In this document: in pieces, positions 1 through 64,000 of the stretch | How positions within the stretch are numbered: position 1 is the stretch's first letter | Layout of the letters: every line of letters begins with the position of its first letter | From: an uncultured delta proteobacterium | GTDB taxonomy: Bacteria; Desulfobacterota; BSN033; UBA1163 | Length of the DNA: 64,000 nt | NCBI GenBank assembly: GCA_963827685.1 | Contig: CAWHBU010000003.1 | Span: 416,001-480,000 of the forward strand | Direction: 5' to 3' | Notes under the pieces: generated by a model | The model's input: only the letters and a program-made list of their open reading frames with translations | What the model was told of the DNA's origin: nothing | Databases searched by the model: none | Made by a program: the position numbers and the translations under genes

Positions 1-294
1 CGGCCGAAGCGGATTTCCTTTTTGGTCAACGTTGATAACTGTAGCACGCTGGGTGGTCAGCGCGACGGCAGCGATGCTGTCCTTTAAGACACCAGGCTGC
101 TGCCATAAGCCCTGGCAGGCATGACAGACGGCATCCCAGAAGATTTGGGGTCTTTGTTCGGCCAGTCCAGGGGCATCTGAATAGTATGGCTCGATAGACA
201 CGCGCTGCTTGGCAATCAACTTCCCTCGCGGATCGAATAGCAACGCGCGCACGCTCTGAGTGCCATTGTCGATTGCCAGCAAATTCTCAGCCAT
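1..294 (-). CDS. FGGY-family carbohydrate kinase, N-terminal part (runs off window edge)
   Basis: Manual translation from ATG at 294: [21 protein letters not shown]...PGLAEQ...[11 protein letters not shown] (FGGY phosphate-1 motif); GGAG RBS; not in ORF track. Confidence 0.9.
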
Positions 295-336
295 CTTTCT
301 CCTCACCTCTTGAAATGAGTTTAAAGACGTTTGGCA

Positions 337-415
337 CAATGAACGATGGACGATGAACAATGAACAAAAAAGATAAATATACGGTTCATCGTTTATCGTT
401 TAATGTTCATCGTCC
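337..415. repeat. Inverted pair of short tandem heptamer arrays (CAATGAA/CGATGAA ... TTCATCG)
   Basis: Directly visible intergenic arrays that can pair with each other. Confidence 0.7.
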
Positions 416-474
416 CTAAAAAACACGGGCATCTTTGCCGCCGCCTTTAGACGGAGCCCTTTTTCTCTAGGTCA

Positions 475-2214
475 TTACTTTCTCAATCCCCAGCGCTTCT
501 TTTTCTGCTCCTCAGTCATATCGAGCGCCAGAGTTCCGCCCGGGTTCATAATCTGATTCGGGTCAAAATGGTTGCGCAACGCGCGGATAACATCGACCCA
601 GTGCTCGCCCACCTGTTCTTCAAACCAGGGTGCGGTCTGCTTCCCGATCCCATGATGATGGCTCACTGCCGCACCTGCCTTCAGGATAGCTTCCAGTATG
701 CCGTACTGCAGGGTAAGGTATTCGTTGATATCTTCGATCCTGGCGACAAAGATGAAATAAAGGTTAGCACCCTGAGGATACGCGTGCGACAGATGGCTCA
801 TACAGATAGTATGCGGCCGGCTCTTAACAAAAGAGCGCACCTTTTCATGTACGTCAGCCATTTGTGACCAGGTGACCGCGCATTCCAAGGTATCGATCAT
901 AATGCCGTAATCCATGAGATCCTCGCGCATGAAGGGATCGGTGAAACGGCTGCGTTCCCATGCCTGTGCGACCCTGAAGGGTGTCAGCGTGAAGGGATGG
1001 TATCTCTTGCATATCTGTCTGACCTTCTTGGCTGCTAACCGGGTGAAATCCGAATCGCCGTCTACAGTCCCCAGAAGCAAGCAGCGCTGCATGGGCTGAT
1101 AGTCGAGCCACCGCAGCAGCGTATCCGCAGGCGTCCCATGAACGTGGTATGTACGCATGGCCACATCCGTCTCTTCCTGATCGGAAAGGCGGAAAATCGA
1201 AGGATAACCGAATTCGGCCTGCATGATCTCACGGCAAGCGTTGCGGGCATCTTCCCAGTTCTTGAACAGGTAGCTGAAGCGCCGGGTATTTTCCGGAGTA
1301 TAGCGACAGACCTTCAGGGTGACGTTAATCAAGAGACCGAAGGTGCCCTCGCTGCCGATCATGATTTGATCGAAATCCGGGCCGGTAGCACTCCGGGGGT
1401 ATTCGGGCGTTCTAAATACGCCGATGGGGGTCACATACTCCTGGGCAATCACCATGTCCTCAATCTTGCCGTAGTAAGTGGAGTTCTGGCCGGCGCCGCG
1501 CGTCACCACCCAGCCGCCTACGCTGGAATGGTCGAAGGATTGGGGGAAGTGTCCGCATGTATAGCGCCTTCTGGCTGCCAGTATCTTTGGGGCATTGTTC
1601 AGGATCCGCTCCAGCTCGGGGCCCCATATGCCTGCCTGTACGGTGACTGTCTGGTTGGCCTCATTGAACGCCACTACTTTATTCAAGTGGACACTCATAT
1701 CGAGGCTGGCTCCTCCCTTGACTGCCTCCTTGCCTCGAGTGACGGATGAGCCACCGCCGTTCACATAGACGGGGATTCGATGTTCATGACAGTAGCGTAC
1801 GATTGCTTCTACGTCCTGCTGGCTGCGCGGGCAAAGGACCGCGTCAGCGATGTTTTCCACAACCCTGTGACGTAAGCGCAGGGCATCGATCGTGCCGGCG
1901 CCGTAAGAAGCGCGTGTGCGGCTGTAAGTATCCGTAAAGAGGTTTTCTCCGCCCACAATCAGGCGCAGTGCCTTAATATGCTCTTCTGACAATCTCGGTG
2001 GAATCTCGACATCGAATGGTTCCATCGAGAGTTTGGGCTTTTTAAAATCATCGTCGCTCATAGCGAGGGCTTCTTTTAACAGCCTGAAGAGGCCACGATT
2101 GGGATGCTTAAAGCCCTTTGGATCGCCGTATTTGATAAGGCTCCGGTAGGACTTGGGTGGAGCCTCTTGCTCGCACCACTGAGGGTAAAACTCGTCCTTT
2201 TTTGCCATCTTCAC
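475..2214 (-). CDS. FAD-binding oxidoreductase, alkyl-DHAP synthase (AGPS)-like
   Basis: GHFPQSF, SSVGGWVVTRGAGQNSTYYGKIED, GSEGTFG, SHHHGIG, DPNQIMNPG motifs of the AGPS/GlcD FAD-oxidase family. Confidence 0.85.
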   Translation of the reverse strand: MKMAKKDEFYPQWCEQEAPPKSYRSLIKYGDPKGFKHPNRGLFRLLKEALAMSDDDFKKPKLSMEPFDVEIPPRLSEEHIKALRLIVGGENLFTDTYSRTRASYGAGTIDALRLRHRVVENIADAVLCPRSQQDVEAIVRYCHEHRIPVYVNGGGSSVTRGKEAVKGGASLDMSVHLNKVVAFNEANQTVTVQAGIWGPELERILNNAPKILAARRRYTCGHFPQSFDHSSVGGWVVTRGAGQNSTYYGKIEDMVIAQEYVTPIGVFRTPEYPRSATGPDFDQIMIGSEGTFGLLINVTLKVCRYTPENTRRFSYLFKNWEDARNACREIMQAEFGYPSIFRLSDQEETDVAMRTYHVHGTPADTLLRWLDYQPMQRCLLLGTVDGDSDFTRLAAKKVRQICKRYHPFTLTPFRVAQAWERSRFTDPFMREDLMDYGIMIDTLECAVTWSQMADVHEKVRSFVKSRPHTICMSHLSHAYPQGANLYFIFVARIEDINEYLTLQYGILEAILKAGAAVSHHHGIGKQTAPWFEEQVGEHWVDVIRALRNHFDPNQIMNPGGTLALDMTEEQKKKRWGLRK

Positions 2215-2331
2215 CTCCCAGATGCGATCAGCGTCCTTTCGCTACAGCATGTTATTGTATTCGATCAACTTGGAAAACCTAAGGTTACTCAGAAACCCGC
2301 TCCGAATCACCTCTGATCAATGCGGAGGCTT

Positions 2332-3918
2332 CTATCCCGGCTTCGTGCTGTAATACCTTTGCCAGGTCTGAAGGTACGCGGCCTCCTCTTGCTGCCAGCG
2401 CTCATCGCTCCATTCAAGTTCAGGCTGGACGATGGTACGGATGCGGCCAAGGAGGTCACCAGCACCGAGGGGTAAAAGCAGACCGAGGCGTACCCTTCGC
2501 AGAAGCAAGTCGTCCAAGTGTTCCACGCCTTCCTCGCGTGCCGCCCAGCGCAGCTCCGCCCATACGTTAGGAAGCTGCCCGATGGGTTCCAGCTCCCCTT
2601 GTTTAGCCGCCGTCAGAAGCCGCGAAGTTTCGTTTCCATGGCGGCCTGCCAGGTAAGCAAGGCGCGAGGGCTCAAGAGAGAACGACGAGAGGTTTGGCAG
2701 CGGGTCGAAGATATGTTCGCGGGTAGCCACCTGCGGCTTACCAAGTCGTGCCAACACCCTATTCATTGTCTGCCCGGACATCACGCGAAAGGTGGTATAC
2801 TTGCCTCCGGTGATCGTGATCAGGCCGTTCTCTTCCCACAGGGCATGGGCGCGCGATTCTTTAGAAGGGGTTGCCGCGCCGGTATGAATCACCGGGCGGA
2901 GGCCCGAGAAGGAGGACACGATATCCTTTTCGCTTAAACCGAGGCTCGGGAACAGGAGCGAGAGTGCTTCCATCATGTAGCTAATCTCTTCCTCGCTGGC
3001 GAAAGGTTCGAGGTATCTCTTGTCAAGAGTAGGATCGTGGTCAATATCGGTGGTGCCAATGATGGTAGTTCCTTCCCAGGGTATGACGAACATGGCGCGG
3101 CCGTCTCGCGGATGGAAGAGGGTCAGCGCCTGGTCGACAGGAAGCTTGGCTCGTCCAAATACAAGATGGCTTCCGCGCAGCCTGCGCAATCGCGCGGGGT
3201 GTCCTAACTGGTTACGAACCTCGTCGGACCAGGCCCCGGAGGCATTAACCACAACCTTTGCTTTCACCTCGACAGTATTTCTACCCGGAGATGCCCTATC
3301 TCTAAGCAGAGCCCCGCAAACCTGGCCATCACCGGTTCTTAATAGTCTCTCTGCCCTGGTGTAGTTTAGTGCTACACCACCTGCTTGGACTGCCTCACGC
3401 AAAACACGCAATAAAACGCGGGCGTCGTCCATGGCCGCGTCGTAGTACTGGAAACCTCCAACGAGTCCGTTCGCATTCAGGAATGGGCAGGCTTCCAACA
3501 GTTTGATCAGGCTGTACCTGTGGTGGTTCCACTTCGGCGCCAGCAAATCATAAATCATCACGCCTAAACCGAGCTTCCAGGAAGGGAAATGATAGCGCTC
3601 GAAGTTCGGCAGCAGGAAGCTGAGGGGAGTGACCAGATTTGGCGCTTCACGGAGCATCCACTCCCGTTCACGCACGGATTCCTTGGTGACGTTTATCTGC
3701 TTGTTGCGCAGGTAGCGAAAGCCGCCGTGAATCAGTTTGGATGAACGGCTGGAAGTGCCAAAGGCGAAGTCGTTCGCTTCGACAAGCAGAGCCTTCAGCC
3801 CTGCTGCCACCGCCTGGCGCAGTACTCCGGCACCGGTGATACCGCCCCCAATAATGATCAGATCCCATGGTTGATCAATCGCGGACCAGATGTGGTCGCG
3901 CCACCCTTTGTGCCACAT
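2332..3918 (-). CDS. glpD: FAD-dependent glycerol-3-phosphate dehydrogenase/oxidase
   Basis: IIGGGITGAG, GTSSRSSKLIHGGFRYL, ITGGKYTT; start placed at MWHKGW (3918) after a GGAG RBS. Confidence 0.85.
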   Translation of the reverse strand: MWHKGWRDHIWSAIDQPWDLIIIGGGITGAGVLRQAVAAGLKALLVEANDFAFGTSSRSSKLIHGGFRYLRNKQINVTKESVREREWMLREAPNLVTPLSFLLPNFERYHFPSWKLGLGVMIYDLLAPKWNHHRYSLIKLLEACPFLNANGLVGGFQYYDAAMDDARVLLRVLREAVQAGGVALNYTRAERLLRTGDGQVCGALLRDRASPGRNTVEVKAKVVVNASGAWSDEVRNQLGHPARLRRLRGSHLVFGRAKLPVDQALTLFHPRDGRAMFVIPWEGTTIIGTTDIDHDPTLDKRYLEPFASEEEISYMMEALSLLFPSLGLSEKDIVSSFSGLRPVIHTGAATPSKESRAHALWEENGLITITGGKYTTFRVMSGQTMNRVLARLGKPQVATREHIFDPLPNLSSFSLEPSRLAYLAGRHGNETSRLLTAAKQGELEPIGQLPNVWAELRWAAREEGVEHLDDLLLRRVRLGLLLPLGAGDLLGRIRTIVQPELEWSDERWQQEEAAYLQTWQRYYSTKPG

Positions 3919-4427
3919 CGAAGACTCCTTTTGAAAAAGCACTGTCTTGGATTGCGAGTCAGCCCTATATGCGGGACTCCTCGATATGCCATCCTTATTC
4001 CCGTTAAGAGGGAGAAATCCATTCGTGTTAGATAGTGATTTTAGCTTATTCCTATAGACACAGATTGTCAATCGCATAAGGCATAAGAATCAAATACTAT
4101 GCTTATCGCATCGATCTGTGACCTCACTCCGTCGACTATCGCTTGAAATGCTGCACTGTGTGGTGGGATTTAAGAATCACAAGATAGGCAGAATCCAAGA
4201 AGCGCCTGTTTGTTACCTACAGCGCCTACGAATCATTGCTGCAAATCATATTCCACAATCGAACATTACGGATTGAAATGTTGAATCATAAGACGAAGCT
4301 GTAAAGACAATATTTCAGGAAGCAACATTCTCCCTGAAGGCACTTCATGGTTCCAGAGGTTGGCACCATATTTGGTATGGTTTGTCATCTGGGGTATCAA
4401 CTTTTATCAAATCTAATATTTTTGAAT

Positions 4428-4448
4428 CCCTGCCTGCGGCAGGTAGGG
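4428..4448. repeat. Small palindrome CCCTGCCTGCGGCAGGTAGGG (CCTRCC...GGYAGG family)
   Basis: Similar to 18026-18045 and 27661-27694. Confidence 0.6.
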
Positions 4449-4484
4449 CAGCCGGGTGCTGTCTTCAATGTGCGATGTTCTGAT

Positions 4485-5264
4485 TCATCTTTTCTTTTTC
4501 TTTTGGTTTCTGTCATAGATAATTCTTAGACCTTCGAGGGTCAGAAATTCATTGACCTCATCGATCGTTTCTGATTCATTACCAATCAGTTCTGCCAGTC
4601 CCCCTGTTGCAATCACTTTGGGATTTGATCTCACCTCTTTCTTCATTCTTCTGACAATCTCGTCGACGAGGCCTACATAGCCGAAAAAGATACCGGACTG
4701 CATACTGTGAACGGTATTCTTTCCGATGACCTTTTTCGGTTTTACGATCTCTACTCGTGGCAGTTTGGAAGTCCTCTGAAACAATGCTTCTGCCGAAATC
4801 CCAATCCCCGGTGCGATGGCGCCACCCATATATTCACCTCTGGGGGAGACATAATCGAAGGTAGTCGCTGTCCCAAAGTCCACGACGATCAGACTCTTCT
4901 TATGTCGCTCGTAGGCGGCGACAGCATTGACGATCCGGTCTGCTCCCACCTCCAGAGGATTCTCGTAGGCGATGACCATTCCCGTATCAACGCCCGGTCC
5001 AACGATCAGCGGCTCGACATGAAAATATTTTTCAGCCATCCCCTGCAGCATGTCCAAAACCGGAGGGACCACCGAGGAGATGATCAACCCTTCGAAATCT
5101 CCCATATTAAGCTGATCGAATTGGAACAGATCCCGAAACATGATTCCCCATTCATCAGCCGTCTTTCCCTTTTCTGTCCAAATCCGCCAATGATCGACCA
5201 AGACCTCCCCATCATAAACTCCCAAGACCGTATTCGTATTCCCAACGTCAATGACAAGCAGCAT
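4485..5264 (-). CDS. coaX: Type III pantothenate kinase
   Basis: [31 protein letters not shown]; start at MLLVID after AGGAGG. Confidence 0.95.
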
Positions 5265-5326
5265 AGAACCTCCTTTTTCGTGTCCGTGTCTCGTGTCGCG
5301 TGTCCGAAACTCATAACTCATAATTC

Positions 5327-6310
5327 TTAACTCTTAACTTTTTCTTTATAATCAATATCTCCTGCCACCACTCTTCGTCGTTTCCCATTCCCTATTTCTA
5401 AGATCAAAGCTCCATCTGAATCCACATCGATCGCAACGCCGGCCACTGTCTCCCCAAAGGAAGTGACTTTGACTTGTCTCCCCTTGATGTGAGCCCGATC
5501 TCTCCAAGCCTTCAGAACAACGGCGCCGCCTCCCTCCAAGAAGATCGAATACCATGTTTCCAGTTCTTGCAAAAATAATTGCAGAAAAGTTTTTCTCGAA
5601 ACCGTCTGACCCATTTCTATTTTTAACGAGGTGGCGATACCACGAATCTCGTTTGAAAACATCTTCTCGTCCGTATTGAGGTTGACACCGATCCCGAGGA
5701 TCACAAAATGGATGCGGTCCATCTCCGAATGGATCTCATTGAGGAGCCCGGCTACTTTTCGATTTCGGAGAAGGATATCATTGGGCCATTTGATCAATGG
5801 ACGGAGTCCGGAAAACTTCTGGATGGTGTCTGCTGTAGCGACGGCCGCCATCAGGGTGTTAAGGGAGGCTTGATGGGGTGAGATCTTTGGCCGAAGGATG
5901 ACAGAAAGATAAAGATTTAGATAAGGAGGAGAAAACCATTGCCTTCCCAGCCTCCCCCTTCCCTTTTCCTGCGACTCCGAGACGACCACCTCTCCTTCCT
6001 CAGCACCATTCAGGGCCAATTGGTAGGCTTTCGAATTGGTGGAATCAAGGGTCTGAAAATAATGGATCGTCTTTCCCATCCACTTCGTCCTCAGAAGGGG
6101 TTTGACCTCCGACGGAGTGAGAAGGTCCGGTGATTGAATCAAACGGTACCCTGATCGTGTCGAAGCCTCAATCTCATAGCCCACCGTCCTAAGCCGCTCT
6201 ATTCTCTTCCACACGGCCGTGCGGCTAACTTTTAAACGACGGCTGATCTCTTCACCCGAAAGAAAGGCTGAGGAATGATCTCTAAGGAGTTGAAGGATTT
6301 CTTCATCCAT
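5327..6310 (-). CDS. birA: Bifunctional biotin ligase/repressor
   Basis: N-terminal HTH ([18 protein letters not shown]), [17 protein letters not shown]. Confidence 0.95.
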
Positions 6311-6322
6311 GATTGATCCCTA

Positions 6323-6415
6323 AGGGTTCAAGGGGTCGAGAGTTCCAGGATTCGAGGAAATGCGAGAAAAGATTTTTGCTTGACCGCTAGACCCCTTGAA
6401 TCCTTGACCCCTTTT
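6323..6415. repeat. Inverted degenerate octamer arrays (GGGTTCAA/GGGTCGAG ... CTTGACCC)
   Basis: Visible between fusA and birA. Confidence 0.6.
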
Positions 6416-6429
6416 AACCCGTCCTGTTT

Positions 6430-8469
6430 TTACGAAATCACTTTGTCATAGCGGGAAAATTGCATGGAGAAGGTTCCTCTTCCCTGGGTGAGGGATCTCA
6501 AATCGGTTGAGTAACCGAACATTCGAGTCAGGGGAGAGATGGCTTTGATCAGGGTGACCTTACCTTTTGGGGCAATGGCTTCGACAGAACTTTTTCTTGC
6601 CTTCAAATCCCCTACGACTTCCCCCATGAACTCTTCAGGAACAATAATATTGACCTCCATCATCGGTTCCATCAGGACAGGTTGGGCCTTTCGGCAACCT
6701 TCTCGCAAGGCGTTGGAAGAGGCAACCTTGAGAGCGAGCATGGATGGATGATCCGAATCAATATTCGCTTTTAACAAAGTGACCCGCAGATCTGTCATGG
6801 GATAACCCAAAATCACTCCCACCGTTGAGGACTCTCGAATGCCTTCTTCAACAGAGAGAAGCCCTTCGGCTGGCAGGGCTCCCTCCGGTACTTCCGAGTG
6901 GAACTCAATTCCCTTTCCCCGTCCATTGGGTGAAATCCGTAAAAAGACTTCTGCAAAATGTTTGACCTCATCCATCTCTTTCATAAATTTGGCTGAGGCC
7001 TCTACCTGCTTTTCTATGGTCTCCCGATAGACAACCTGAGGTCTTCCCACATTCACTTCCAAATGGTATTCGGTCAGGAGGCGATTGACCACCACATCCA
7101 GATGCAACTCCCCCATCCCTGAGAGGATGATCTGACCCGTATCTTCATCAAACCTGACATGGAAAGTGGGATCTTCTTCACTCAGCTTCTCAAGAGATTC
7201 GGTCAGTTTCTCTTGATCTTTGCTTGTTCTGGATTCCACAGCAATGGACATGACAGGTTTATAAAAATCGATGGGCTCAAGAAGAATCGCGTGACTCCGA
7301 TCGCAGAGGGTGTCTCCTGTGGTGGTTTCTTTCAATCCCATGACCGCCACGATCTCTCCTGCCTTTGCTTCTTCCACCCGGGTGCGCTGGTGGGCATGCA
7401 TCTGAAAGATTCTTGAAATCTTCTCACCCCTCTTCAGGCGCGGGTTATAAACCTCCGTTCCCACTTTGAGCACACCGGAGTAAATCCGGATATAGATCAA
7501 TTTCCTGCCCTCATCCATCATCACCTTGAAGGCTAAGGCGCTGAATGACTCTTCGTCCTTAGCCATTCTGATCTCCCCTTCTCCTGTCACAGGGTTTGTC
7601 CCTGCCACCGGTGGGATATCGAGGGGAGAAGGAAGATAGTCCACAATCGCATCCATGAGGGGCTGAATCCCCTGATTTCTCAATGCCGCACCACAGAGGA
7701 CCGGCACGGCTTTCATCGAGATGGTGGCTCTTCGCAGGCCTGCTTTCATTTCAGATTCTGAAATCTCTTCCCCGTTAACATATTTTTCCGTCAGCTGTTC
7801 GTCTAACTCGGCGATGGATTCGATCAGCTTGGAACGATGAAGGAAGGCTTCTTTCTCCATTTCTTTTGGAATAGATATTTCTTTGAATTCAGTACCTAGA
7901 CTATGCTCATCCCAAGCAATTCCTTTGGACCGAATAAGATCGATCACTCCGATAAACCGATCTTCCGCACCAATGGGAATCTGTGTGATCAGGGGATTGG
8001 CTCCCAGGCGCTCAACCATCATCTTCACTGTTCCAAAGAAATCCGATCCGATTCGATCCATCTTATTGACGAAGGCCATTTTCGGAACCCGATACTTGTC
8101 TGCCTGGTGCCATACGGTCTCGGATTGGGGTTCCACTCCTTCGACTGCACTGAAGATCGCGATCGTGCCGTCCAAAACCCGGAGCGAGCGTTCCACTTCA
8201 ATGGTGAAGTCCACATGACCGGGGGTATCGATGATATGAATGGTGTTCCCTTTCCATTCGACCGTCGTGACAGCAGAGGTGATAGTAATTCCCCTTTCCT
8301 GCTCCTGTTGCATCCAATCCATGGTGGCTGTCCCATCATCCACCTCTCCCATGCGGTGGGTCTTCTTCGTGTAAAAAAGGACCCTTTCCGTGACGGTGGT
8401 CTTTCCCGCATCGATGTGGGCCATGAAGCCAATATTTCTGGTTCGGGCGAGCCTTTTTTCTCCGGCCAT
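6430..8469 (-). CDS. fusA: Elongation factor G paralogue
   Basis: [30 protein letters not shown]; not in an rpsL-rpsG-tuf operon; domain IV divergent. Confidence 0.92.
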
Positions 8470-8507
8470 CTCTCTTCTCTATATTTGTACGAAAATATAT
8501 CTTGGCA

Positions 8508-8536
8508 ATATTAAAGAGATTTTTATGAAAAGTCAA
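8508..8536 (-). promoter_or_regulatory. Sigma-70-type promoter for fusA
   Basis: TTGACT-17 nt-TAATAT on minus strand. Confidence 0.6.
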
Positions 8537-8798
8537 CCCTTCGACTGGTTGTCTTCGACGGGTTGTGCACATTGGTTCCAACACCCATACGGAATCCCCC
8601 GGGAATGCATGGAGCCAGTTGTTCATCGATTTAAAACAGCCTCATGAAGCCCCGAAAAGGGGTCCCCTGAGGTAACAAGAACCATCCATTCCCCTCAGCC
8701 CAGAAGGGATAAGGAAGAATCGGGGGTAAGCTGGGCCAGATCCTCCTTGACAGACCTGCTGTTTTATGTTCTATATAATACCAGTTGGGGAGATAAAA

Positions 8799-8843
8799 AT
8801 GTTTAACTTTTATTTTTTTTATTTCGTTGGCCGTCACCCATAA
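8799..8843 (+). CDS. Phe/Tyr-rich leader peptide MFNFYFFYFVGRHP
   Basis: GGGGAG RBS at 8787; 5 Phe and 2 Tyr in codons 2-9; followed by alternative hairpins. Confidence 0.75.
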   Translation: MFNFYFFYFVGRHP

Positions 8844-8942
8844 ATCCAATCCCGATGACGGGATGGAAGCCATGGGTGACTCTTAAGGCCCCATGGCTTT
8901 TTCATTTTTAGTAGCCATAGGGGCAACCCTGTGGCTTTTTTA
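8833..8942 (+). terminator. Attenuator: antiterminator pairing and two tandem intrinsic terminators
   Basis: GTCACCCAT (8833-8841) pairs with ATGGGTGAC (8872-8880); AAGCCATGGG...CCCATGGCTT plus T-run; AGCCATAGGG-GCAA-CCCTGTGGCT plus T-run. Confidence 0.75.
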
Positions 8943-8983
8943 TGTTTTGAGGCAGAGGGGATTAAGAAAGGAGAATTTCAGAC

Positions 8984-10177
8984 ATGGCCATTTCAAAGAA
9001 AGTGAAGAATTCATTGAATAATGCCTCCTGGGTGAGGCGGATGTTTGAAGAGGGGGAAGAGTTAAAACGAATTTATGGTGAGGAAAACGTTTATGATTTC
9101 TCTCTCGGAAACCCAAACCTCGAACCTCCTGCTTCGCTGAAGAGGGCATTGAAAGCCCTTGTCGATCGTCCCATCCCAGGCATGCATCGATACATGCCGA
9201 ACTCCGGTTATAGCGATACGAGAAAGACCATCGCCGAATATCTGAAAGAAGAATCAGGGCTTCCTTTCGATGAAAAGCATGTCGTGATGACCGTGGGTGC
9301 TGCCGGTGGACTCAATGTTGTCTTAAAGTCAATCTTAGATGAGGGGGAAGAGGTCATCGTCCCTTCCCCTTATTTTATGGAATTCAAATTTTACATCGAG
9401 AATAGTGGGGGTGAAATCCGATTGGTCGAAACCAATGGTGATTTCTCGCTCAACCTTTCGGAGATTGAGAAGGCGATTGGAGTGAAGACCAAAGCCATCC
9501 TGATCAATTCACCTAATAATCCCACGGGCGTTGTTTATGACCAAGCCTCTTTTGAAAAATTGGGGGGGGTGTTAAAGAGGAAAAGTCAGGAGATAGGGAA
9601 AACCCTCTACCTCATCACGGATGAAGCCTATAGACGAATCGTCTACGATCAGATCAAGCTTCCCATCATCTTTCGTCACTACCCCCATACGATTCGTGTC
9701 ACCTCTCATTCCAAGGATCTTTCTCTCCCTGGAGAAAGGATCGGTTATGTCGCGGTCAGTCCCCTTTGTGAAGAAGTCGACGAGCTGATCTCCGCGATGG
9801 TCTTTGCTAACCGAATTCTCGGTTTTGTCAATGCCCCGGCATTGATGCAGAGGTTAGTGGCTCCCCTCCAAAAGAACTCGGTCAACGTCAGAGAATATGA
9901 AGAAAGGCGGGATTTCTTTTACAATTCTTTAACCACCTTTGGCTATGAAGTGGTTAAACCTCAAGGGGCTTTCTACCTCTTTCCCAAAGCTCCCATTGAA
10001 GACGATGTGGCCTTCGTCAAAGAGCTTCAATCAAAAAGGATCCTGACTGTTCCGGGGAGGGGTTTTGGAAAACCCGGTTATTTCAGAATTGCCTATGCGG
10101 TCGATAAGAGTGTGATTGAAGGAGCACTTCCCGGGTTCAAAGAGGTGGCAGAAAAATACAGGGCTTGGAAAAGATGA
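8984..10177 (+). CDS. Class I PLP-dependent aminotransferase (aspartate/aromatic/prephenate)
   Basis: INSPNNPTG, DEAY, SHSKDLSLPGERIG. Confidence 0.9.
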   Translation: MAISKKVKNSLNNASWVRRMFEEGEELKRIYGEENVYDFSLGNPNLEPPASLKRALKALVDRPIPGMHRYMPNSGYSDTRKTIAEYLKEESGLPFDEKHVVMTVGAAGGLNVVLKSILDEGEEVIVPSPYFMEFKFYIENSGGEIRLVETNGDFSLNLSEIEKAIGVKTKAILINSPNNPTGVVYDQASFEKLGGVLKRKSQEIGKTLYLITDEAYRRIVYDQIKLPIIFRHYPHTIRVTSHSKDLSLPGERIGYVAVSPLCEEVDELISAMVFANRILGFVNAPALMQRLVAPLQKNSVNVREYEERRDFFYNSLTTFGYEVVKPQGAFYLFPKAPIEDDVAFVKELQSKRILTVPGRGFGKPGYFRIAYAVDKSVIEGALPGFKEVAEKYRAWKR

Positions 10178-10369
10178 ACTGACTCTTGTCCATCACTCCC
10201 CATTTCCTACTTCCCATTTTATGTTTCAAGAACTCCCAAAGGGGCCTCCACTTAATGGATATGATCAACTATTTTTGAGACAAAAAAGGGCACATTTTCC
10301 CCCCTATCAAGAATCTTCATTTTTTGAAAAACCTTGCAAAATCCAATAGGTTCGACGAATACCTTCCTT

Positions 10370-10385
10370 TGGCACTGTATTTGCT
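10370..10385 (+). promoter_or_regulatory. Sigma-54 promoter
   Basis: TGGCAC-TGTAT-TTGCT, consensus -24/-12. Confidence 0.85.
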
Positions 10386-10416
10386 CGATAAGAATATATT
10401 CTCTATACATATTGGG

Positions 10417-10632
10417 CGATAAAGCCAAACTCCGAGCAATCGGAAGACGTCTGCCCGCCGTAATTGGTAGACGGTCCAGTCTTCCAAAGATGGAGTAGGC
10501 GGGGAAAGCCGCGCCTGTGTGCCGAAACGGAATACCGCATGTGGGAGTCCCTCTAAGCCGAAATGCCTACCTACCGTTTGCAGGCACTAAGGCGTGCGGG
10601 CACGGGTCCCCTTGGGATAGCCTGGTTGCCGA
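10417..10632 (+). ncRNA. c-di-GMP-I (GEMM-I) riboswitch aptamer interrupted by two hairpin insertions
   Basis: Removing 10450-10503 and about 10511-10601 gives CGATAAAGCCAAAC-TCCGA-GCAA-TCGGA-AGACG-GAAAGCC-ACGGGTCCC-CTT-GGGATAGCCTGGTTGCCGA, matching the deltaproteobacterial GEMM-I pattern. Confidence 0.7.
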
Positions 10633-10660
10633 GGCAACAGATATTACAGATATCAGCGAA

Positions 10661-10695
10661 AGGGCCTGTGGTCTAAATCAACCATGGCCTTTTTT
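10661..10695 (+). terminator. Intrinsic terminator (riboswitch expression platform)
   Basis: GGCCTGTGGT...ACCATGGCC followed by a T-run. Confidence 0.7.
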
Positions 10696-10883
10696 ACATT
10701 CATGAAATGGAAGAGTTTATCCCTTCAAGAACAGCCCTAACCGTCTCAGAAGATGAATGACAGGGGGGCGAGAATCTCGAACCACAGTTCTTTGACGAGG
10801 TCGCTTTCTCTGGGGCGGATTAAATGACAGGAGACTATTGGGCGACCTATCCCAAGAGCGGGGTATCTTAAGGTGCCGAAAGC

Positions 10884-12263
10884 ATGAGTATAATAAATCC
10901 CGACCCTCCCGATATGGATCAATCCAGATTGATGAATCGCCAGAAGCGGGCCGTGGTGAGAACCAGTCTATATGTAGGCATGCCCCTTTTGTGCGCCATG
11001 GCGATATACAATCTCATAAAAGGCAATCACTTCTCGTCAGTCTTGATCTGTGCAATGCTTCTGATCGTGATCCTTTTGGGCTTTGCGACCAGGAGGAGAA
11101 TCGGTGAGAAATTCGAGTATAAGATCTACTCAATTCTTTTTAGACTGTTTATTGCAGGAGTTGGTATTGCGCTTTTCTACCAGATTGGTTTCCAATCGAA
11201 TTTTAGTCGAATAGGATGGTGTTACCTCTTTCCCCTCCTGGTCTTCTTTGTAGTCCGCACAGGGGAGGGTATAATCTGGGTGTCCATTTTCTATGGGATT
11301 TTAGCATTCTTAATACTCAATTTTGATTTACAAAGGATCACGCTATTTCAACTTCAGGAATTGAGATATCGATTTTTAATTTCACTTTTTGTTGTGTGCA
11401 TCCTATCTCTCCTCTTGGAACATGGATTCCGCCACGCCCAGCAGAGATGGCTCAACCATCAGCGCAACCTTAAAGAATCCGAAAATCGCTATCGGCAAGC
11501 CTACGAACAACTGAACACTCAGATGCAGGAGCGGAAGCGGGCCGAGGAGGCACTGAAAGAGAAAACTGAGGAACTGGCCCGGTCAAATAGAGACTTAGAG
11601 CAATTTGCCTATGTGGCCTCCCACGACCTCCAGGAACCGTTGCGAATGGTGGCGAGTTATGTCCAGCTGCTGGCCAGGCGATACAAGGGCAAGCTCGACT
11701 CCGATGCCGACGAGTTCATCGGCTTTGCTGGGGACGGAGCCGTTCGCATGTGGAAGCTGATCAATGCCCTGCTGGCTTACTCCCGGGTTGGGACTTGGGG
11801 TAAGGAACTCGAGCCCACCGACTGCGAGACAGTCCTCAACCAATCTCTCAATAACCTGAAGCTGACGATTGAGGAAAACGGGGCCCTCGTGACCCATGAC
11901 CCCCTTCCAACGGTGATGGCCGATAACCCGCAACTGGTCCAGTTGTTTCAAAACCTGATCGGAAACGCAATCAAGTTTCGGGGAGCCGAACCGCCTCGCG
12001 TTCACGTCTCGGCCAGCCGAAACGGCAACGGGTGGACCTTTTCCGTACGCGATAATGGGATTGGCATTGCCCCGGAGTATGCCAAGCGCATTTTCATCAT
12101 CTTTCAGCGGCTTCACAGCAGGGAGAAGTTTGGTGGCACCGGCGTCGGTCTGGCGATATGCCAAAAGATTGTGGAGCGACACGGAGGACGCATCTGGGTC
12201 GAGTCAGAGGTTGGAAAAGGCGCGACCTTTTCCTTCACCCTTCCGAGGGGAGGACAGCCATAA
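10884..12263 (+). CDS. Membrane sensor histidine kinase (Cph1-like HisKA/HATPase)
   Basis: Multi-TM N-terminus; FAYVASHDLQEPLR H-box; NLIGNAIKF, DNGIG, GTGVGL. Confidence 0.93.
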   Translation: MSIINPDPPDMDQSRLMNRQKRAVVRTSLYVGMPLLCAMAIYNLIKGNHFSSVLICAMLLIVILLGFATRRRIGEKFEYKIYSILFRLFIAGVGIALFYQIGFQSNFSRIGWCYLFPLLVFFVVRTGEGIIWVSIFYGILAFLILNFDLQRITLFQLQELRYRFLISLFVVCILSLLLEHGFRHAQQRWLNHQRNLKESENRYRQAYEQLNTQMQERKRAEEALKEKTEELARSNRDLEQFAYVASHDLQEPLRMVASYVQLLARRYKGKLDSDADEFIGFAGDGAVRMWKLINALLAYSRVGTWGKELEPTDCETVLNQSLNNLKLTIEENGALVTHDPLPTVMADNPQLVQLFQNLIGNAIKFRGAEPPRVHVSASRNGNGWTFSVRDNGIGIAPEYAKRIFIIFQRLHSREKFGGTGVGLAICQKIVERHGGRIWVESEVGKGATFSFTLPRGGQP

Positions 12264-12449
12264 ACACGAATGCGGACACTCGCGCTGTCTGTTGTCGCGT
12301 GTTGGATGAGAGCGTGTGAACGATATCTGGAATTCCTTTTAGAGGAATGGACCAGCAGGAAAAGTTTGCGAAGTTTTGGACAGAGAATTTGAACCCACTA
12401 TTTCAAATGATTTGATTTCGTTTTCAGTTTTTTATTGGGATAGAGGCCT

Positions 12450-15032
12450 ATGCGTAACAGTCGGATTTCTCAGAGGTTAGACATTGGGCATTTTCTTCGA
12501 TACTTAGCGCCCCTTCCAGACGTCTCTCCAAATCGTCCTCCCGATCCTGAGCAGATTCGCCCAAGAAACATCCTTCGTTTCATCTCCATCACTGCAATCA
12601 TGTGCCTCATTCCTCTCGGCCTACTTGCTTTAGTAGAGAAAAATATACCCGTGGGAATAGCGGACCTATTTTTGGCAGTTATCCTCATCGCAAACATTCT
12701 TCACGGGCGACGATACAGGCAGTACACCTTTAACATCTACTTAGGTGTTTCCTTAGCAGCCATGCTTTTTGTTTACATGTTCCTTACCGGTGCGATGAGC
12801 AGGAGTGGATTTGTCTGGTATTATACTTTCCCTATAATAGCATGTTTCCTCCTTGGGTCTAAGAAAGGGGCGATAGCCACTTTCTTGATATTCCTACCCG
12901 TGGTCGTCCTTTTTCTGGTCAAAACCCCTCCCTCCATCTTCGCTGACTATGGCCTCGATTTCAAGTTAAGATTCATCTCTTCCTTTTCTGTGGTTTTTGC
13001 CTTTTCCTACTTATTCGAATACTCACGGGAGAAGAATCGTGAAGAACTTCAGAGAACACATGATGATCTGCAAATGCGATTTGACGAGCGGACCTCGGCC
13101 TTACATGCCTTGGAAGAAGCGATTCAGTCATTGCAAAAGGAAATGAGCGAGCGCCGTCGGGCAGAGGAGGCCCTGCGCCAGAGTGAGGAGAAATATCGAA
13201 CCATTTTCGAAAACATCGAGGATGGATATTACGAAGTAGACCTTGCCGGCAAGTTTACCTTTTTTAACGATTCGATGTGCCGAATCTATGGATATCCAAG
13301 AGAAGAATTCATGGGCATTAGTTACCGGCAGTATACAGATCAAGAGACCGCAAAGGAAGTATTTCAAGCATATAATAGAGTTTACAGGACTGGAGAACCC
13401 GGCAGAGGGTTTGATCATGATATTATCAGGAAAGATGGAACGAAGGGACACATTGAGGCATCCATATCGTTACTAAAAGATTCATCCAGCAAACCCATAG
13501 GGTTTAGAGGGATTATCCGGGACGTCACTGAGCGCAAGCGGACGGAAGAAGCATTGCGAGAATCTGAGAATAAGTTCAGGGATTTAGCAGAAAAGTCGCT
13601 GGTTGGCGTTTACCTTATACAGGATGGTGTCTTCAAGTACGTCAATGCAAGGTTAGCTGAAATAAACGGTTATGCGGCTGAGGAACTGATCGATAAAAAG
13701 GGGCCAAAAGATTTTATTTTCCCGGAAGACTGGCCTACGGTAGAAGAAAACATCGGAAAACGATTATCCGGTGAGATTGAATCCCTCCATTCTGAATTCA
13801 GAGCAATTACAAAAGATAACAGAATTATCAACGTTGAGGTCTATGGCTCTCGCACTATGTATCGGGGAAGGCCCGCGGTCGTAGGGACACTGTTAGACAT
13901 TACCGACCGCAAGCTAGCAGAAGAGAAGCTTCGGGAAAGTGAGGAGAAATATCGAACCATTCTTGAAAACATCGAAGATGGATATTACGAAGCAGACCTT
14001 GCCGGTAATTTTACCTTTTTCAACGATTCAATGTGCCGAATATCGAGGACCCCAAGAGAGGAATTGATGGGCATGAATAACCGGCAGTATACAGATAAAG
14101 AGAACGCAAGGAAAGTGTTTCAAATTTTTAATAAAGTCTACAGAACAGGGGAACCCGATAGAGAATTGGATTGGGAAATTATAAGAAAAGATGGGACCAA
14201 AGGATACGTTGAGGCGTCTGTATCGTTGCAAAAAGATTCCTCAGGTAAGCCGATAGGGTTTAGAGGGATCGCACGGGACGTCACCGAACGGAAGCGGGCA
14301 GAGGAGGCCCTGAGAGAGAAAACTGAGGAACTGGCCCGGTCAAATAAAGACTTGGAGCAATTTGCCTATGTGGCCTCCCACGACCTCCAGGAGCCGCTGC
14401 GCATGGTGACGAGTTATATCCGGTTGCTTGCCAGACGATACAAAGGTAAGCTCGACTCCGATGCCGACGAGTTCATTAGCTTTGCCGTGGACGGGGCCAT
14501 TCGCATGTGGAAGCTGATCAATGACCTGCTGACCTACTCCCGGGTAGGGATGCCGGGCCAGGAACTCGAGCCCACCGACTGCGAGACGGTCCTCAACCAA
14601 TCCCTCAACAATCTGAAGGTAGCCATTGAGGAAAACGGGGCCGTCGTAACCCATGACCCCCTTCCGACGGTTATGGGCGACAACCCGCAGTTGGTACAGT
14701 TGTTTCAAAACCTGATCGGAAACGCAATCAAGTTCCGGGGGAACGAACCGCCCCATGTTCACGTCTCGGCCAGCCGAAATGGCAACGGGTGGATCTTCTC
14801 CGTACGCGACAACGGGATTGGCATCGCTCCGGAGTATACCGAGCGTATTTTCAACCTCTTTCAGCGGCTTCACAGCCGAGAGGAATATCCCGGCACCGGT
14901 ATCGGTCTGGCGGTATGCCAAAAGATAGTGGAAGAACACAGAGGACGCATCTGGGTAGAGTCAGAGGTTGGAAAGGGAGCCACCTTTTACTTCATCCTTC
15001 CGGCAAGTAGGGCGGAGCCGCTTTCTTCATAA
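12450..15032 (+). CDS. Membrane multi-PAS sensor histidine kinase
   Basis: TM region, three PAS/PAC modules, kinase core nearly identical to the upstream gene. Confidence 0.93.
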   Translation: MRNSRISQRLDIGHFLRYLAPLPDVSPNRPPDPEQIRPRNILRFISITAIMCLIPLGLLALVEKNIPVGIADLFLAVILIANILHGRRYRQYTFNIYLGVSLAAMLFVYMFLTGAMSRSGFVWYYTFPIIACFLLGSKKGAIATFLIFLPVVVLFLVKTPPSIFADYGLDFKLRFISSFSVVFAFSYLFEYSREKNREELQRTHDDLQMRFDERTSALHALEEAIQSLQKEMSERRRAEEALRQSEEKYRTIFENIEDGYYEVDLAGKFTFFNDSMCRIYGYPREEFMGISYRQYTDQETAKEVFQAYNRVYRTGEPGRGFDHDIIRKDGTKGHIEASISLLKDSSSKPIGFRGIIRDVTERKRTEEALRESENKFRDLAEKSLVGVYLIQDGVFKYVNARLAEINGYAAEELIDKKGPKDFIFPEDWPTVEENIGKRLSGEIESLHSEFRAITKDNRIINVEVYGSRTMYRGRPAVVGTLLDITDRKLAEEKLRESEEKYRTILENIEDGYYEADLAGNFTFFNDSMCRISRTPREELMGMNNRQYTDKENARKVFQIFNKVYRTGEPDRELDWEIIRKDGTKGYVEASVSLQKDSSGKPIGFRGIARDVTERKRAEEALREKTEELARSNKDLEQFAYVASHDLQEPLRMVTSYIRLLARRYKGKLDSDADEFISFAVDGAIRMWKLINDLLTYSRVGMPGQELEPTDCETVLNQSLNNLKVAIEENGAVVTHDPLPTVMGDNPQLVQLFQNLIGNAIKFRGNEPPHVHVSASRNGNGWIFSVRDNGIGIAPEYTERIFNLFQRLHSREEYPGTGIGLAVCQKIVEEHRGRIWVESEVGKGATFYFILPASRAEPLSS

Positions 15033-15191
15033 TCATTCATGGAGGAGGTGTCACCCTAACACCGTGATAATTTTTGCCTGAAGGTGAGGTACAACAAAAC
15101 CGAATTTGTGAGGACCCGTGGAACGGACACGCTATTTTCTCTGTAATGTTTCAAGGGGTCAGGGTTTAAATGAATGGATAGGGGAGAAAGA

Positions 15192-15653
15192 ATGGAACTG
15201 GAGAGAAGATGTCAACCTGTGGAGATTTTATTGGTGGAGGACAATCCGGGTGACGTTCGCCTTACCCTGGAGGCCTTCAGGGAAGGAAAGATACACAACC
15301 ATCTGAGTGTGGTCAGTGACGGGGTCGAAGCCCTGGCCTTCCTGCACAGGGAAGGGCGTTATATCAATGTCCCTCGGCCGGACCTCATTTTACTCGATCT
15401 TAACCTGCCCAAAAAGGATGGCCGCGAGGTCCTTGCCGAGATCAAAAGGGAGGAATATCTGAAGCGAATTCCTATCGTGGTGCTGACCACCTCGAATGCG
15501 GAGAAGGATATCTTGGAAACCTATGGCCTCCGTGCGAGCTGCTACATCACCAAGCCAGTGGACTTCGTGCAGTTCGTCACCGTCGTCAAATTAATAGAGG
15601 ATTTCTGGTTCAGCATCGTTAAGCTGCCAAAGAGTGGAGACGCCGATGTCTGA
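15192..15653 (+). CDS. Single-domain response regulator (Rcp1-like)
   Basis: [30 protein letters not shown]; start could be 15174. Confidence 0.9.
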
Positions 15654-17907
15654 TTTTGAAAGCACAGGAGAGAAACCGTCAGATGTCCTTTATCACCAGC
15701 CTGAGATCATCCAGGTGCTGCTGATCGAGGATAACCCTGGAGATACTCGTTTGGTGAAAGAGATGCTGGTCGATGCAGGGGCCAGCAAGTTCAGCCTAAC
15801 CCATGTGGGGCTCCTCAGCGAAGGTCTGTCCCTCCTCAGGAATGAAAGTCATCACGTCATCCTGCTCGACCTGTCACTGCCGGATGGACATGGCCTCGAT
15901 ACCGTCAGACAGGTGTGTGCCGTGGCTCCTCATTTGCCCGTTGTCATCTTAACCGGTCTCGACGATGAAACGATTGCCATCCGAGCTGTCCAGGAAGGAG
16001 CAGAGGACTATCTGGTCAAGGGTCAGATGGACGGCAATCTGCTGGCACGGGCCGTCCGGCACGCGATTGAACGGAAGCGAGCAGAAGAGGCCCTGCGGGA
16101 AAGTGAGGAGAGATACCGAACCATTCTCGAAAACGTCGAAGATGGTTACTACGAAGTCGACCTTGCCGGCAACTTAACTTTTTTCAACGATTCAATGTGC
16201 CGAATATCGGGGATCCCAAGAGAGGAATTGATGGGCATGAATAACCGGCAGTATTCAGATCAAGAGAACGCAGAAAAAGTGTTTCAAGCTTTCAATGAAG
16301 TCTACAGAACAGGGGAACCCCGTAGAGAATGTGATTGGGAGATTATAAGAAGAAATGGGAGCAAAGGATGTGTGGAGGCATCTATATTATTACGAAAAGA
16401 CGCATCCGGTAAACCGATCGGGTTTAGAGGGATTGTACGGGACATCACCGAGCGCAAGCGGACAGAAGAACTACTGCGGGAGAGTGAGGAGAAATTCCGC
16501 CAGCTGGCAGAGAACATCCGTGAGGTTTTCTATATATCCGAACAGGAGTACATCCGATACGTCAGCCCCGCTTATATGGAAATTTGGGGGCGACCACCTC
16601 AAAATCTCTACGAAGAGCCAAAATCCATTTTGGATACTGTCCACCCAGAGGATAGAGATCGTGTGAAGAGATCTTTAGAGAAGAAAAGCCAAGGAGAGGC
16701 TGAGGAGGTTTACCGTATTGTGCGTCCGGATGGATCCATCCGCTGGATCAAAGACCGCTCCTTTCCGATTTATGATGATTCGGGGGAGACGCTCCGTGTG
16801 GTCGGCATTGCAGCAGATATCACGGACCTTAAACTGGGGGAAGAAAAATTGAAATATCTGAGTTTACATGATTCTCTTACCGGACTCTATAACCGCATCT
16901 ACTTCGAGGAGGAGATGAGCCGGATAGAAAGAGGCCGATATAATGCGGTAGGAATCCTATCGTGTGATGTGGATGGGCTCAAGCTTGTCAATGATACCTT
17001 GGGACACGATCAAGGGGATAGCCTGCTGGTAGCCGCTGCCAGGGTGATCAAGGAATGCTTCCGTGAGGGAGATTTGGTGGCCAGGATTGGCGGGGATGAA
17101 TTTTCTATCGTACTTCCGGACACGACGGAACCTGCCGTTGAAAACGCCTGTCAGAGGATTCAGGAGGCGGTCACAAGCTACAACGCCACCAACCCGGAAC
17201 TTCCCTTGAGTATCTCTGTTGGATTCGCCGTCAGCGATGGAGCTGATAGAAACCTAAAAGACCTTTTTAAAGAAGCGGATAATTGCATGTACCGGAAAAA
17301 GCTTTATCGTTCACAGAGCGTCCGCAGCACCATTGTCAACACTCTGATCAGTACACTGCAAGCAAGGGATCTTTCTATCGAGCAACATATTATTCGTGTG
17401 GAAAAGTTATTAGTCAGCGTGGCTGCCTTCATCGGACTACCGGAGTCCACGAGGTCTGACTTATCCCTCTTAGCGAAATTTCATGACATCGGCAAAGTGG
17501 GGGTCTCTGACTCGATCCTCTTCAAGGAAGGCCCCCTCACTCCCGAGGAGTGGACGGAGATGAAGCGACATTGTGAGATTGGTTATCGTATTGCCCTCTC
17601 GGCCCCCGAGCTCATACCGATTGCTGATTGGATCCTCAAACACCATGAGTGGTGGAATGGTCAGGGCTATCCTCTCGGCATCGAAGGAGAAGAAATCCCC
17701 GTAGAGTGCCGTTTGTTGGCCATTGCTGACGCTTATGAAGCGCTCACCAGTGTTCGTCCTTATGGAAGGATATTTTCCCATGGGGAGGCTGTGGCTGAAC
17801 TCTTGAGTCATTCTGGAACACAGTTTGACCCGAAGCTTTTGGAAAAGTTTGTGCAGATGTTAGAACCACAGTCCCTTGAGCCAGAGTTTCACCCACCCGC
17901 AATTTGA
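15646..17907 (+). CDS. REC-PAS-PAS-GGDEF-HD-GYP hybrid (diguanylate cyclase/phosphodiesterase)
   Basis: REC domain; REGD I-site then ARIGGDEF; HDIGK and [11 protein letters not shown]. Confidence 0.92.
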
Positions 17908-17930
17908 AAATGAGAATGGGAGTAAACCAA

Positions 17931-18090
17931 GAAGTGAAGCTCCCCGGCCACAGCCCGGGACTTCCCGGGCACGCAGTGGCGAGAGGGATGCGAGCAAAGG
18001 AAATATCGTTTTAATTGTGCCCCTTCCTACCTGCCGGTAGGCAGGGACCCCACCTACAAGGCGGGGCTTGCGGGGGGCACTTGCCGGCCA
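17931..18090 (+). mobile_element. Non-autonomous MITE-like element, copy 1 (GAAGTGAAGCTCCCCGGCCA...GCCGGCCA)
   Basis: Homologous to the reverse complement of 34459-34590; holds a nested 20-bp palindrome. Confidence 0.7.
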
Positions 18091-18285
18091 GCCCTCTGCT
18101 CCCGTACGCGCCACATCGCCCAGGCCAAAAGACACACAAGTGTGAGAGAAAAAGGACACCTCTAATTCCTTCGACAACTCAGAAATCAAAAGAAAGAATC
18201 AAAAAGAATCTGTCAATATCCCAATTTCTCAAGCCCGCCGTTGCCAAACGGCCCGCAATTCTTTGTCCGAGAGATCTGGAAGGAA

Positions 18286-18933
18286 TCATATCTTGGCAGA
18301 CAGGAGCTTCGTCAGATTAATTTTCCACATCCCTTTTTCAAAGGACATCCGATAGGTCTCTGTACGAAATTTCGTCTCTCCTCCTTGGGTGGGTTTGAAG
18401 CCTATTTTTACCGCGGCATAGGCGAGGGTGGCGCTTTTCACATCGACTTGGATGTCCCGGATCGTCTCCCATGAAGAGGCTAATCCTATTCCTTTCTTTT
18501 TCATCCGGCGCCCAAAATCTTCCCTATTCACGGCTCTTCGGCTTTTTTGATCTCCATAGTCATACAGAACATCGTATTTCCCGTCTTTCCACAGGGAAAG
18601 GATCGTTTTAACCGAATCGATCACATCGCCTTCGATCCTGTCTCTATTGATTCTTTCCTTTTCTTTCACTGCAAGCCGGCCCTTTGCCCCTTTGCCATCT
18701 TGCTCCCTGGCCTTCACTTTCTCTTCCGGTTGTTTGGCTTCTTCCGGCACGGATCTCTTTTCAAGTCGGCCTCTGTACTCTTCGGGGACGCCTGATTCAT
18801 CTTCTGAAAAATGAACTGTCCCTTTCTCATCAACCCACTTGTAGACCTCCTTCGCCTGAGAGGGGCAAACGACAGGAAACAAAATCAGGGCTCCTATAAG
18901 GACCCAAGCTCTCATCACCTTTTTCATCATCAT
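18286..18933 (-). CDS. Exported DUF4124-like domain protein
   Basis: Signal peptide then VYKWVDEKGTVHFSE motif. Confidence 0.8.
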   Translation of the reverse strand: MMMKKVMRAWVLIGALILFPVVCPSQAKEVYKWVDEKGTVHFSEDESGVPEEYRGRLEKRSVPEEAKQPEEKVKAREQDGKGAKGRLAVKEKERINRDRIEGDVIDSVKTILSLWKDGKYDVLYDYGDQKSRRAVNREDFGRRMKKKGIGLASSWETIRDIQVDVKSATLAYAAVKIGFKPTQGGETKFRTETYRMSFEKGMWKINLTKLLSAKI

Positions 18934-19576
18934 GACCGATCCCCCCAGAAGGAATTCAATTCTCCGCCCTTTCTTGAATATCATATAAGGGCGAAGATGA
19001 ACAGCCCCTTGATAAGCATCATTTTCTTCGCGATGAGCTCTCACGCCGAAGATGGGCCGGCTGAGAAAGTATTAGATATGAAGAGATGAGCCTCCAGGCC
19101 ATTCCAAAGGAAAATCTCATTGAACCGGCGCTACTGCAAAAATTACGGCGCTCCAGAAAGAATGAGAGGTGATCTGGATCAGTAGATCTCTTTTCCAGAG
19201 ATACAGGATGAGGCCCCGGGGTCAAACTTGTTTATTGCTTCTATGGCAGCCACATGATAGTTCCCCGTAAACAAACCGAATATACATCAGCGAAAAGCAA
19301 ACTGCAAATAGATGATTTTTCAGTCCGTATGTTTATAATTTTATGGCCACTGCCTTTCCGGTTAAAGCTGCAACTCGAAATGTGAAAACGGGAAGAGAAT
19401 TGTAGAATAGGGGACATCGCTTTGTTTCACGAGCAGTGACAATTTTAAAACCTTGACACACAACCCGTCTTTTTCTTATACATAAAAGCGAGCCCTTATC
19501 CTTTAATTATCCCGCATAGGGTGGAGCGGGGTAACACAAGATAAATATTTTTGTGCACGCCACGAGGATGTGATCT

Positions 19577-20227
19577 ATGATTGATCTGCACACCCACTCC
19601 CTGTTTAGCGATGGAGAACTCATTCCCGCTGAGTTGGTCCGGAGGTTCGAGGTGGCAGGCTATAGAACCCTCGCTATCACCGACCATGGCGACCAGTCAA
19701 ATATCGACCTGATCATTCCCCGACTCGTGGCCTTTTGTGAGGAGGTCAACCGTCTGCAAGGGATTTGTCTTATTCCGGGGATCGAACTGACCCATCTGCG
19801 GCCTGAGACCATACCGGCCTTGGTCAGCAGGAGCAGGAAGTTAGGGGCGAGATTGGTGGTGGTTCACGGAGAGACTATTGTCGAGCCGGTAGCACCAGGG
19901 ACCAACAGAATGGCCATCGAGTCCTCTGCGGATATCCTGGCCCATCCAGGGCTGATCACAGAAGAGGAGGTCTTATTGGCCAAGGAACACTCTGTATACT
20001 TGGAGTTGACCTCGCGCAAAGGCCACTCGTTGACCAACGGTCATGTGGCCAAGCTGGCGCACAGGATGGGAGCCCCTATGATATTGAACAGCGACACCCA
20101 TGCCCCTGGCGATATCTGGCCAGTGGGTCGCCTGCATGAGATCGTCGTGGGGGCCGGTTTGACGGAGGACGACTACCACATCATGCTCAAAAATGCCGAA
20201 TCCATTGCAAACCGATGCCTGACCTAA
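19577..20227 (+). CDS. PHP-family phosphoesterase (histidinol-phosphatase-like)
   Basis: DLHTHS, ITDH, LAHPG, NSDTH. Confidence 0.88.
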   Translation: MIDLHTHSLFSDGELIPAELVRRFEVAGYRTLAITDHGDQSNIDLIIPRLVAFCEEVNRLQGICLIPGIELTHLRPETIPALVSRSRKLGARLVVVHGETIVEPVAPGTNRMAIESSADILAHPGLITEEEVLLAKEHSVYLELTSRKGHSLTNGHVAKLAHRMGAPMILNSDTHAPGDIWPVGRLHEIVVGAGLTEDDYHIMLKNAESIANRCLT

Positions 20228-20437
20228 ATGATATTCCAGACTGTAAAGACGGGTAGAAAATTATTTCCAGCAGAATTCTCGGAAGTATTGAGGGCTAAGA
20301 TTTAAGATTTTTTATCGCAGCCAGGTAATATTGGCCATTTCTCTAAGAAACAGTTCACATATTTTTATTGAATAAAAATATCGTCTAATTTGTTATTTCC
20401 TCAAAAATAGTAAATCAACGCCAAGTTGTTTCAGAGC

Positions 20438-21376
20438 CTACGTCCCCTTGATTTGTCTCGGGCGCTGTTTATATGGAGAAAAAGTTTCTGGGACAGGATT
20501 AAACGAGACCACGGCAATATTTTTATCGATGGGTATATATTCACTGATATAATGTTTCGCATGATAAATGGTTATCAATTTCTCAAAAAACAGAAGGACG
20601 GCGACAAAGAGAACTGACCCCCACGATTCAATTCTTCCTAATGCTCCAACCACATTGGACAAAAGAAGTATTAAGAGTAATCCTTCTGTGATAGCGTCCA
20701 TGATTCCTACGACGGGGTGCCCTGTATAAAAGTAGCCGCCGCCCGGGAACAATAGTGATAGTCTATTGGCGTCCTTCATATTTTTGAATTCAAGATGACA
20801 ATTTGGGCAGGAAAATATATCTTTTACAAGTGGGGTGACGCACCTTGGACACAGAAAATGTCTTTCCCCTACATTGGATGGCTGGTTTTTAATAAATAGA
20901 TGCTCTAACGTTCTAAGCTTTTTGAATTCTCTTGATTTGATGTAATAAAATTTTTCTTTCTTCCCGCTTTTATATTCTATCTTTAGCACCCGACCCAAAA
21001 ACCCACTCAGTTTAAATTCTTCGATATCCCCGTATCGAATTTGGGAAACCGAGTGTTTGGGCTTGAAATCGTGTTTCGTCGGGAAGTGCAAGATCCTCTT
21101 GTTCGTAAAAATAAGAACACATCGTTTCAAATAGTAAATAACCCAGCCTGTTGTCCATTGTTCGAGAAATGACATCGGAGAAGTTGCCTCTACCCCAAGC
21201 CAGATTTCTTCACCTGGCTCTAATAACGGCTTCAGAAAGGGGACAAATTTCGTAAGAATTTTCGCCTGATTCTCCATGATTTTTTCTTTAAATTCTTCTT
21301 TATGGTTTGAAAAACATATTTCCCTATTGATAGGCAAATCTAAACTATCAGGTTTCGGCATGTAATTGATCTTCAT
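20438..21376 (-). CDS. Hypothetical membrane protein with zinc ribbon
   Basis: CPRC...CPNC, C-terminal TM segments, AT-rich coding. Confidence 0.7.
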   Translation of the reverse strand: MKINYMPKPDSLDLPINREICFSNHKEEFKEKIMENQAKILTKFVPFLKPLLEPGEEIWLGVEATSPMSFLEQWTTGWVIYYLKRCVLIFTNKRILHFPTKHDFKPKHSVSQIRYGDIEEFKLSGFLGRVLKIEYKSGKKEKFYYIKSREFKKLRTLEHLFIKNQPSNVGERHFLCPRCVTPLVKDIFSCPNCHLEFKNMKDANRLSLLFPGGGYFYTGHPVVGIMDAITEGLLLILLLSNVVGALGRIESWGSVLFVAVLLFFEKLITIYHAKHYISEYIPIDKNIAVVSFNPVPETFSPYKQRPRQIKGT

Positions 21377-21461
21377 CTCTTCTCCTTTCCTCTGTTTCGT
21401 ATCTTACCCTACTCCAACCACGCGTTTTCATAGTCAAAAAGATCCCAGATTACATAATATA

Positions 21462-21478
21462 AGCAAATTCCTTGCCCA
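21462..21478 (-). promoter_or_regulatory. Possible sigma-54 promoter with upstream IHF-like site
   Basis: TGGGCAAGGAATTTGCT (GG-N10-GC); AATCAAAAACTTA near 21514. Confidence 0.45.
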
Positions 21479-21750
21479 ACAGTTAATATTTTCAAAAATT
21501 TTTAACTTGTTGAAATCAAAAACTTATTTTAATCTTTTTAGGTTGCTAATAACTCATCCCCGGAAAGAACCCACACATTCTTTAACCAGTTGACCATTTT
21601 TGTAAGCAATACCTACTAAATTTGGTTAGTTAGACGAATAGGACGGCTGGAATTATACGGGGATTTGAGATAACTTGAAGACTTCAGGTAACTCGCTTTC
21701 TGCTCTTCGCAATAACATTTCTTTCATTTCTATTTTGGGAAGAGAGGAGG

Positions 21751-21779
21751 TTGACAGTCCTATACTAATTTGATTTAAT
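21751..21779 (+). promoter_or_regulatory. Sigma-70 promoter for kdsB
   Basis: TTGACA-17 nt-TTTAAT with extended -10 TG. Confidence 0.65.
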
Positions 21780-21794
21780 TAAGACGGAGCTCAT

Positions 21795-22583
21795 ATGAGT
21801 AAGGTCCAAACCAAAATCTCTGCGGTTATCCCAGCGCGGTATGGGTCGAGTCGTTTTGAAGGGAAGCCCCTCGCCGACATTCTCGGCAAACCCATGATCC
21901 AATATGTCTACGAAGGAGTGCGCGAATCGAAACTGATTGATGAGGTGATTGTCGCTACAGATGATCAAAGAATAATGGAGGCTGTTAACTCCTTTGGCGG
22001 AAAAGCAGTCATGACCTCCCCAACTCACTTCACTGGAACAGACCGGGTGGCGGAGGTTGCCAAGAAACTTAAATCAGAAGTCGTCGTCAATGTCCAGGGA
22101 GATGAACCTCTGATCAAAGGAAATATTATTGATAAAGCGATTCGCCCTCTTCTCTCCGATGATACCCTCCAATTATCCACTCTGATGACCAGGATCGAGG
22201 AGGTGAGGGATTGGCTCAACCCCCATATCGTAAAGGTCGTTGTGGATCAAAAGAATTTCGCTCTCTATTTTTCCCGGTCTCCCATCCCCTTTCCCAGGGA
22301 TCTCCAAATTGAACGGTTAGAATCCAACCCCTTTGGAACGAATAGACCTCTCCCAAAGAGAGTGTTCAAACACATCGGTGTCTATGCATTCCGTCGAAAA
22401 TTCCTCCTCCTTTTTTCAAAGATGAAGCCCACCCCTCTTGAAAAACTTGAGAAACTCGAACAGCTTCGGGCATTAGAAAACGATTATCGTATAAAAGTCA
22501 ACCCTGTCGATTATGAACCCATATGCGTGGACACCCCTGAGGATATCCAAAAAGTAGAAGCCTTCCTTCTCTCCCCTCATTGA
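21795..22583 (+). CDS. kdsB: 3-deoxy-manno-octulosonate cytidylyltransferase
   Basis: IPARYGSSRFEGKPLA, NVQGDEP, EKLEQLRALE. Confidence 0.96.
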   Translation: MSKVQTKISAVIPARYGSSRFEGKPLADILGKPMIQYVYEGVRESKLIDEVIVATDDQRIMEAVNSFGGKAVMTSPTHFTGTDRVAEVAKKLKSEVVVNVQGDEPLIKGNIIDKAIRPLLSDDTLQLSTLMTRIEEVRDWLNPHIVKVVVDQKNFALYFSRSPIPFPRDLQIERLESNPFGTNRPLPKRVFKHIGVYAFRRKFLLLFSKMKPTPLEKLEKLEQLRALENDYRIKVNPVDYEPICVDTPEDIQKVEAFLLSPH

Positions 22584-22712
22584 GGCTCATCCGCCCAAAC
22601 TGATTTTTCGCTAAAATAGTTTTAGTCCAGGGAAAATAATTTTCTATTGATTTCATCAATTCATGGATTATAATGGTTGGGTACGGCACAAATCGAAAGG
22701 AGGTGATACTGA

Positions 22713-23084
22713 ATGAAGAAGCTGCTCATTTTCACCATTGTGCTTACCCTCGCCCTTGCAACCCTCGCCCTCGCCGATAAAACCAGGATGACTGCAAAGG
22801 TTGGAGACGAACTCTACGTCTGTGGCTGCGGTGAAGGTTGTCCATGTGACACGATGTCAAGAAACCCTGGCCAGTGTACATGTGGCAAAGACCTGGTAAA
22901 AACAAAGGTGACGAAGGTTGAGAAGGGAAAAATTACAGTGGAGTCAAGGAAAAAGCCTTTCGTGAGTGTCGCTAAATACGTCTGCGATTGCGGACCTGAG
23001 TGTAAATGCGACACCATCAGCCAGAATCCAGGTAACTGCACTTGCGGCAAAAAGATGGTGGAGGTAAAAGCAATGGCTAAATAA
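22713..23084 (+). CDS. Secreted Cys-rich metal-binding-like protein with two internal repeats
   Basis: AGGAGG RBS, signal peptide, two YVCxCGxxCxCDTxSxNPGxCTCGK repeats. Confidence 0.8.
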   Translation: MKKLLIFTIVLTLALATLALADKTRMTAKVGDELYVCGCGEGCPCDTMSRNPGQCTCGKDLVKTKVTKVEKGKITVESRKKPFVSVAKYVCDCGPECKCDTISQNPGNCTCGKKMVEVKAMAK

Positions 23085-23122
23085 GTAACAAAGTTTTGTC
23101 CGGCAGTTAAGTATTTAGATTT

Positions 23123-23166
23123 GAAACAGGCAGGGTTTCAGAGTTCAAAACCCGCCTGTTTTTTTG
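23123..23166 (+). terminator. Intrinsic terminator
   Basis: AAACAGGCAGGGTTT...AAACCCGCCTGTTT plus T-run. Confidence 0.8.
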
Positions 23167-23351
23167 TTTACAGGAAGATGGAACGACCCAAAGAGATCTC
23201 AGAAAGTATAACCTGCCGAAAGGATATGGTATTTTTTGAGGAAACGCCGCCTTTGCGATGATCAGCTATTCTACGGATTTGGGTAAGAAAGTCAGGAAAT
23301 TTTCAGGTAAAATATAATTGATTTTTTTGTATTTTTAGTGTATATTTATTT

Positions 23352-24530
23352 ATGTTGATTCAAAAAGGGAAAATGGTCTTCAAAGTGTCGAAACCCCGCC
23401 TTTCTCTTTTTTTCGTTCTCTTCTTTTTTCTTCTTTTTTTTCTTTTTGCCTGTTCTACGCCCTCTTGGTTTCCGATTAAAAAGGGGTCCCCTAACAAGGC
23501 AAAAATGAAAGAATTGCTGGATAAAGAGGTGACCATTATTGATGAGGAAGAATATGTCAAGGTCTTAAACCCAAGAGCCTCTGAGGGAAAGAATGAACCC
23601 AAATACCTCTATATCCCCGTCAATCAATACCTTTCCCAGAAAGAAACCTTTACCACCCCGCCCATGCGTGCGGAGGAAGTTAAGAAAGAAGCTCCCGTTG
23701 CTTCTGCAAAACCATCGTCTTCTTTAGAGGAAGAGGCGCTTGTCGCATCTCCGTCGAAACCCACGTTTCCAGGTTTAAAGAAAAAAGTATTGATCCTTTA
23801 TTTTGATGATCGAACTACTGAAGGAGAAGAAGTGCTTGGAGACTGGGTGGCTGAAAAGCTGATGAAAGAGGTAAACCGAAGGTCTCTCCAAGTCCTCTTT
23901 GCCGACTATCAAATGATCAAAGAATTTCTTGTAAAAAAGGGATTGGATTTAAAGGATCTTGAGACACCCGAAGTCCTCAGGGTGCTCAACGAAAACTTTG
24001 GAGTTCATGCCATTGTGACTGGACAACTCTCAGGTCCTTACGTCTTCACCACCAAGACAGCGGAGGACCAAGAAGGAACGGCATCGGCCATTATCAAAAT
24101 AGACATAAGGTTGGTAGACACCTTTTCTGGTAAAACCCTTAAAAACCTATCCGCCAGTAATCCCATCTTCGCGGCCAAGGAAAAGGGTTCCTTTTCCGAA
24201 GAGAAGGCCAGAGTCAAGGCGATCGACCTCACCATTGCTTCCCTGGGACGCTCCCTTGCCAGAGAATTAGAGGGCATCGATTGGTTTTGTCGGATTGCCA
24301 AGGTAGAGGGTGAAGAAGTCTACATGAATGCCGGAAAATTAACCGGTCTTAAGGTGGGAGATGTGATGGATGTGTTTCGGCCAGACGGATCTGGAGAACG
24401 AGGAGAGGTGAAAGGCAAGATTCGAGTTTCAGCCTTCTTTGGAATCGACGCCTCAATGGGGAGGCTGGTTCAAGGGAAAAATCCCGATGTCAATGACATT
24501 TTAAAATTGGCCAAAAGCGAAGGGACCTGA
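23352..24530 (+). CDS. Lipoprotein, CsgG/FlgT-like
   Basis: Lipobox LFAC; VLILYFDDRT; C-terminal VYMNAGKLTGLKVGD beta domain. Confidence 0.65.
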   Translation: MLIQKGKMVFKVSKPRLSLFFVLFFFLLFFLFACSTPSWFPIKKGSPNKAKMKELLDKEVTIIDEEEYVKVLNPRASEGKNEPKYLYIPVNQYLSQKETFTTPPMRAEEVKKEAPVASAKPSSSLEEEALVASPSKPTFPGLKKKVLILYFDDRTTEGEEVLGDWVAEKLMKEVNRRSLQVLFADYQMIKEFLVKKGLDLKDLETPEVLRVLNENFGVHAIVTGQLSGPYVFTTKTAEDQEGTASAIIKIDIRLVDTFSGKTLKNLSASNPIFAAKEKGSFSEEKARVKAIDLTIASLGRSLARELEGIDWFCRIAKVEGEEVYMNAGKLTGLKVGDVMDVFRPDGSGERGEVKGKIRVSAFFGIDASMGRLVQGKNPDVNDILKLAKSEGT

Positions 24531-24686
24531 ATTTCCCGCATGGCTTTCCTTCTCTCTCAATAAAAAGTTCGGGTAGCCATCATTAAAACCGTCCCTTTGG
24601 GGAGTATCTTTGCGTTGTTGTAGCATCGCTCATCCCCAAATTGAAATTGTTTTTTTTCTTACTGCCAGGAAGGAGGTTTTAATTCT

Positions 24687-25169
24687 ATGTTCCAGATCGG
24701 TGATAAAGCGGTTTACCCAGGACACGGCGTTGGAATCATTGAGGCCATTGAGACCAAGCGGATCTCTGGTAAGGAACAGATCTTTTTCATCCTCCGAATT
24801 TTAGAAAACGGGATGACCATTATGATCCCCCGGGATAATGTGGAGGCGGCCAAGTTGAGAGGGGTCATTCGAAAAATTGACGTCCGGAAGGTCATCGGAA
24901 TCCTGAAGGACCGGGATGTCACCGTCGATAATCAGACCTGGAATCGGAGATACCGCGAGTATATGGAAAAAATTAACACGGGATCGATCTACGGCATTGC
25001 TGAAGTGCTCCGAGACCTCCATCTTCTCAAAGAAGAGAAAGAACTCTCCTTCGGGGAAAGGAAGATTATGGATACCGCCAAAAATCTTCTGGTGAAGGAG
25101 CTCGCCATTGCCCGGGATGTGAAAGAGACGGATATTTTGAGGGAGATCCATTCGATCTTCGGGTCATGA
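24687..25169 (+). CDS. carD: CarD family transcription factor
   Basis: FQIGDKAVYPGHGVG, TWNRRYRE, LSFGERK. Confidence 0.93.
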   Translation: MFQIGDKAVYPGHGVGIIEAIETKRISGKEQIFFILRILENGMTIMIPRDNVEAAKLRGVIRKIDVRKVIGILKDRDVTVDNQTWNRRYREYMEKINTGSIYGIAEVLRDLHLLKEEKELSFGERKIMDTAKNLLVKELAIARDVKETDILREIHSIFGS

Positions 25170-25238
25170 CCCCTCCAGAATCCCTATCATTCGTTTTCAT
25201 GGAAATGTCTTCTCATATCATCCATTCATGGAAAGGAG

Positions 25239-26300
25239 GTGAACAGTTTGGGCTCATGGATTCTTCGTATCTTATTATTCCTCATCTGCGGGATCAGCGG
25301 GTATACCTTAACCCGGGAAATTTCTCCCTCTCCGCCGAATCCCCTCTTGGGACTGATCGGCGGGCTTCTCTTGGCAGCCTTGACCCTTTTGATCGAGAAG
25401 GGATTGAAAAAAATCCCTCTAAAAAATCTTTTAGGAAGTTTTATCGGATTGATCCTCGGCATCATGGTAGCCAATTTCCTTTCTAATGTCTTTCTCTCCA
25501 ATCTCTATAACCATCAAGAAATGGTTTTCCCCCTTTTAAGTGTGCTCTACGGGGTTTGTGGATATATGGGTCTACGAGTTGGCTTTAAGAAGGGAGAAGA
25601 AATTCACCTGGCCGGTTGGAAATTCTTCTCAAAAAACGCCCCCCAAAGTGAAAAATCGAAGATTCTGGATACCAGTGTGATTATCGACGGCCGCATCGCC
25701 GACATTACAGAGACTGGATTTATAGAAGGACCGCTGATCATTCCGCAATTCATACTGAATGAACTCCAGCACATTGCTGACTCTTCAGACTCCATCAAAC
25801 GGACAAGAGGCAAGAGGGGTTTGGAAGTTCTCCACCACATTCAAAAACAGGCCACTGTGGATGTTCGAATTATGGACAGGGATTATCCTGCGGTCAAAGA
25901 GGTCGATTCAAAACTGATTGAATTGGCTAAAGAGATCCGCGGGAAGATCATCACCAATGACTCCAACCTCAATAAGGTGGCAGAGCTTCAGGGGATCGAG
26001 GTATTAAACATCAATGAGTTAGCCAATTCTATAAAACCTGTGGTCCTTCCAGGAGAGGAGATTAATGTCAAAATCCTCAAAGAAGGTAAAGAAATGGGAC
26101 AGGGGGTGGCCTATCTGGATGACGGGACGATGATTGTGGTCGACAATGGAAGGAAACAGATGGGCAAAACGATTGATGTCGTGGTCACCAGCGTTCTCCA
26201 GACCCCTGCAGGAAGAATGATCTTCGCTCGTCCTAAGGAGGAGGCAAATCGAGAAACCAAGGGGAAGGATTATTATTATCCCCTGGACAGTGAATTCTAA
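25239..26300 (+). CDS. Membrane PIN/TRAM domain protein (YacL-like)
   Basis: KILDTSVIIDGRI, GVAYLDDGTMIVV, LQTPAGRMIFA; conserved carD-yacL-ispDF-gltX-cysS order. Confidence 0.92.
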   Translation: MNSLGSWILRILLFLICGISGYTLTREISPSPPNPLLGLIGGLLLAALTLLIEKGLKKIPLKNLLGSFIGLILGIMVANFLSNVFLSNLYNHQEMVFPLLSVLYGVCGYMGLRVGFKKGEEIHLAGWKFFSKNAPQSEKSKILDTSVIIDGRIADITETGFIEGPLIIPQFILNELQHIADSSDSIKRTRGKRGLEVLHHIQKQATVDVRIMDRDYPAVKEVDSKLIELAKEIRGKIITNDSNLNKVAELQGIEVLNINELANSIKPVVLPGEEINVKILKEGKEMGQGVAYLDDGTMIVVDNGRKQMGKTIDVVVTSVLQTPAGRMIFARPKEEANRETKGKDYYYPLDSEF

Positions 26301-26389
26301 CCTGAGGTGCACCTCGAATTGGAATATTGGAATAATGGAAAGATGGCTCACCCAACATTCCTCATTCCATGGTGTCTGACTGTTGAACG

Positions 26390-27118
26390 ATGAAGGCCGA
26401 CGCAGTGATCGTCTCCGCTGGCAAGGGACTTCGCTTCATGGAAGGGCAGAAGAAACAATTCCACTTCCTGGGAGCAAAACCCATCCTCGTCCATACCCTT
26501 GATCAATTCGAAACCTGTCCTCTGATCCGATCCATTCTTCTGGTCACTGCCCAGGAGGACATGGATTACTGTCTGAAAGAAATCGTGGAAAAATATAAAT
26601 TTCAAAAAGTCTCGCAGATCGTCCCGGGCGGGAAGCGGAGGCAGGAGTCTGTAAAAAATGGAATTGACGCTCTTCCAAAGGATACCGACATTGTGGCAAT
26701 TCACGATGGCGTCCGGCCTTTCGTCACCAAAGTGATGATCGAAGATTCCATTCACTCTGCTGTACGATATGGAGCTGTGATATTAGCGATGCCGGTGAAG
26801 GACACCATTAAGGTGTCCAATCCGGATGGAACCGTTCTTAAAACGTTGGATCGGGAATCTCTCTGGCAGGTTCAGACCCCGCAAACCTTTCAGGTCAATG
26901 TGATTAAAGAGGCTTACTACAAGGCGGCAGAGGATGCGTTCATTGGGACGGATGACGCCTCTCTCGTTGAACGGTTAGGCGTGAAGGTCCATATCCTTCC
27001 GGGATCCCATACAAACATTAAAATTACCACCCCGGAAGACCTGCTGTTGGCCAATCTCTTCCTCAAGATGAATATCCTTACCCAGGAAGAACCGGCAGAA
27101 GGGACAAAAAAGAAATGA
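26390..27118 (+). CDS. ispD: MEP cytidylyltransferase
   Basis: AGKGLRF, HDGVRP, VQTPQ, TDDAS, NIKITT. Confidence 0.95.
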   Translation: MKADAVIVSAGKGLRFMEGQKKQFHFLGAKPILVHTLDQFETCPLIRSILLVTAQEDMDYCLKEIVEKYKFQKVSQIVPGGKRRQESVKNGIDALPKDTDIVAIHDGVRPFVTKVMIEDSIHSAVRYGAVILAMPVKDTIKVSNPDGTVLKTLDRESLWQVQTPQTFQVNVIKEAYYKAAEDAFIGTDDASLVERLGVKVHILPGSHTNIKITTPEDLLLANLFLKMNILTQEEPAEGTKKK

Positions 27119-27597
27119 GAGTGGGTTTTGGGTATGATGTCCATCCCTTCGTTTCAGGCCGACCGTTGATCTTGGGAGGGATAAAAATCCCTTACCTATT
27201 CGGATTGAAGGGGCATTCGGATGCGGATGTCCTCATCCATGCTATCTGCGATGCCTTGCTGGGAGCCGTTGCAGAGGGGGATATCGGAAGACATTTTCCG
27301 GACTCCGATGCTCAATACAGAGATATCAAGAGCACGATTCTTTTGAAAAAGGTGCTCACCAAGGTGAGGGAGAAAGGGTTTCGTCCAGTCAATATTGATG
27401 CCACCGTTGTCGCCCAGAAACCAAAACTCTCTGAGATCATCCCCAGAATGGTCAAAGAGATTGCGGATGTCCTGGAGATCGAGACGGAGAGAGTGAATGT
27501 AAAAGCCACCACGACAGAGGGATTGGGATTTACTGGCAGAGAAGAGGGAATCGCTGCCTATGCCGTCGTTTTGGTGGAAGAAGACCAAGCCCGTTAA
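27115..27597 (+). CDS. ispF: MECDP synthase
   Basis: GYDVH, GHSDADV, GDIGRHFP, KATTTEGLG. Confidence 0.96.
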   Translation: MRVGFGYDVHPFVSGRPLILGGIKIPYLFGLKGHSDADVLIHAICDALLGAVAEGDIGRHFPDSDAQYRDIKSTILLKKVLTKVREKGFRPVNIDATVVAQKPKLSEIIPRMVKEIADVLEIETERVNVKATTTEGLGFTGREEGIAAYAVVLVEEDQAR

Positions 27598-27640
27598 ACT
27601 TATTTATATTGGCAAATCAACACGTTCCATATATATTAAG

Positions 27641-27806
27641 TAAGCACCAAATTCCAAGCACCTGCCTTCGCCGAAGCGGCTTCGCGCAGGCAGGCCAAAA
27701 ACCAAATAAATCCCAATCTCCAATATTCTAAACTCTAAACAGGATTGTTTTGATCATTGGAAATTGAAATTTGGAATTTATTTGGGATTTGGAATTTGAG
27801 ATTTGG
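27641..27806. repeat. Inverted heptamer arrays with a nested 34-bp palindrome at 27661-27694
   Basis: AAGCACC/AAATTCC units facing GGAATTT/GGGATTT units; palindrome splits an AAGCA|CCAAA unit. Confidence 0.7.
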
Positions 27807-27826
27807 CAATAGGTGAAGGGTTCCAA

Positions 27827-29272
27827 ATGATTCCAAATGTCCGGGTTCGCTTTGCTCCTGCCCCTACCGGGCTTCTCCATATCGGAAATGCTCGGACTGC
27901 TCTTTTCAATTTTCTTTTCGCAAGACACCATCAGGGAACGTTTGTTCTTCGTATCGAAGATACGGATTTAGAGAGATCGAACGATACCTCCATGGATCGG
28001 ATCATGGAAGATCTTCAATGGCTCGGGATCTTATGGGACGAAGGTCCCGACCGGGATGGATCCGTGGGGCCTTACCGCCAATCGCAACGTATCTCCATCT
28101 ATCGTGAATGTGCCGATCGGTTATCTCAAGAGGGAAAAAGTTATAAGTGCTTCTGCTCTGAAGAAAGGCTGGAAAAGCTTAGAAAAGAACAGCTCTCGAA
28201 AGGAAAGATGCCCCGCTATGACGGAAGGTGTCGCTCCCTCTCTGTGGAAGAGATTGCCAAAATGGAATCCTCTGGTCTCCGGCCTGTTCTCCGATTTCAC
28301 GTGGGAGGAGGATCGATCCTCTTCGAAGACCTCATCCATGGGAAGATGCATTTCGATTCTGCTGGGATGGGTGATTTTATTATCGTCCGTTCGGATGGGA
28401 TGGCTGCCTATAATTTTGCCTGTGTCATTGACGACCATTTGATGCACATCACCCACGTCATTCGGGGGGAGGATCATCTCTCCAATACGCCCCGGCAGAT
28501 CCTCCTCTATCAGGCGCTGGCCTGGCAACCCCCCCTCTTCGCTCACCACCCTCTGATCCTTGGACCGGACCGGTCTCCGTTGAGCAAACGCCATGGGGCG
28601 ACAGCCGTTTCCCAATATCGGGAGGAAGGCTTTTTGCCAGAGGCCCTCGAGAATTATCTCATTCTTTTGGGCTGGACGCCTCCTTCCAGTCAAGAAACGC
28701 TCCCTTTAGAAAGAATGGTAGAGGAGTTTTCAATCCAAGACATCTCAAAAAGTGCTCCCGTTTTCAATCGTAAGAAATTGGAGTGGCTGAACAGTTTCTA
28801 CATCCGAGAGAAAGAGGAAGGACCCCTTTCCGAAATGCTGATTCCCTACCTCGAGAAGGCTGGGATACGGATGGATCACATTGATCATCAATGGCTCAAA
28901 GAAATTTCAGGGGTGTTAAAGGAAAATTTAGTCGTCCTCTCACAGGTGGAGGAATATCTGGGTATCTTTTTCGATGAACAATTCTTCTTCGAGGATGGAG
29001 CCAAAACCATACTCCAGGATCCAAAAAATCGGGAGACCCTTCGTTCAGTCCTCAGCCTGCTGGAGGGATCATCAGAAATCACATCGGGCGAACAGACCTC
29101 CCTGCTCTCTCAATTGGAAAAAAAGACGGGACAGAAAGGCAAACATCTCTACGCACCTCTTCGGGCGGCCGTTACCGGAAAGACAAAGGGGCCTGAGTTG
29201 GCAAAAACACTTCCTCTCCTCGGAAAGGAACGGATCATTCAAAGGTTGAAAATGGCATTGGAACTTTCTTAG
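27827..29272 (+). CDS. gltX: Glutamyl-tRNA synthetase
   Basis: RFAPAPTGLLHIG, RIEDTD, IRGEDH, LSKR. Confidence 0.93.
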   Translation: MIPNVRVRFAPAPTGLLHIGNARTALFNFLFARHHQGTFVLRIEDTDLERSNDTSMDRIMEDLQWLGILWDEGPDRDGSVGPYRQSQRISIYRECADRLSQEGKSYKCFCSEERLEKLRKEQLSKGKMPRYDGRCRSLSVEEIAKMESSGLRPVLRFHVGGGSILFEDLIHGKMHFDSAGMGDFIIVRSDGMAAYNFACVIDDHLMHITHVIRGEDHLSNTPRQILLYQALAWQPPLFAHHPLILGPDRSPLSKRHGATAVSQYREEGFLPEALENYLILLGWTPPSSQETLPLERMVEEFSIQDISKSAPVFNRKKLEWLNSFYIREKEEGPLSEMLIPYLEKAGIRMDHIDHQWLKEISGVLKENLVVLSQVEEYLGIFFDEQFFFEDGAKTILQDPKNRETLRSVLSLLEGSSEITSGEQTSLLSQLEKKTGQKGKHLYAPLRAAVTGKTKGPELAKTLPLLGKERIIQRLKMALELS

Positions 29273-29349
29273 AGGAATGAATATCGAAACCCGAACCAAA
29301 CATATTATGAGGAATACGTCGCCCTTGAACCATGAAAATAGGACCACTC

Positions 29350-29440
29350 CCCTCCCCCTTGACGGGGGAGGGCGTGGGTGGGGGTGTAATCACCTTAAAT
29401 CCACCCCCCACCTCAATCCTCCCCCACAAGGGGGGAGGAG
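29350..29440. repeat. Paired palindromes (CCCTCCCCCTTGACGGGGGAGGG ... CCTCCCCCACAAGGGGGGAGG), REP/MITE-like
   Basis: Two GC-rich hairpins in inverted arrangement between gltX and cysS. Confidence 0.7.
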
Positions 29441-29505
29441 GTCTTTCTTAAATTTTTCATTCCACAATCCGCATTCCGCAATCCGCAATTGATGAGGACT
29501 AATCT

Positions 29506-30981
29506 ATGACCCTTCGCATCCACAATACATTGACTGGCAAAAAAGAGGATTTCGTTCCTCTCCAAGAAAAAAAGGTGGGGATGTATGCCTGTGGGGTGAC
29601 GGTCTATGACCTCTGCCATATCGGGCACGCTCGGTCTGCGATCGTCTTCGATATCGTTCACCGCTATTTTCGATATCGTGGCTATGAGGTGACTTTTGTC
29701 CGAAACTTCACGGATATTGATGACAAGATCATCAAGCGGGCCAACGCGGAGGGCGTGGATTTCAAAACCATCGCGGAGAAATACATTGGCGAATTTAATG
29801 TCGATATGGGAGGACTGGGTTTGGAAAAACCCTCGGTGGAGCCCAAAGCTACGGAGCACATCCCGGAAATGATTCGGTTGATCTCGGCCCTCATTGAAAA
29901 AGGGTTTGCCTATCAGAGCGATGGGGATATCTTTTTCTCTGTGCGAAAATTTGAGGATTACGGAAAACTCTCGAAGAGGGCCTTAGAAGAGATGCAGGCC
30001 GGCGCCCGGGTTGAAATTGATGAAAAAAAAGAAAACCCCCTTGACTTCGCTCTCTGGAAGGCCAGTAAACCCGGGGAACCCTTTTGGGAAAGCCCCTGGG
30101 GAAAAGGAAGACCGGGCTGGCATATTGAATGTTCCGTGATGAGCCAGAAATATTTAGGGGAGACGTTTGATATCCATGGCGGGGGAAGAGATCTTATTTT
30201 CCCTCACCACGAAAATGAAATTGCTCAATCCGAAGCCGCCACAGGGAAAACCTTTGCCCGATATTGGATTCATAATGGCTTTGTCAACATCAATAAGGAA
30301 AAGATGTCCAAATCTCTCGGGAACATTTTAACCATCAAAGAAATCCTTAAAGATTGGCACCCGGAGGTCCTTCGACTTTTCTTTCTCGCTCACCATTACA
30401 GGAGTCCAATCGATTACTCGGAAGATAGCTTTTTTGAGGCTAAATCAGGACTGGACCGTTTTTATACTACGCTGAATGAAATCCAGGAAGAACTAAAGAA
30501 GCCTGTTGTCTCCCGCGCCCTCGAAAACGGGACTTCCATTCTCGAGGCGTGCCGTCAGACCATCGAATCCTTCCAGGCTCGACTTGAAGAAGCCATGGAT
30601 GACGATTTCAATACGGCGCAAGCATTAGGATATTTCTATGACCTCCAAACCCATTTAAATAGCCTGCTAAGCCTTTCAAAGGGCCAGCCAACCGAAGAGA
30701 CCGCTTCGCTTCTTAAAAAGGGCCTCGACCATTTCACCCAGAAGGGGTGGGTCTTTGGCTTATTCAGGGAGGATCCCGAGAAGTATCTGGCCCAGCAGAG
30801 AAAAGAAGGGCTGAAGAAGCTGAATCTTACGGAACAAGCCATTCTTCGATCCATCGAGGAGAGGAATTTGGCGAGGAAAGGAAAAAACTGGAAAAGAGCG
30901 GACGAGATTCGAAATGATCTTCTCTCAAAAGGAGTTGTTTTAGAGGATACCCCTTCCGGCACAAACTGGAAATTAAAATAA
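29506..30981 (+). CDS. cysS: Cysteinyl-tRNA synthetase
   Basis: CGVTVYDLCHIGH, GRPGWHIEC, KMSKSLGN. Confidence 0.97.
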   Translation: MTLRIHNTLTGKKEDFVPLQEKKVGMYACGVTVYDLCHIGHARSAIVFDIVHRYFRYRGYEVTFVRNFTDIDDKIIKRANAEGVDFKTIAEKYIGEFNVDMGGLGLEKPSVEPKATEHIPEMIRLISALIEKGFAYQSDGDIFFSVRKFEDYGKLSKRALEEMQAGARVEIDEKKENPLDFALWKASKPGEPFWESPWGKGRPGWHIECSVMSQKYLGETFDIHGGGRDLIFPHHENEIAQSEAATGKTFARYWIHNGFVNINKEKMSKSLGNILTIKEILKDWHPEVLRLFFLAHHYRSPIDYSEDSFFEAKSGLDRFYTTLNEIQEELKKPVVSRALENGTSILEACRQTIESFQARLEEAMDDDFNTAQALGYFYDLQTHLNSLLSLSKGQPTEETASLLKKGLDHFTQKGWVFGLFREDPEKYLAQQRKEGLKKLNLTEQAILRSIEERNLARKGKNWKRADEIRNDLLSKGVVLEDTPSGTNWKLK

Positions 30982-31071
30982 CCATTAACCCATCTGCCAT
31001 TACCGATTAGCTATCTGCTTACTGCTTTCTGCCTACTGCTTACTGCCATCTGCTATCGGCAATTCGCTAAT

Positions 31072-31188
31072 TTATTCCCTTTTCAACCAACGGATCAATA
31101 CGCTGACTTGCGCGGTGAGGTAGGAAACCATGATGATCAGGAGGATTAACAAAAACGTATTTGTATTGACAATCCATAAGACATTCAT
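31072..31188 (-). CDS. 38-aa single-TM small protein MNVLWIVNTNTFLLILLIIMVSYLTAQVSVLIRWLKRE
   Basis: Strong AAGGAGG RBS; hydrophobic helix; below the ORF-track cutoff. Confidence 0.55.
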   Translation of the reverse strand: MNVLWIVNTNTFLLILLIIMVSYLTAQVSVLIRWLKRE

Positions 31189-31239
31189 CTCTTCCTCCTT
31201 CTTCGTACTTTTGACCCGGTGTGAAGAGGACTCTTCTCT

Positions 31240-34200
31240 TTATACGCTCTGAACCCCATCTCCTAATAGATGAGCCAATTCTCCTATTGTATAGTTATCC
31301 TTTATTCCTGGCTTGGTTATCAAATATTTCACAATATCCTCATCGGTTACCGGATATACTTCCTTTAATCCGGAAATGATTTCTTGCAGGTATTGGGGCG
31401 AGGGAGCCACAGGGGTCTCCATGGCGATATTTTTGTCAGAGGTGAAAGTGTAAATGGGGAAACCATCCTGCTCCCCCAGATAGACAAGATTTCCGTACCA
31501 TGACTCATGGAAAACCATCGAGCCTCGTTGTTTGGCTTTCTGAAAATCTATGGAGATTTTCGCTTCATCATTCTCCTGACTGACCACATCGATGAATTGC
31601 TGTTCTGTGATGAGATACATCCTGCCTAAGGTGACATCTGTTTCTTCTTTTTTGAGTCCAATAAAAGCGACGCCCTTGCCGTCCCACCTGGGAGATTGTT
31701 TTGCAAAATACAATGGGTAAGAGATTTTGATCGGTTGGTCGTCTTTCGGAGGTGTTTTGTCACGGCAACCCGGATGAGAACTGGATACGTCGTCAGGCTG
31801 CCCACCTTCTATGTAGCCCATGAATCTTCGACTGCACAGGTTCGATCCGTAACTCGCGTACCAGACCAGATTCGTTAGAGATAAAAATCGCTCGTCGTTT
31901 CTTAAATCTGAAAAATCTTTCTCACTTTTAGCTTCCAAAGCAGTCTTCTTGTCAATCTGTATCGCCTTGTACAGGCTCTCTAAGGCAGCGTCGGTATAAC
32001 CCATTTTCGCTTCGAAGCAGGCCTTGTTATACCACCCCGTCGCATTATTTCTGTTAATCTGGACAATACTATCCCAGCAACTGATCGCTTCTTCGTACCG
32101 ACTTAATTTAGAGAGTGCCAGTCCTTTAAAAATTAAGGCATCGATGTTCGTCCATTCCTTACCCAGAACGGCATCCAAACAATTCAAGGCTTCTCCATAC
32201 TGTCCTAAGTTCAATAAAACCTGTCCCTTGGCTAATAATGTGGCGGTGTACTCCGGGTTCATTTTTAACGCCTCATTCAAACAAGATAACGCCTCATCAT
32301 ATCTGCCAAGGTTGAGAAGGGCGAGCCCCTTCGTGCCAAATAATTGATGATTTGCAGGATTTATCTTCAATGATTTATCCGCACACGCGATGGCCTCTGG
32401 GTACCTCCCAAGATTGGATAGCGCCCTTGCCTGATGATCCCATGTGCTGAAATCTTCCGGATCTATTTCCGATGCCTTTTCCAAATATTCTAAGGCCTCC
32501 TCGTTTCTTCCCAGGTTGATCATAATCATGCCCTTCAGCTTTAAGGCGTCTTCCCAGTTGCGATGCAGCACTAATGCCTTATTGGCGTATTCCAGGGCCT
32601 CATCATATTTTTGGGCATCTAAAAATATTTTTGTTTTACTGGCCCATGGCAGTTCAAATGACGGATTGATTCCTATGGCTTTGTCAAAACACTCTACCGC
32701 TTCCCTTGTATTGCCTTGTTTCAAAAATTCTGTTCCTTTGTTGTGCCACGTGATCTCGTCTTCAGGAAGAATGTTGTATCCCAAGAGATTCAATCCACCG
32801 GTCAATGCCTTCAGACGGTTTTGAAACCTTCCCCGATCTTCCTCTTTTTTAAACTTGACTTGGGTGACAAATCCCTCTCTCATCCATTTGACATTTACCC
32901 TGAATCGGACCGAGTGGGGTGCTCCCAGATAGAATTCATTTCTTGACTCAGGAGATATTTCCAGAAGGGTGTGCGTTCCGGGGGGGTAACTTGGAACTCT
33001 TGCCCCGATGATAAATTTTTCAGCTTTTTTCCTTTTGACCTTGTCCATCTTGTCGAATCTTGTCTGAATGTAGTATTCTGAGAAACCTCTAAGAAGAATG
33101 TTTTCGATGAGCTTGTGGTATAAATTGAAAATGGGATTTTCTGAAAAGCCGACAAAGAACTCTTTGGTATCCACCACACCTTTTGAAGCGCATAAATATT
33201 TCAAATACAGCAGGTCAAACGGGCCCCCTTTGAAGCGAAGCTTTGCATCCTCTTCGGATAGGACATGATCTTTTTTAAGCCGCTTGATAAAATCCATGGT
33301 CAGGGATTTCCTGGTGTGAATATCTTTGGGTTGCAACGTATCCATTTCCTCGAGTAACATAAATTCAGCAAGCCATTTCTTTGAAGCATTTGGAAATTCA
33401 AGCAAAGATATTAAGACCTTTAAAAGGTCTGTCCCATAACCTTTCACCTTGTTCGCTATGTCGTAGCGCCCTCCTTTCCTGAATCGCTCGATTTCTTTCA
33501 AAACATCGTCCAATACCGCAGGGGTGAGCGCTATCTTAGGATTCTTTCCATCTTTCCATCTACGATACATATAATGAGCGATCAGGTTTATCTCGTAAGG
33601 AGTGCCATGGGTAATCGCATGGATTTCCCCGATACAGGCATGATCAAAAGCTCTTTTTCCCTCACTGGTCAGCGGCTTAAGCAGGCATTCTTCGGTCTCC
33701 TTGACATTTTTGAAGTTCTCAACACTGATTCTTCTAAAAAACCTGGGGAGAGGCGAAAAAACGTTGCTAATAGAGGGGAGCATGTTTTCCGTCCCGGAAA
33801 ATACCACGACATAGCCTTCCACCTCCATCAAGGCATTTCTTATTTTCTGCAAAAGAACTTTGTTCTGTGCCAATAAATCGCACTCGTCAAAAAGCAAGAC
33901 AATGGTTGGAATATGCTTCTTTCGGGCCTCTTGATGGATGCCGTTTAAATCGTGGAGCAAAACCTTTTGAGGGATTCCTCTGTTCCTTTTTTTCTTAAAT
34001 CCGATATAAGCGCTTCCGTATAGAAAAGGGATCTTTGCTTCTGCCTGGATATCGAGTCTGTCAACCACTTTTCGGTAGGCTCTGTAAACGGTGCCGGTGA
34101 TCCCTCCGTACAGTCCCTTTTCTGCACCTTTTGTAATGATTCCGTCAAAGACTTCTTTGAAAAACAAAACATCATTCTGCACCGTTTCTTTATTGAGCGG

Positions 34201-34446
34201 GATTTTGACTGTAAGGCACCCTAAATCCTTTGCGGTGCATTCGATGATGTTGAGAAAGCTTGTTTTGCCCGCAAAGCTTGGGCCTACAAGGGCAAAGTGA
34301 AAATAGGTGGGTTTTTCACTTTTGGAGAGCTTCAAATAGTATTCTATTTCTTCGAGCTCACCATGCCTTCCGGCAAAAAGCTTCGGGTCTCTAATCGGGT
34401 TGATGAAGTCGTATGGGTTATGATGCTTTTTTTGTTTTGGAGCCAT
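31240..34446 (-). CDS. STAND-like ATPase - TPR array - C-terminal gamma-glutamylcyclotransferase-like domain
   Basis: FAGRHGEL, Walker A GPSFAGKTS, Walker B LLFDECD, about 8 TPRs, VWYASYGSNL motif; start at MAPKQ because the upstream extension is a MITE. Confidence 0.75.
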   Translation of the reverse strand: MAPKQKKHHNPYDFINPIRDPKLFAGRHGELEEIEYYLKLSKSEKPTYFHFALVGPSFAGKTSFLNIIECTAKDLGCLTVKIPLNKETVQNDVLFFKEVFDGIITKGAEKGLYGGITGTVYRAYRKVVDRLDIQAEAKIPFLYGSAYIGFKKKRNRGIPQKVLLHDLNGIHQEARKKHIPTIVLLFDECDLLAQNKVLLQKIRNALMEVEGYVVVFSGTENMLPSISNVFSPLPRFFRRISVENFKNVKETEECLLKPLTSEGKRAFDHACIGEIHAITHGTPYEINLIAHYMYRRWKDGKNPKIALTPAVLDDVLKEIERFRKGGRYDIANKVKGYGTDLLKVLISLLEFPNASKKWLAEFMLLEEMDTLQPKDIHTRKSLTMDFIKRLKKDHVLSEEDAKLRFKGGPFDLLYLKYLCASKGVVDTKEFFVGFSENPIFNLYHKLIENILLRGFSEYYIQTRFDKMDKVKRKKAEKFIIGARVPSYPPGTHTLLEISPESRNEFYLGAPHSVRFRVNVKWMREGFVTQVKFKKEEDRGRFQNRLKALTGGLNLLGYNILPEDEITWHNKGTEFLKQGNTREAVECFDKAIGINPSFELPWASKTKIFLDAQKYDEALEYANKALVLHRNWEDALKLKGMIMINLGRNEEALEYLEKASEIDPEDFSTWDHQARALSNLGRYPEAIACADKSLKINPANHQLFGTKGLALLNLGRYDEALSCLNEALKMNPEYTATLLAKGQVLLNLGQYGEALNCLDAVLGKEWTNIDALIFKGLALSKLSRYEEAISCWDSIVQINRNNATGWYNKACFEAKMGYTDAALESLYKAIQIDKKTALEAKSEKDFSDLRNDERFLSLTNLVWYASYGSNLCSRRFMGYIEGGQPDDVSSSHPGCRDKTPPKDDQPIKISYPLYFAKQSPRWDGKGVAFIGLKKEETDVTLGRMYLITEQQFIDVVSQENDEAKISIDFQKAKQRGSMVFHESWYGNLVYLGEQDGFPIYTFTSDKNIAMETPVAPSPQYLQEIISGLKEVYPVTDEDIVKYLITKPGIKDNYTIGELAHLLGDGVQSV

Positions 34447-34458
34447 ACTCTTTTCTCC

Positions 34459-34590
34459 TGGCCGGAACGTGCCCCGCAATCCCCGCCTCGTAGGCGGGGT
34501 CAAGGGGCGTAATATAGAACGAAACTACCTTACCGGGAAGCCCCGGCGTGCCTGTCCCGTCTTGACGGGATGGCCGGGGAGCTTCACTTC
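34459..34590 (-). mobile_element. MITE-like element, copy 2
   Basis: Reverse complement shares both ends and the internal GCCCCTT-GACCCC-CCTAC-AGGCGGGG with 17931-18090. Confidence 0.7.
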
Positions 34591-34732
34591 ATAGGATTAA
34601 ATGTTTGTTTATCATCACTATGGGCTAAGCGTTTTCGGGTGCTCATTATATCAGCTTCGTTTTGCTTTGTAAACTTTTTGTTTGATTTTTCAATTGTCGG
34701 ATCTATACAATTCTGATATAAATGAATTCATT

Positions 34733-36265
34733 ATGTTGGCAAGGGTCTTGAGCAGTGCAGTTTTTGGAATTGATGCCTACGTCGTAGAGGTGGAGGTAGA
34801 CATCGCTCAGGGTCTACCTACCTTTGCAACCGTTGGGCTTCCTGAGGGGGCAGTGAAGGAATCCAAGGACAGGGTCAAGGCAGCGGTCAAGAACTGCGGC
34901 TATGACTTTCCCGCTCGAAGGATTACTGTCAATCTGGCTCCAGCCGATATCAAGAAGGAAGGCACCGCCTTCGACCTCCCCATGGCCATTGGCATCCTGG
35001 CCGCGACGGAGGTCGTTCAAAAGGGAAAACTCTCTCAATATTTCATTTTGGGGGAGCTCTCCCTCGACGGACAGGTCAAGCCGATCAAAGGGACGCTTCC
35101 GATTGCGGTGGCGGCAAGAGATGCCGACCTCAAAGGGATCCTTCTGCCCAGGGAGAACTCTAAAGAAGCAGCCGTGGTGAAAGGGATTGATATCCTTCCT
35201 CTGGATACTCTTTCGGATTGTGTTCAATTCTTAAACGGAAGCCTTCCTATCGATCCGGTTGCAGTGGATCTCGATGATATCTTCAAGACAGAAATGAATT
35301 ATCCGGTTGATTTTAACGATGTGAAGGGTCAGGAGCATGTGAAGCGTTGTCTGGAAGTGGCCGCCGCGGGGGGTCACAATGTCATTATGATCGGTCCACC
35401 TGGTTCTGGCAAAACCATGCTGGCCAAGAGATTCCCAACGATACTACCCGATATGAATTTTGAAGAAAGTCTTGAAACCACAAAGATCCATAGCGTTATG
35501 GGGTTGATCCCTCCGGACAATGCCCTGATTGTCACCCGACCGTTCCGTAGTCCTCACCACACGATCTCGGATGCAGGCCTCATTGGAGGAGGACAGATCC
35601 CGAAACCCGGAGAGGTGAGTCTTTCTCATAATGGGGTTCTTTTCTTGGACGAACTGCCCGAATTCAAGAAGAATGTTCTGGAGGTCATGCGCCAACCCTT
35701 GGAAGAGGAGAGGGTGACGATCTCTCGGGCAGCCACCTCCCTCACCTACCCTGCCCGCTTTATGCTGGTCGGTGCTATGAACCCCTGCCCGTGCGGTTAT
35801 TATAGTGACCCCAACAATGAATGCACTTGCACCATTCCGCAGATCCAGCGTTACCGATCCAAGATCTCCGGTCCGTTGATGGATCGAATCGATATTCATA
35901 TTGAAGTCCCCGCAGTGAAGTATCGCGACCTGGCGAGTCGTGAACCAGGAGAGTCTTCCAGGGAAATGAAGAAACGGATCGATGCGGCCAGAAAGACCCA
36001 GCTCAATCGTTTCAAAGGGCTGAAGATCTACTGCAATGCGCAGATGACGAACCGCCATATCAAGAAGTTTTGCCAGATCGATGAGGCGAGCCAGAAATTA
36101 TTAGAATTGGCCATTGATAAGTTTGGATTAAGTGCCAGGGCTTATACACGCATCCTAAAGGTGGCCCGGACCATTGCCGATTTGGAAGGCCAGGAGAATA
36201 TCCAGCCCGCCCACCTCTCCGAAGCGATTCAATACAGAAGTCTGGATAGGAATTTGATTTCGTAA
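34733..36265 (+). CDS. comM: ComM/YifB Mg-chelatase-like AAA+ helicase
   Basis: [51 protein letters not shown]. Confidence 0.95.
36206..36265 (+). repeat. comM 3'-end direct repeat, copy 1 (in gene)
   Basis: 60 bp encoding [19 protein letters not shown]. Confidence 0.95.
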
Positions 36266-36596
36266 GAATACCTCCGCTTGCTTCTCCAATCACAACATTC
36301 CTATTTAGAGACGGCTTCTACTCTTTCGGGAAATGACAAACAAAAGAAAGATAAGTTATAATCCATTAAATTTAAAGGATCCCTCAATCAATAAACTAAT
36401 AACAATACAGACCATTTACTAAGGAATACATAATTAAGAAGACATATTTTTCTGAAAATCCCCCCTAACCCCTCTTTGCCTGTATAATGACAGGAAAAGG
36501 ATTACCAAAGAGGGAAATTCCTCTCTTTCATAAAAAGCGGGGAAGGAGGGATTTAGTCTCCAGTGTCTGCATAATTATCGACTGACTAATAAGATA

Positions 36597-38159
36597 ATGA
36601 CCGAATCTCTTGATCTCCTTTTCATTCATGTACCCAAATTCTCCAATTTCTACCGTCCCTTCGGCGAGTATATGACCGTCAATCTCCTTCCCATGGGAAC
36701 CCTGTCCCTTGCTGATCTTGGCGCACAAAAAGGATATAAGACCAGAATCTTACATTTGGGTCTGGAGTGGATCGAAAAGAAAGTCTCCTCGCCCCTCGTC
36801 TATTTGAAGGATAAGGAGATCGGGGTGGTTGCAATCCCGCTCCACTTTCACCCGCAGTCCTATGAGGTAATGAGAATCGCCAAAGAGATAAAAGAGAAGA
36901 GACCGGATATTACCATCCTATCGGGTGGGTACACTGCCAGTCTCTTTCATCAAGAGATTATGACTTCTTCTCCTCAGATCGATGCCGTCATCCGCGGCGA
37001 TGCTGAAACCCCTCTCATCGAGTTGATGAATGCTGTGAAAGAAGGAAGGGAATGGGAAAACATTCCCAATCTCACCTGGAGAAAGGATGGAGAGATCAGG
37101 GAAAATCCTCTCTCCTATGTGGCCTCAGAAGACGATTTGGGTCGATCCTCCTATACCAATCTTTCTCTGCTCCATGACAAGGAGACTTATATTCACTATA
37201 TCGGAATGCCTTTTATCTGGGCCAAAGGGCTTTCCAAAGAAAGGAACAGACGATACTTTCATCTTGGCCCTCCTCTCTTCCCTCTCAATATCGGCAGAGG
37301 ATGTTTTGGAAACTGTACCTGGTGCGGAGGCGGTGCAGAGGCCCAGCAAAGAGTCAATCGCAGAAAGGGAGTGGTTTTCCGCTCACCGGAAGCTGTCGCC
37401 AACACGGTGGCCGAAGCGCTCGAATTAGGTTACGAGATGTTCAATATGGCCTTTGATCCTGGGAAAGAAGGAGAAAGATATTATCTAGAATTATTTCCCC
37501 TATTGAGAAGAAAGAAGCTTCGAGCAAAAGTTTACTTTGAATCTTTCTCTCTCCCTTCGGAGCGCTTCTTCCGGGAATTCGCTGACACCTTCACTCTCGA
37601 TGGCTCGATGATCGCCCTCTCTCCTGAGTCCGGAGATGAAAGCGTGAGGCATCGAAACAAGACATTCACTTACTCCAACGAGGAATTGATGAAAGCCATT
37701 TCCTTGGCAGAAAGGTTTAGGATCAGAACAGATCTCTTCTTTGCCATGGGAATACCCGGGGAAAGATATTCTGATTTATTTAAGACCTCTGCATTGAGAA
37801 GAGAGATCAAGAGAAGGTTTAAAAATATAGGAAGGATCTGGTCTGCTCCAATATCCCTGGAACCTGCCTCTCCCTGGCACCTCCACCCGGAGGAGTTCGG
37901 CATCGTTTCGACGAAGCAGACCTTTGCTGACTTCTACCAGAGCAATTCTCCCGGACGTGGAGGATTGGGCTACTCCATCCCTGACTATATGGGAGATGGA
38001 AAGGAATTGAGCCCACAGGATTTTGAGAAGATCTTAAGGGAGACCAAGTGTCGGGACTTCTGTTCCTTTCATCCCAATCCGGTGAAAGCCAGCGATCCCT
38101 TTTGGGGGAGACTCTTCTGTCGGTACATGAGCTGGCGTTCGAGAGGTGGCCGTGGCTAA
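36597..38159 (+). CDS. B12-binding radical SAM enzyme
   Basis: N-terminal cobalamin-binding fold (LPMGTLSLA, GGYTAS, IRGDAE), CFGNCTWC motif. Confidence 0.88.
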   Translation: MTESLDLLFIHVPKFSNFYRPFGEYMTVNLLPMGTLSLADLGAQKGYKTRILHLGLEWIEKKVSSPLVYLKDKEIGVVAIPLHFHPQSYEVMRIAKEIKEKRPDITILSGGYTASLFHQEIMTSSPQIDAVIRGDAETPLIELMNAVKEGREWENIPNLTWRKDGEIRENPLSYVASEDDLGRSSYTNLSLLHDKETYIHYIGMPFIWAKGLSKERNRRYFHLGPPLFPLNIGRGCFGNCTWCGGGAEAQQRVNRRKGVVFRSPEAVANTVAEALELGYEMFNMAFDPGKEGERYYLELFPLLRRKKLRAKVYFESFSLPSERFFREFADTFTLDGSMIALSPESGDESVRHRNKTFTYSNEELMKAISLAERFRIRTDLFFAMGIPGERYSDLFKTSALRREIKRRFKNIGRIWSAPISLEPASPWHLHPEEFGIVSTKQTFADFYQSNSPGRGGLGYSIPDYMGDGKELSPQDFEKILRETKCRDFCSFHPNPVKASDPFWGRLFCRYMSWRSRGGRG

Positions 38160-39399
38160 AGTCAACCCTTCAACTCCCCAACCTGAAGGTCAGGCCTCTC
38201 TCAGGGTTAACCCTGAACGGGTTAATTTTGTAGATGGAACCTTGAGAGAGGGTGAGCAGTCTCCTGGCGTATACTTCACCAAGGAGGAGAAGATTCAAAT
38301 TGCCCAGGAATTGAACCGAATCGGTGTGCCCATTCTCGACGTGGGAATGCCGTCGATATCTGCCGAGGAGCGGGAAGCCATCTCTGCCGTCGCCCACCAG
38401 GGGCTCAAGGCATCCATCGGAGTATCCATCCGGCTTAAAAGGGATGAGGTGGACCAGGCTTTTGAATGCGGTGTTAAGGAAGTCTTCCTGATCTGCCCTG
38501 TGAGCTCCCTCCATATACGTTCAAAGCTCGGATTGGATGAAGAGGGAGTGAAGAGGCTATCTGAGGATACGGTTCGATATGCCTGCCAGAAAGGACTTCT
38601 GGTCAATCTGGTGGCCGAAGATGCCTCACGGGCTGAAATTTCATTTCTCTGCGAAATCCTTCTTCATACCTATCACTGGGGAGCTCAAAGGGCTTTTATT
38701 TGCGACACCGTGGGAGTGATGGAACCTTTTAAAATGAAGGACCTGGTCAAAAAAGTGAGAGATCAAATTCCACAGGAAATGGAGTTGGGTGTCCACTGTC
38801 ACAACGATCTCGGTCTTGCCGCAGCCAATACCTTAGCGGGCATAGAGGCTGGGGTAAATTATCCGTCGGTCACTGTCAATGGGATTGGCGAACGGGCAGG
38901 GAATGCCTCCCTTCATGAGATCGTCATGGCTCTGGAGAAGATCTTCCATCGGAAACATGGGATTGATATGCAAAGGCTTTATGACATCTCCCAGCTCGTG
39001 GAGCAGTGCTCGGGGATCTTCATCCCTCCTCATGCCCCGATCATCGGACTCAATGCCTTTCGCCACGAATCGGGTATCCATGTGGATGGCCTTCTTAAAA
39101 ACAACGAAACATATGCAGTGGTCGATCCAAAAGAGGTGGGAAGGGCTTCCTCTTTCGTCCTGGGAAAACACACAGGCACGCAGGCCATCCTGCACCTTTT
39201 ACAACAGAGGGGGTATGAAGCAAACGGGGAGGAATTGAGGGAGATTCTGTGGAGGGTTAAAGAGAAAAAGATAGCAAAAGGAAAGGTGGAGATCGATCGA
39301 ATGGTGAAAGAGATAGGGAAGTATTATGAACAGTCTCTCAATTTTCCGTTGGAAGCCTTCTGGGGGATTGTAAAAGAGGTTTTAAAGAAAGATGAGTAA
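38146..39399 (+). CDS. Homocitrate/isopropylmalate synthase family (NifV/AksA-like)
   Basis: DGTLREGEQSPG, HCHNDLG, GIGERAGNA, HESGIH; no LeuA regulatory domain. Confidence 0.9.
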   Translation: MAVAKVNPSTPQPEGQASLRVNPERVNFVDGTLREGEQSPGVYFTKEEKIQIAQELNRIGVPILDVGMPSISAEEREAISAVAHQGLKASIGVSIRLKRDEVDQAFECGVKEVFLICPVSSLHIRSKLGLDEEGVKRLSEDTVRYACQKGLLVNLVAEDASRAEISFLCEILLHTYHWGAQRAFICDTVGVMEPFKMKDLVKKVRDQIPQEMELGVHCHNDLGLAAANTLAGIEAGVNYPSVTVNGIGERAGNASLHEIVMALEKIFHRKHGIDMQRLYDISQLVEQCSGIFIPPHAPIIGLNAFRHESGIHVDGLLKNNETYAVVDPKEVGRASSFVLGKHTGTQAILHLLQQRGYEANGEELREILWRVKEKKIAKGKVEIDRMVKEIGKYYEQSLNFPLEAFWGIVKEVLKKDE

Positions 39400-40639
39400 G
39401 GGATATACTGGTCAAATCATTCAGAGACATGCGGATGGGAAAAGGGAGGGCGAATACCTTTCCGTCAATGTCGATTTCGTTCTTTTGCCCGACCCAACCT
39501 TTGCTCTTCTCCTCTCGGAAATGAAAACACTGGGAAGCAAGATCTGGGATAAGAAGAGGGTCTTCGTTACAGTCGATCACTTTGCACCTCCCTCAACAAT
39601 CGAACGAGCCAATATAGCCAAGGCAGTCATCTCCTTTGCCATGGAGGAAGAGATGCCCAACCATTCCATCTACCAGGGAATCTGCCACCAGCTCCTGGTG
39701 GAGGGCGCTTGGTTAAAGCCGGGGATGTTAGTCCTTGGGGCCGACTCACACACAACAACTGCCGGAGCTCTTGGCTGTTTGGCAACGGGTATGGGTTCTA
39801 CGGATATTCTCTATACACTCGTTACAGGAAAGACGTGGCTCAGGCCTCCTGACGCAGTACGAATCAATCTCAAGGGAAAACTTCCTCCTTATATCATGGG
39901 AAAGGACATTATCCTGGAACTTCTTGGAAGATATGGAGAAGGGGGATTTCTCTATCAAGCTCTCGAGTTTTATGACATGGATGGAGTCATCTCAATGGAT
40001 GACAGGTTTGCCATCTGTAATATGGTGGTTGAGGGAGGAGCGAAGAACGGGCTCTTTAACCCTGACAGGGTGACCCGGAGATATTTAGAGAAGAGGGATG
40101 GCCATTTCGACGATTGGAGAGATAGCTTCGATGGAGAACCTCCCTACACAATAAGGATGGAGATTGATCTCTCCACACTTCATCCGAAGGTAGCGCTTCC
40201 TCATAGCCCTGCTCAAGGAGTGGATGTTGATGACATCAAAGACGAGGTCATCCAGCAGGTTTTCATCGGCTCGTGCACAGGCGGAAGGCTCAGGGATCTG
40301 GAATGGACAGCTCGCCTCCTTCGGAAAAAGAAGATCGCTCCAGGGATGAAACTCCTCATCTCGCCGGCCTCACAGAAGATCTACCAGGAGGCTATCCAAA
40401 AAAGGTACATTCAAACGATCCTGGAAGCAGGCGGAGTGATTCTCAACCCGAGCTGTGGTCTATGCGGAGGCATCGATAAAGGGATTCTTGGAGCCGGGGA
40501 AAAATGTCTGAGCACTTCCAATAGAAACTTTCAGGGCAGGATGGGAGATCCCTCTTCCAGAATCTACCTCGCTTCTCCTCTCACTGCGGCAGCCTCTGCT
40601 CTGGCAGGGAGGATCATGGATCCAAGAGAGGTGATGTAA
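39392..40639 (+). CDS. Homoaconitase/isopropylmalate dehydratase large subunit
   Basis: GICHQ, GADSHT, IGSCTGG, PSCGLC, STSNRNF. Confidence 0.92.
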   Translation: MSKGYTGQIIQRHADGKREGEYLSVNVDFVLLPDPTFALLLSEMKTLGSKIWDKKRVFVTVDHFAPPSTIERANIAKAVISFAMEEEMPNHSIYQGICHQLLVEGAWLKPGMLVLGADSHTTTAGALGCLATGMGSTDILYTLVTGKTWLRPPDAVRINLKGKLPPYIMGKDIILELLGRYGEGGFLYQALEFYDMDGVISMDDRFAICNMVVEGGAKNGLFNPDRVTRRYLEKRDGHFDDWRDSFDGEPPYTIRMEIDLSTLHPKVALPHSPAQGVDVDDIKDEVIQQVFIGSCTGGRLRDLEWTARLLRKKKIAPGMKLLISPASQKIYQEAIQKRYIQTILEAGGVILNPSCGLCGGIDKGILGAGEKCLSTSNRNFQGRMGDPSSRIYLASPLTAAASALAGRIMDPREVM

Positions 40640-41154
40640 TGGGTCTTCCCAAAAGGATCACAGGTCGGGTCTGGAAATTGGGGGACCATATCAATACAGA
40701 CATCCTCCACCCTTCACCCTACTTCAGCCTGAACGAGGCGAGAGTGAATGAGGGTTTGGTTGAAGGGATGGAGAGACTGGGCAGGAATGCAAAAAAGGAT
40801 TCACCTGATGAAGAAATCATCATCGTTGCCGGGGAGAACTTCGGTTGTGGTTCGAGCCGTGAGACTTCGGTGAGAGGATTGAGAAGCGTTGGTGTCAGAG
40901 GAGTGGTAGCCAAATGTTTTGCCAGAATCTTTTTCCGGAGTCTGGCCAACCTCGGCCTCCCAGCCCTTGAGTGCCGAGACATCCAGGAAAGGGTGATGGA
41001 TGGAGATTCAGTCCTCCTTTCCATTGAAGAAGGATGGGTTGAACTGATGGATAAGAGACGTTTTCCTTTTTCTCCCATCGACACCCACATCAAAAAGATC
41101 TTAGAGGCCGGGGGGCTTATCCCCTACCTTCGGAGGGAGAGGGATGAGAGATGA
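40639..41154 (+). CDS. Homoaconitase/isopropylmalate dehydratase small subunit
   Basis: INTDI, GENFGCGSSRE, FARIF. Confidence 0.92.
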   Translation: MGLPKRITGRVWKLGDHINTDILHPSPYFSLNEARVNEGLVEGMERLGRNAKKDSPDEEIIIVAGENFGCGSSRETSVRGLRSVGVRGVVAKCFARIFFRSLANLGLPALECRDIQERVMDGDSVLLSIEEGWVELMDKRRFPFSPIDTHIKKILEAGGLIPYLRRERDER

Positions 41155-42373
41155 GATATGACCGGGATGTGATTGTGGTGGGAGGAGGGCCCGCAGGCTC
41201 AATGCCGCCATCAGAGCCCGATGGGTCAAGAGATACAAGGTCATCCCTTGTAGCACCCTTCTGGTTGAAAACTCCTACCTCGGTGGCTTGGCGAGCTGGC
41301 AGGGATGTCTCTTTACTGGCCCCTCATGGAAGATAAAGGGAAAAGATATTGTCCATCGCCTCCTGAAGGATATAAAGAGTCTGGAGATAGGAGTCCATCA
41401 GGGAAGAGTAAACCGGATCAACCTCCAGGGCGAAATAAAGGAGGTCTTCACCTCCGATGGAAAGGTCTTCCGCTCATTAGCAGTGATCATTGCCACCGGG
41501 ATTAAGGTCCTTGTCAACGAGAGAGACTATCTTGGCCGCGGTCTTGAAGTGACCAGTATGGGTTATGAATTTATCGTCTCTCATCTCAGGAAACTTCTCA
41601 GCAAAAGGTGGAAACCGAGACTGGTCATCGTGGGAAGTTCCAAGCTACGAAATCTTATCCCCTTGATTAAAGATCTAAACACCGGTCGATTTCCCCTCCT
41701 ATTCGTCATAGAAGGAAATGGGGAAGGACAGGGAGAAGAAAACGGAGACATCGTTCGAGGCTGGGTGGAAAGATATTGGGGGAATGAACAGCTTCAGGGA
41801 TTAACCCTTCAAACACCCAATGGGACTCGTAAAATAACATGCGGGAAAGTCCTCTTAGATTTTAACTCCTACGAACTTACACCTATCTGGCGGTTAGGGA
41901 TAGCGACTGAGGATACGAGTTCCCCTTTTATCAAAGTGGATCAGGATATGCAGACAACCATTCCAGGTTTATTCGCTGCTGGAGATGCGACTTCAGGTGG
42001 TTACAACTCTTTCTCCAGGGCAGTCTCCCAGGGGATCGCTGCAGGTCTGAGCGCTTACCGTTATGTCTATCAAAAGAAATTCGGCGTCTCTCCACCACTC
42101 TTTGCCTATCGGCCGACAGATTTTCTTATTTCATCCCACTTCCAGGAGCTTCCTTCTCTGGATGAAAAGCTTCTTCCAATGTCCTTGGTTTCCAAAAAAG
42201 AGATTAAGGCTGCCTTAGGGAAAGGCTGGTCATGGTTAGAAGAGAATCTTCGAGGGAGGTCCTCTATTCAGAAAATGGCTGAAGAGAGAAAAATCCCTTT
42301 AGAAGATTTCAAGAGGGTGTTAGTCCATTTAGTTGAAAAGAAGATGATCACCTTCCATATTGATCGAATGTGA
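41151..42373 (+). pseudogene. TrxB-like FAD oxidoreductase with a 1-nt frameshift near 41197 (or a sequencing error)
   Basis: VIVVGGGPAG in one frame continues as LNAAIRARWVK... in the frame of ORF 41288-42373; TTIPGLFAAGD motif. Confidence 0.8.
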
Positions 42374-42398
42374 ATCCTCCCTGGGGTTAATGTTTTTT

Positions 42399-42454
42399 GT
42401 AGCGTCGGCATTTAATGCCGACGGGATTTCGCCCCCAATAAATGGGGGCGCTAC
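42399..42454. repeat. GTAG-type REP doublet (REPIN-like)
   Basis: GTAG-CGTCGGCA-TTTAA-TGCCGACG then inverted GCCCCCA-ATAAA-TGGGGGC-GCTAC. Confidence 0.65.
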
Positions 42455-42509
42455 TACGAATTTTCTCCCCTTTAGAAGAGGAGGGGATGGGGGATATGGA
42501 GATAGAAGA

Positions 42510-43628
42510 ATGAAGGAGTTGCCCAAAGAGATACTGGATCTTGACGAAATGATCCTGTCCTATATCCGGAGGGGTGCGGATCATCGGGACTCAGAAGAGT
42601 TCAATCGCCTTGCCCTCCGGGTCTTCGATCTCCAGTTTAAATATATCTCTATCTACAGACGTTACTGCGAGAAGCGTGGGAAAAACCCGGAGAATATTTC
42701 TTCTTGGGACCAGATTCCCGCTCTCCCCACAGATGCCTTCAAAGTAATGGAGCTCGCCATGCTTCCCTCCCATACGGTGCGGACTTTTATGACCAGCGGG
42801 ACGACAAATCCCGAGGAAAGGGGAAAAGTCAATTATGATGAAGGAGGACTCAGGCTCATGGACGCCACCATTTATGAAGCCGCCTCTGTCTTCCTCTTTC
42901 CCGACCGAATTAAGACAACCATTCTGATCATCGCTCCCTCCCCTGATATCGTCCCCTATATGATTATGGCCTATGGGATGAATCGATTGAAGAACAATTT
43001 TGGATCCCCCCAGAGTCGTTTTCTTATAGGCAAGGAAGGCTTCGACATTAGCGTACTGATTGATGAGCTACGCCGTTCTGAAACAGAGGGTTTTCCAATA
43101 ACGATCTGCGGGGCCTCTTTCGGCTTTGTCAATGTCTTCGATACCTGCCGTGAGAGGAATGTAAAGTTCAGACTTCCCCCAGGTTCTCGCACGCTCGACG
43201 CCGGAGGATTTAAAGGAAAAAGCAGAGAAGTGAAACGAGATGAGTTCGTCAACGATTGTGAGGAATTCCTCGGGATCGCAAAGGACTATTGTATTAATCT
43301 TCTGGGAATGACAGAAATCAGCTCTCAGTTTTATGACAATACCTTGAGGAATGCCCATAAGGGAATGAATATCCCAAAAGCCAAGATCAACCCTCCCTGG
43401 ACAAGAACCCTGGTGGTCGATCCGGATACCCTGGAACCTCTTCCCCCAGGAAAGATCGGTCTGCTCCGACACTTTGACCTTGCTAATAGAGGGCATATCC
43501 TGGCCGTTCAGACCGATGACCTGGGAAGAATAACTTCAGAAGGGTTTGAGATCTATGGTAGGACCAAAGAAGGTGAGGCAAGAGGCTGTTCTTTGACGAT
43601 CGATGAGATGACCCAAATAAGAACTTGA
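42510..43628 (+). CDS. LuxE-like acyl-protein synthetase
   Basis: IPALPTDAFK, FMTSGTT, GGFKG, GMTEISSQ, QTDDLG, ARGCS; start at MKELPK. Confidence 0.85.
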   Translation: MKELPKEILDLDEMILSYIRRGADHRDSEEFNRLALRVFDLQFKYISIYRRYCEKRGKNPENISSWDQIPALPTDAFKVMELAMLPSHTVRTFMTSGTTNPEERGKVNYDEGGLRLMDATIYEAASVFLFPDRIKTTILIIAPSPDIVPYMIMAYGMNRLKNNFGSPQSRFLIGKEGFDISVLIDELRRSETEGFPITICGASFGFVNVFDTCRERNVKFRLPPGSRTLDAGGFKGKSREVKRDEFVNDCEEFLGIAKDYCINLLGMTEISSQFYDNTLRNAHKGMNIPKAKINPPWTRTLVVDPDTLEPLPPGKIGLLRHFDLANRGHILAVQTDDLGRITSEGFEIYGRTKEGEARGCSLTIDEMTQIRT

Positions 43629-43699
43629 AGGTAGAACGTGGAATGTAGAGTGTAGTCTTAACAATCAGTCTATAATTGTATAGACACTCGCCCCTGTTT

Positions 43700-43811
43700 T
43701 GTCATTCCTGGCTTGACCAGGAATCCAGTCTTTTCTCTGGATTCCCGCTCCCCGATCAGAGCCTGCCCCGGACTTGATCTGAGGTCGAGTACAAGCTTCG
43801 CGGGAATGAGA
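43700..43811. repeat. GTCATTCC...GGGAATGA palindromic MITE/REP with nested insert
   Basis: GTCATTCCTGG..CCAGGAATCCAG..CTGGATTCCCG..CGCGGGAATGA. Confidence 0.7.
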
Positions 43812-43894
43812 CTATGTCTTGCCAATTATGGACCCCTTAGTAACTACTTTCCACTCTCTACTGGCTACTCTCGAATTTATCAAAAGGAGATTTG

Positions 43895-45352
43895 ATGGAG
43901 ATCATCGAAGTAGATGCATACTACCTTCCTCCAGGTTTTAGGTCCCAGGTGAAAGACTTCAGAACCGAGGTCTATCAGGACGAAAACATCACGATTCATC
44001 TAAAAATCCCTCTGATCAGCAGATCTTTAGTCGAAACCCTGACCCATCAACTTAAGAAGAATAGAGAAGCATACCTCGCCAGCCTTCCTATTAAGCGTAT
44101 CATCGATGTCCTTGATGAGGCATCTAGGAAGTGGCTGGAAAGAGATTATCTGCTTCGGAATCTCGCGCTCAAGACCATACCTGCCATCACCCATTTCTCT
44201 CGTGAGGTGGTGGAGGCAAGTATCGATGTGGAGATGGAGAGTTCCTTGCGGGAGGACATCTGGCGTGCCCTCTGCTCTGAAATCAAAAATCCTCTCTTTC
44301 TTGATGATTTTCAATACTCCCCGGAGCTGGCGGGTTATAGCCGGGCTTTTGGCCCGAAGCTCATCATCTCCGTCTTCTCTGAGAATATTCCTGCCCTACC
44401 CCATCTCCTCTTCATGAGGGCGGCCCTTCTGAAGGCCGCTTGTCTGGGAAAAGTGGCCGCAGGAGAGCCGACCTTTGCTCCACTCTATCTCAAGACGATC
44501 GAAGAGATCGATCCGGATATGGCTGAATCCATGTCTGTCCTTTACTGGCGGGGAGGAGAAGAAGAGATTGAACAGGCAGCCTTTCATCAAGCCGATGCCG
44601 TCATCATGTTCGGCGGCGTAGAGGCTTGTGAATCCCTCAGAGAGAAGATCCCCCGGGGGGTGAAGGCTCTTCTCCATGGCCACAAGCTGGGCTTTGGAAT
44701 CATCGGCCGGAAGAGATTGTGTCGTCAAGGATTGGAGGAGCTGGCAGCCTCTGTTGCATACGATTGCTCTATGTTCGACCAACAGGCATGCCTCGCTCCC
44801 CATATCTATTATCTGGAAGCAGGGGGTGAGGTCTCTCCAAAAGAATTCTGCCAAACCCTGGCGGAAGCCATGGAGCGTTTAAATCTAAAGATGCCCAGAG
44901 GGAAGATTTCCCCCGGGGAGGCGTCGGCCATCCATCAGCTCAGAGCCAAGTATGAGTTCAGGGAGTTAAATGGCGAGGAAGTTCTGTTGATCGCCTCTCC
45001 CCATGGAACAGATTGGACGGTCATCTATGAAAAGGACCCAGGAATCTTCTCTCCCTCTTTGTTGAATCGTTTCATCCGGATCTGCGGGGTGGAAGATATC
45101 TTCCAGATACTGCCTCCCCTAAAGTCTATCGCTCCTTATTTGCAGAATGCAGCCGTGGCTATCAGGGATGAGCGTGAAAAGGACTTTATCAGGAGATTGG
45201 GGGAGTTGGGGTTGGCTCGAATTACTTCTCCTGGAAAGATGCCCGTCCCCTCCATGATGTGGCATCATGATGGAATTTCTCCTTTGGCCTCTTTGCTTCG
45301 ATGGTGTGATGTGGAGAAGAAGGATCGGGAAGGTGACACGGAAAAGAAATAA
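43895..45352 (+). CDS. LuxC-like acyl-CoA/acyl-protein reductase
   Basis: NIPAL, FGG, HGHKLGF, FDQQACLAP (catalytic Cys), WHHDG. Confidence 0.88.
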   Translation: MEIIEVDAYYLPPGFRSQVKDFRTEVYQDENITIHLKIPLISRSLVETLTHQLKKNREAYLASLPIKRIIDVLDEASRKWLERDYLLRNLALKTIPAITHFSREVVEASIDVEMESSLREDIWRALCSEIKNPLFLDDFQYSPELAGYSRAFGPKLIISVFSENIPALPHLLFMRAALLKAACLGKVAAGEPTFAPLYLKTIEEIDPDMAESMSVLYWRGGEEEIEQAAFHQADAVIMFGGVEACESLREKIPRGVKALLHGHKLGFGIIGRKRLCRQGLEELAASVAYDCSMFDQQACLAPHIYYLEAGGEVSPKEFCQTLAEAMERLNLKMPRGKISPGEASAIHQLRAKYEFRELNGEEVLLIASPHGTDWTVIYEKDPGIFSPSLLNRFIRICGVEDIFQILPPLKSIAPYLQNAAVAIRDEREKDFIRRLGELGLARITSPGKMPVPSMMWHHDGISPLASLLRWCDVEKKDREGDTEKK

Positions 45353-45374
45353 TCGAGAAGGAGAGAGAACAACC

Positions 45375-46550
45375 ATGCGTTATTCCATAGCAACCAATTG
45401 GGATTTCGGTTTACTGGAGAGGCTGGAGGGAACTTCTGTTCAAAGCCTCTACGGACAGATGTGGAACGACCCTCTGGGGGGCGGGCGGATGGCCCTCTTC
45501 ATTCCCAAAGTGGGAAAGAAAGAAGTGGCCTCCTTTATCGCCGAGGGGCGAAAGAGAGGTCTCAGTTTCAATTACCTCGTCAACGCCACCTGTTTTGATA
45601 ATCTGGAGTTCACCAAGAAGGGATATAAGAAGATCGTAGAGCACATCGAATGGATCTCCTCGACTGGGGCCAACATGGTCACGGTTACCCTGCCCTTCCT
45701 TCTCCAGATGGTAAAGAGGGATTTCCCGCACCTAAAGGTCTGCGTCTCCTCTTTTGCCCGTATCCAGAATATTCACCTCGCTCATTACTGGGAAGATTTG
45801 GGAGCGGATAAGATCATCCTTCCCGAACTGATTGGCCGTGATTTTCGGGCCCTGCGCTCCATCCGGGAGGCCGTCGATTGCGAGCTTGAGCTGATCGCCA
45901 ATCACTGCTGCCTCTTTCAATGTCCTCTCGATCTCCACCATCGGAATATGGTTTCCCATGGCTCGCAGGAGGGTCATCCATGCGGAGGTTTCGCACCGGA
46001 CTACTGCAAGCTTGCCTGCCAGCGCCTGAAGCTGTTTCGGCCTGCTGAATTGATCAAGTCCCGCTGGATACGGCCTGAGGATGTGTCCGATTACGAGGTC
46101 ATGGGAATAGACTGTTTGAAGCTCATAGAGAGATTCAGGGGAACGGAAAGCTTAGTTCAGATTCTCAATGCCTATGAGCGAAAAAGCTATAAAGGAAATC
46201 TGGTGGAGCTCTTGTCACTCCCCCAGCAAGGAGCCTTCCTATCACCCAATATGGAAGTCCTCCAACGAACCGACCTCATCGAGCCTGAGGTTATGGAAGA
46301 AGCGATGGAAGTCCTCAAGGAGCCTTTTCCCGGAAAAGTCTTTATCGACAACTCGAAGCTGAACGGCTTTCTCGACTATTTCAAAAAAACCGACTGCTTT
46401 CACACAGATTGCAACCGCTGCGGTTATTGTGAACAGATGGCTTCCAAGGCTGTCTCCATTGATGAAGAATGGAGAAAAGAGATGATTTCCAGATTTGAGA
46501 AGGCCATAGATATCTTAATCACAGGAGAGATCGCTGGTTTCGGACAATAA
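45375..46550 (+). CDS. U32 family Fe-S protein
   Basis: FNYLVNATC, ELIANHCCLFQCP, YCKLAC, WIRPED, LKLIER, C-terminal CxxxxCxxCxxC. Confidence 0.85.
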   Translation: MRYSIATNWDFGLLERLEGTSVQSLYGQMWNDPLGGGRMALFIPKVGKKEVASFIAEGRKRGLSFNYLVNATCFDNLEFTKKGYKKIVEHIEWISSTGANMVTVTLPFLLQMVKRDFPHLKVCVSSFARIQNIHLAHYWEDLGADKIILPELIGRDFRALRSIREAVDCELELIANHCCLFQCPLDLHHRNMVSHGSQEGHPCGGFAPDYCKLACQRLKLFRPAELIKSRWIRPEDVSDYEVMGIDCLKLIERFRGTESLVQILNAYERKSYKGNLVELLSLPQQGAFLSPNMEVLQRTDLIEPEVMEEAMEVLKEPFPGKVFIDNSKLNGFLDYFKKTDCFHTDCNRCGYCEQMASKAVSIDEEWRKEMISRFEKAIDILITGEIAGFGQ

Positions 46551-46683
46551 ACCCCGTTAGAAACTCCAGTCGTTGCGACTCGAAACCGAGCGGGGCATTA
46601 AACCCTGCCGGAATTATTCTAAAATCTAACCCCGCTACAGCGGGACTGCAGAGCAGCGGAGCATTATTTCTAACGGGGTAAAC
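46548..46683. mobile_element. MITE with CCCCGTTAGAAA...TTTCTAACGGGG terminal inverted repeats, copy 1
   Basis: Perfect TIR, TAAAC on both sides, homologous to 52234-52362. Confidence 0.8.
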
Positions 46684-46754
46684 GGACATAAACCATCAGC
46701 CTCGGTAGGACGCCAGGAACCCTTCATTGATAAGAAGGTCAGAAAAACTTTTTA

Positions 46755-46814
46755 CCCGCCCACCTCTCCGAGGCGATTCAATACCGCAGCTTAGATAGGA
46801 ACCTTATTGCCTGA
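46755..46814 (+). repeat. comM 3'-end direct repeat, copy 2
   Basis: Encodes [19 protein letters not shown]. Confidence 0.95.
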
Positions 46815-46889
46815 CGATAGAAAATTCGATTCTATTTACAAATCGATAAAAAATCTCTATATTATAGGTAAATACAGGAGGAACGAACG

Positions 46890-47120
46890 GTGAGAACAGA
46901 AAATCTCAAGACAAGGGCAAAGAGATTGCTTGATCATTTGTCGGAGGATAAGGCAAAAGCAGCTGTTTCCTTTTTGGAATTTTTGGAAGAGAAAGAGTGT
47001 TGGGAAGCCACCAAAGAAATTCTTAAGGATAGAATATTGATGACAAGCATCCAAAAGGGAAAAGAAGACATTGCTAAAGGGAGAGTGAAGCCTTGGAGAG
47101 AGGTCAAAAAAAATGTTTGA
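46890..47120 (+). CDS. Antitoxin
   Basis: 76 aa, GKEDIAKGRVKPWREV C-terminus, overlaps the toxin; TTTACA-17-TATATT promoter at 46835-46863. Confidence 0.75.
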   Translation: MRTENLKTRAKRLLDHLSEDKAKAAVSFLEFLEEKECWEATKEILKDRILMTSIQKGKEDIAKGRVKPWREVKKNV

Positions 47121-47373
47121 GGTTTATCTCTCCCACGAAGCAGAGAAAATCTACCTCAAGGCCAATCCGAAGACAACCCGATTGCTTGATCATTGTTTTA
47201 AAAATCTCGAAGACTCACCTTTGTTTGGGCCGAATATCAAGCGTCTAAAAGGTGGACTTGAAGGGAGTTTCCGTTACCAAATGGGAGGACTGCGAGTCAT
47301 CTATAGCGTGGATATAGAATTAAAGAAAATTTTTATCGAAACCATTGGCCCCAGAGGGGATGTATATAAATAA
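47113..47373 (+). CDS. RelE/ParE family toxin
   Basis: IKRLKG, FRYQMGGLRVIYSVD, IGPRGDVYK. Confidence 0.88.
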   Translation: MFEVYLSHEAEKIYLKANPKTTRLLDHCFKNLEDSPLFGPNIKRLKGGLEGSFRYQMGGLRVIYSVDIELKKIFIETIGPRGDVYK

Positions 47374-47397
47374 AAATGATGATTAAAGAGTCTCCAA

Positions 47398-47457
47398 CCC
47401 GCCCACCTCTCCGAGGCGATTCAATACCGGACTTTAGATCGAAACCTCATTTCCTGA
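47398..47457 (+). repeat. comM 3'-end direct repeat, copy 3
   Basis: Encodes [19 protein letters not shown]. Confidence 0.95.
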
Positions 47458-47466
47458 CCGCCCCCC

Positions 47467-47928
47467 TCATACCATTTCCGGTTTCAGAAGCCAGTCCACT
47501 GCCCATCTTCCGGGCTCCTTCTTTTCCAGACATAAGATGGCGCTGTATCGAAACAGGACGGCCTTTGAACCCTCGTCCCCGCAAACAAGAAAGGAGGCAA
47601 GCTTCTCCAAGAACGGCAGGTGGCCGACAACCATCAGGTCCTCCGCCTCTCTGGATATCCGTTCGACCCACGGACGGACGTCATCGTTCGGATTGAGCCC
47701 CTGGCCAACCTGAGCAGACAGACCTAAAGCCTTCGCAACGATCCCAGCGGTCTGCTCGGCCCTCCTCTTCCCGCTGTGATAGATTCTTGAAGGACGAATG
47801 CCCAGCCTTTTTGCGGCGCTAGAGATTTCGCTCGTCTCCTCTTCTCCTCTAACTGTCAGTGAGCGTTCCGGATCTTCAGCTTCGGACCTGGCCTCTCCGT
47901 GCTGCATGAGATAGAGTCTCACAGACAT
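47467..47928 (-). CDS. sixA: Phosphohistidine phosphatase
   Basis: LYLMQHGEA, HSGKRRAEQTA, VGHLP. Confidence 0.9.
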   Translation of the reverse strand: MSVRLYLMQHGEARSEAEDPERSLTVRGEEETSEISSAAKRLGIRPSRIYHSGKRRAEQTAGIVAKALGLSAQVGQGLNPNDDVRPWVERISREAEDLMVVGHLPFLEKLASFLVCGDEGSKAVLFRYSAILCLEKKEPGRWAVDWLLKPEMV

Positions 47929-47981
47929 CACCTCCCTGCAAAACAGTATACCACGTGCCCTTAGAAATCTTAACCTTTTAA
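47874..47981. repeat. sixA 5'-end/promoter direct repeat, copy 1
   Basis: Matches 63849-63957. Confidence 0.92.
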
Positions 47982-48242
47982 GTATCCTGCTCTAATTGCA
48001 AACAGAGACTAATTAGAATCACGCACGCGGCGATTTACTCAATCCAGTCCCGTTCCTGCACGGCCAGACTTAAAGTTCCTAACCATACCCATTTTAACAC
48101 GTCATGCTTTCGTTCCATTGATCAAATAGTTGACAAAATTTGTAATCCTTCAGGAGAATTTCAATTTTCGGTTCACATTAAGAATTACCAAAAACCTTTA
48201 TAGCTCAAATAGTTGCAGAGCGAGATTTCGGAAATTCTCTTT

Positions 48243-48258
48243 TGGCATATATCTTGCG
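48243..48258 (+). promoter_or_regulatory. Sigma-54 promoter with upstream IHF-like sites
   Basis: TGGCAT-ATATC-TTGCG; TCAAATAGTTG at about 48122 and 48206. Confidence 0.7.
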
Positions 48259-48331
48259 AAGAATAAAAACGAGAAAAACTAAAGCAAACTCTTTGAAATC
48301 AAATTAACTCCGCAGCTCGAGGAACAAAACG

Positions 48332-48505
48332 ATGAAAGATGATGAAGTTTTAACCACCGATGAGGCAATCCGTTATCTAAAAATCTCTAGACCCACGTTT
48401 CTGAAATACATTCGTCTTGGAATAATCAACGCCATCAAAGCAGGAAATGGTTTTAGAGTTCTCCATTCAGAATTATATCGATTCTTAAAGGGAGAGGAGA
48501 AATAA
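48332..48505 (+). CDS. 57-aa excisionase-family (HTH_17-like) DNA-binding protein
   Basis: MKDDEVLTTDEAIRYLKISRPTFLKYIRLGIINAIKAGNGFRVLHSELYRFLKGEEK; GAGG RBS; below the ORF-track cutoff. Confidence 0.85.
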   Translation: MKDDEVLTTDEAIRYLKISRPTFLKYIRLGIINAIKAGNGFRVLHSELYRFLKGEEK

Positions 48506-48542
48506 GAGGACTAAATACTACCTGTTTTATGGGCTTAACAAG

Positions 48543-51488
48543 ATGAAAGATCAAAATAAGTCGAAGAAGCAACTTATCAATGAATTAATGGAATTGCGCC
48601 AACGAATTGGTGAACTGGAAAAATCGGAAAAGGAGCATCTGTCTGTCTATCGCGCTCTTTTCGAGGGGTCTAGAGATGCAATCTATATTACCGCTCGAGA
48701 GGGAGAGTTCCTTGATGTCAACCAATCTATGTTAGATCTGTTCGGATATTCCAGGGAAGAAATGATCGGCCTCAACGCCCGAAAGACATATGTCTATCCC
48801 GAGGATCGAACAAAGTTTCAGCAGGAGATAGAGCGAAGGGGGTTTGTTAGAGACTATGAGATAAAGTTACGCAAGAAAAACGGAATAGAGATGGAGTGTC
48901 TGTTTACTGCGACTGTGAGGTGGGCCGATGATGGGAATATTCTAGGATACCAAGGCATCATTCGTGACATCACCGAGCACAAGCAAGTTTTAGAAGTACT
49001 ACGTACCGAAAAGCAAAGGTTTCAAACGCTATCGGAGAATGCTCCGTTCGGTATAGTGATGATCAATAAAGATGGTGCTTTTGAATACATCAACCCTAAA
49101 TTTAGAGAATTGTTCGGCTATGATCTAAATGACGTTCCTGATGGAAGAACCTGGTTTAGAAAAGCATACCCTGACCCAACCTACAGACATAATGTTATCT
49201 CCACCTGGGTTAATGATTTAGACAGCTCCACCCCAGGAGAAAAAAGGCTCAGGACTTTTTCAGTGACCTGCAAAGACGGAACGGAAAAGATCATCAATTT
49301 TGCTACTGTCCAATTGGAGACAAGCGAAAATTTGATGGCTTGTGAGGATATCACTGAGCGAAAGCGAGCGGAGGAGACACTCCGAGAAAGCGAAGAGAGA
49401 TATAGAAGTATTCTTGAAAACATCCAGGACGGTTATTTTGAGGTTGACCTTACTGGTAATTTTACCTTCGTTAATGGCGTGATCTGCAAACGTCTCGGAT
49501 ATTCCAGAGAGGAATTGATTGGAATGAACAACCGGCAGTACACAGATGAAACCACCGCTCAAAAAACGTATCAGCTCTACAACAGAGTCTACAGAACAGG
49601 GGAACCGGTTAGGAGCTTTGAGGAGGAAATTATCAGAAAGGACGGGACTAGGGAGATTTACGAACTTTCGGTATCTCTTATAAGGGACTCAGAAGGGAAA
49701 CCGATTGGATTCCGGGGTATTTCTCGAGACATTACCGAGCGCAAGCGCGCGGAGGAGGCATTGAGGGAGAGCGAAGAGAAATATCGAACCATTCTTGAAA
49801 GCATCCAGGAAGGTTATTTTGAGGTTGACCTTGCTGGTAACTGTACTTTCGCTAATGACGCGCGGTGCCGAAGCCTCGGATATACCAAAGAGGAATTGAT
49901 CGGAATGAACAACCGGCAGTTTGAAGATAAAGAGAACGCAAAGAAAGTGTATCAAGCTTTTAATCGAGTCTACAGAACAGGGGAACCGGTTAGGAGCGTT
50001 GATGAGGAAGTTATCAGAAAAGACGGGACCAAAGCCTTTAGCGAACTTTCGGTATCTCTTATAAGGGACTCAGAAGGGAAACCGATTGGATTCCGGGGTA
50101 TTTCTCGAGACATTACCGAGCGCAAGCGTGCGGAGGAGGCATTGCGCCGAAGTGAGGAGAGGGCCACGCAACTCTCTCGAGAGAATGCGATCATGGCCGA
50201 AATTGGGCGAATCGTTAGCTCAACCTTAAAAATTGAAGAAGTGTATAAACGTTTCGCTGAAGAAGCCCGTGAACTTATCCCCTTCGACCGGATTTCAATC
50301 AACACCATCAATCCTGACCGCACTTCTATCACCATAGCGTATTTCTTTGGAGTTAAGATTGAAGAGAGCGAAGAAGGACTCGTTCTCCCTCTGGATCGCC
50401 CATTTTTCGAATATATCCTGAACAGGCAGTCAGGCTTCCTCATCCATCCCCAGGACGAAAGTGAGTTGACAGAACGTTTTCCCAACTTTGTAAGGCATTT
50501 TCGGGTCGGAATTCGGACGATGATAGCGGTTCCATTGATATCAAAGGATCAAGCGATAGGGATTCTTCACATTCAATCGCTGAAGCCAAACGCCTACACC
50601 GAATCGGATGTGAGACTGGCCGAAAGGGTAGGCAATCAGATTGCCGGTGCAATTGCCAACGCACAGCTCTTTACTGCTCGTCAGCGAGCGGAGGAAGAGC
50701 TTCGAAAAGCTCACGAAATGTTAGAAAAAAGGGTGGAGGAACGGACAGCCGAATTATCAAAAGCAAATGAGCTTTTGAAACAGGAGATTGCTGAGCGCGA
50801 GCAAATGCAGGAAAAGCTCCTTATCTCTGAGCGGCTGGCCACTCTCGGGCTTTTCTCTGGCAGCATTTCCCACGAGTTGAAGAATCCCCTGAGCACGATA
50901 GATAGTTCAGTATACTACCTTAAGACAAAGTTAAAAGACGCCGATGAAAAGGTGCGGACACACCTTGACCGTATCAAGTCCTCTGTAGGCAGTTCGTTAG
51001 CCATTATTGATAGCCTTCGTAACCTTACTCAAATAAAGGAACCACGGTTACAAAGAACTGACCTCAAATCCGTTACATTGGATGCAATCGCTAACGCTGA
51101 AGTACCGGAAACGGTCAATGTCATACGAAATATCACGGAGCAAGAGGTTTTGGTCAATGCAGACCCGGAACAGCTCAAAATGGCCTTTAAAAACATAGTG
51201 AAGAATGCAATCCAGGCAATGGATGGCAAGGGGACATTGGAGGTAACGGTCGGGAAGATTGACGATCAGGTTGAAGTATCCTTTACGGACACCGGCCCGG
51301 GCATTGCTTCGGAGAACCTAGATAAGATCTTTCAGCCGCTTTTTAGCACCAAGGCCAAGGGCCTCGGCTTTGGCCTCTCTATTTCCAAGATGATTATTGA
51401 CAAGCACAGTGGTACGATACAAGCCAAATCCGAACCAGGAAAGGGAGCCACGATCCTCATCCGTCTTTCTCTAAATACACAATCCTAA
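48543..51488 (+). CDS. Soluble PASx4-GAF histidine kinase
   Basis: Four PAS modules, GAF, ISHELKNPL, DTGPG, GLGFGL. Confidence 0.92.
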   Translation: MKDQNKSKKQLINELMELRQRIGELEKSEKEHLSVYRALFEGSRDAIYITAREGEFLDVNQSMLDLFGYSREEMIGLNARKTYVYPEDRTKFQQEIERRGFVRDYEIKLRKKNGIEMECLFTATVRWADDGNILGYQGIIRDITEHKQVLEVLRTEKQRFQTLSENAPFGIVMINKDGAFEYINPKFRELFGYDLNDVPDGRTWFRKAYPDPTYRHNVISTWVNDLDSSTPGEKRLRTFSVTCKDGTEKIINFATVQLETSENLMACEDITERKRAEETLRESEERYRSILENIQDGYFEVDLTGNFTFVNGVICKRLGYSREELIGMNNRQYTDETTAQKTYQLYNRVYRTGEPVRSFEEEIIRKDGTREIYELSVSLIRDSEGKPIGFRGISRDITERKRAEEALRESEEKYRTILESIQEGYFEVDLAGNCTFANDARCRSLGYTKEELIGMNNRQFEDKENAKKVYQAFNRVYRTGEPVRSVDEEVIRKDGTKAFSELSVSLIRDSEGKPIGFRGISRDITERKRAEEALRRSEERATQLSRENAIMAEIGRIVSSTLKIEEVYKRFAEEARELIPFDRISINTINPDRTSITIAYFFGVKIEESEEGLVLPLDRPFFEYILNRQSGFLIHPQDESELTERFPNFVRHFRVGIRTMIAVPLISKDQAIGILHIQSLKPNAYTESDVRLAERVGNQIAGAIANAQLFTARQRAEEELRKAHEMLEKRVEERTAELSKANELLKQEIAEREQMQEKLLISERLATLGLFSGSISHELKNPLSTIDSSVYYLKTKLKDADEKVRTHLDRIKSSVGSSLAIIDSLRNLTQIKEPRLQRTDLKSVTLDAIANAEVPETVNVIRNITEQEVLVNADPEQLKMAFKNIVKNAIQAMDGKGTLEVTVGKIDDQVEVSFTDTGPGIASENLDKIFQPLFSTKAKGLGFGLSISKMIIDKHSGTIQAKSEPGKGATILIRLSLNTQS

Positions 51489-51501
51489 GGAGGAATAGGC
51501 A

Positions 51502-52265
51502 ATGTCAAAAAAGTTAAGGATACTCGTTGTTGATGACAATCCTGAGTTCTGCCAGAACTTGGCCGATATATTGGAAACGGAGGGTTGCGAAGCGGCCACT
51601 GCCTATGATGGATTCAAAGCCCTTGAGGCAGTCAAACAGAAGGGCTTTGACTTAGTATTCATAGATATCAAGATGCCGGTGATGAACGGGGTGGAGACCT
51701 TCAAGAAGATGAAGGAAATAGCACCAGGAACCTCGGTCATTATGATGAGTGCGTATGCTGTGGAAGATCTCATCAAAGAGGCGCTCCAGGAACAAGCTTT
51801 TGGCTTCCTTAAGAAACCTGTGGACTTTGAAAAACTCTATAAACTTATTGAACAAGCTACTGCGAAGGGGGGCTCATCCTTGTGGTGGATGACGATCAGG
51901 AGTTCTGTGCCAATATAAACAATATTCTCACGGATAAAGGGTACCGAGTGAGTACCGCCCACGATGGCAACATGGCGATAGAGAAAGTATGGGAGAATAA
52001 TTTTGACATCATCCTTCTTGACATGAAGTTGCCTCCGCTGAATGGATTGGAGACCTACCTGGCCATCCGGGAGATTCGTTCGAAGGTGGCAGTCATTGTC
52101 ATTACCGGGTATCTACAGGAGATGGGCGATTTAGTACAAAAGGCTTTGCAAGAGTCTGCCTATGTCTGCATGGAGAAGCCCGTAGATATGGACAAACTGA
52201 TTTCACTCCTTGATAAAATTAAGGAACAGAAAGTAAACCCCGTTAGAAAGTCTTCTGCTTTCTAA
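51502..52265 (+). pseudogene. Tandem REC-REC response regulator split by a frameshift in a G6 tract; 3' end disrupted by a MITE
   Basis: REC1 51502-; GGGGGG at 51867-51872 precedes out-of-frame LILVVDDD of REC2. Confidence 0.7.
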
Positions 52266-52362
52266 CGGGAAGGCTCACAGGAGGCATTAAACCTCGCATT
52301 CGCTGAAAAAGGAATAGTTTTCATCCCCGCTGCAAGGAGCAGGGCTTTCTAACGGGGTAAAC
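52234..52362. mobile_element. CCCCGTTAGAAA MITE, copy 2
   Basis: TIRs, GTAAAC on both sides; removal restores ...KEQKVNGALPRP*. Confidence 0.8.
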
Positions 52363-52395
52363 GGCGCTCTCCCAAGACCTTAAAGATAGGACTCT

Positions 52396-53469
52396 ATGGA
52401 ACGAAAGTTTGAGATACTCATTGTGGATGATGATGTAGGACTGTCCTTGAATCTACGGGATATACTGGAGGAGCAAGGGTACAGTGTTGCAGTGGCCCAC
52501 GATGGTCAAACTGCACTCACTCTCTCTCGTGAAAAGAAATTCGATCTTGCCATTATCGACATTAGGCTGCCCGATATGCTGGGGGATTTGGTAATCAATG
52601 AGTTATCCGGCGTATCCCCACGAACAGAATATATCCTTATGACTGGCTATGCTTCGCTTGAAAGTGCTGTCGAAGCGGTAAGATGGAAGAACATCATATC
52701 CTACGAAATCAAACCATTCGATATCGATCGTCTTAAATTGCTCATTGACCAGGTCGCACAGCGCAAGCGCGCAGAGGAGGATGTCTTAAGACAAAAAACA
52801 ATTGTGGAAGAGAGGACCGCAAAGCTCCAAGAAGCTTATCTGACTTTGAAGAAGACCCATCTGGAATCTGTGAAGGTTTTGGCCGAGGCGATCGATGCCA
52901 AAGACCCTTACACCCGAGGCCATTCCGATCGAGTCAAAAAGATGAGCTTGAGACTCGCTCTTTCATTAGGGCTCACAGAAGATAAGCTGGAGATTCTTGA
53001 ATATGGAGCGCTCCTCCATGACATCGGGAAGATCGGCATCAACGACGGGATACTCCAGAAACCAGGACCCCTCACTCCAGAAGAGTTTCAGTTAATTCAG
53101 GAGCACCCATTGATTGGTGTAAAGATTGTGGAGGGAATCGAATTTTTTGAAGAAATGATTCCGATGATTCGTAACCATCACGAACGTTTTGACGGCAACG
53201 GGTATCCAGATGGGTTGATGGGAGAAGCCATACCCCTGGGGGCAAGGATTATTGCTATATCGGATGCCTTCGATGCTATGACAAGCCTGAGGCCTCATCG
53301 GCCACTCATGCCTCTTGAGGATGTTCTGGTGGAAATGGAGAGGGGTAAGGGGAGACAATTCGATCCAAAGATTTTGGAAATTTTCTTGCGAGAAGAGATT
53401 TACAGATCGAGGGGGAAAATAGTGCAACCGCTGAGCTATAAGCGGTCTGTTGAGAGTGCAAGTTATTAA
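52396..53469 (+). CDS. REC-HD-GYP phosphodiesterase (RpfG-like)
   Basis: KDPYTRGHSDRV, HDIGKIG, HHERFDGNGYP. Confidence 0.93.
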   Translation: MERKFEILIVDDDVGLSLNLRDILEEQGYSVAVAHDGQTALTLSREKKFDLAIIDIRLPDMLGDLVINELSGVSPRTEYILMTGYASLESAVEAVRWKNIISYEIKPFDIDRLKLLIDQVAQRKRAEEDVLRQKTIVEERTAKLQEAYLTLKKTHLESVKVLAEAIDAKDPYTRGHSDRVKKMSLRLALSLGLTEDKLEILEYGALLHDIGKIGINDGILQKPGPLTPEEFQLIQEHPLIGVKIVEGIEFFEEMIPMIRNHHERFDGNGYPDGLMGEAIPLGARIIAISDAFDAMTSLRPHRPLMPLEDVLVEMERGKGRQFDPKILEIFLREEIYRSRGKIVQPLSYKRSVESASY

Positions 53470-53699
53470 TCAGTCCCACTGCAGTCCAAGAACGGCTGAA
53501 TTGGGTATAACGGCAGCTGATTTCATTCGACATTTTGGTTAGTTGTAAAAGTCAGAATTTAACCTTGCAGACAGTGTCAAACTTGGTGACTTCTTCCTGA
53601 AGTCGTTAGTCTTAAGTTTCCTCCCACCATACCACATTTCAACTGGAAATCAGTAAGTCGAGCCTGAGAAAAGGGAGAGCCCAATGGCAAATGGTTGTT

Positions 53700-53868
53700 T
53701 CAGTTATAAATGGCGTAATGCTTCCCTTTATCCTGATATTTATGTTATTATGAAAAAAATCTGATGGGGAATTATACAAACCTAAAAATATTTAACTGGA
53801 TAGCTTGGGCAACGACAATAATAATGAATATCCTGACAATAATGTCTCTGGTTTGGTTATTTTTCTAA
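53700..53868 (+). pseudogene. C-terminal remnant of an NRAMP-family metal transporter
   Basis: SVINGVMLPFILIFMLL* then, frameshifted, KNLMGNYTNLKIFNWIAWATTII... Confidence 0.6.
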
Positions 53869-53929
53869 TTACTAATGCGTTCCATTTTGAATGAAAAAGG
53901 AAGAAGGACGACAGTAAAGGAGGAGAAAG

Positions 53930-54124
53930 ATGGGAAGTGTTGGAATGCCGGAGTTGATGGTCATCTTGGTTATTGCCTTGATCGTTTTCGGTGCAGGCAA
54001 GCTCCCTCAGATTGGTGAAAACCTGGGGAAAGCGATCCGAAACTTCAAAGGTGCAACCGAGAGAGAAAAGATCGATGTGCCCCCCAAAAAACCTGAGGAG
54101 ATTTCAGGAGAGGGTAAACAGTAG
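53930..54124 (+). CDS. tatA: Twin-arginine translocase TatA/E
   Basis: [25 protein letters not shown]...LGKAIRNFK. Confidence 0.92.
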
Positions 54125-54185
54125 AAGGTTTCTTCTATCCTTTTGAAGAATTGTTTCTTTTGGAGTTTTCCAAAAAGGACGTTTT

Positions 54186-54596
54186 ATGCTTGCAGGGCCT
54201 GATTTGTTGGTTATCTTGGTTATTGCCTTGATCGTTTTTGGGCCTAAAAAACTCCCAGAATTAGCCAAGACTATTGGAAGGGCACTGGGAGAGTTTAAGA
54301 AAACGACTGAGGAGATAAAGGAAAGTATTGGAATTAAAGATTTAGAAGAGATGAGAAGCAACCTTACTGGGATTGATCTTTTTACCGATTTAGCTGAAAA
54401 GGTATCTGCTTCCATGACCAATAAAGAAGCGACAGGAGATGTATCTATTCCGGTAGAGGATTCCATCCCGGAGAGGAATTCCTCTCCCGTAGAGGCATCA
54501 ATCCCTATTGGAGATGGAAAAGGGTTAGAAAAAGGAAAGAATGCAAAATCGGAAGGGTCAAAAGGCGAGGTACCAAGAGAAGGCATCCCATCCTAA
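54186..54596 (+). CDS. tatB: Twin-arginine translocase TatB-like
   Basis: ALIVFGPKKLPELAKTIGRALGEFKK. Confidence 0.75.
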   Translation: MLAGPDLLVILVIALIVFGPKKLPELAKTIGRALGEFKKTTEEIKESIGIKDLEEMRSNLTGIDLFTDLAEKVSASMTNKEATGDVSIPVEDSIPERNSSPVEASIPIGDGKGLEKGKNAKSEGSKGEVPREGIPS

Positions 54597-54598
54597 GG

Positions 54599-55345
54599 AT
54601 GAAATCTCAACTTATGAAATTACCACTCCAATTAAGATCGAAGTGGGTTTGGATCACTTGTCTTTTAGTAGGACTCATTATACTTCTCATTTATCTATAC
54701 AACTCGCAACTGTGGATTCAAGCCGTTAAACTTTGGAATCTCTTCCAGGATCGTCACCAATTAAAAGTAGTTCTCAGATCCTACGGGCCATATTCTCCTC
54801 TGGTTTTTATCCTTCTCCAAATTATACAAGTGGTTATTGCTCCCATTCCGGGAGAAGCCATTGAGTTTTTGGGAGGTTACATTTTTGGGGTTTGGGGTGG
54901 GATGGTTTATTCCATGATCGGGCTGATATTGGGTTCTTGGTTTGCCTTCAGTATAGCAAGGATCTTTGAAAAGCGGGCTGTCGAGAAGTTTGTTTCGCCA
55001 AAGCTGAGAAAAAAATTTGATTATTTAATTGGACATGAGGGGGTTATCCTCAGTTTTCTTCTTTTTTTGATCCCAGGCTTTCCAAAGGATGCCTTGTGCT
55101 ACATCTTAGGTTTGACGCCGATGCATTGGGGAATTTTTCTCATCATCTCGACCATTGGGAGGATACCCGGAACATTGATGGCAACACTTCAGGGCGCAAA
55201 GGCCTTTGATCAACAATACGTAACCCTATTAATCCTGTTGGGGATATCTGCTCTGATCATTTTGGTCTTTTATATCTACCACGAGAACATTCATCAATGG
55301 ATTAAAAAAAGGAGTAAAGCAGGCATTCAGAAGAAAAGTGTATAG
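54599..55345 (+). CDS. TVP38/TMEM64 (DedA/VTT) family membrane protein
   Basis: QVVIAPIPGE, LFLIPGFPKDALCY, GRIPG. Confidence 0.88.
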   Translation: MKSQLMKLPLQLRSKWVWITCLLVGLIILLIYLYNSQLWIQAVKLWNLFQDRHQLKVVLRSYGPYSPLVFILLQIIQVVIAPIPGEAIEFLGGYIFGVWGGMVYSMIGLILGSWFAFSIARIFEKRAVEKFVSPKLRKKFDYLIGHEGVILSFLLFLIPGFPKDALCYILGLTPMHWGIFLIISTIGRIPGTLMATLQGAKAFDQQYVTLLILLGISALIILVFYIYHENIHQWIKKRSKAGIQKKSV

Positions 55346-55356
55346 TAATTCCTTTT

Positions 55357-55415
55357 TCAAAGATCAAGGGCAGGGTCAGAAATGGCTCTGCCTTTTTTGT
55401 TTCTTTCTTCCTGAA
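55357..55415 (+). terminator. Terminator, duplicated at 59949-60005
   Basis: GGCAGGGTCA...TGGCTCTGCC plus T-run; shared tail GTTTCTTTCTTCCTGAA. Confidence 0.75.
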
Positions 55416-55627
55416 CTCATCAAGCCATGAATCCATATCGCTATACCAGATTTCAACTGATAATCTCTAAAAGATAATTTCCACAAGACTGTTTTTCTCT
55501 AAGTTCTTATTGACACCCTAATTGATTATTTATTAAATTAAGAAGAGTTTTGGGAGACGCTGAAGGTGGTGACTTCAACTCGCGTAGGGAGGGGTAAGAT
55601 ATTAAGCAAACGAGGAGGTAAGGAAAT

Positions 55628-56065
55628 ATGAAACGCTCATGTAAGGTATTTATATTACTCCCAATCGTACCGTTATTGATTGCAGGTTGTGTAGGAGTCA
55701 CCCCTTATCAGGAAGCGGACAGCAAGGGATACGGGGTCAAAACCTATAAGATGAGCGATAACAGATATAAAGTGATTGTTAAGGCGAGTCGGGTAACCGA
55801 CAAAGGCACCGCGGAAGGTTACTTTTGGAGACGTGCACAAGACCTCTGTGATTGCCCGGGCGCAGCACATGGCGACTTACCCTACTTCGACCATATTGAG
55901 GGCTGCCTAAGGGTAAGCCACACAATAAGGAGCGAAGGCCACGCAGGGAAGGTAACTACTAAGCGAAGTGGTGGTGCTCTCTCAAGCGTTGAAACGACAA
56001 CGGTATACGAAGCGGAAGACACCGAGGTGTCCGGAGAAGTGGAATGTCTGAAAGAGAGTAAGTAG
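55628..56065 (+). CDS. Hypothetical lipoprotein
   Basis: GGAGG RBS, lipobox IAGC, TPYQ...GY...RAQDLC. Confidence 0.7.
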   Translation: MKRSCKVFILLPIVPLLIAGCVGVTPYQEADSKGYGVKTYKMSDNRYKVIVKASRVTDKGTAEGYFWRRAQDLCDCPGAAHGDLPYFDHIEGCLRVSHTIRSEGHAGKVTTKRSGGALSSVETTTVYEAEDTEVSGEVECLKESK

Positions 56066-56264
56066 CCTTCCTATATATTGGTTCACGAAGGTCTTCTCAG
56101 AGGTGATACACCTTAGCCATTTATGCCACGGCCTCACGTACAATCCAAGGTGGACCGCACGTGCAACAAACCGCTCAATAGTCTCTGTAGCCACTCCAAG
56201 TCCTTCTGAACTAAAGCGACTGATGATTTCAATCTGACCTTCCCCTGAAAAAGTGGACATATAG

Positions 56265-57122
56265 TTAAGTTTCATTAAGGAGCTTTTCATACTGCTCTGG
56301 GCTCCTGTACCCTAATGCCGAATGACTCCTCTGACGATTATAAAACACTTCCACGTACTCAAAAATACTAAGCCTCGCCTCCAGCCTTGAACGGTACCGC
56401 TCACCATGGACCAACTCCGTCTTGAGCGTGCCAAAGAAAGACTCCACATAGGCATTATCATAACAATTGCCACTTCTGCTCATACTAGGAGTCATGCCGT
56501 ATTCTCTTAAAAGCTCCTGATAGGCATAGCTTGCATACTGCCTGCCTCGATCAGAATGGTGGATCAACCCTTCAGAGGGGCTTTGCCTGCCCACCGCGTC
56601 CCTGAGCGCAGCAGAAGCTAGCTCCTGAGAGAGCTTATCGCTCATGGACAGCCCAATGATCTTTCTGCTTTTCACATTCATCACTGCTGCCACATAGAGC
56701 CATCCCTCAGAAGTGGGCACAAACGTAATATCAGATGCCCATACCCCCTCTGTCTGCCTCTGGTCAATCAGTAAGTTTGCAGCCAAGGCATAATGATGCC
56801 GTGAATCGGTAGTCCGCCTGAATCTCTTTTTCTTCACTTCTGCCCATATGGAGTGCTCTTTCATGATCCTGGCTACCCGGTTCTTCCCACATCTAAGACC
56901 CTGCTTATTGAGCTCCGCTGCGATCCGCGGACTCCCATAGAGCCTTCTGCTTTGAGTGTGGATCTCCCGTATGTGCCCCAGCAACTCCTCATCGTCTTTC
57001 TGACGTGTGCTCGGTTGACGCGTCTTCCACGCATAATAACCACTTCTGGATACCTTCAACACTTCACTCATACTCCTTATCTTGTAGGTCTCTCTGTGCT
57101 CTTCTATCAACCGATACTTCAT
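56265..57122 (-). CDS. IS3 transposase OrfB (DDE)
   Basis: WASDIT, HHSDRGRQY, DNAYVESFFGTLKTE. Confidence 0.95.
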   Translation of the reverse strand: MKYRLIEEHRETYKIRSMSEVLKVSRSGYYAWKTRQPSTRQKDDEELLGHIREIHTQSRRLYGSPRIAAELNKQGLRCGKNRVARIMKEHSIWAEVKKKRFRRTTDSRHHYALAANLLIDQRQTEGVWASDITFVPTSEGWLYVAAVMNVKSRKIIGLSMSDKLSQELASAALRDAVGRQSPSEGLIHHSDRGRQYASYAYQELLREYGMTPSMSRSGNCYDNAYVESFFGTLKTELVHGERYRSRLEARLSIFEYVEVFYNRQRSHSALGYRSPEQYEKLLNET

Positions 57123-57415
57123 CTGTTTCGTTTGGAGAATACGGCCAAGGCTTTTTTTAAAATGTCCCTCTCTTCCTTCACCTTTTCTAATTCCTTCCGG
57201 AGCCCCTTTATTTCCGCTTCCTCTGGCGTTACACGGCCCTTCCCTACGAAGGCTTTATCCCCTTTAGCTAAGAACCTCCTCCTCCATAGATGAAGAAGAT
57301 TGGGATGGATATCAAGCTCTCGGGCCACCTTGCCTACCGGCATCCCTTTCTCTGTGACCAACTGCACTGCATCTCGTTTGAACTCACGGCTGAAATGACG
57401 ATTCTTTTCCCCCAT
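57119..57415 (-). CDS. IS3 transposase OrfA (HTH)
   Basis: FSREFKRDAV, ERDILKKA. Confidence 0.93.
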   Translation of the reverse strand: MGEKNRHFSREFKRDAVQLVTEKGMPVGKVARELDIHPNLLHLWRRRFLAKGDKAFVGKGRVTPEEAEIKGLRKELEKVKEERDILKKALAVFSKRNR

Positions 57416-57874
57416 ACGCACCTCCTGTCCAATGATACAAATTCTCAGGTGTGTCCATCAACTCGGGGGAAGGTCAATCCATAATCATTCATCTCTCACC
57501 CTTGTCAAGAGTAAAGACTCGTAGGTGAAGTCCTCATCTCCTTTTCTGAAGATAACTTCCTGAAAGAGTGATTCTTGGACGTTCCTTTAAGTTAGAAGAT
57601 TTCAGTCTTGAATCAATAAAGAGCGGGAAACGTTTTTCACATTTTTTAGGGAAGTAATTCAAGACTTTTGTGTAAATCTCTTCCCTTTTGACTTTCATTA
57701 AAATATTGAAGTTTGCAAAAGATAGAGTGGTTATGGAAGCTTATGATAATAGCCGAGACACGGCATCCAAAATGCAACTAAAAAACTTGTTACGGGATTG
57801 ATACGAAGGAACTGGGTCTACCTGCTAAAGCGATCACCAGGAGGAAAATATAGTCAACTAAGAAAGAAGCATCC

Positions 57875-58240
57875 ATGAGCATAAAACCCAGAGGACTAAT
57901 AGCTTTGGCTGTTATTTTCGTTCTCTCATGTTGGACTTGTTTTTTCTATTTCACCACAGGCTTTTTCGTGATTCAGCCCATTGGAGCCCTCCCTGAAGGT
58001 GCAACGGTATGGTATTGGCGCTACAACACTGGACTCCCCTTTATCTCCTCCGCAGATAGCTTGCTTCTCGATAAGCAGGAGGGCATTTCCCTATTAGGCC
58101 GAGGATTCGTTCTCGCTACTCTCGTAGAGCCGATAACCGAGGTAAAGATCGCCTCCCTCCCGTATAGCAAAACGCTCTATCTTATTTCCACAGGAGGTCG
58201 GGAGTTTCACCTGAGTTTCCCCTCTGGTATCGAAACCTAA
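57875..58240 (+). CDS. Hypothetical membrane-anchored protein
   Basis: N-terminal TM; GFFVIQPIGALPEGAT, PFISSAD. Confidence 0.6.
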   Translation: MSIKPRGLIALAVIFVLSCWTCFFYFTTGFFVIQPIGALPEGATVWYWRYNTGLPFISSADSLLLDKQEGISLLGRGFVLATLVEPITEVKIASLPYSKTLYLISTGGREFHLSFPSGIET

Positions 58241-58478
58241 ATGATTTAACTCCGCAGTCCGGCATGCCCTCCACGACGTATTTTACCTTTGAATTACAGA
58301 ATGACGGAACGCTGAAAGGAACCTTTGATACACGGGGCAGTTTGGGTATCTCAAGGAAGGCAACAATGAGGAGAGTTGATTGATATGAACGCCTTTGCCC
58401 CAATCTGATTAGCATGCACGCTTTCTACTTGTAATTGTTACCTTGTGATGTGCCAGAATCCTCAACCTTTGTAGTCAA

Positions 58479-59672
58479 CTATACTTCGACCACCTCCTTC
58501 TGAAAGTAAGATTTAGTTGTTAGCATGGCAAAAAGGACCCTCAGCAATTTATGAGCCGTGGCAAGAATTGCTTTTTTAGGCGGTAATCCTTCTGCCTTCC
58601 TTTTAAGAAAATATTGCCTGAAAATATTATTGCTCCTTACCACACAAGTGGTCATAAGGAAAATCACTCGTCTTAGGTGACGATTTCCTCTCTTGGATAT
58701 TCTGCTGATTCCCTCATATTGACCTGACTGGTGAACGGAGGGATCAAGCCCTGCAAAAGCAATCACATGCTTGTGGGATTTGAAATGGTTCATCTCTCCC
58801 AACTCCGCTAAAAAAGTAGAACCGTTAATCTGCTTGATCCCATCGATGGAGGTGATAATCTCGAGATCCTCCACTCTCATCGACTGGCAGGTCTTCACCA
58901 ATACCCCTGTGATCTTTTTCCTCTTCTCTTCGAGATAAAGAAGGGTGGAAATCTTCTCTGAGAGGATTAGTTCCTTGGCTGCACTGTCAGTGGCCACAGA
59001 GGCCTTGGCCATTTGAATAATCTCTTCGGCACTGATCAATACTCGTTTCCTTTTCCCTTCGACATGGATCAGGGCCTTGGCAATCTCTTTGGGCTTTGCC
59101 GCTGTTAGGGTCCTGGCCGAAGGAAACTTGATCAGAACGTGGAGCATCGTCTCCGTAAAGATCTTACACCGATGCTCCAGCTCCGGAAAAGTCATCTTGA
59201 GGAGCCTCCGGATGTCATTCTTTAACCCCGAGATCATCACCGTCAGAGATTCTCGCTCTCTGGCCAGGTCCTTGAGATCCTGACTATTCTGTGAAAACGC
59301 GACCTTGGAAAGGGAATCTTTGTGAGCCAAAAGGAACTGAGCAATGGTAAGAGCATCCTTCTTATCCGTCTTGGTCTTCCTTAAAGATAACCTGGCAAAA
59401 TTGCTAATCAGCAGAGGGTTGATCACCACACAGGGAATCCCTTCCGAAGAAAGAAAGGAAAATAGATTGATGTGGTAACAACCCGTGGATTCCATCGCCA
59501 CGGTAACCTCTGAAAGATTCCCACAATGGGCCTTCACCCTGTCCAGAAACCGAGAAAATCCCTCTCCATCCATTGAAAACTCAAGATAAAAGAGTTTCTT
59601 CCCTTCACGATCTAACCCTTGAGCTGAAGCATAATCCTTAGAAACGTCAATCCCAACGAAAAGTGTCGACAC
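58479..59672 (-). CDS. IS110 DEDD transposase/recombinase
   Basis: GIDVSK, MESTG, KTDKKDA, AGLDPSVHQSG, ISKRGN. Confidence 0.95.
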   Translation of the reverse strand: MSTLFVGIDVSKDYASAQGLDREGKKLFYLEFSMDGEGFSRFLDRVKAHCGNLSEVTVAMESTGCYHINLFSFLSSEGIPCVVINPLLISNFARLSLRKTKTDKKDALTIAQFLLAHKDSLSKVAFSQNSQDLKDLARERESLTVMISGLKNDIRRLLKMTFPELEHRCKIFTETMLHVLIKFPSARTLTAAKPKEIAKALIHVEGKRKRVLISAEEIIQMAKASVATDSAAKELILSEKISTLLYLEEKRKKITGVLVKTCQSMRVEDLEIITSIDGIKQINGSTFLAELGEMNHFKSHKHVIAFAGLDPSVHQSGQYEGISRISKRGNRHLRRVIFLMTTCVVRSNNIFRQYFLKRKAEGLPPKKAILATAHKLLRVLFAMLTTKSYFQKEVVEV

Positions 59673-59704
59673 TGTTACACCTCCTTTTTAAATTGTTAGA
59701 GAAT

Positions 59705-59875
59705 AGGCAGGATGAGCCTCCCCACCAAACCTCCATCATAACAAGGGTTCTTTAGACCCAACCAACCTATCAGGGTTTGGGGAGGCAGGGGACACACTAC
59801 AAAAAGGATTCAATGACCCAGGTGAAAATCAAGTCCTCCTGCCCCTTCCTCTTGAATGGCTTTACCCATTCATTA
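59705..59875 (-). ncRNA. Candidate IS110 bridge RNA
   Basis: 5' hairpin plus two stem-loops with large internal loops; loop-1 strands match the joined flanks. Confidence 0.65.
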
Positions 59876-60157
59876 TGTCATGCCCTTATAACATACTTGA
59901 TGAGTAGGAGGTGTATTCCTCCCAAAAAAGAAAATCCATATTCAATTGTCAAAGAGCAAGACAGGTAAAAATAACTCTGCCTTTTTTTGTTTCTTTCTTC
60001 CTGAAATCCGGAACTCTTAACTTTACCTGATAATGCAACCTTTCAATCAGTAATCGACGACCTGGAGAGTAGAAGCAATAGCTGAAGGACAGGGCGATTT
60101 CATGCCCTGCTTTTATGGTTTGTTAGCCTATAAAGAACTGAAGAGTGGATGGGCAGT

Positions 60158-62269
60158 CTATTTAATCTTTTGATACAAGGCATTTGCCAAACCAGGATTC
60201 ATCGTTTTGAGGATTTCATATTCTTTCAGGGCAAAGCCATGATTACCAATCATAAGATATGCATTTCCAAGGTTGTAATGTGCCTCCGCATAGTCTGGCT
60301 TGATTCTTAGGGCCTCGGCGAAATGGGCAACGGCCTCCTGGGTCTTTCCTTGCCCAGCAAGAGCAATTCCAAGGTTGTAGTGGGCCACCGCAAAGTCTGG
60401 CTTGATTCTCAGGGCCTCGGCATAATGGGCAACGGCCTCCTGGGTCTTTCCTTGCCCGGCAAGAGCAACTCCCAGGTTGTTGTGTGCATCCGCATAGTCT
60501 GGCTTGATTCTCAGGGCCTCGGCATAATGGGCAATGGCCTCCTGGGTCTTTCCCTGCCCGGCAAGAGCAATTCCAAGGTTGTAGTGGGCCCGCGCATAGT
60601 CTGGCTTGATTCTTAGGGCCTCGGCGAAGTGGGCAATGGCCTCCTGGGTCTTTCCCTGCCCAGCAAGAGCAATTCCAAGGTTGTTGTGTGCATCCGCATA
60701 GTCTGGCTTGATTCTCAGGGCCTCGGCATAATGGGCAATGGCCTCCTGGGTCTTTCCCTGCCCGGCAAGAACAAGTCCAAGGTTGTTGTGTGCCTCCTCA
60801 TAGTCTGGCTTGATTCTCAGGGCCTCGGCATAATGGGCAATGGCCTCCTGGGTCTTTCCCTGCCCGGCAAGAATACCTCCAAGGTTGTTGTGTATTATAA
60901 AGTTGTTAGAAGTCGCAGCAAGGGTATGTTCAAAGAGCGTAATGTCATTTTGCCAATGCTTTAATTGCAAATTTGTAACGATCATCAAAAGTGAAAGCAG
61001 TAGGCCAGTTGATACGGAAAGGACCACTTTACGGAAACGCCACCCCGCCAATATATCCGGAACACCCCAGGCCATCATGATGAACAGACCGATCAGCGGT
61101 ACATACGTAAACCGGTCAGCCAAGGCCTGTGGTCCAGCCTGCACTATTCCAATTACAGGAATAAGAGTTCCAAGGTACCAGAACCACCCTACTACAAGAT
61201 AGGGAAGTTTACGGGCGGCACGAATCACCAGAAGAGATATACAGACTAACAACAAACCGGACCCCAATACCTTCCATATGGGCAGCATCTCTTGGTATGG
61301 ATATAAGACTGTCAGGTGTCGGGGCCAGACCATCTTCTCAATGTAACGAACATAGGATACTAGAGCGTTAGCAATCCGGCTCCCCAATGCGTAACTCTCC
61401 AAAGATACTAGGGCTCCCGCTTTCTGCGTTGCGAAGATGGTCAAAATGCTGGATATCGCGCAAAGGACAAAAAACGGAGCCTTCTCACGAATTAGACGAA
61501 GAACAATAGACTTTTGATCACCTGTATCCGATGATTTGGAAGTGTGTGATTTACGATCACCGCTCAATCGCCCAAAGTGAAAACGGCCAAGGGGCCAATA
61601 GTCAAGCAAAAGAAGTACAAATGGCAGGGTTACGAGCATCGGCTTCGACAAAAGGCCCAGGGTAAAGAATAAGAGCGCCAGCAGATATCTATTGAGCCTC
61701 GGCCGCTCGATATAACGGATATATGTCCACATCGTCAGCATCCAAAAAAAAGTGCTCAGAACATCTTTGCGCTCTGCCGCCCATGCCACCGATTCCACGT
61801 GGAGGGGATGCAATGCAAACAAGGCTGCAACAAAGGCGCTCCTCCAGAGTGCCCCTGTCATCCGTTCAAGAACTAAGAACAGCAAGAGAGCACTGGCAAT
61901 GTGAAAAACCAAGTTGGTCAAATGATGCCCGCTCGGGTTCAAACCATAGAGTTGGCAGTCAAGCATGTGGGATAACCATGTCAATGGAATCCAATGGCCT
62001 GCATGTATGGTCGTGAAAGCCCAGGCCACACCCTCGAGAGTCAATCCGGACTGTACGTGTCGGTTTTCCGTTATGTATGCATTGTCATCTAAGCTTATAA
62101 ATGGACAGGTTCTTACCTGCTCAAAGGTAGCAAAGGTTAGTATCATGAGAAACAGACCGAGCAAGAGTACCAAACCATGTTGATGGAACGACCATCCTTT
62201 TGTACGGAGTGGTTTGCCTTGACTCGGTTTTTCAGTGATGATTTTTTTCTTGACCTTACGCTTTGACAT
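60158..62269 (-). CDS. TMTC-like GT-C membrane glycosyltransferase with TPR repeats
   Basis: DDNAYITEN, HPLHVESVAW..ERKD, ADRFTYVP; C-terminal TPRs. Confidence 0.85.
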   Translation of the reverse strand: MSKRKVKKKIITEKPSQGKPLRTKGWSFHQHGLVLLLGLFLMILTFATFEQVRTCPFISLDDNAYITENRHVQSGLTLEGVAWAFTTIHAGHWIPLTWLSHMLDCQLYGLNPSGHHLTNLVFHIASALLLFLVLERMTGALWRSAFVAALFALHPLHVESVAWAAERKDVLSTFFWMLTMWTYIRYIERPRLNRYLLALLFFTLGLLSKPMLVTLPFVLLLLDYWPLGRFHFGRLSGDRKSHTSKSSDTGDQKSIVLRLIREKAPFFVLCAISSILTIFATQKAGALVSLESYALGSRIANALVSYVRYIEKMVWPRHLTVLYPYQEMLPIWKVLGSGLLLVCISLLVIRAARKLPYLVVGWFWYLGTLIPVIGIVQAGPQALADRFTYVPLIGLFIMMAWGVPDILAGWRFRKVVLSVSTGLLLSLLMIVTNLQLKHWQNDITLFEHTLAATSNNFIIHNNLGGILAGQGKTQEAIAHYAEALRIKPDYEEAHNNLGLVLAGQGKTQEAIAHYAEALRIKPDYADAHNNLGIALAGQGKTQEAIAHFAEALRIKPDYARAHYNLGIALAGQGKTQEAIAHYAEALRIKPDYADAHNNLGVALAGQGKTQEAVAHYAEALRIKPDFAVAHYNLGIALAGQGKTQEAVAHFAEALRIKPDYAEAHYNLGNAYLMIGNHGFALKEYEILKTMNPGLANALYQKIK
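60267..60890. repeat. Six near-identical 102-bp tandem TPR units
   Basis: AHNNLGIALAGQGKTQEAIAHYAEALRIKPDY period visible in DNA. Confidence 0.92.
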
Positions 62270-62488
62270 TTTACCAGAGAATTCCCTGTATGCCTTCGCC
62301 TGTGTCTATTTCCCCATTTTTTGCCAGGTAACAGAAGACTTTAAGTTATCTGAAGTTTATTAGATCGAACCAGAGGAGTCAATAGGATCTACAAGTGGTG
62401 AGTGGAAAGAGAAAATTGAGAGACCAGGTATAACACGGAGTCATTGATGATTTCTATCTGACCTTCCCCTGAAAAAGTGGACACATGA

Positions 62489-63346
62489 TTAAGTTTCATT
62501 AAGGAGCTTTTCATACTGCTCTGGGCTCCTGTACCCTAATGCCGAATGACTCCTCTGACGATTATAAAACACTTCCACGTACTCAAAAATACTAAGCCTC
62601 GCCTCCAGCCTTGAACGGTACCGCTCACCATGGACCAACTCCGTCTTGAGCGTGCCAAAGAAAGACTCCACATAGGCATTATCATAACAATTGCCACTTC
62701 TGCTCATACTAGGAGTCATGCCGTATTCTCTTAAAAGCTCCTGATAGGCATAGCTTGCATACTGCCTGCCTCGATCAGAATGGTGGATCAACCCTTCAGA
62801 GGGGCTTTGCCTGCCCACCGCGTCCCTGAGCGCAGCAGAAGCTAGCTCCTGAGAGAGCTTATCGCTCATGGACAGCCCAATGATCTTTCTGCTTTTCACA
62901 TTCATCACTGCTGCCACATAGAGCCATCCCTCAGAAGTGGGCACAAACGTAATATCAGATGCCCATACCCCCTCTGTCTGCCTCTGGTCAATCAGTAAGT
63001 TTGCAGCCAAGGCATAATGATGCCGTGAATCGGTAGTCCGCCTGAATCTCTTTTTCTTCACTTCTGCCCATATGGAGTGCTCTTTCATGATCCTGGCTAC
63101 CCGGTTCTTCCCACATCTAAGACCCTGCTTATTGAGCTCCGCTGCGATCCGCGGACTCCCATAGAGCCTTCTGCTTTGAGTGTGGATCTCCCGTATGTGC
63201 CCCAGCAACTCCTCATCGTCTTTCTGACGTGTGCTCGGTTGACGCGTCTTCCACGCATAATAACCACTTCTGGATACCTTCAACACTTCACTCATACTCC
63301 TTATCTTGTAGGTCTCTCTGTGCTCTTCTATCAACCGATACTTCAT
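62489..63346 (-). CDS. IS3 transposase OrfB
   Basis: Identical protein to 56265-57122. Confidence 0.95.
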   Translation of the reverse strand: MKYRLIEEHRETYKIRSMSEVLKVSRSGYYAWKTRQPSTRQKDDEELLGHIREIHTQSRRLYGSPRIAAELNKQGLRCGKNRVARIMKEHSIWAEVKKKRFRRTTDSRHHYALAANLLIDQRQTEGVWASDITFVPTSEGWLYVAAVMNVKSRKIIGLSMSDKLSQELASAALRDAVGRQSPSEGLIHHSDRGRQYASYAYQELLREYGMTPSMSRSGNCYDNAYVESFFGTLKTELVHGERYRSRLEARLSIFEYVEVFYNRQRSHSALGYRSPEQYEKLLNET

Positions 63347-63639
63347 CTGTTTCGTTTGGAGAATACGGCCAAGGCTTTTTTTAAAATGTCCCTCTCTTCC
63401 TTCACCTTTTCTAATTCCTTCCGGAGCCCCTTTATTTCCGCTTCCTCTGGCGTTACACGGCCCTTCCCTACGAAGGCTTTATCCCCTTTAGCTAAGAACC
63501 TCCTCCTCCATAGATGAAGAAGATTGGGATGGATATCAAGCTCTCGGGCCACCTTGCCTACCGGCATCCCTTTCTCTGTGACCAACTGCACTGCATCTCG
63601 TTTGAACTCACGGCTGAAATGACGATTCTTTTCCCCCAT
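63343..63639 (-). CDS. IS3 transposase OrfA
   Basis: Identical protein to copy 1. Confidence 0.93.
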   Translation of the reverse strand: MGEKNRHFSREFKRDAVQLVTEKGMPVGKVARELDIHPNLLHLWRRRFLAKGDKAFVGKGRVTPEEAEIKGLRKELEKVKEERDILKKALAVFSKRNR

Positions 63640-63848
63640 ACGCACCTCCTGTCCAATGATACAAATTCTCAGGTGTGTCCATCAACTCGGGGGAAGGTCA
63701 ATCCATAATCATTTATCCCTCGCTCCTATCAAAGGCGAAGATTTGTAGGTGAACTAACCAACAGATGACTTGACAGTGTCTGTCAGATTAAGTATCGTTC
63801 AGGACAGGTTAGTGCTCCCGCTCTTTCAAAACCAGGTTTACCGCAGAC

Positions 63849-63957
63849 CTTCCGCCTTAGACTTGGCCTCTCCGTGCTGCATGAGATAGAGTCTCATCGA
63901 CATCACCTCCCCTACAAGACAGTATACCACGTCCCCCTACAAATCTTAACCTTTTAA
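63849..63957 (-). pseudogene. Orphan sixA 5' fragment with RBS and upstream region (repeat copy 2)
   Basis: ATG at 63903 gives MSMRLYLMQHGEAKSKAEGLR* versus MSVRLYLMQHGEARSEAEDP. Confidence 0.88.
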
Positions 63958-64000
63958 ACTCGAGAGTGGCAGATCAAAAATAGTCTATATTCCTCAGTTT

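Follow-up and report, generated by a model that had tools for sequence, protein, structure and literature searches.

A laterally mobile, comM-bordered eight-gene operon of anaerobic bacteria that may encode an oxygen-independent route from a substituted malate to a decorated aldehyde

Positions 36597-46550 of the window, by which we mean the whole analyzed stretch of 64,000 nucleotides from an uncultured delta proteobacterium related to sulfate reducers, are filled by eight co-oriented plus-strand ORFs, which raises the question of whether these genes form a real unit and, if so, what such a unit might make. The genes follow each other in the order B12-radical SAM (rSAM), HMGL-type synthase, aconitase large and small subunits, TrxR-fold flavoprotein, LuxE-like, LuxC-like, and U32 (Table 1). 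The overlaps among the first five amount to 14, 8, 1, and 4 nt, the first of which (rSAM/synthase) holds only with a GTG start at 38146. The LuxE-like and U32 ORFs are listed from 42360 and 45267, respectively; their relatives begin at the Met at 42510 and at MRYSIATNW. The 86-nt comM 3' stretch at the left border recurs at the right border and, with 66% identity, at 47377-47462; the copies have an exact core in common, and both remnants are recovered by tblastn with ComM. All ORFs of at least 80 aa in the island are accounted for, the leftover gaps being a leader with a promoter-like site and two inserted repeats, and no Rfam family was found in 36000-47600. No ORF of the island codes for an Iso_dh-type dehydrogenase, luciferase, LuxD, ACP, or transporter, and a hydrophobic span is absent from all eight proteins (maximum Kyte-Doolittle 19-residue mean, 1.56), which fits enzymes of a soluble metabolite. 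A preliminary description had reported eight co-oriented genes, the first five overlapping, in a comM-bounded island that lacks a dedicated dehydrogenase, luxAB/D, ACP, and transporter, and had assigned all eight to families; ORF coordinates, comM repeats and remnants, the complete ORF assignment, and profile scores, respectively, agree with it.

Table 1. Coordinates of features in and around the island
Feature	Position	Strand	Basis
comM, YifB-family Mg-chelatase-like AAA ATPase; insertion target, intact	34682..36265	+	TIGR00368 669.8 bits (cut-off 362.4), Mg_chelatase/ChlI/Mg_chelatase_C
Direct repeat copy 1, intact comM 3' end, left island border	36185..36270	+	reference copy, repeat family D1
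Sigma-70-like promoter in 331-nt leader upstream of first gene	36333..36362	+	ATGACA-18-TATAAT, 11/12 matches; consensus scan only
Cobalamin-binding radical SAM enzyme, class B type	36597..38159	+	PF02310 39 bits, PF04055 47 bits
Short-form HMGL-type 2-oxoacid/acetyl-CoA Claisen synthase (substituted-malate synthase), unusual hydrophobic pocket	38146..39399	+	HMGL-like 251 bits, HCS_D2 74 bits
Aconitase-family isomerase/dehydratase large subunit, IPMI/homoaconitase type	39392..40639	+	NF001614 466.9 (cut-off 385), TIGR02086 444.3 (410), TIGR01343 430.8 (386)
Aconitase-family small subunit (Aconitase_C), specificity loop YFSL	40639..41154	+	TIGR02087 127.3 (cut-off 109)
TrxR-fold FAD protein, C-terminal helical extension; frameshifted here	41151..42373	+	model, folds, alignments
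149-nt insertion, ~57-nt palindromic repeat (core 42398-42454), between flavoprotein and LuxE genes	42361..42509		run X4 contig skips 42361-42509
LuxE-like acyl-protein synthetase (adenylating, self-acylating)	42510..43628	+	PF04443 93.7 bits (cut-off 24.9); NF052244 66.8/550
228-nt insertion between LuxE and LuxC, terminator-like hairpin 43704-43724	43637..43864		run X3 contig skips 43637-43864
LuxC-like acyl-thioester reductase (aldehyde-forming)	43892..45352	+	PF05893 284 bits (cut-off 21); NF052251 86.9/750
U32-family Fe-S protein, extra invariant C-terminal CX4CX2CX2C motif	45375..46550	+	PF01136 47.9 bits (cut-off 22.4)
comM 3'-end repeat copy 2, right island border	46734..46819	+	73% identity to 36185-36270; tblastn ComM residues 502-527
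Second mini-island: ParE-like ORF 47113-47373, ends in comM remnant copy 3	46820..47462	+	ParE_toxin E 3.9e-4 (below cut-off)

The same description had looked to co-occurrence elsewhere as a test of the cluster, and the genes do co-occur strongly, as judged by synteny, a 401-genome sample, and metagenome loci. Gene order is kept wherever the contig of an orthologous locus is long enough, all eight genes are present in 13 loci, and the synthase follows the rSAM in 19 of 19 assessable loci. Among assessable metagenome loci, the flavoprotein retains its upstream neighbor in 59 of 61 and its downstream neighbor in 46 of 47, and the grouping is therefore far beyond chance. The synthase occurs in 12 of the 401 sampled genomes, all of them among the 13 with a LuxC-like gene, and this includes genomes in which the genes are not linked. 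Low dN/dS values for all eight genes (0.07-0.30 in three comparisons) indicate that they are functional and under purifying selection. Since the order recurs, synthase and LuxC-like genes co-occur, and dN/dS is low, the eight-gene set is a real unit, made of two separable modules that are functionally tied and inherited together: module A (B12-rSAM, HMGL-type synthase, and both aconitase-type subunits) and module B (TrxR-fold flavoprotein, LuxE-like, LuxC-like, and one or two U32 proteins), which in genome G370 lie on contigs C3 and C1, respectively. The operon is laterally mobile and patchy, as seen from the comM 3' repeats and from the fact that only 4 of 14 congeners have an orthologue, which in one case has decayed, and the flanks beyond the eight genes vary between lineages. 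In a second clade (L097, L098, L110+L096, L178, L181-L184), seven genes are retained and a further B12-rSAM takes the place of an adjacent U32, so that hydroxylation would not be universal to the pathway.

The window's own copy carries lesions. In the flavoprotein gene, the G run at 41196-41197 is one G short: the protein reads MRYDRDVIVVGGGPAGS and then goes out of frame, with a stop at 41334-41336 and the remainder in ORF 41288-42373. In relatives the reading is GGGPAGLNAAIRA and the protein runs uninterrupted for 403-408 aa, and contigs from two other metagenomes have one extra G after 41195, so the frameshift noted previously is genuine in this sequence. The core of the palindromic repeat downstream is by itself matched by many unrelated contigs and has, besides the element itself, 38 blastn-short matches in the genome, of which 19 measure 54-64 nt and the rest are mostly 22-32-nt half-sites. 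The second insertion lies in the LuxE-LuxC gap, which spans ~12 nt in relatives. The missing G and the two intergenic insertions, one of them terminator-like before luxC, may impair this copy.

Within module A, all 14 aligned homologues carry the CX3CX2C motif of the rSAM (C236, C240, C243) unchanged, and no PDB sequence relative was found at an E value of 0.01 or better. The enzyme is related to TIGR04190 without being a member (219.8 bits versus a cut-off of 500). Class B rSAM enzymes are not confined to methylation, and non-methylating chemistry also occurs among them. The synthase falls under every NCBIfam cut-off (IPMS NF002085, 396/517; NifV, 393.5/462.9; LEU1_arch, 391.8/484.75), and its pocket is unusual, with the residues S, F, N, V, F, and C. 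In the S. pombe homocitrate synthase (SpHCS, chain 3ivs), H103, R163, and S165, which we take to be the binders of the 2-oxoglutarate distal carboxylate, correspond to S, N, and V in the window synthase, and when the window protein is aligned with 17 orthologues, all 18 rows have N(D), V(A), and S in place of the Arg, Ser, and His. The four IPMS/MAM pocket positions, which the orthologues conserve, carry F, V, F, and C, and V182, A253, and P255 of 6e1j occupy the same columns; the roles of the pocket residues are presumed here, and the PDB chains have residues of the expected types at these sites. This pocket suggests that the substrate is a small or hydrophobic 2-oxo acid rather than 2-oxoglutarate; the bulky F/F could suit an aromatic substrate as well as a small one like pyruvate. 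Alignments to 3vba, 1v7l, and 2pkp set the small-subunit loop YFSL against YLRT in homoaconitase 2pkp and YLVY in IPM isomerase 3vba, and [YHFC]F[ST][LPM] holds in 18 of 18 rows, again the window plus 17 orthologues.

For module B, the predicted flavoprotein model (pLDDT 77) finds thioredoxin reductases, ferredoxin-dependent FFTR, and FNR as its best folds; the alignment lacks a CxxC and shows C34 and C231 in every row. The sole PDB relative of the LuxE-like protein is LuxE (7xc6_E, E 2.7e-16), whose GCSL aligns with its C-terminal GCSL, a motif kept in 20 of 20 rows (the window and 19 orthologues). LuxC (7xc6_A, E 6.5e-20) is the only significant PDB relative of the LuxC-like protein, the other match, 1td6_A (E 0.17), being at chance level; FDQQAC aligns with YDQQAC of LuxC, and each of the 20 aligned rows has the Cys. 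The U32 protein is predicted as a TIM-barrel (pLDDT 91.6; best fold, U32 Mk0906 5d88, TM 0.75), and all 19 rows share C183, C215, C341, C346, C349, and C352.

Reading all chemical steps from family membership, we tentatively propose, as plausible but with limited confidence, that the island is a self-contained mobile operon of strictly anaerobic Thermodesulfobacteriota for an uncharacterized O2-independent two-module route, in which a substituted malate would become a methylated and hydroxylated aldehyde. In module A, the synthase would condense the 2-oxo acid with acetyl-CoA to a 2-substituted malate, which the aconitase-type isomerase would convert by dehydration and rehydration to a 3-substituted malate or substituted maleate, and the cobalamin rSAM would most likely methylate the substrate, or the resulting intermediate, at an unactivated carbon. 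An oxidative decarboxylation step is not encoded; the chain would therefore not be recycled as in leucine synthesis, or the housekeeping LeuB would be borrowed. The LuxE-like protein would then adenylate a carboxylate and load it onto its C-terminal cysteine, and the LuxC-like protein would take the acyl group onto its catalytic cysteine and reduce it to the aldehyde, a substituted malate semialdehyde that could cyclize to a lactol or butenolide. By analogy with prephenate-dependent UbiU/UbiV, the U32 Fe-S protein may perform an O2-free hydroxylation, and the flavoprotein, which has no redox disulfide, may act as an electron carrier or double-bond reductase.

Because paralogues occupy lipid-type clusters, a lipid-directed role is a serious rival, albeit a rather unlikely one. 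Here, LuxE/LuxC would reduce a fatty or long acyl carboxylate to an aldehyde for a lipid or hydrophobic natural product, as in the lux fatty-acid reductase, whose true subunits are the pair's only structural relatives; the B12-rSAM would methylate or cross-link the alkyl chain, the U32 protein would hydroxylate a hydrophobic, possibly aryl, moiety, and the synthase, with its hydrophobic pocket, and isomerase would supply a branched primer or polar head piece. The contexts involve U32, rSAM, and flavoprotein paralogues and one orthologue-level homologue. Locus L099 (G205) reads LuxE-LuxC-SDR-U32-rSAM (41%)-MMPL transporter-DUF2229-BcrAD_BadFG; in L096, LuxE-LuxC precede a GDSL lipase and further B12-rSAMs; L049 has an rSAM paralogue and a U32 (74% identity to the window's), followed by ACP, acyltransferase, thioesterase, and two B12-rSAMs; and L172 reads LpxL-like acyltransferase-B12-rSAM-B12-rSAM-unknown-flavoprotein (61%). 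U32 paralogues also adjoin ACP and ketosynthase (L108) or MMPL-LolA-DUF1302-glycosyltransferase (L109), and a DedA/VTT membrane gene lies 3' of U32 in four loci. However, these contexts are mostly those of paralogues at 33-45% identity and not of the eight-gene unit, which itself has no ACP, acyltransferase, lipid transporter, membrane protein, or hydrophobic span. Identity to true LuxE/LuxC is low, as the equivalog scores indicate (Table 1), and we know of no place in lipid assembly for a 2-oxoacid synthase plus isomerase.

It is improbable that the operon is catabolic, with the synthase acting as a lyase while an environmental branched or aromatic dicarboxylate or aldehyde is oxidized, hydrated, and cleaved. 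The hosts are MAGs of Syntrophaceae, Syntrophorhabdus, and Desulfobacterales, bacteria known to degrade aromatics and hydrocarbons, and come from metagenomes of sediment, peat, and wetland; the patchy, island-borne distribution is that of many catabolic islands, sigma-54 response regulators adjoin the unit in four loci, L028 has a sigma-54-like promoter, and an MFS transporter lies 3' of module A in the split arrangement (L032, L033). Yet LuxE/LuxC chemistry is ATP-driven and reductive and, to our knowledge, does not run backward; biosynthetic IPMS/NifV-type enzymes (1e-118), and not the aldolase/lyase branches (1e-24), are the nearest to the synthase, a B12-rSAM is costly for catabolism, and genes for CoA-transferase, beta-oxidation, or ring reduction do not accompany the unit.

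Still less probable is the product favored by the preliminary description, a methylated, hydroxylated, reduced (homo)citrate-like tricarboxylate made from 2-oxoglutarate by a homocitrate synthase and homoaconitase. Although the NifV score is about that of the IPMS models, homocitrate synthase 6ktq is the top sequence hit in the PDB (231.5 bits), and the large subunit exceeds the hacA_fam cut-off, the synthase stays below the NifV cut-off, and the small-subunit loop is without the Arg of YLRT. Since the synthase has a conserved hydrophobic pocket in place of the distal-carboxylate residues, this part of the description is unsupported. That the synthase and isomerase are redundant leucine/isoleucine/lysine paralogues merely beside unrelated genes is scarcely credible: both isomerase subunits exceed IPMI/HACN subfamily cut-offs, but the synthase is below all equivalog cut-offs with a changed pocket, synteny and co-occurrence with LuxE/LuxC are strict, only the few congeners above have orthologues, and the genome's separate canonical leuA-leuC-leuD set (35/42/37% identity) and three Iso_dh genes, a copy number that across the genus shows no correspondence with cluster presence, make the cluster genes extra paralogues rather than housekeeping genes.

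Taken together, the set appears to be a widely conserved, uncharacterized oxygen-free pathway that probably makes a branched hydroxy-acid, turns it into an aldehyde, and decorates it. As the preliminary description had supposed, we found neither this gene combination nor a characterized pathway with this set in the literature. For the U32 step, whose chemistry we draw from two sources (PMC10990095; bioRxiv 10.1101/587956), the cysteine spacing differs from the canonical CX6CX15CX3/4C of the latter, and the known U32 substrates of the former have aromatic or heteroaromatic rings and do not include aliphatic acids.

ORF listing and profile searches recovered the eight co-oriented genes that a preliminary description of this DNA had reported, in the order given in the table. 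Three starts were shifted by comparison with relatives, and the revised ATG of the flavoprotein gene overlaps the stop of the small-subunit gene. A membrane-type hydrophobic span is found in 0/8 of the proteins. The absences reported earlier also hold: no luxA/luxB luciferase or luxD ORF is present in 36266-46733 or in the orthologous loci, so that the set is not a lux operon, and a LeuB/AksF-type dehydrogenase occurs in none of the clusters seen. Upstream of the first gene lies a strong sigma-70-like site, within a leader whose conservation is limited to the genus; a sigma-54 promoter was seen in one related locus (L028) only and is missing from the window. A search of 36000-47600 against Rfam gave no match at E 1 or better to a riboswitch or other RNA, and the GC content of the island (0.494 vs 0.468, sd 0.024) shows no anomaly.

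Features of the cluster, its insertions and its surroundings (G000, the window's own genome; C3 and C6, contigs of it; other positions in window numbering)
Feature	Position	Remark
comM	34682-36265 (+)	intact; probable insertion target of the island
Eight-gene cluster	36597-46550 (+)
Gene 1, cobalamin-binding radical SAM (B12-rSAM)
Gene 2, HMGL-fold 2-oxoacid/acetyl-CoA synthase		with HCS_D2
Gene 3, aconitase-family isomerase, large subunit
Gene 4, aconitase-family isomerase, small subunit
Gene 5, thioredoxin-reductase-like flavoprotein	start 41151	start shifted
Gene 6, LuxE-like acyl-protein synthetase	start 42510	start shifted
Gene 7, LuxC-like reductase
Gene 8, U32 protein	start 45375	start shifted
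Insert of 149 nt	42361-42509	between flavoprotein and LuxE genes
Palindromic core of this insert	42398-42454	about 57 nt
Insert of 228 nt	43637-43864	between luxE and luxC
Hairpin in this insert	43704-43724	terminator-like
comM 3' end	36185-36270	last 86 nt
First repeat of comM 3' end	46734-46819
Second repeat of comM 3' end	47377-47462
Fourth comM 3' remnant	G000:C3:497881-497931	18 kb past the window end
ParE-like ORF	47113-47373
DedA gene	54599-55345
IS3, first copy	56265-57421	between comM remnants
IS110	58479-59672	between comM remnants
IS3, second copy	62489-63645	between comM remnants
TIGR04190 member	G000:C3:1137485-1138996	664.6 bits
Locus L111, around this member	G000:C3:1137465-1139240
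Locus L067, rSAM paralogue	G000:C6:284000-302000

The co-occurrence elsewhere that had been proposed as a check was found both in synteny scans and in a sample of the phylum. When the rSAM alignment was scanned against 185,579 species genomes, 50 loci were obtained, some of which overlap the loci of the G-numbered genomes and are not independent; the synthase gene lies 3' of the rSAM gene in 19/19 assessable loci with an rSAM of 56% identity or more, and all eight genes stand in the same order in 13 loci, while the genes flanking the eight vary between lineages. A scan of the flavoprotein alignment against metagenome contigs gave 80 loci. Where the flanks could be assessed, the expected upstream neighbour is present in 59/61 and LuxE on the downstream side in 46/47; only L172 and the 1.1-kb locus L189 deviate. 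Among 401 evenly drawn genomes of the phylum, the LuxC-like protein (at least 39% identity) is present in 13 and the synthase (E 1e-90 or better) in 12, all of them within the 13; in the odd genome (G026) the contig is cut inside the flavoprotein gene. One genome (G370) carries the first four genes on one contig and the last four, plus a second U32 gene, on another, and the set therefore consists of two modules that are kept together in a genome even if unlinked.

Comparison with three relatives gives dN/dS of 0.07-0.30 for the eight genes, all of which evolve under purifying selection. The dS values are uneven: neighbouring genes differ up to about eight-fold within one pairwise comparison (window vs the related loci L011, L012 and L016), and against L011 dS is 0.24 for the U32 gene and 1.47 for luxE, a pattern that is reversed against L012. 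This unevenness suggests recombination between cluster variants or within the cluster. Fourteen studies of sediment, peat and wetland yielded metagenomes with near-identical DNA, and because of this the product may be common in anoxic sediments. A literature search covering non-subscription journals retrieved no paper on LuxE + LuxC + radical SAM + aconitase or on LuxE + LuxC + U32; for a radical SAM/isopropylmalate synthase/aconitase/cobalamin cluster it gave one unrelated methanogen paper, and for LuxE-like/LuxC-like proteins two unrelated papers. What the cluster encodes is a real and widespread anaerobic pathway that is uncharacterised; its enzyme families are known, and their combination was not found in print.

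The composition of the set varies among relatives. A second clade at 37-53% identity (L097, L098, L110 joined to L096, L178, and L181-L184) begins with a second B12-rSAM, which is followed by synthase, isomerase, rSAM, flavoprotein, LuxE and LuxC, with no adjacent U32 gene, and L191 is a third, more distant form. The flavoprotein thus accompanies LuxE/LuxC even where no U32 gene adjoins. Two U32 paralogues stand side by side in L025, L034, L101, L150 and L157, an arrangement that resembles UbiU/UbiV. In three further loci (L032, L033 and L107), the genes from rSAM to isomerase lie apart from those of the flavoprotein-to-U32 module; an MFS transporter and a YgiQ-type radical SAM gene follow, and sigma-54 response regulators flank.

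The cluster had also been described as a comM-bounded island, and repeats of the comM 3' end at its borders confirm this. The two repeats downstream of the cluster have an exact core in common with comM itself, and since the comM 3' end recurs beyond the cluster, the latter sits in a cassette bounded by comM 3' repeats. On the 3' side of this cassette, a mini-island of 0.6 kb with a ParE-like ORF lies between two comM remnants; the ORF itself is a weak match (E 3.9e-4, under the Pfam cut-off). Between comM and the fourth remnant about 45 kb downstream, we found no integrase (tyrosine or serine recombinase), only IS3 and IS110 transposases. With four copies of its 3' end in a row, comM looks like a hotspot at which several islands have accumulated, over a stretch of about 45 kb. 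The cluster adjoins comM in two congeners as well (G010 and G005); a second comM 3' remnant lies before the cluster in G010 and after it in G003, and there is none in G005. In other close relatives (L016 and L018) the cluster is located elsewhere.

The window's own copy may be impaired. The flavoprotein gene leaves its frame after GGGPAGS, where relatives, intact at 403-408 aa, read GGGPAGLNAAIRA; the versions of G003 and G010, for instance, have an open frame. Contigs of two other metagenomes (runs X3 and X4) have one additional G behind 41195, and the one run with contigs otherwise identical to the window (X2) leaves 41155-41820 uncovered, so that the missing G is either a recent strain mutation or a homopolymer (assembly) error. 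Two intergenic elements that are absent from relatives have moreover been inserted. The first carries a palindromic core in which two hairpins stand between inverted GTAGCG/CGCTAC ends; blastn-short on the genome returned 38 matches to this core plus the element itself, 19 of them of 54-64 nt and the rest mostly half-sites of 22-32 nt, and matches to the core also occur in numerous unrelated contigs of metagenomes. In appearance this element is a repeat of the REP/MITE type. The second insert, missing from close relatives, contains short repeats present at 4 further sites of the genome, and its terminator-like hairpin might have a polar effect on luxC and the U32 gene. Orthologues occur in 4/14 other genomes of the genus. 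The copy of G002 (L015, G002:C8) is broken into many pieces and decaying, its genes split into several frames with many stops, that of G005 (L013, G005:C16) has a TAA inside luxC, and in G089 luxC and the synthase gene contain one TGA each, which may stem from error, decay or recoding.

We then consider what the enzymes might act on. The synthase (417 aa) shows HMGL-like and HCS_D2 domains only and scores near-equally on the IPMS, NifV and archaeal LeuA models, reaching none of their cut-offs: it is neither a recognisable homocitrate synthase of the NifV/AksA/LYS20 type (NifV 393.5 bits, cut-off 462.9) nor a recognisable LeuA (NF002085 396.3/517; TIGR00973 290.2/598.7). Aligned to 3ivs, it has S, N and V in the columns of H103, R163 and S165 of Schizosaccharomyces pombe homocitrate synthase (SpHCS), which we take to be the residues that bind the distal carboxylate of 2-oxoglutarate; the numbering was checked on R43, E44 and Q47, which fall at the expected chain positions. 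These columns are kept as S, N/D and V/A in 18/18 aligned rows (window + 17 orthologues). At the positions that presumably form the IPMS pocket (H97, S139, N167 and P169 in E. coli numbering), the synthase has F, V, F and C, the same columns reading V182, A253 and P255 in Brassica MAM (6e1j), and orthologues keep the pocket residues, those of the second clade with conservative substitutions. As far as the roles of these positions in the characterised enzymes can be carried over, the residues point away from 2-oxoglutarate and towards a side chain that is small or hydrophobic. The outline of the preliminary interpretation, an oxygen-independent pathway to a metabolite that would be methylated, hydroxylated and reduced, stands, while its homocitrate-like substrate is contradicted by S/N/V in place of H103/R163/S165, by the F/V/F/C pocket and by the missed NifV cut-off.

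Both isomerase subunits pass family cut-offs for IPM isomerase/homoaconitase (NF001614 466.9/385, TIGR02086 444.3/410.15, TIGR02087 127.3/108.95) and miss the substrate-specific equivalogs (HacB_Meth 117.1/230, leuD 112.7/245.85, LEU2 382.4/610.65). The small-subunit loop reads YFSL, and [YHFC]F[ST][LPM] describes it in 18/18 aligned rows (window + 17 orthologues); we assume that YLRT in this loop specifies homoaconitase and YLVY/YLVM IPM isomerase. The genome holds a separate leuA-leuCD locus, seven HMGL-like genes and three Iso_dh genes. An unlinked, dedicated LeuB-type dehydrogenase was rejected, as Iso_dh counts in the genus do not track the cluster.

The LuxE-like and LuxC-like proteins belong to their families (PF04443 93.7 bits, cut-off 24.9; PF05893 284 bits, cut-off 21) and miss the equivalogs NF052244 (66.8/550) and NF052251 (86.9/750). 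Their only significant PDB relatives are LuxE and LuxC of 7xc6, apart from one chance-level LuxC match (1td6_A, E 0.17). The C-terminal GCSL of the former aligns with the GCSL of 7xc6_E, which holds the acyl-accepting Cys, and FDQQAC of the latter with YDQQAC of 7xc6_A, which holds the catalytic Cys; both are conserved in 20/20 aligned rows. The flavoprotein models as a thioredoxin reductase (TrxR) fold with a confident helical C-terminal extension, and its closest structures include NADPH- and ferredoxin-dependent thioredoxin reductases and TrxR-type FNR. Despite this fold it does not qualify as a low-Mr thioredoxin reductase: CxxC is present in 0/16 rows, the second dinucleotide motif is degenerate, and TIGR01292 reaches 59.4 bits on the C-terminal part against a cut-off of 343.45. 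The family is rare, with 58 representatives at E 1e-30 or better among 1.84 billion.

The last gene encodes a U32 domain (PF01136 47.9 bits, cut-off 22.4), whose high-confidence model is a TIM barrel (Foldseek 5d88, E 1.1e-13, TM 0.75). Conserved cysteines are C169, C179, C183 and C215, and six cysteines are invariant, including those of a C-terminal CX4CX2CX2C (C341-x4-C346-x2-C349-x2-C352). The first gene encodes a class B radical SAM protein (PF02310 39 bits, cut-off 32.1; PF04055 47 bits, cut-off 29.5), and C236, C240 and C243 of its CX3CX2C are invariant in 14/14. It falls outside TIGR04190 (B12_SAM_Ta0216; 219.8 bits, cut-off 500), on which, as on Ta0216, our search of non-subscription journals found no papers. 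A true member elsewhere in the genome sits between a formate dehydrogenase (FDH) operon with fdhE and selA, neighbours that hint at a link with selenoprotein or FDH maturation; as a clue to the window cluster, this context gave no functional hint. The idea that TIGR04190 is a GDGT ring synthase was dropped, the cut-off being reached by no control genome, Sulfolobus acidocaldarius included. A paralogue of the rSAM at 44-47% identity is always preceded by an amine-oxidase/phytoene-desaturase-like flavoprotein (L067, L035 and L039), and 4 kb from the first such pair the window's genome has a second, a B12-rSAM with DUF4070 and a desaturase-like protein. The paralogue and the desaturase-like flavoprotein are another conserved uncharacterised pair.

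Reading the steps from the enzyme families, we infer the substrate, the step order and the product of a scheme that we hold tentatively, as a serious possibility short of a firm expectation. The synthase would condense a 2-oxo acid with acetyl-CoA, the aconitase-type enzyme would isomerise the condensation product, and LuxE/LuxC would reduce a carboxylate to an aldehyde at the expense of ATP; the B12-rSAM would methylate by cobalamin-dependent radical chemistry, and the U32 protein of the main clade would hydroxylate without O2. The flavoprotein is a candidate electron acceptor for this hydroxylation, but it accompanies LuxE/LuxC also in loci that have no U32 gene alongside.

The main rival, unlikely but favoured by lipid-type neighbourhoods around relatives of three of the proteins, is that the product is a lipid or otherwise hydrophobic. 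In L049, a U32 protein with 74% identity to that of the window has an rSAM paralogue, an ACP, an acyltransferase and a thioesterase as neighbours, another locus (L099) reads LuxE-LuxC-SDR-U32-rSAM-MMPL followed by DUF2229 and BcrAD_BadFG proteins, and a flavoprotein at 61% identity lies beside an LpxL-like acyltransferase and two B12-rSAMs (L172). U32 paralogues of about 34% identity occur in a cluster with methyltransferase-ACP-ketosynthase (L108, G321:C12) and with MMPL-LolA-DUF1302-glycosyltransferase-DUF2141-desaturase-like genes (L109, G071:C64), which look like aryl-polyene or lipid-type clusters with an O2-independent hydroxylase. The pairing of the rSAM paralogue with an amine-oxidase-like flavoprotein, in the window's genome and elsewhere, points the same way, as does a DedA gene 3' of the U32 gene in four loci; the DedA gene of the window is not an orthologue of the latter. 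However, these lipid-type contexts mostly involve paralogues, and the eight-gene unit itself has neither a carrier protein nor a membrane component. A pantoate route, in which 3,3-dimethylmalate is reduced at C4, was rejected as the purpose of the cluster because panB is present in 14/15 genomes of the genus, cluster or not.

Returning to the scheme of condensation, isomerisation and carboxylate reduction, it is tempting to speculate further, on a reading that we consider improbable, that this is the first U32 hydroxylase system acting on a small non-quinone, non-RNA metabolite, with a disulfide-less TrxR-fold flavoprotein as its own redox partner and as the missing electron acceptor of the UbiU/UbiV type, and that the pathway makes without oxygen a new class of alkylmalate derivative, a methylated and hydroxylated aldehyde or butenolide for use as signal, metallophore or head group. 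If so, the soluble enzymes could give an in vitro assay for U32 chemistry. So far, genetic evidence ties O2-independent hydroxylation by U32 proteins to ubiquinone and to two modifications of RNA. The accessible text of one source counts twelve U32 subfamilies, most of them uncharacterised, knows of no in vitro assay, and names prephenate as the oxygen donor for UbiU/UbiV, with the electron acceptor unidentified (PMC10990095).

The eight-gene pathway described here, which is compact, soluble and strongly conserved, places a U32 gene in the company of a cobalamin rSAM, a carboxylate reductase and a flavoprotein of a rare family. The cluster is one among many uncharacterised gene clusters of known enzyme families, and the surprise is moderate pending the product. 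Solving the pathway would open a new branch of 2-oxoacid elongation chemistry, with a new pocket and no dehydrogenase, give LuxE/LuxC homologues a role beyond light production, and make the enzymology of U32 proteins and class B rSAMs tractable. The trio of U32 protein, flavoprotein and B12-rSAM is the most valuable handle.

Among known systems, the first half of the cluster resembles the 2-oxoacid chain-elongation modules LeuA/LeuCD/LeuB, CimA, AksA/AksDE/AksF of methanogens and MAM/IPMI of plants: an HMGL-fold Claisen synthase is followed, in the same gene order, by a two-subunit aconitase-type isomerase, the synthase likewise has the metal/catalytic motifs TLREGEQ and HxHxHND, and the isomerase subunits score within the family. 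It differs from them in the lack of a LeuB/AksF-type dehydrogenase from the clusters seen and of an additional Iso_dh from the carrier genomes, in a synthase without the regulatory C-terminal domain, and in its F/V/F/C pocket, its N for the homocitrate-synthase Arg and its YFSL loop. To our knowledge, an HMGL-type synthase, an aconitase-type isomerase and a cobalamin rSAM methylase are combined in only one natural-product logic, that of the phosphinothricin/FR-900098 type (homocitrate-synthase-like Pmms/FrbC, aconitase-like isomerase, B12-rSAM PhpK). Such modules borrow their dehydrogenase from primary metabolism. The window cluster, in contrast, has no PEP mutase gene, and PhpK-type models match only the B12 domain of its rSAM (TIGR04479 27.8/600, NF038361 42.4/575).

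With the LuxC-LuxE fatty-acid reductase (7xc6), the window pair shares the acyl-accepting Cys, the catalytic Cys and the adjacency of the genes. Unlike the lux system, the cluster has no luxA, luxB or luxD, its equivalog scores are far under the cut-offs, its host belongs to a strict-anaerobe lineage, in contrast to luminous bacteria, and its LuxE/LuxC pair is always joined to a TrxR-fold flavoprotein. By description, the LuxC-like step proposed for the tetronate pathway of Vibrio cholerae O1 is of the same kind as that proposed here. Morona et al. in 1995 reportedly proposed that a LuxC-like reductase acts on the distal carboxyl of a malate-derived thioester and so yields a 2,4-dihydroxy acid. 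For that organism, the accessible part of another source attributes five genes to tetronate synthesis by homology (PMC3441752). Again by description, the tetronate system is set apart by an ACP, an Fe-alcohol dehydrogenase and an acyltransferase, which the window cluster lacks, and by its decoration of the O antigen.

With UbiU/UbiV (and UbiT), RlhA and TrhP, finally, the last protein has in common the U32 domain, the TIM-barrel fold and conserved cysteines. It differs from UbiU/UbiV in that the cluster has no SCP2/UbiT partner and no quinone genes, and from TrhP in its score on that model (22.5, cut-off 534). The canonical four-cysteine motif of the family is CX6CX15CX3/4C and comes without a C-terminal CX4CX2CX2C, in the accessible text of Pelosi et al. 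(10.1101/587956); the window protein departs from this spacing and has the invariant C-terminal motif in addition, and its substrate, in contrast to theirs, is possibly not aromatic.

Follow-up and report, generated by a model that had tools for sequence, protein, structure and literature searches.

We found that the window, a 64,000-nucleotide stretch of DNA from an uncultured delta proteobacterium, very probably carries a 1436-bp IS110-group element on its minus strand, with an IS621-like layout, a canonical bridge RNA encoded in cis and an unremarkable mechanism. An earlier sequence-only reading of this DNA had raised the possibility that the mechanism is a variant one or that one end is altered; once the ends of the element are corrected, the loops of the RNA fit the published IS621 scheme. 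All features described below lie on the minus strand.

Three copies and an unoccupied site place the element between two CT cores

The insertion sequence proper spans 58475..59908 (1434 bp; 1436 bp with one CT core). This CT-flanked placement is drawn from three copies in the same genome together with an unoccupied paralogous site. The copies (L001, which is the window copy, L002 and L003) measure 1438 nt from CT to CT with a single base difference, and their flanks diverge beyond these ends. In element orientation, the copies cease to resemble one another immediately before ...CAC-CT-CCTACTC (window 59913-59909) and immediately after ...TAGTTGA-CT-AC (58473). In contigs from three other studies, similarity to the window broke off at 58468-58471 and at 59913-59915. 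The sequence-only reading had set the ends at 58475 and 59930. The true left end lies about 20 nt inside 59930, and the right end of the element is 58475 rather than 58476. Other copies do define different ends from those: the two further copies and 80 homologous loci (L014-L093) point to ends at a CT core.

A duplicated core, which had been reported as not visible, is present as CT at both junctions. The left copy (59909..59910) reads AG on the plus strand, and the right copy (58473..58474) follows the right end (RE) ...ATAGTTGA. At L013, a paralogous site without the element, the sequence is ...GTACAC-CT-ACAAATC; the left-junction and right-junction sequences each have a part in common with it, and the left core is where the two parts overlap. 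Among 68 homologue rows, the left-junction core was CT in 64, CA in three and masked (N) in one. Of the 54 rows that include a right end, 51 have CT as the right-junction core after ATAGTTGA and three have CA. The CA-core loci are L044, L045 and L054.

AC also stands at both junctions in all three same-genome copies, and the same element and RNA could be read in a shifted register with AC as the core (left ...TAC-AC-CTCC, right ...TTG-AC-TAC). That register predicts TACAC-TACAAA as the empty site, whereas the sequence predicted by a CT core, TACAC-CT-ACAAA, was found at two unoccupied sites, L013 and window 63742-63755. Where a homologue has a left target with TTC or CTA as its final bases, AC is missing from the left junction and CT is retained. 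Moreover, AG occupies the aligned core position of the right target guide in 64/68 rows and of the right donor guide in 65/68 rows, and the core of IS621 is CT as described in PMC11208158. These observations make an AC core very improbable.

A search for the right flank in 30 relatives yielded no clean empty site at the same locus. The best match (G009, 96%) covers the neighbouring gene only, and the intergenic region there is rearranged. Contigs of four metagenome runs contained break points, but none of them joined the two sides of the element or showed a circle junction. Two contig joints (59381/59452 and 59959/59924) were set aside because of their short sides and metagenome origin.

The transposase gene and the non-coding end

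The transposase (bridge recombinase) gene occupies 58479..59672 and encodes 397 aa, with a GTG start and a stop 4 nt before the RE end. PF01548 (N-terminal DEDD, RuvC-like) matched residues 6-163 (E 7.3e-39), and PF02371 (C-terminal Tnp domain) matched residues 271-355 (E 2.2e-25). Its relatives with solved structures are ISCro4 (9t56, E 1e-15) and IS621 (8wt6, E 1.4e-15). The GIDVS, MEST and KTDxxD (here KTDKKD) motifs align with ISCro4, as does QSG, where HQSG is aligned with YESG of ISCro4. By analogy with S241 as described in PMC11208158, the serine of HQSG is the putative catalytic Ser.

The non-coding left end (LE) comprises 236 nt (59673-59908) upstream of the gene, and the RE is minimal, ending 4 nt past the stop. 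Because the RNA is encoded upstream of the gene and the RE extends only 4 nt past the stop, the element belongs to the IS110 group, not to the IS1111 group. In IS1111-group (seekRNA) elements, target choice by an IS110-family enzyme is likewise RNA-guided, but there the RNA comes from the right end, downstream of the transposase gene.

The non-coding end encodes a conserved two-loop RNA

As the sequence-only reading had recognized, the RNA encoded in the non-coding end has one loop for target binding and one for donor binding, and the first carries guides for both strands of the insertion site. In 58 homologues, the RNAalifold consensus consists of two modules, each with a stem, an internal loop and a distal hairpin, and has 25 pairs, 12 of them with compensatory changes. 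Both stem-loops contribute to these changes. The target-binding loop (TBL) lies at 59781..59845, with compensatory changes in stem columns 104-114/158-167 and distal hairpin columns 129-132/141-144 (20/58 at pair 112/160). The donor-binding loop (DBL) lies at 59720..59781 and is formed by column pairs 168-180/228-240 and 193-196/210-213, with compensatory changes in 20/58 sequences at 196/210 and in 10/58 at 195/211.

A hairpin at 59706..59726, after the DBL and before the ribosome-binding site of the transposase, has seven pairs followed by TATTCTCT in a consensus scan, and the family alignment shows conservation there; it may act as a terminator. Rfam gave no match on 58300-60100 (E <= 1), and on five further loci (E <= 0.1) it gave a chance miRNA match only (E 0.063). 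The assignment as a bridge RNA is based on our own homologue alignment, without an Rfam family. A single-sequence fold (263 nt) was set aside in favour of the alignment consensus, as its minimum free energy structure mixes the modules (z = -2.25).

Target guides match the flanks of their own copies

The two 9-mers singled out earlier, CACTACAAA at 59795-59803 and GTGAAAATC at 59822-59830, are present as quoted. They lie on opposite sides of one internal loop, that of the TBL, within the non-coding end that belongs to an IS110-family transposase gene. The 5' strand of this loop carries the left target guide (LTG; UUUUCAC-CU, 59820..59828), which has the sense of the left target plus core; the 3' strand carries the right target guide (RTG; UUUGU-AG, 59797..59803), the complement of CT-ACAAA. 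In the window copy, the left target (LT) is AATACAC (59911..59917), directly 5' of the core, and the right target (RT) is ACAAA (58468..58472), which is complementary to the RTG at 5/5 positions. With the core included, the RTG matched in 7/7 positions. The LTG matched LT plus core in 6/9 positions in L001, 7/9 in L002 and 8/9 in L003, and the three mismatches of the window copy all fall at the core-distal end.

Guides co-varied with flanks across the 80 homologous loci. The LTG had on average 4.84 of 7 non-core matches to its own left flank and 2.92 to non-cognate flanks (n = 56 unique pairs), and the RTG had 3.80 of 5 to its own right flank and 1.88 to non-cognate ones (n = 41); none of 10,000 permutations reached either value, in tests that ignore relatedness among the elements. 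In 54 homologue pairs, the LTG match directly beside CCTAC had a mean of 6.57/9, compared with means of 1.9-2.4 at 17-22 nt away. The position adjoining the element was the unique best in 36/54 pairs and tied for best in 7/54. In the three CA-core loci, UG replaces AG in the right donor guide in all and in the RTG in two.

The perfect predicted 14-nt target did not occur in the genome, and the three sites with one mismatch are all unoccupied. Better-matching genome sites are empty, and the three insertions have LTG matches at 6, 7 and 8 of 9 positions, with the RTG and the core-proximal bases always matching. These insertions suggest that distal left-guide mismatches are tolerated in nature. 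Beyond this tolerance, site choice may depend not on guide complementarity alone but on a conserved multi-copy intergenic repeat, found between the ends of genes and terminator hairpins; we regard this combined proposal as unlikely, though not negligible. If it were true, the family, in which the guides follow related repeats of Nitrospirota and Desulfobacterota genomes, would exemplify guide-plus-context ('half-match' or sequence-and-structure) targeting in nature. Several sites have a stretch resembling GATTA(C/T)GGATTGA on their right side, 35-55 nt away; in a regex-based collection of 20 loci, no such motif was found family-wide.

Look-alikes in the flanking repeat

The flank of the window copy is T-rich, as is the LTG, and T-rich guides find look-alikes in T-rich flanks. 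One of these is GGATTTTC (59930..59937), once taken for the left target, which belongs to a T-rich repeat found between genes. Unoccupied copies of the repeat (L008, L009 and L013) also contain this stretch; GACTTTC lies beside L002, and no such stretch lies beside L003. Within the window-copy flank, the LTG matched 8/9 at 54 nt out (TTTTTACCT), 6/9 at 17 nt out and 6/9 at the true position. GATTTTC occurs 1697 times in the 5.23-Mb genome (1.6e-4 per strand-position), and its chance expectation in a 60-nt search space is about 0.01 at the genome average.

A canonical element might use such look-alikes (GGATTTTC, and TTTTTACCT about 54 nt out) to help the ribonucleoprotein dock on the repeat before settling on a weaker site nearby. 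This would suit the weak true left target of the window copy (6/9) and the GATTTTC-like stretch at a similar distance in two of the three copies and in several unoccupied repeat copies; in addition, a 2026 preprint (10.64898/2026.08.31.748434) describes recombination of substrates that match just half of the bridge RNA. By contrast, L003 has the best true match (8/9) and lacks such a stretch, chance matches are expected where guide and flank are both T-rich, and there was no family-wide signal at the look-alike offsets. We therefore consider docking on look-alikes to be a very unlikely explanation.

The sequence-only reading had taken 58466-58475 and 59930-59937, joined, as the reconstructed empty site, with each loop strand matching it in 9/9 positions. 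The join does spell CCTTTGTAGTGAAAATCC, but it is not an empty site, since the copies define other ends. On the right-hand side, eight letters of the match are contiguous at the right junction (ACAAA, CT and the last element base), and the ninth came from the wrong join. On the left-hand side, the match consists of the flank 7-mer GATTTTC and two letters borrowed across the join. An element at 58476-59929 inserted between GGATTTTC and ACTACAAAGG, with no core, a donor loop blind to its ends and a variant mechanism or altered end, would explain why the joined 18-mer matches both loop strands 9/9 and why L002 has a similar stretch (GACTTTC, 6/7) at the same distance, but it is almost certainly wrong, because 59911-59929 is unlike among the copies (wholly different in L003, repeat-like in L002) while the inside of the element agrees at 1437/1438 positions, the GGATTTTC stretch occurs in unoccupied repeat copies, the LTG matches in the 54 homologue pairs lie beside CCTAC and not 17-22 nt off, and CT is found at both junctions.

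Probable donor guides and handshake guides

The earlier remark that the second loop does not clearly match the predicted circle junction no longer holds with the ends corrected: its two guides probably pair with AGTTGA-CT and CT-CC. The left donor guide (LDG) is GGUUGGUU (59760..59767; family consensus GGUUGAUU). It pairs with the right end plus core (AGTTGA-CT) at 8/8 positions, three of them as wobbles, and it reads UU opposite the CT core (one wobble), where the LTG has CU and both the RTG and the right donor guide (RDG) have AG. The core-proximal part of the RDG, GGAG (59731..59734), is the complement of CT-CC at the LE start and pairs 4/4 next to the core; that core-proximal stretch alone was assigned. 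All three CA-core loci have GGUG instead. In L089, a paired change gives TTAA in the RE end and UUAA in the LDG. Because the donor ends hardly vary across the family, the LDG/RDG covariation is thin: it consists of L089 and the three CA-core loci.

Following the scheme in PMC11208158, we also assigned handshake guides. That of the TBL, UG (59795..59796), matches the donor GA at 1/2 positions, its first base U being complementary to the last RE base A. This first base was U in 55/56 unique RNAs, and UC, the full complement of GA, was found in 21. The DBL handshake guide, GU (59729..59730), is complementary to AC, the last two LT bases (2/2). Family-wide, handshake pairing with the target reached 79/112 positions, which none of 10,000 permutations, likewise ignoring relatedness, equalled.

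A predicted circle junction and insertion pathway

An extended -10-like box, TGT-TATAAG (59885..59893), lies in the LE 18 nt after the core, and columns G17, T19, A20 and T21 in this region are at least 90% conserved in the 58 homologues. A -35-like box, TTGACT (58473..58478), consists of the terminal TTGA of the RE and the core CT, and it would face the -10 only in a circle junction. Wherever a row includes the right end, the element terminates in TTGA, with two exceptions (TTAA in L089, TAGA in L092). A scan found no promoter-like site for the LE in the integrated state. In IS621, the natural sigma-70 -35 box sits in the RE-LE junction, according to PMC11208160. The TTGACT/TGT-TATAAG pair is a candidate promoter by its sequence: joining of the ends would set the two boxes 18 nt apart, and the RNA would then be transcribed from the putative circle.

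Insertion would proceed by strand exchange at the CT core, carried out by the DEDD/Ser recombinase on the circular form of the element and its target; this would leave CT at both junctions, as observed. In the DBL, GGUUGGUU would pair with the right end and core, and GGAG with the core and LE start. In the RNA, each 3' guide is followed by a two-base handshake guide.

Comparison with known systems

The element itself carries little mechanistic weight, as even its handshake guides obey the rules published for bridge RNAs. It illustrates why guide-flank matches in IS110 elements are untrustworthy until several copies fix the element ends. The related bridge RNAs, about 60 in number and drawn from uncultured Nitrospirota, Thermodesulfovibrionales and Desulfobacterota, provide natural guide variation, 7-nt RTGs and three CA-core members, and the set could serve comparative or engineering work.

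Like IS621, as it is presented in the relevant sections of PMC11208160 and PMC11208158, the element combines a DEDD + Ser recombinase with an RNA encoded in the left non-coding end. The RNA has two internal loops. Counting the core, the guides on their 5' sides measure 9 nt (LTG) and 8 nt (LDG) and would pair with the bottom strand, while those on the 3' sides would pair with the top strand. The CT core at both junctions, the handshake guides 3' of the RTG and RDG, a -35 box (here a candidate) in the RE with a -10 box in the LE, and insertion into intergenic repeats are also common to both. By contrast, the protein is distant (residues 231-386 matched; 397 aa versus 328), the RTG has 7 nt instead of 4, the LDG has UU where it faces the CT core, and the host is an uncultured organism with a Nitrospirota-type genome. 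Longer RTGs occur in some orthologues (described in one of PMC11208160 and PMC11208158). The ISCro4 transposase, compared by protein, is the best solved-structure sequence match; the match takes in both the N-terminal DEDD and the C-terminal Tnp part, and the relationship is likewise distant. The homologues L014-L093 come from Nitrospirota, Thermodesulfovibrionales and Desulfobacterota MAGs, with proteins 44-75% identical and the same RNA architecture. They share the RE end ATAGTTGA, the LE start CCTAC and, apart from the three CA-core loci, the CT core, and their guide sequences differ, each fitting its own flanks.

Copies and unoccupied sites define the ends of the element

A genome search revealed two full copies of the IS110 element besides that in the window, one on contig 6 (L002) and one elsewhere on contig 3 (L003). 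Each of the three copies measures 1438 nt from CT to CT, and one base differs among them. Read in the orientation of the element, the left junction is GGAATACAC-CT-CCTACTC in the window copy, GGACTTCAC-CT-CCTACTC in L002, and GGCTTTCAC-CT-CCTACTC in L003; at the right junctions, ATAGTTGA-CT is followed by ACAAAGG, ACAAGTC, and ACTACTT, respectively. Upstream of CAC-CT, L003 bears no relation to the window copy or L002; these two keep about 75% likeness there solely through their shared location in one intergenic repeat family. This family also occurs free of insertions (L008, L009, and L013), and unoccupied L013 reads ...GAGAAGTACAC-CT-ACAAATCTTCG, a string common to the left junction up to CT and to the right junction from CT onward. 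An unoccupied target-like site in the window, AGTTCAC-CT-ACAAA (63742-63755, minus strand), matches at 5/7 left-target positions, the core, and 5/5 right-target positions. The junctions of the three copies, together with these two unoccupied sites, place the element at 58475-59908 on the minus strand, with CT cores at both junctions (59909-59910 and 58473-58474).

The sequence-only reading had set the left end at 59930, taken the join of 58466-58475 to 59930-59937 as the empty site, and seen no duplicated core. The join does spell the 18-mer that it quoted; the copies, L013, and element-bearing contigs from three other studies put the end about 20 nt further in, and CT is present at both junctions. 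In those contigs, likeness to the window stops at 58468-58471 and 59913-59915, limits that correspond to the core plus a few guide-specified flank bases and lie well inside 59930.

Transposase gene and orientation

A 397-aa ORF (58479-59672, minus strand) encodes an IS110-family transposase by both Pfam domains (PF01548, E 7.3e-39; PF02371, E 2.2e-25). Its closest relatives of solved structure are the transposases of ISCro4 (9t56, E 1e-15) and IS621 (8wt6, E 1.4e-15), with which its GIDVS, MEST, KTDxxD, and QSG motifs align. Since its stop codon lies only 4 nt from the right end (RE) and the gene is preceded by about 236 nt of non-coding sequence, the RNA-coding end is the left end (LE), on the minus strand. 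The sole base differing among the copies, at 58736, gives Val313 in the window copy and Ile313 in L002 and L003. Residue 313 is three residues ahead of QSG, and the Ile313 form was present in all four metagenome runs examined.

Guides of the bridge RNA

In the outline of the IS621 scheme (PMC11208160, PMC11208158), the core is CT, and the right target guide (RTG) and right donor guide (RDG) are each followed by two handshake bases, which, once strands have been exchanged, pair to the other DNA at positions 6-7. All features of this kind found here lie on the minus strand. The stem of the target-binding loop (TBL, loop 1) is formed by 59833-59845 and 59781-59793; its 5' guide is the left target guide (LTG) UUUUCAC-CU (59820-59828) and its 3' guide the RTG UUUGU-AG (59797-59803), followed by the handshake guide UG (59795-59796). 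The donor-binding loop (DBL, loop 2), with its stem within 59720-59781, carries the left donor guide (LDG) GGUUGGUU (59760-59767) on its 5' side and the RDG ...GGAG (59731-59734) on its 3' side, followed by the handshake guide GU (59729-59730).

The LTG matches the left target and core of the three copies at 6/9, 7/9, and 8/9 positions, and the RTG matches CT-ACAAA at the window copy at 7/7. The LDG forms 8/8 pairs with AGTTGA-CT, three being wobbles; GGAG pairs with CT-CC; the GU handshake bases complement AC at the end of the left target; and U of the TBL handshake guide complements the A that ends RE. Given the correct ends, the DBL thus appears to fit the donor, and the misfit previously noted between the second loop and the circle junction arose from a wrongly predicted junction.

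The strings from which two 9/9 matches to the empty site had been claimed, CACTACAAA (59795-59803) and GTGAAAATC (59822-59830), are present. Of the nine letters on the right, eight hold (UUUGU-AG-U with CT-ACAAA plus the element's last base) and the ninth does not; the pair at that last base occupies what the published scheme defines as the handshake position. The left match consists of GATTTTC at 59930-59936 plus two letters from across the wrong join. The missing core, the perfect self-made junction match, and the donor-loop misfit all follow from a left end misplaced by about 20 nt.

A genome-wide count of 1697 for GATTTTC (1.6e-4 per strand-position) gives an expectation of about 0.01 per 60-nt search space; both the LTG and the left flank of the window copy are T-rich. 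The stretch is part of the repeat, because unoccupied repeat copies carry it; it is absent beside L003, the copy with the best true match. When the 9-nt guide was scanned along the window left flank, it scored 6/9 at the true position, 6/9 at 17 nt, and 8/9 at 54 nt outside the element. The last of these, TTTTTACCT (59964-59972, minus strand), is a second chance look-alike that matches better than the true site.

A terminator-like hairpin was found by consensus scan at 59706-59726, 3' of loop 2; the scan gave no promoter-like site for LE in the integrated state. RE plus the core reads TTGACT, and TGT-TATAAG lies 18 bases into LE, in columns at least 90% conserved. A sigma-70-type promoter would therefore be expected only where the circle junction brings the two ends together, as described for IS621 (PMC11208160).

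Covariation among homologues

A homologue scan with one genome per species gave 272 relatives, of which 80 loci (44-75% identity) were retained, nearly all from Nitrospirota, Thermodesulfovibrionales, and Desulfobacterota MAGs. The 260 nt upstream were available in 73 loci; six with unalignable upstream sequence were left out (L040, L047, L068, L088, L052, and L090), and the structure alignment also omitted L016 (masked bases), L018 (deletion), and duplicates. The RNA consensus (58 sequences) has two modules and 25 pairs, 12 with compensatory changes.

RE ATAGTTGA and the LE start CCTAC are near-invariant, and the right-junction core is CT in 51/54 rows and CA in three. The LTG matched its own left flank at a mean of 4.84/7 non-core positions, against 2.92 for non-cognate flanks (56 unique pairs), and the RTG its right flank at 3.80/5, against 1.88 (41 unique pairs); in permutation tests that ignored element kinship, the observed sum was reached in 0/10,000 for each. 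Flanks from different genomes and sites have only target preference in common. The LTG fitted best directly beside the element in 36/54 pairs, with seven more tied, and its mean there was 6.57/9, against 1.9-3.4 at the other tabulated offsets. On the donor side, the RE TTAA of L089 is paired with a UUAA guide. The DBL handshake guides pair with the guide-specified target end at 79/112 positions, a value reached in 0/10,000 permutations, kinship again ignored. All three CA-core homologues (L044, L045, and L054) carry UG in the RDG; their RTGs have UG in L044 and L054, and GU at the aligned position in L045, possibly owing to an alignment shift. Their 5' guides keep CU/UU.

Target choice and surrounding repeats

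IS110 elements are known to land in repeats, and two of the three insertions agree, both lying where genes are followed by a modular intergenic repeat. Somewhat unusually, the perfect 14-nt target is absent from the genome, the three one-mismatch targets are all empty, and the actual insertions occupy sites with 1-3 distal LTG mismatches. Such insertions, in a genome where better-matching sites are empty, would fit the half-matched substrates that are the topic of a 2026 preprint (10.64898/2026.08.31.748434).

The modular repeat (left flank 59911-60000, plus strand) comprises a T/A-rich segment, ATATTCAATTGTCAAAGAG, and, at about 59960-59990, a hairpin and then a T-run; further copies lie downstream of unrelated genes in this genome (L008, L009, L010, L012, and L013), and no Rfam family matched it. 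Next to the window site at 63742-63755 comes TCTTCGCC, then GATTATGGATTGA some 35 nt further, as at L013. In several genomes, insertion sites or target sites have a GATTA(C/T)GGATTGA(AAG)-like stretch 35-55 nt to their right (L002, L003, L013, L047, L063, and L072, in the right flank of each; window 63690-63705); a looser survey of 20 loci gave no family-wide motif of this kind. Separate from the modular repeat, a REP-like GC-rich hairpin repeat with the palindrome GGCCCGCC...GGCGGGCC is scattered over the genome (about 30 matches with L013 positions ~1-105 as query). The genome also holds more distant IS110-family copies or fragments: L004 and L005 (66% nucleotide identity over ~560 nt), the former within ~3 kb of L003, and L006 and L007. 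The segment 60158-62269 encodes, on the minus strand, a 703-aa membrane protein whose long TPR-like repeat run is mirrored by short repetitive ORFs on the opposite strand.

The sequence-only reading thus recognized the right kind of system, an IS110 bridge RNA, but set the element's left end roughly 20 nt outside the true one. The element is a further IS110-type bridge RNA system, of an already known kind.
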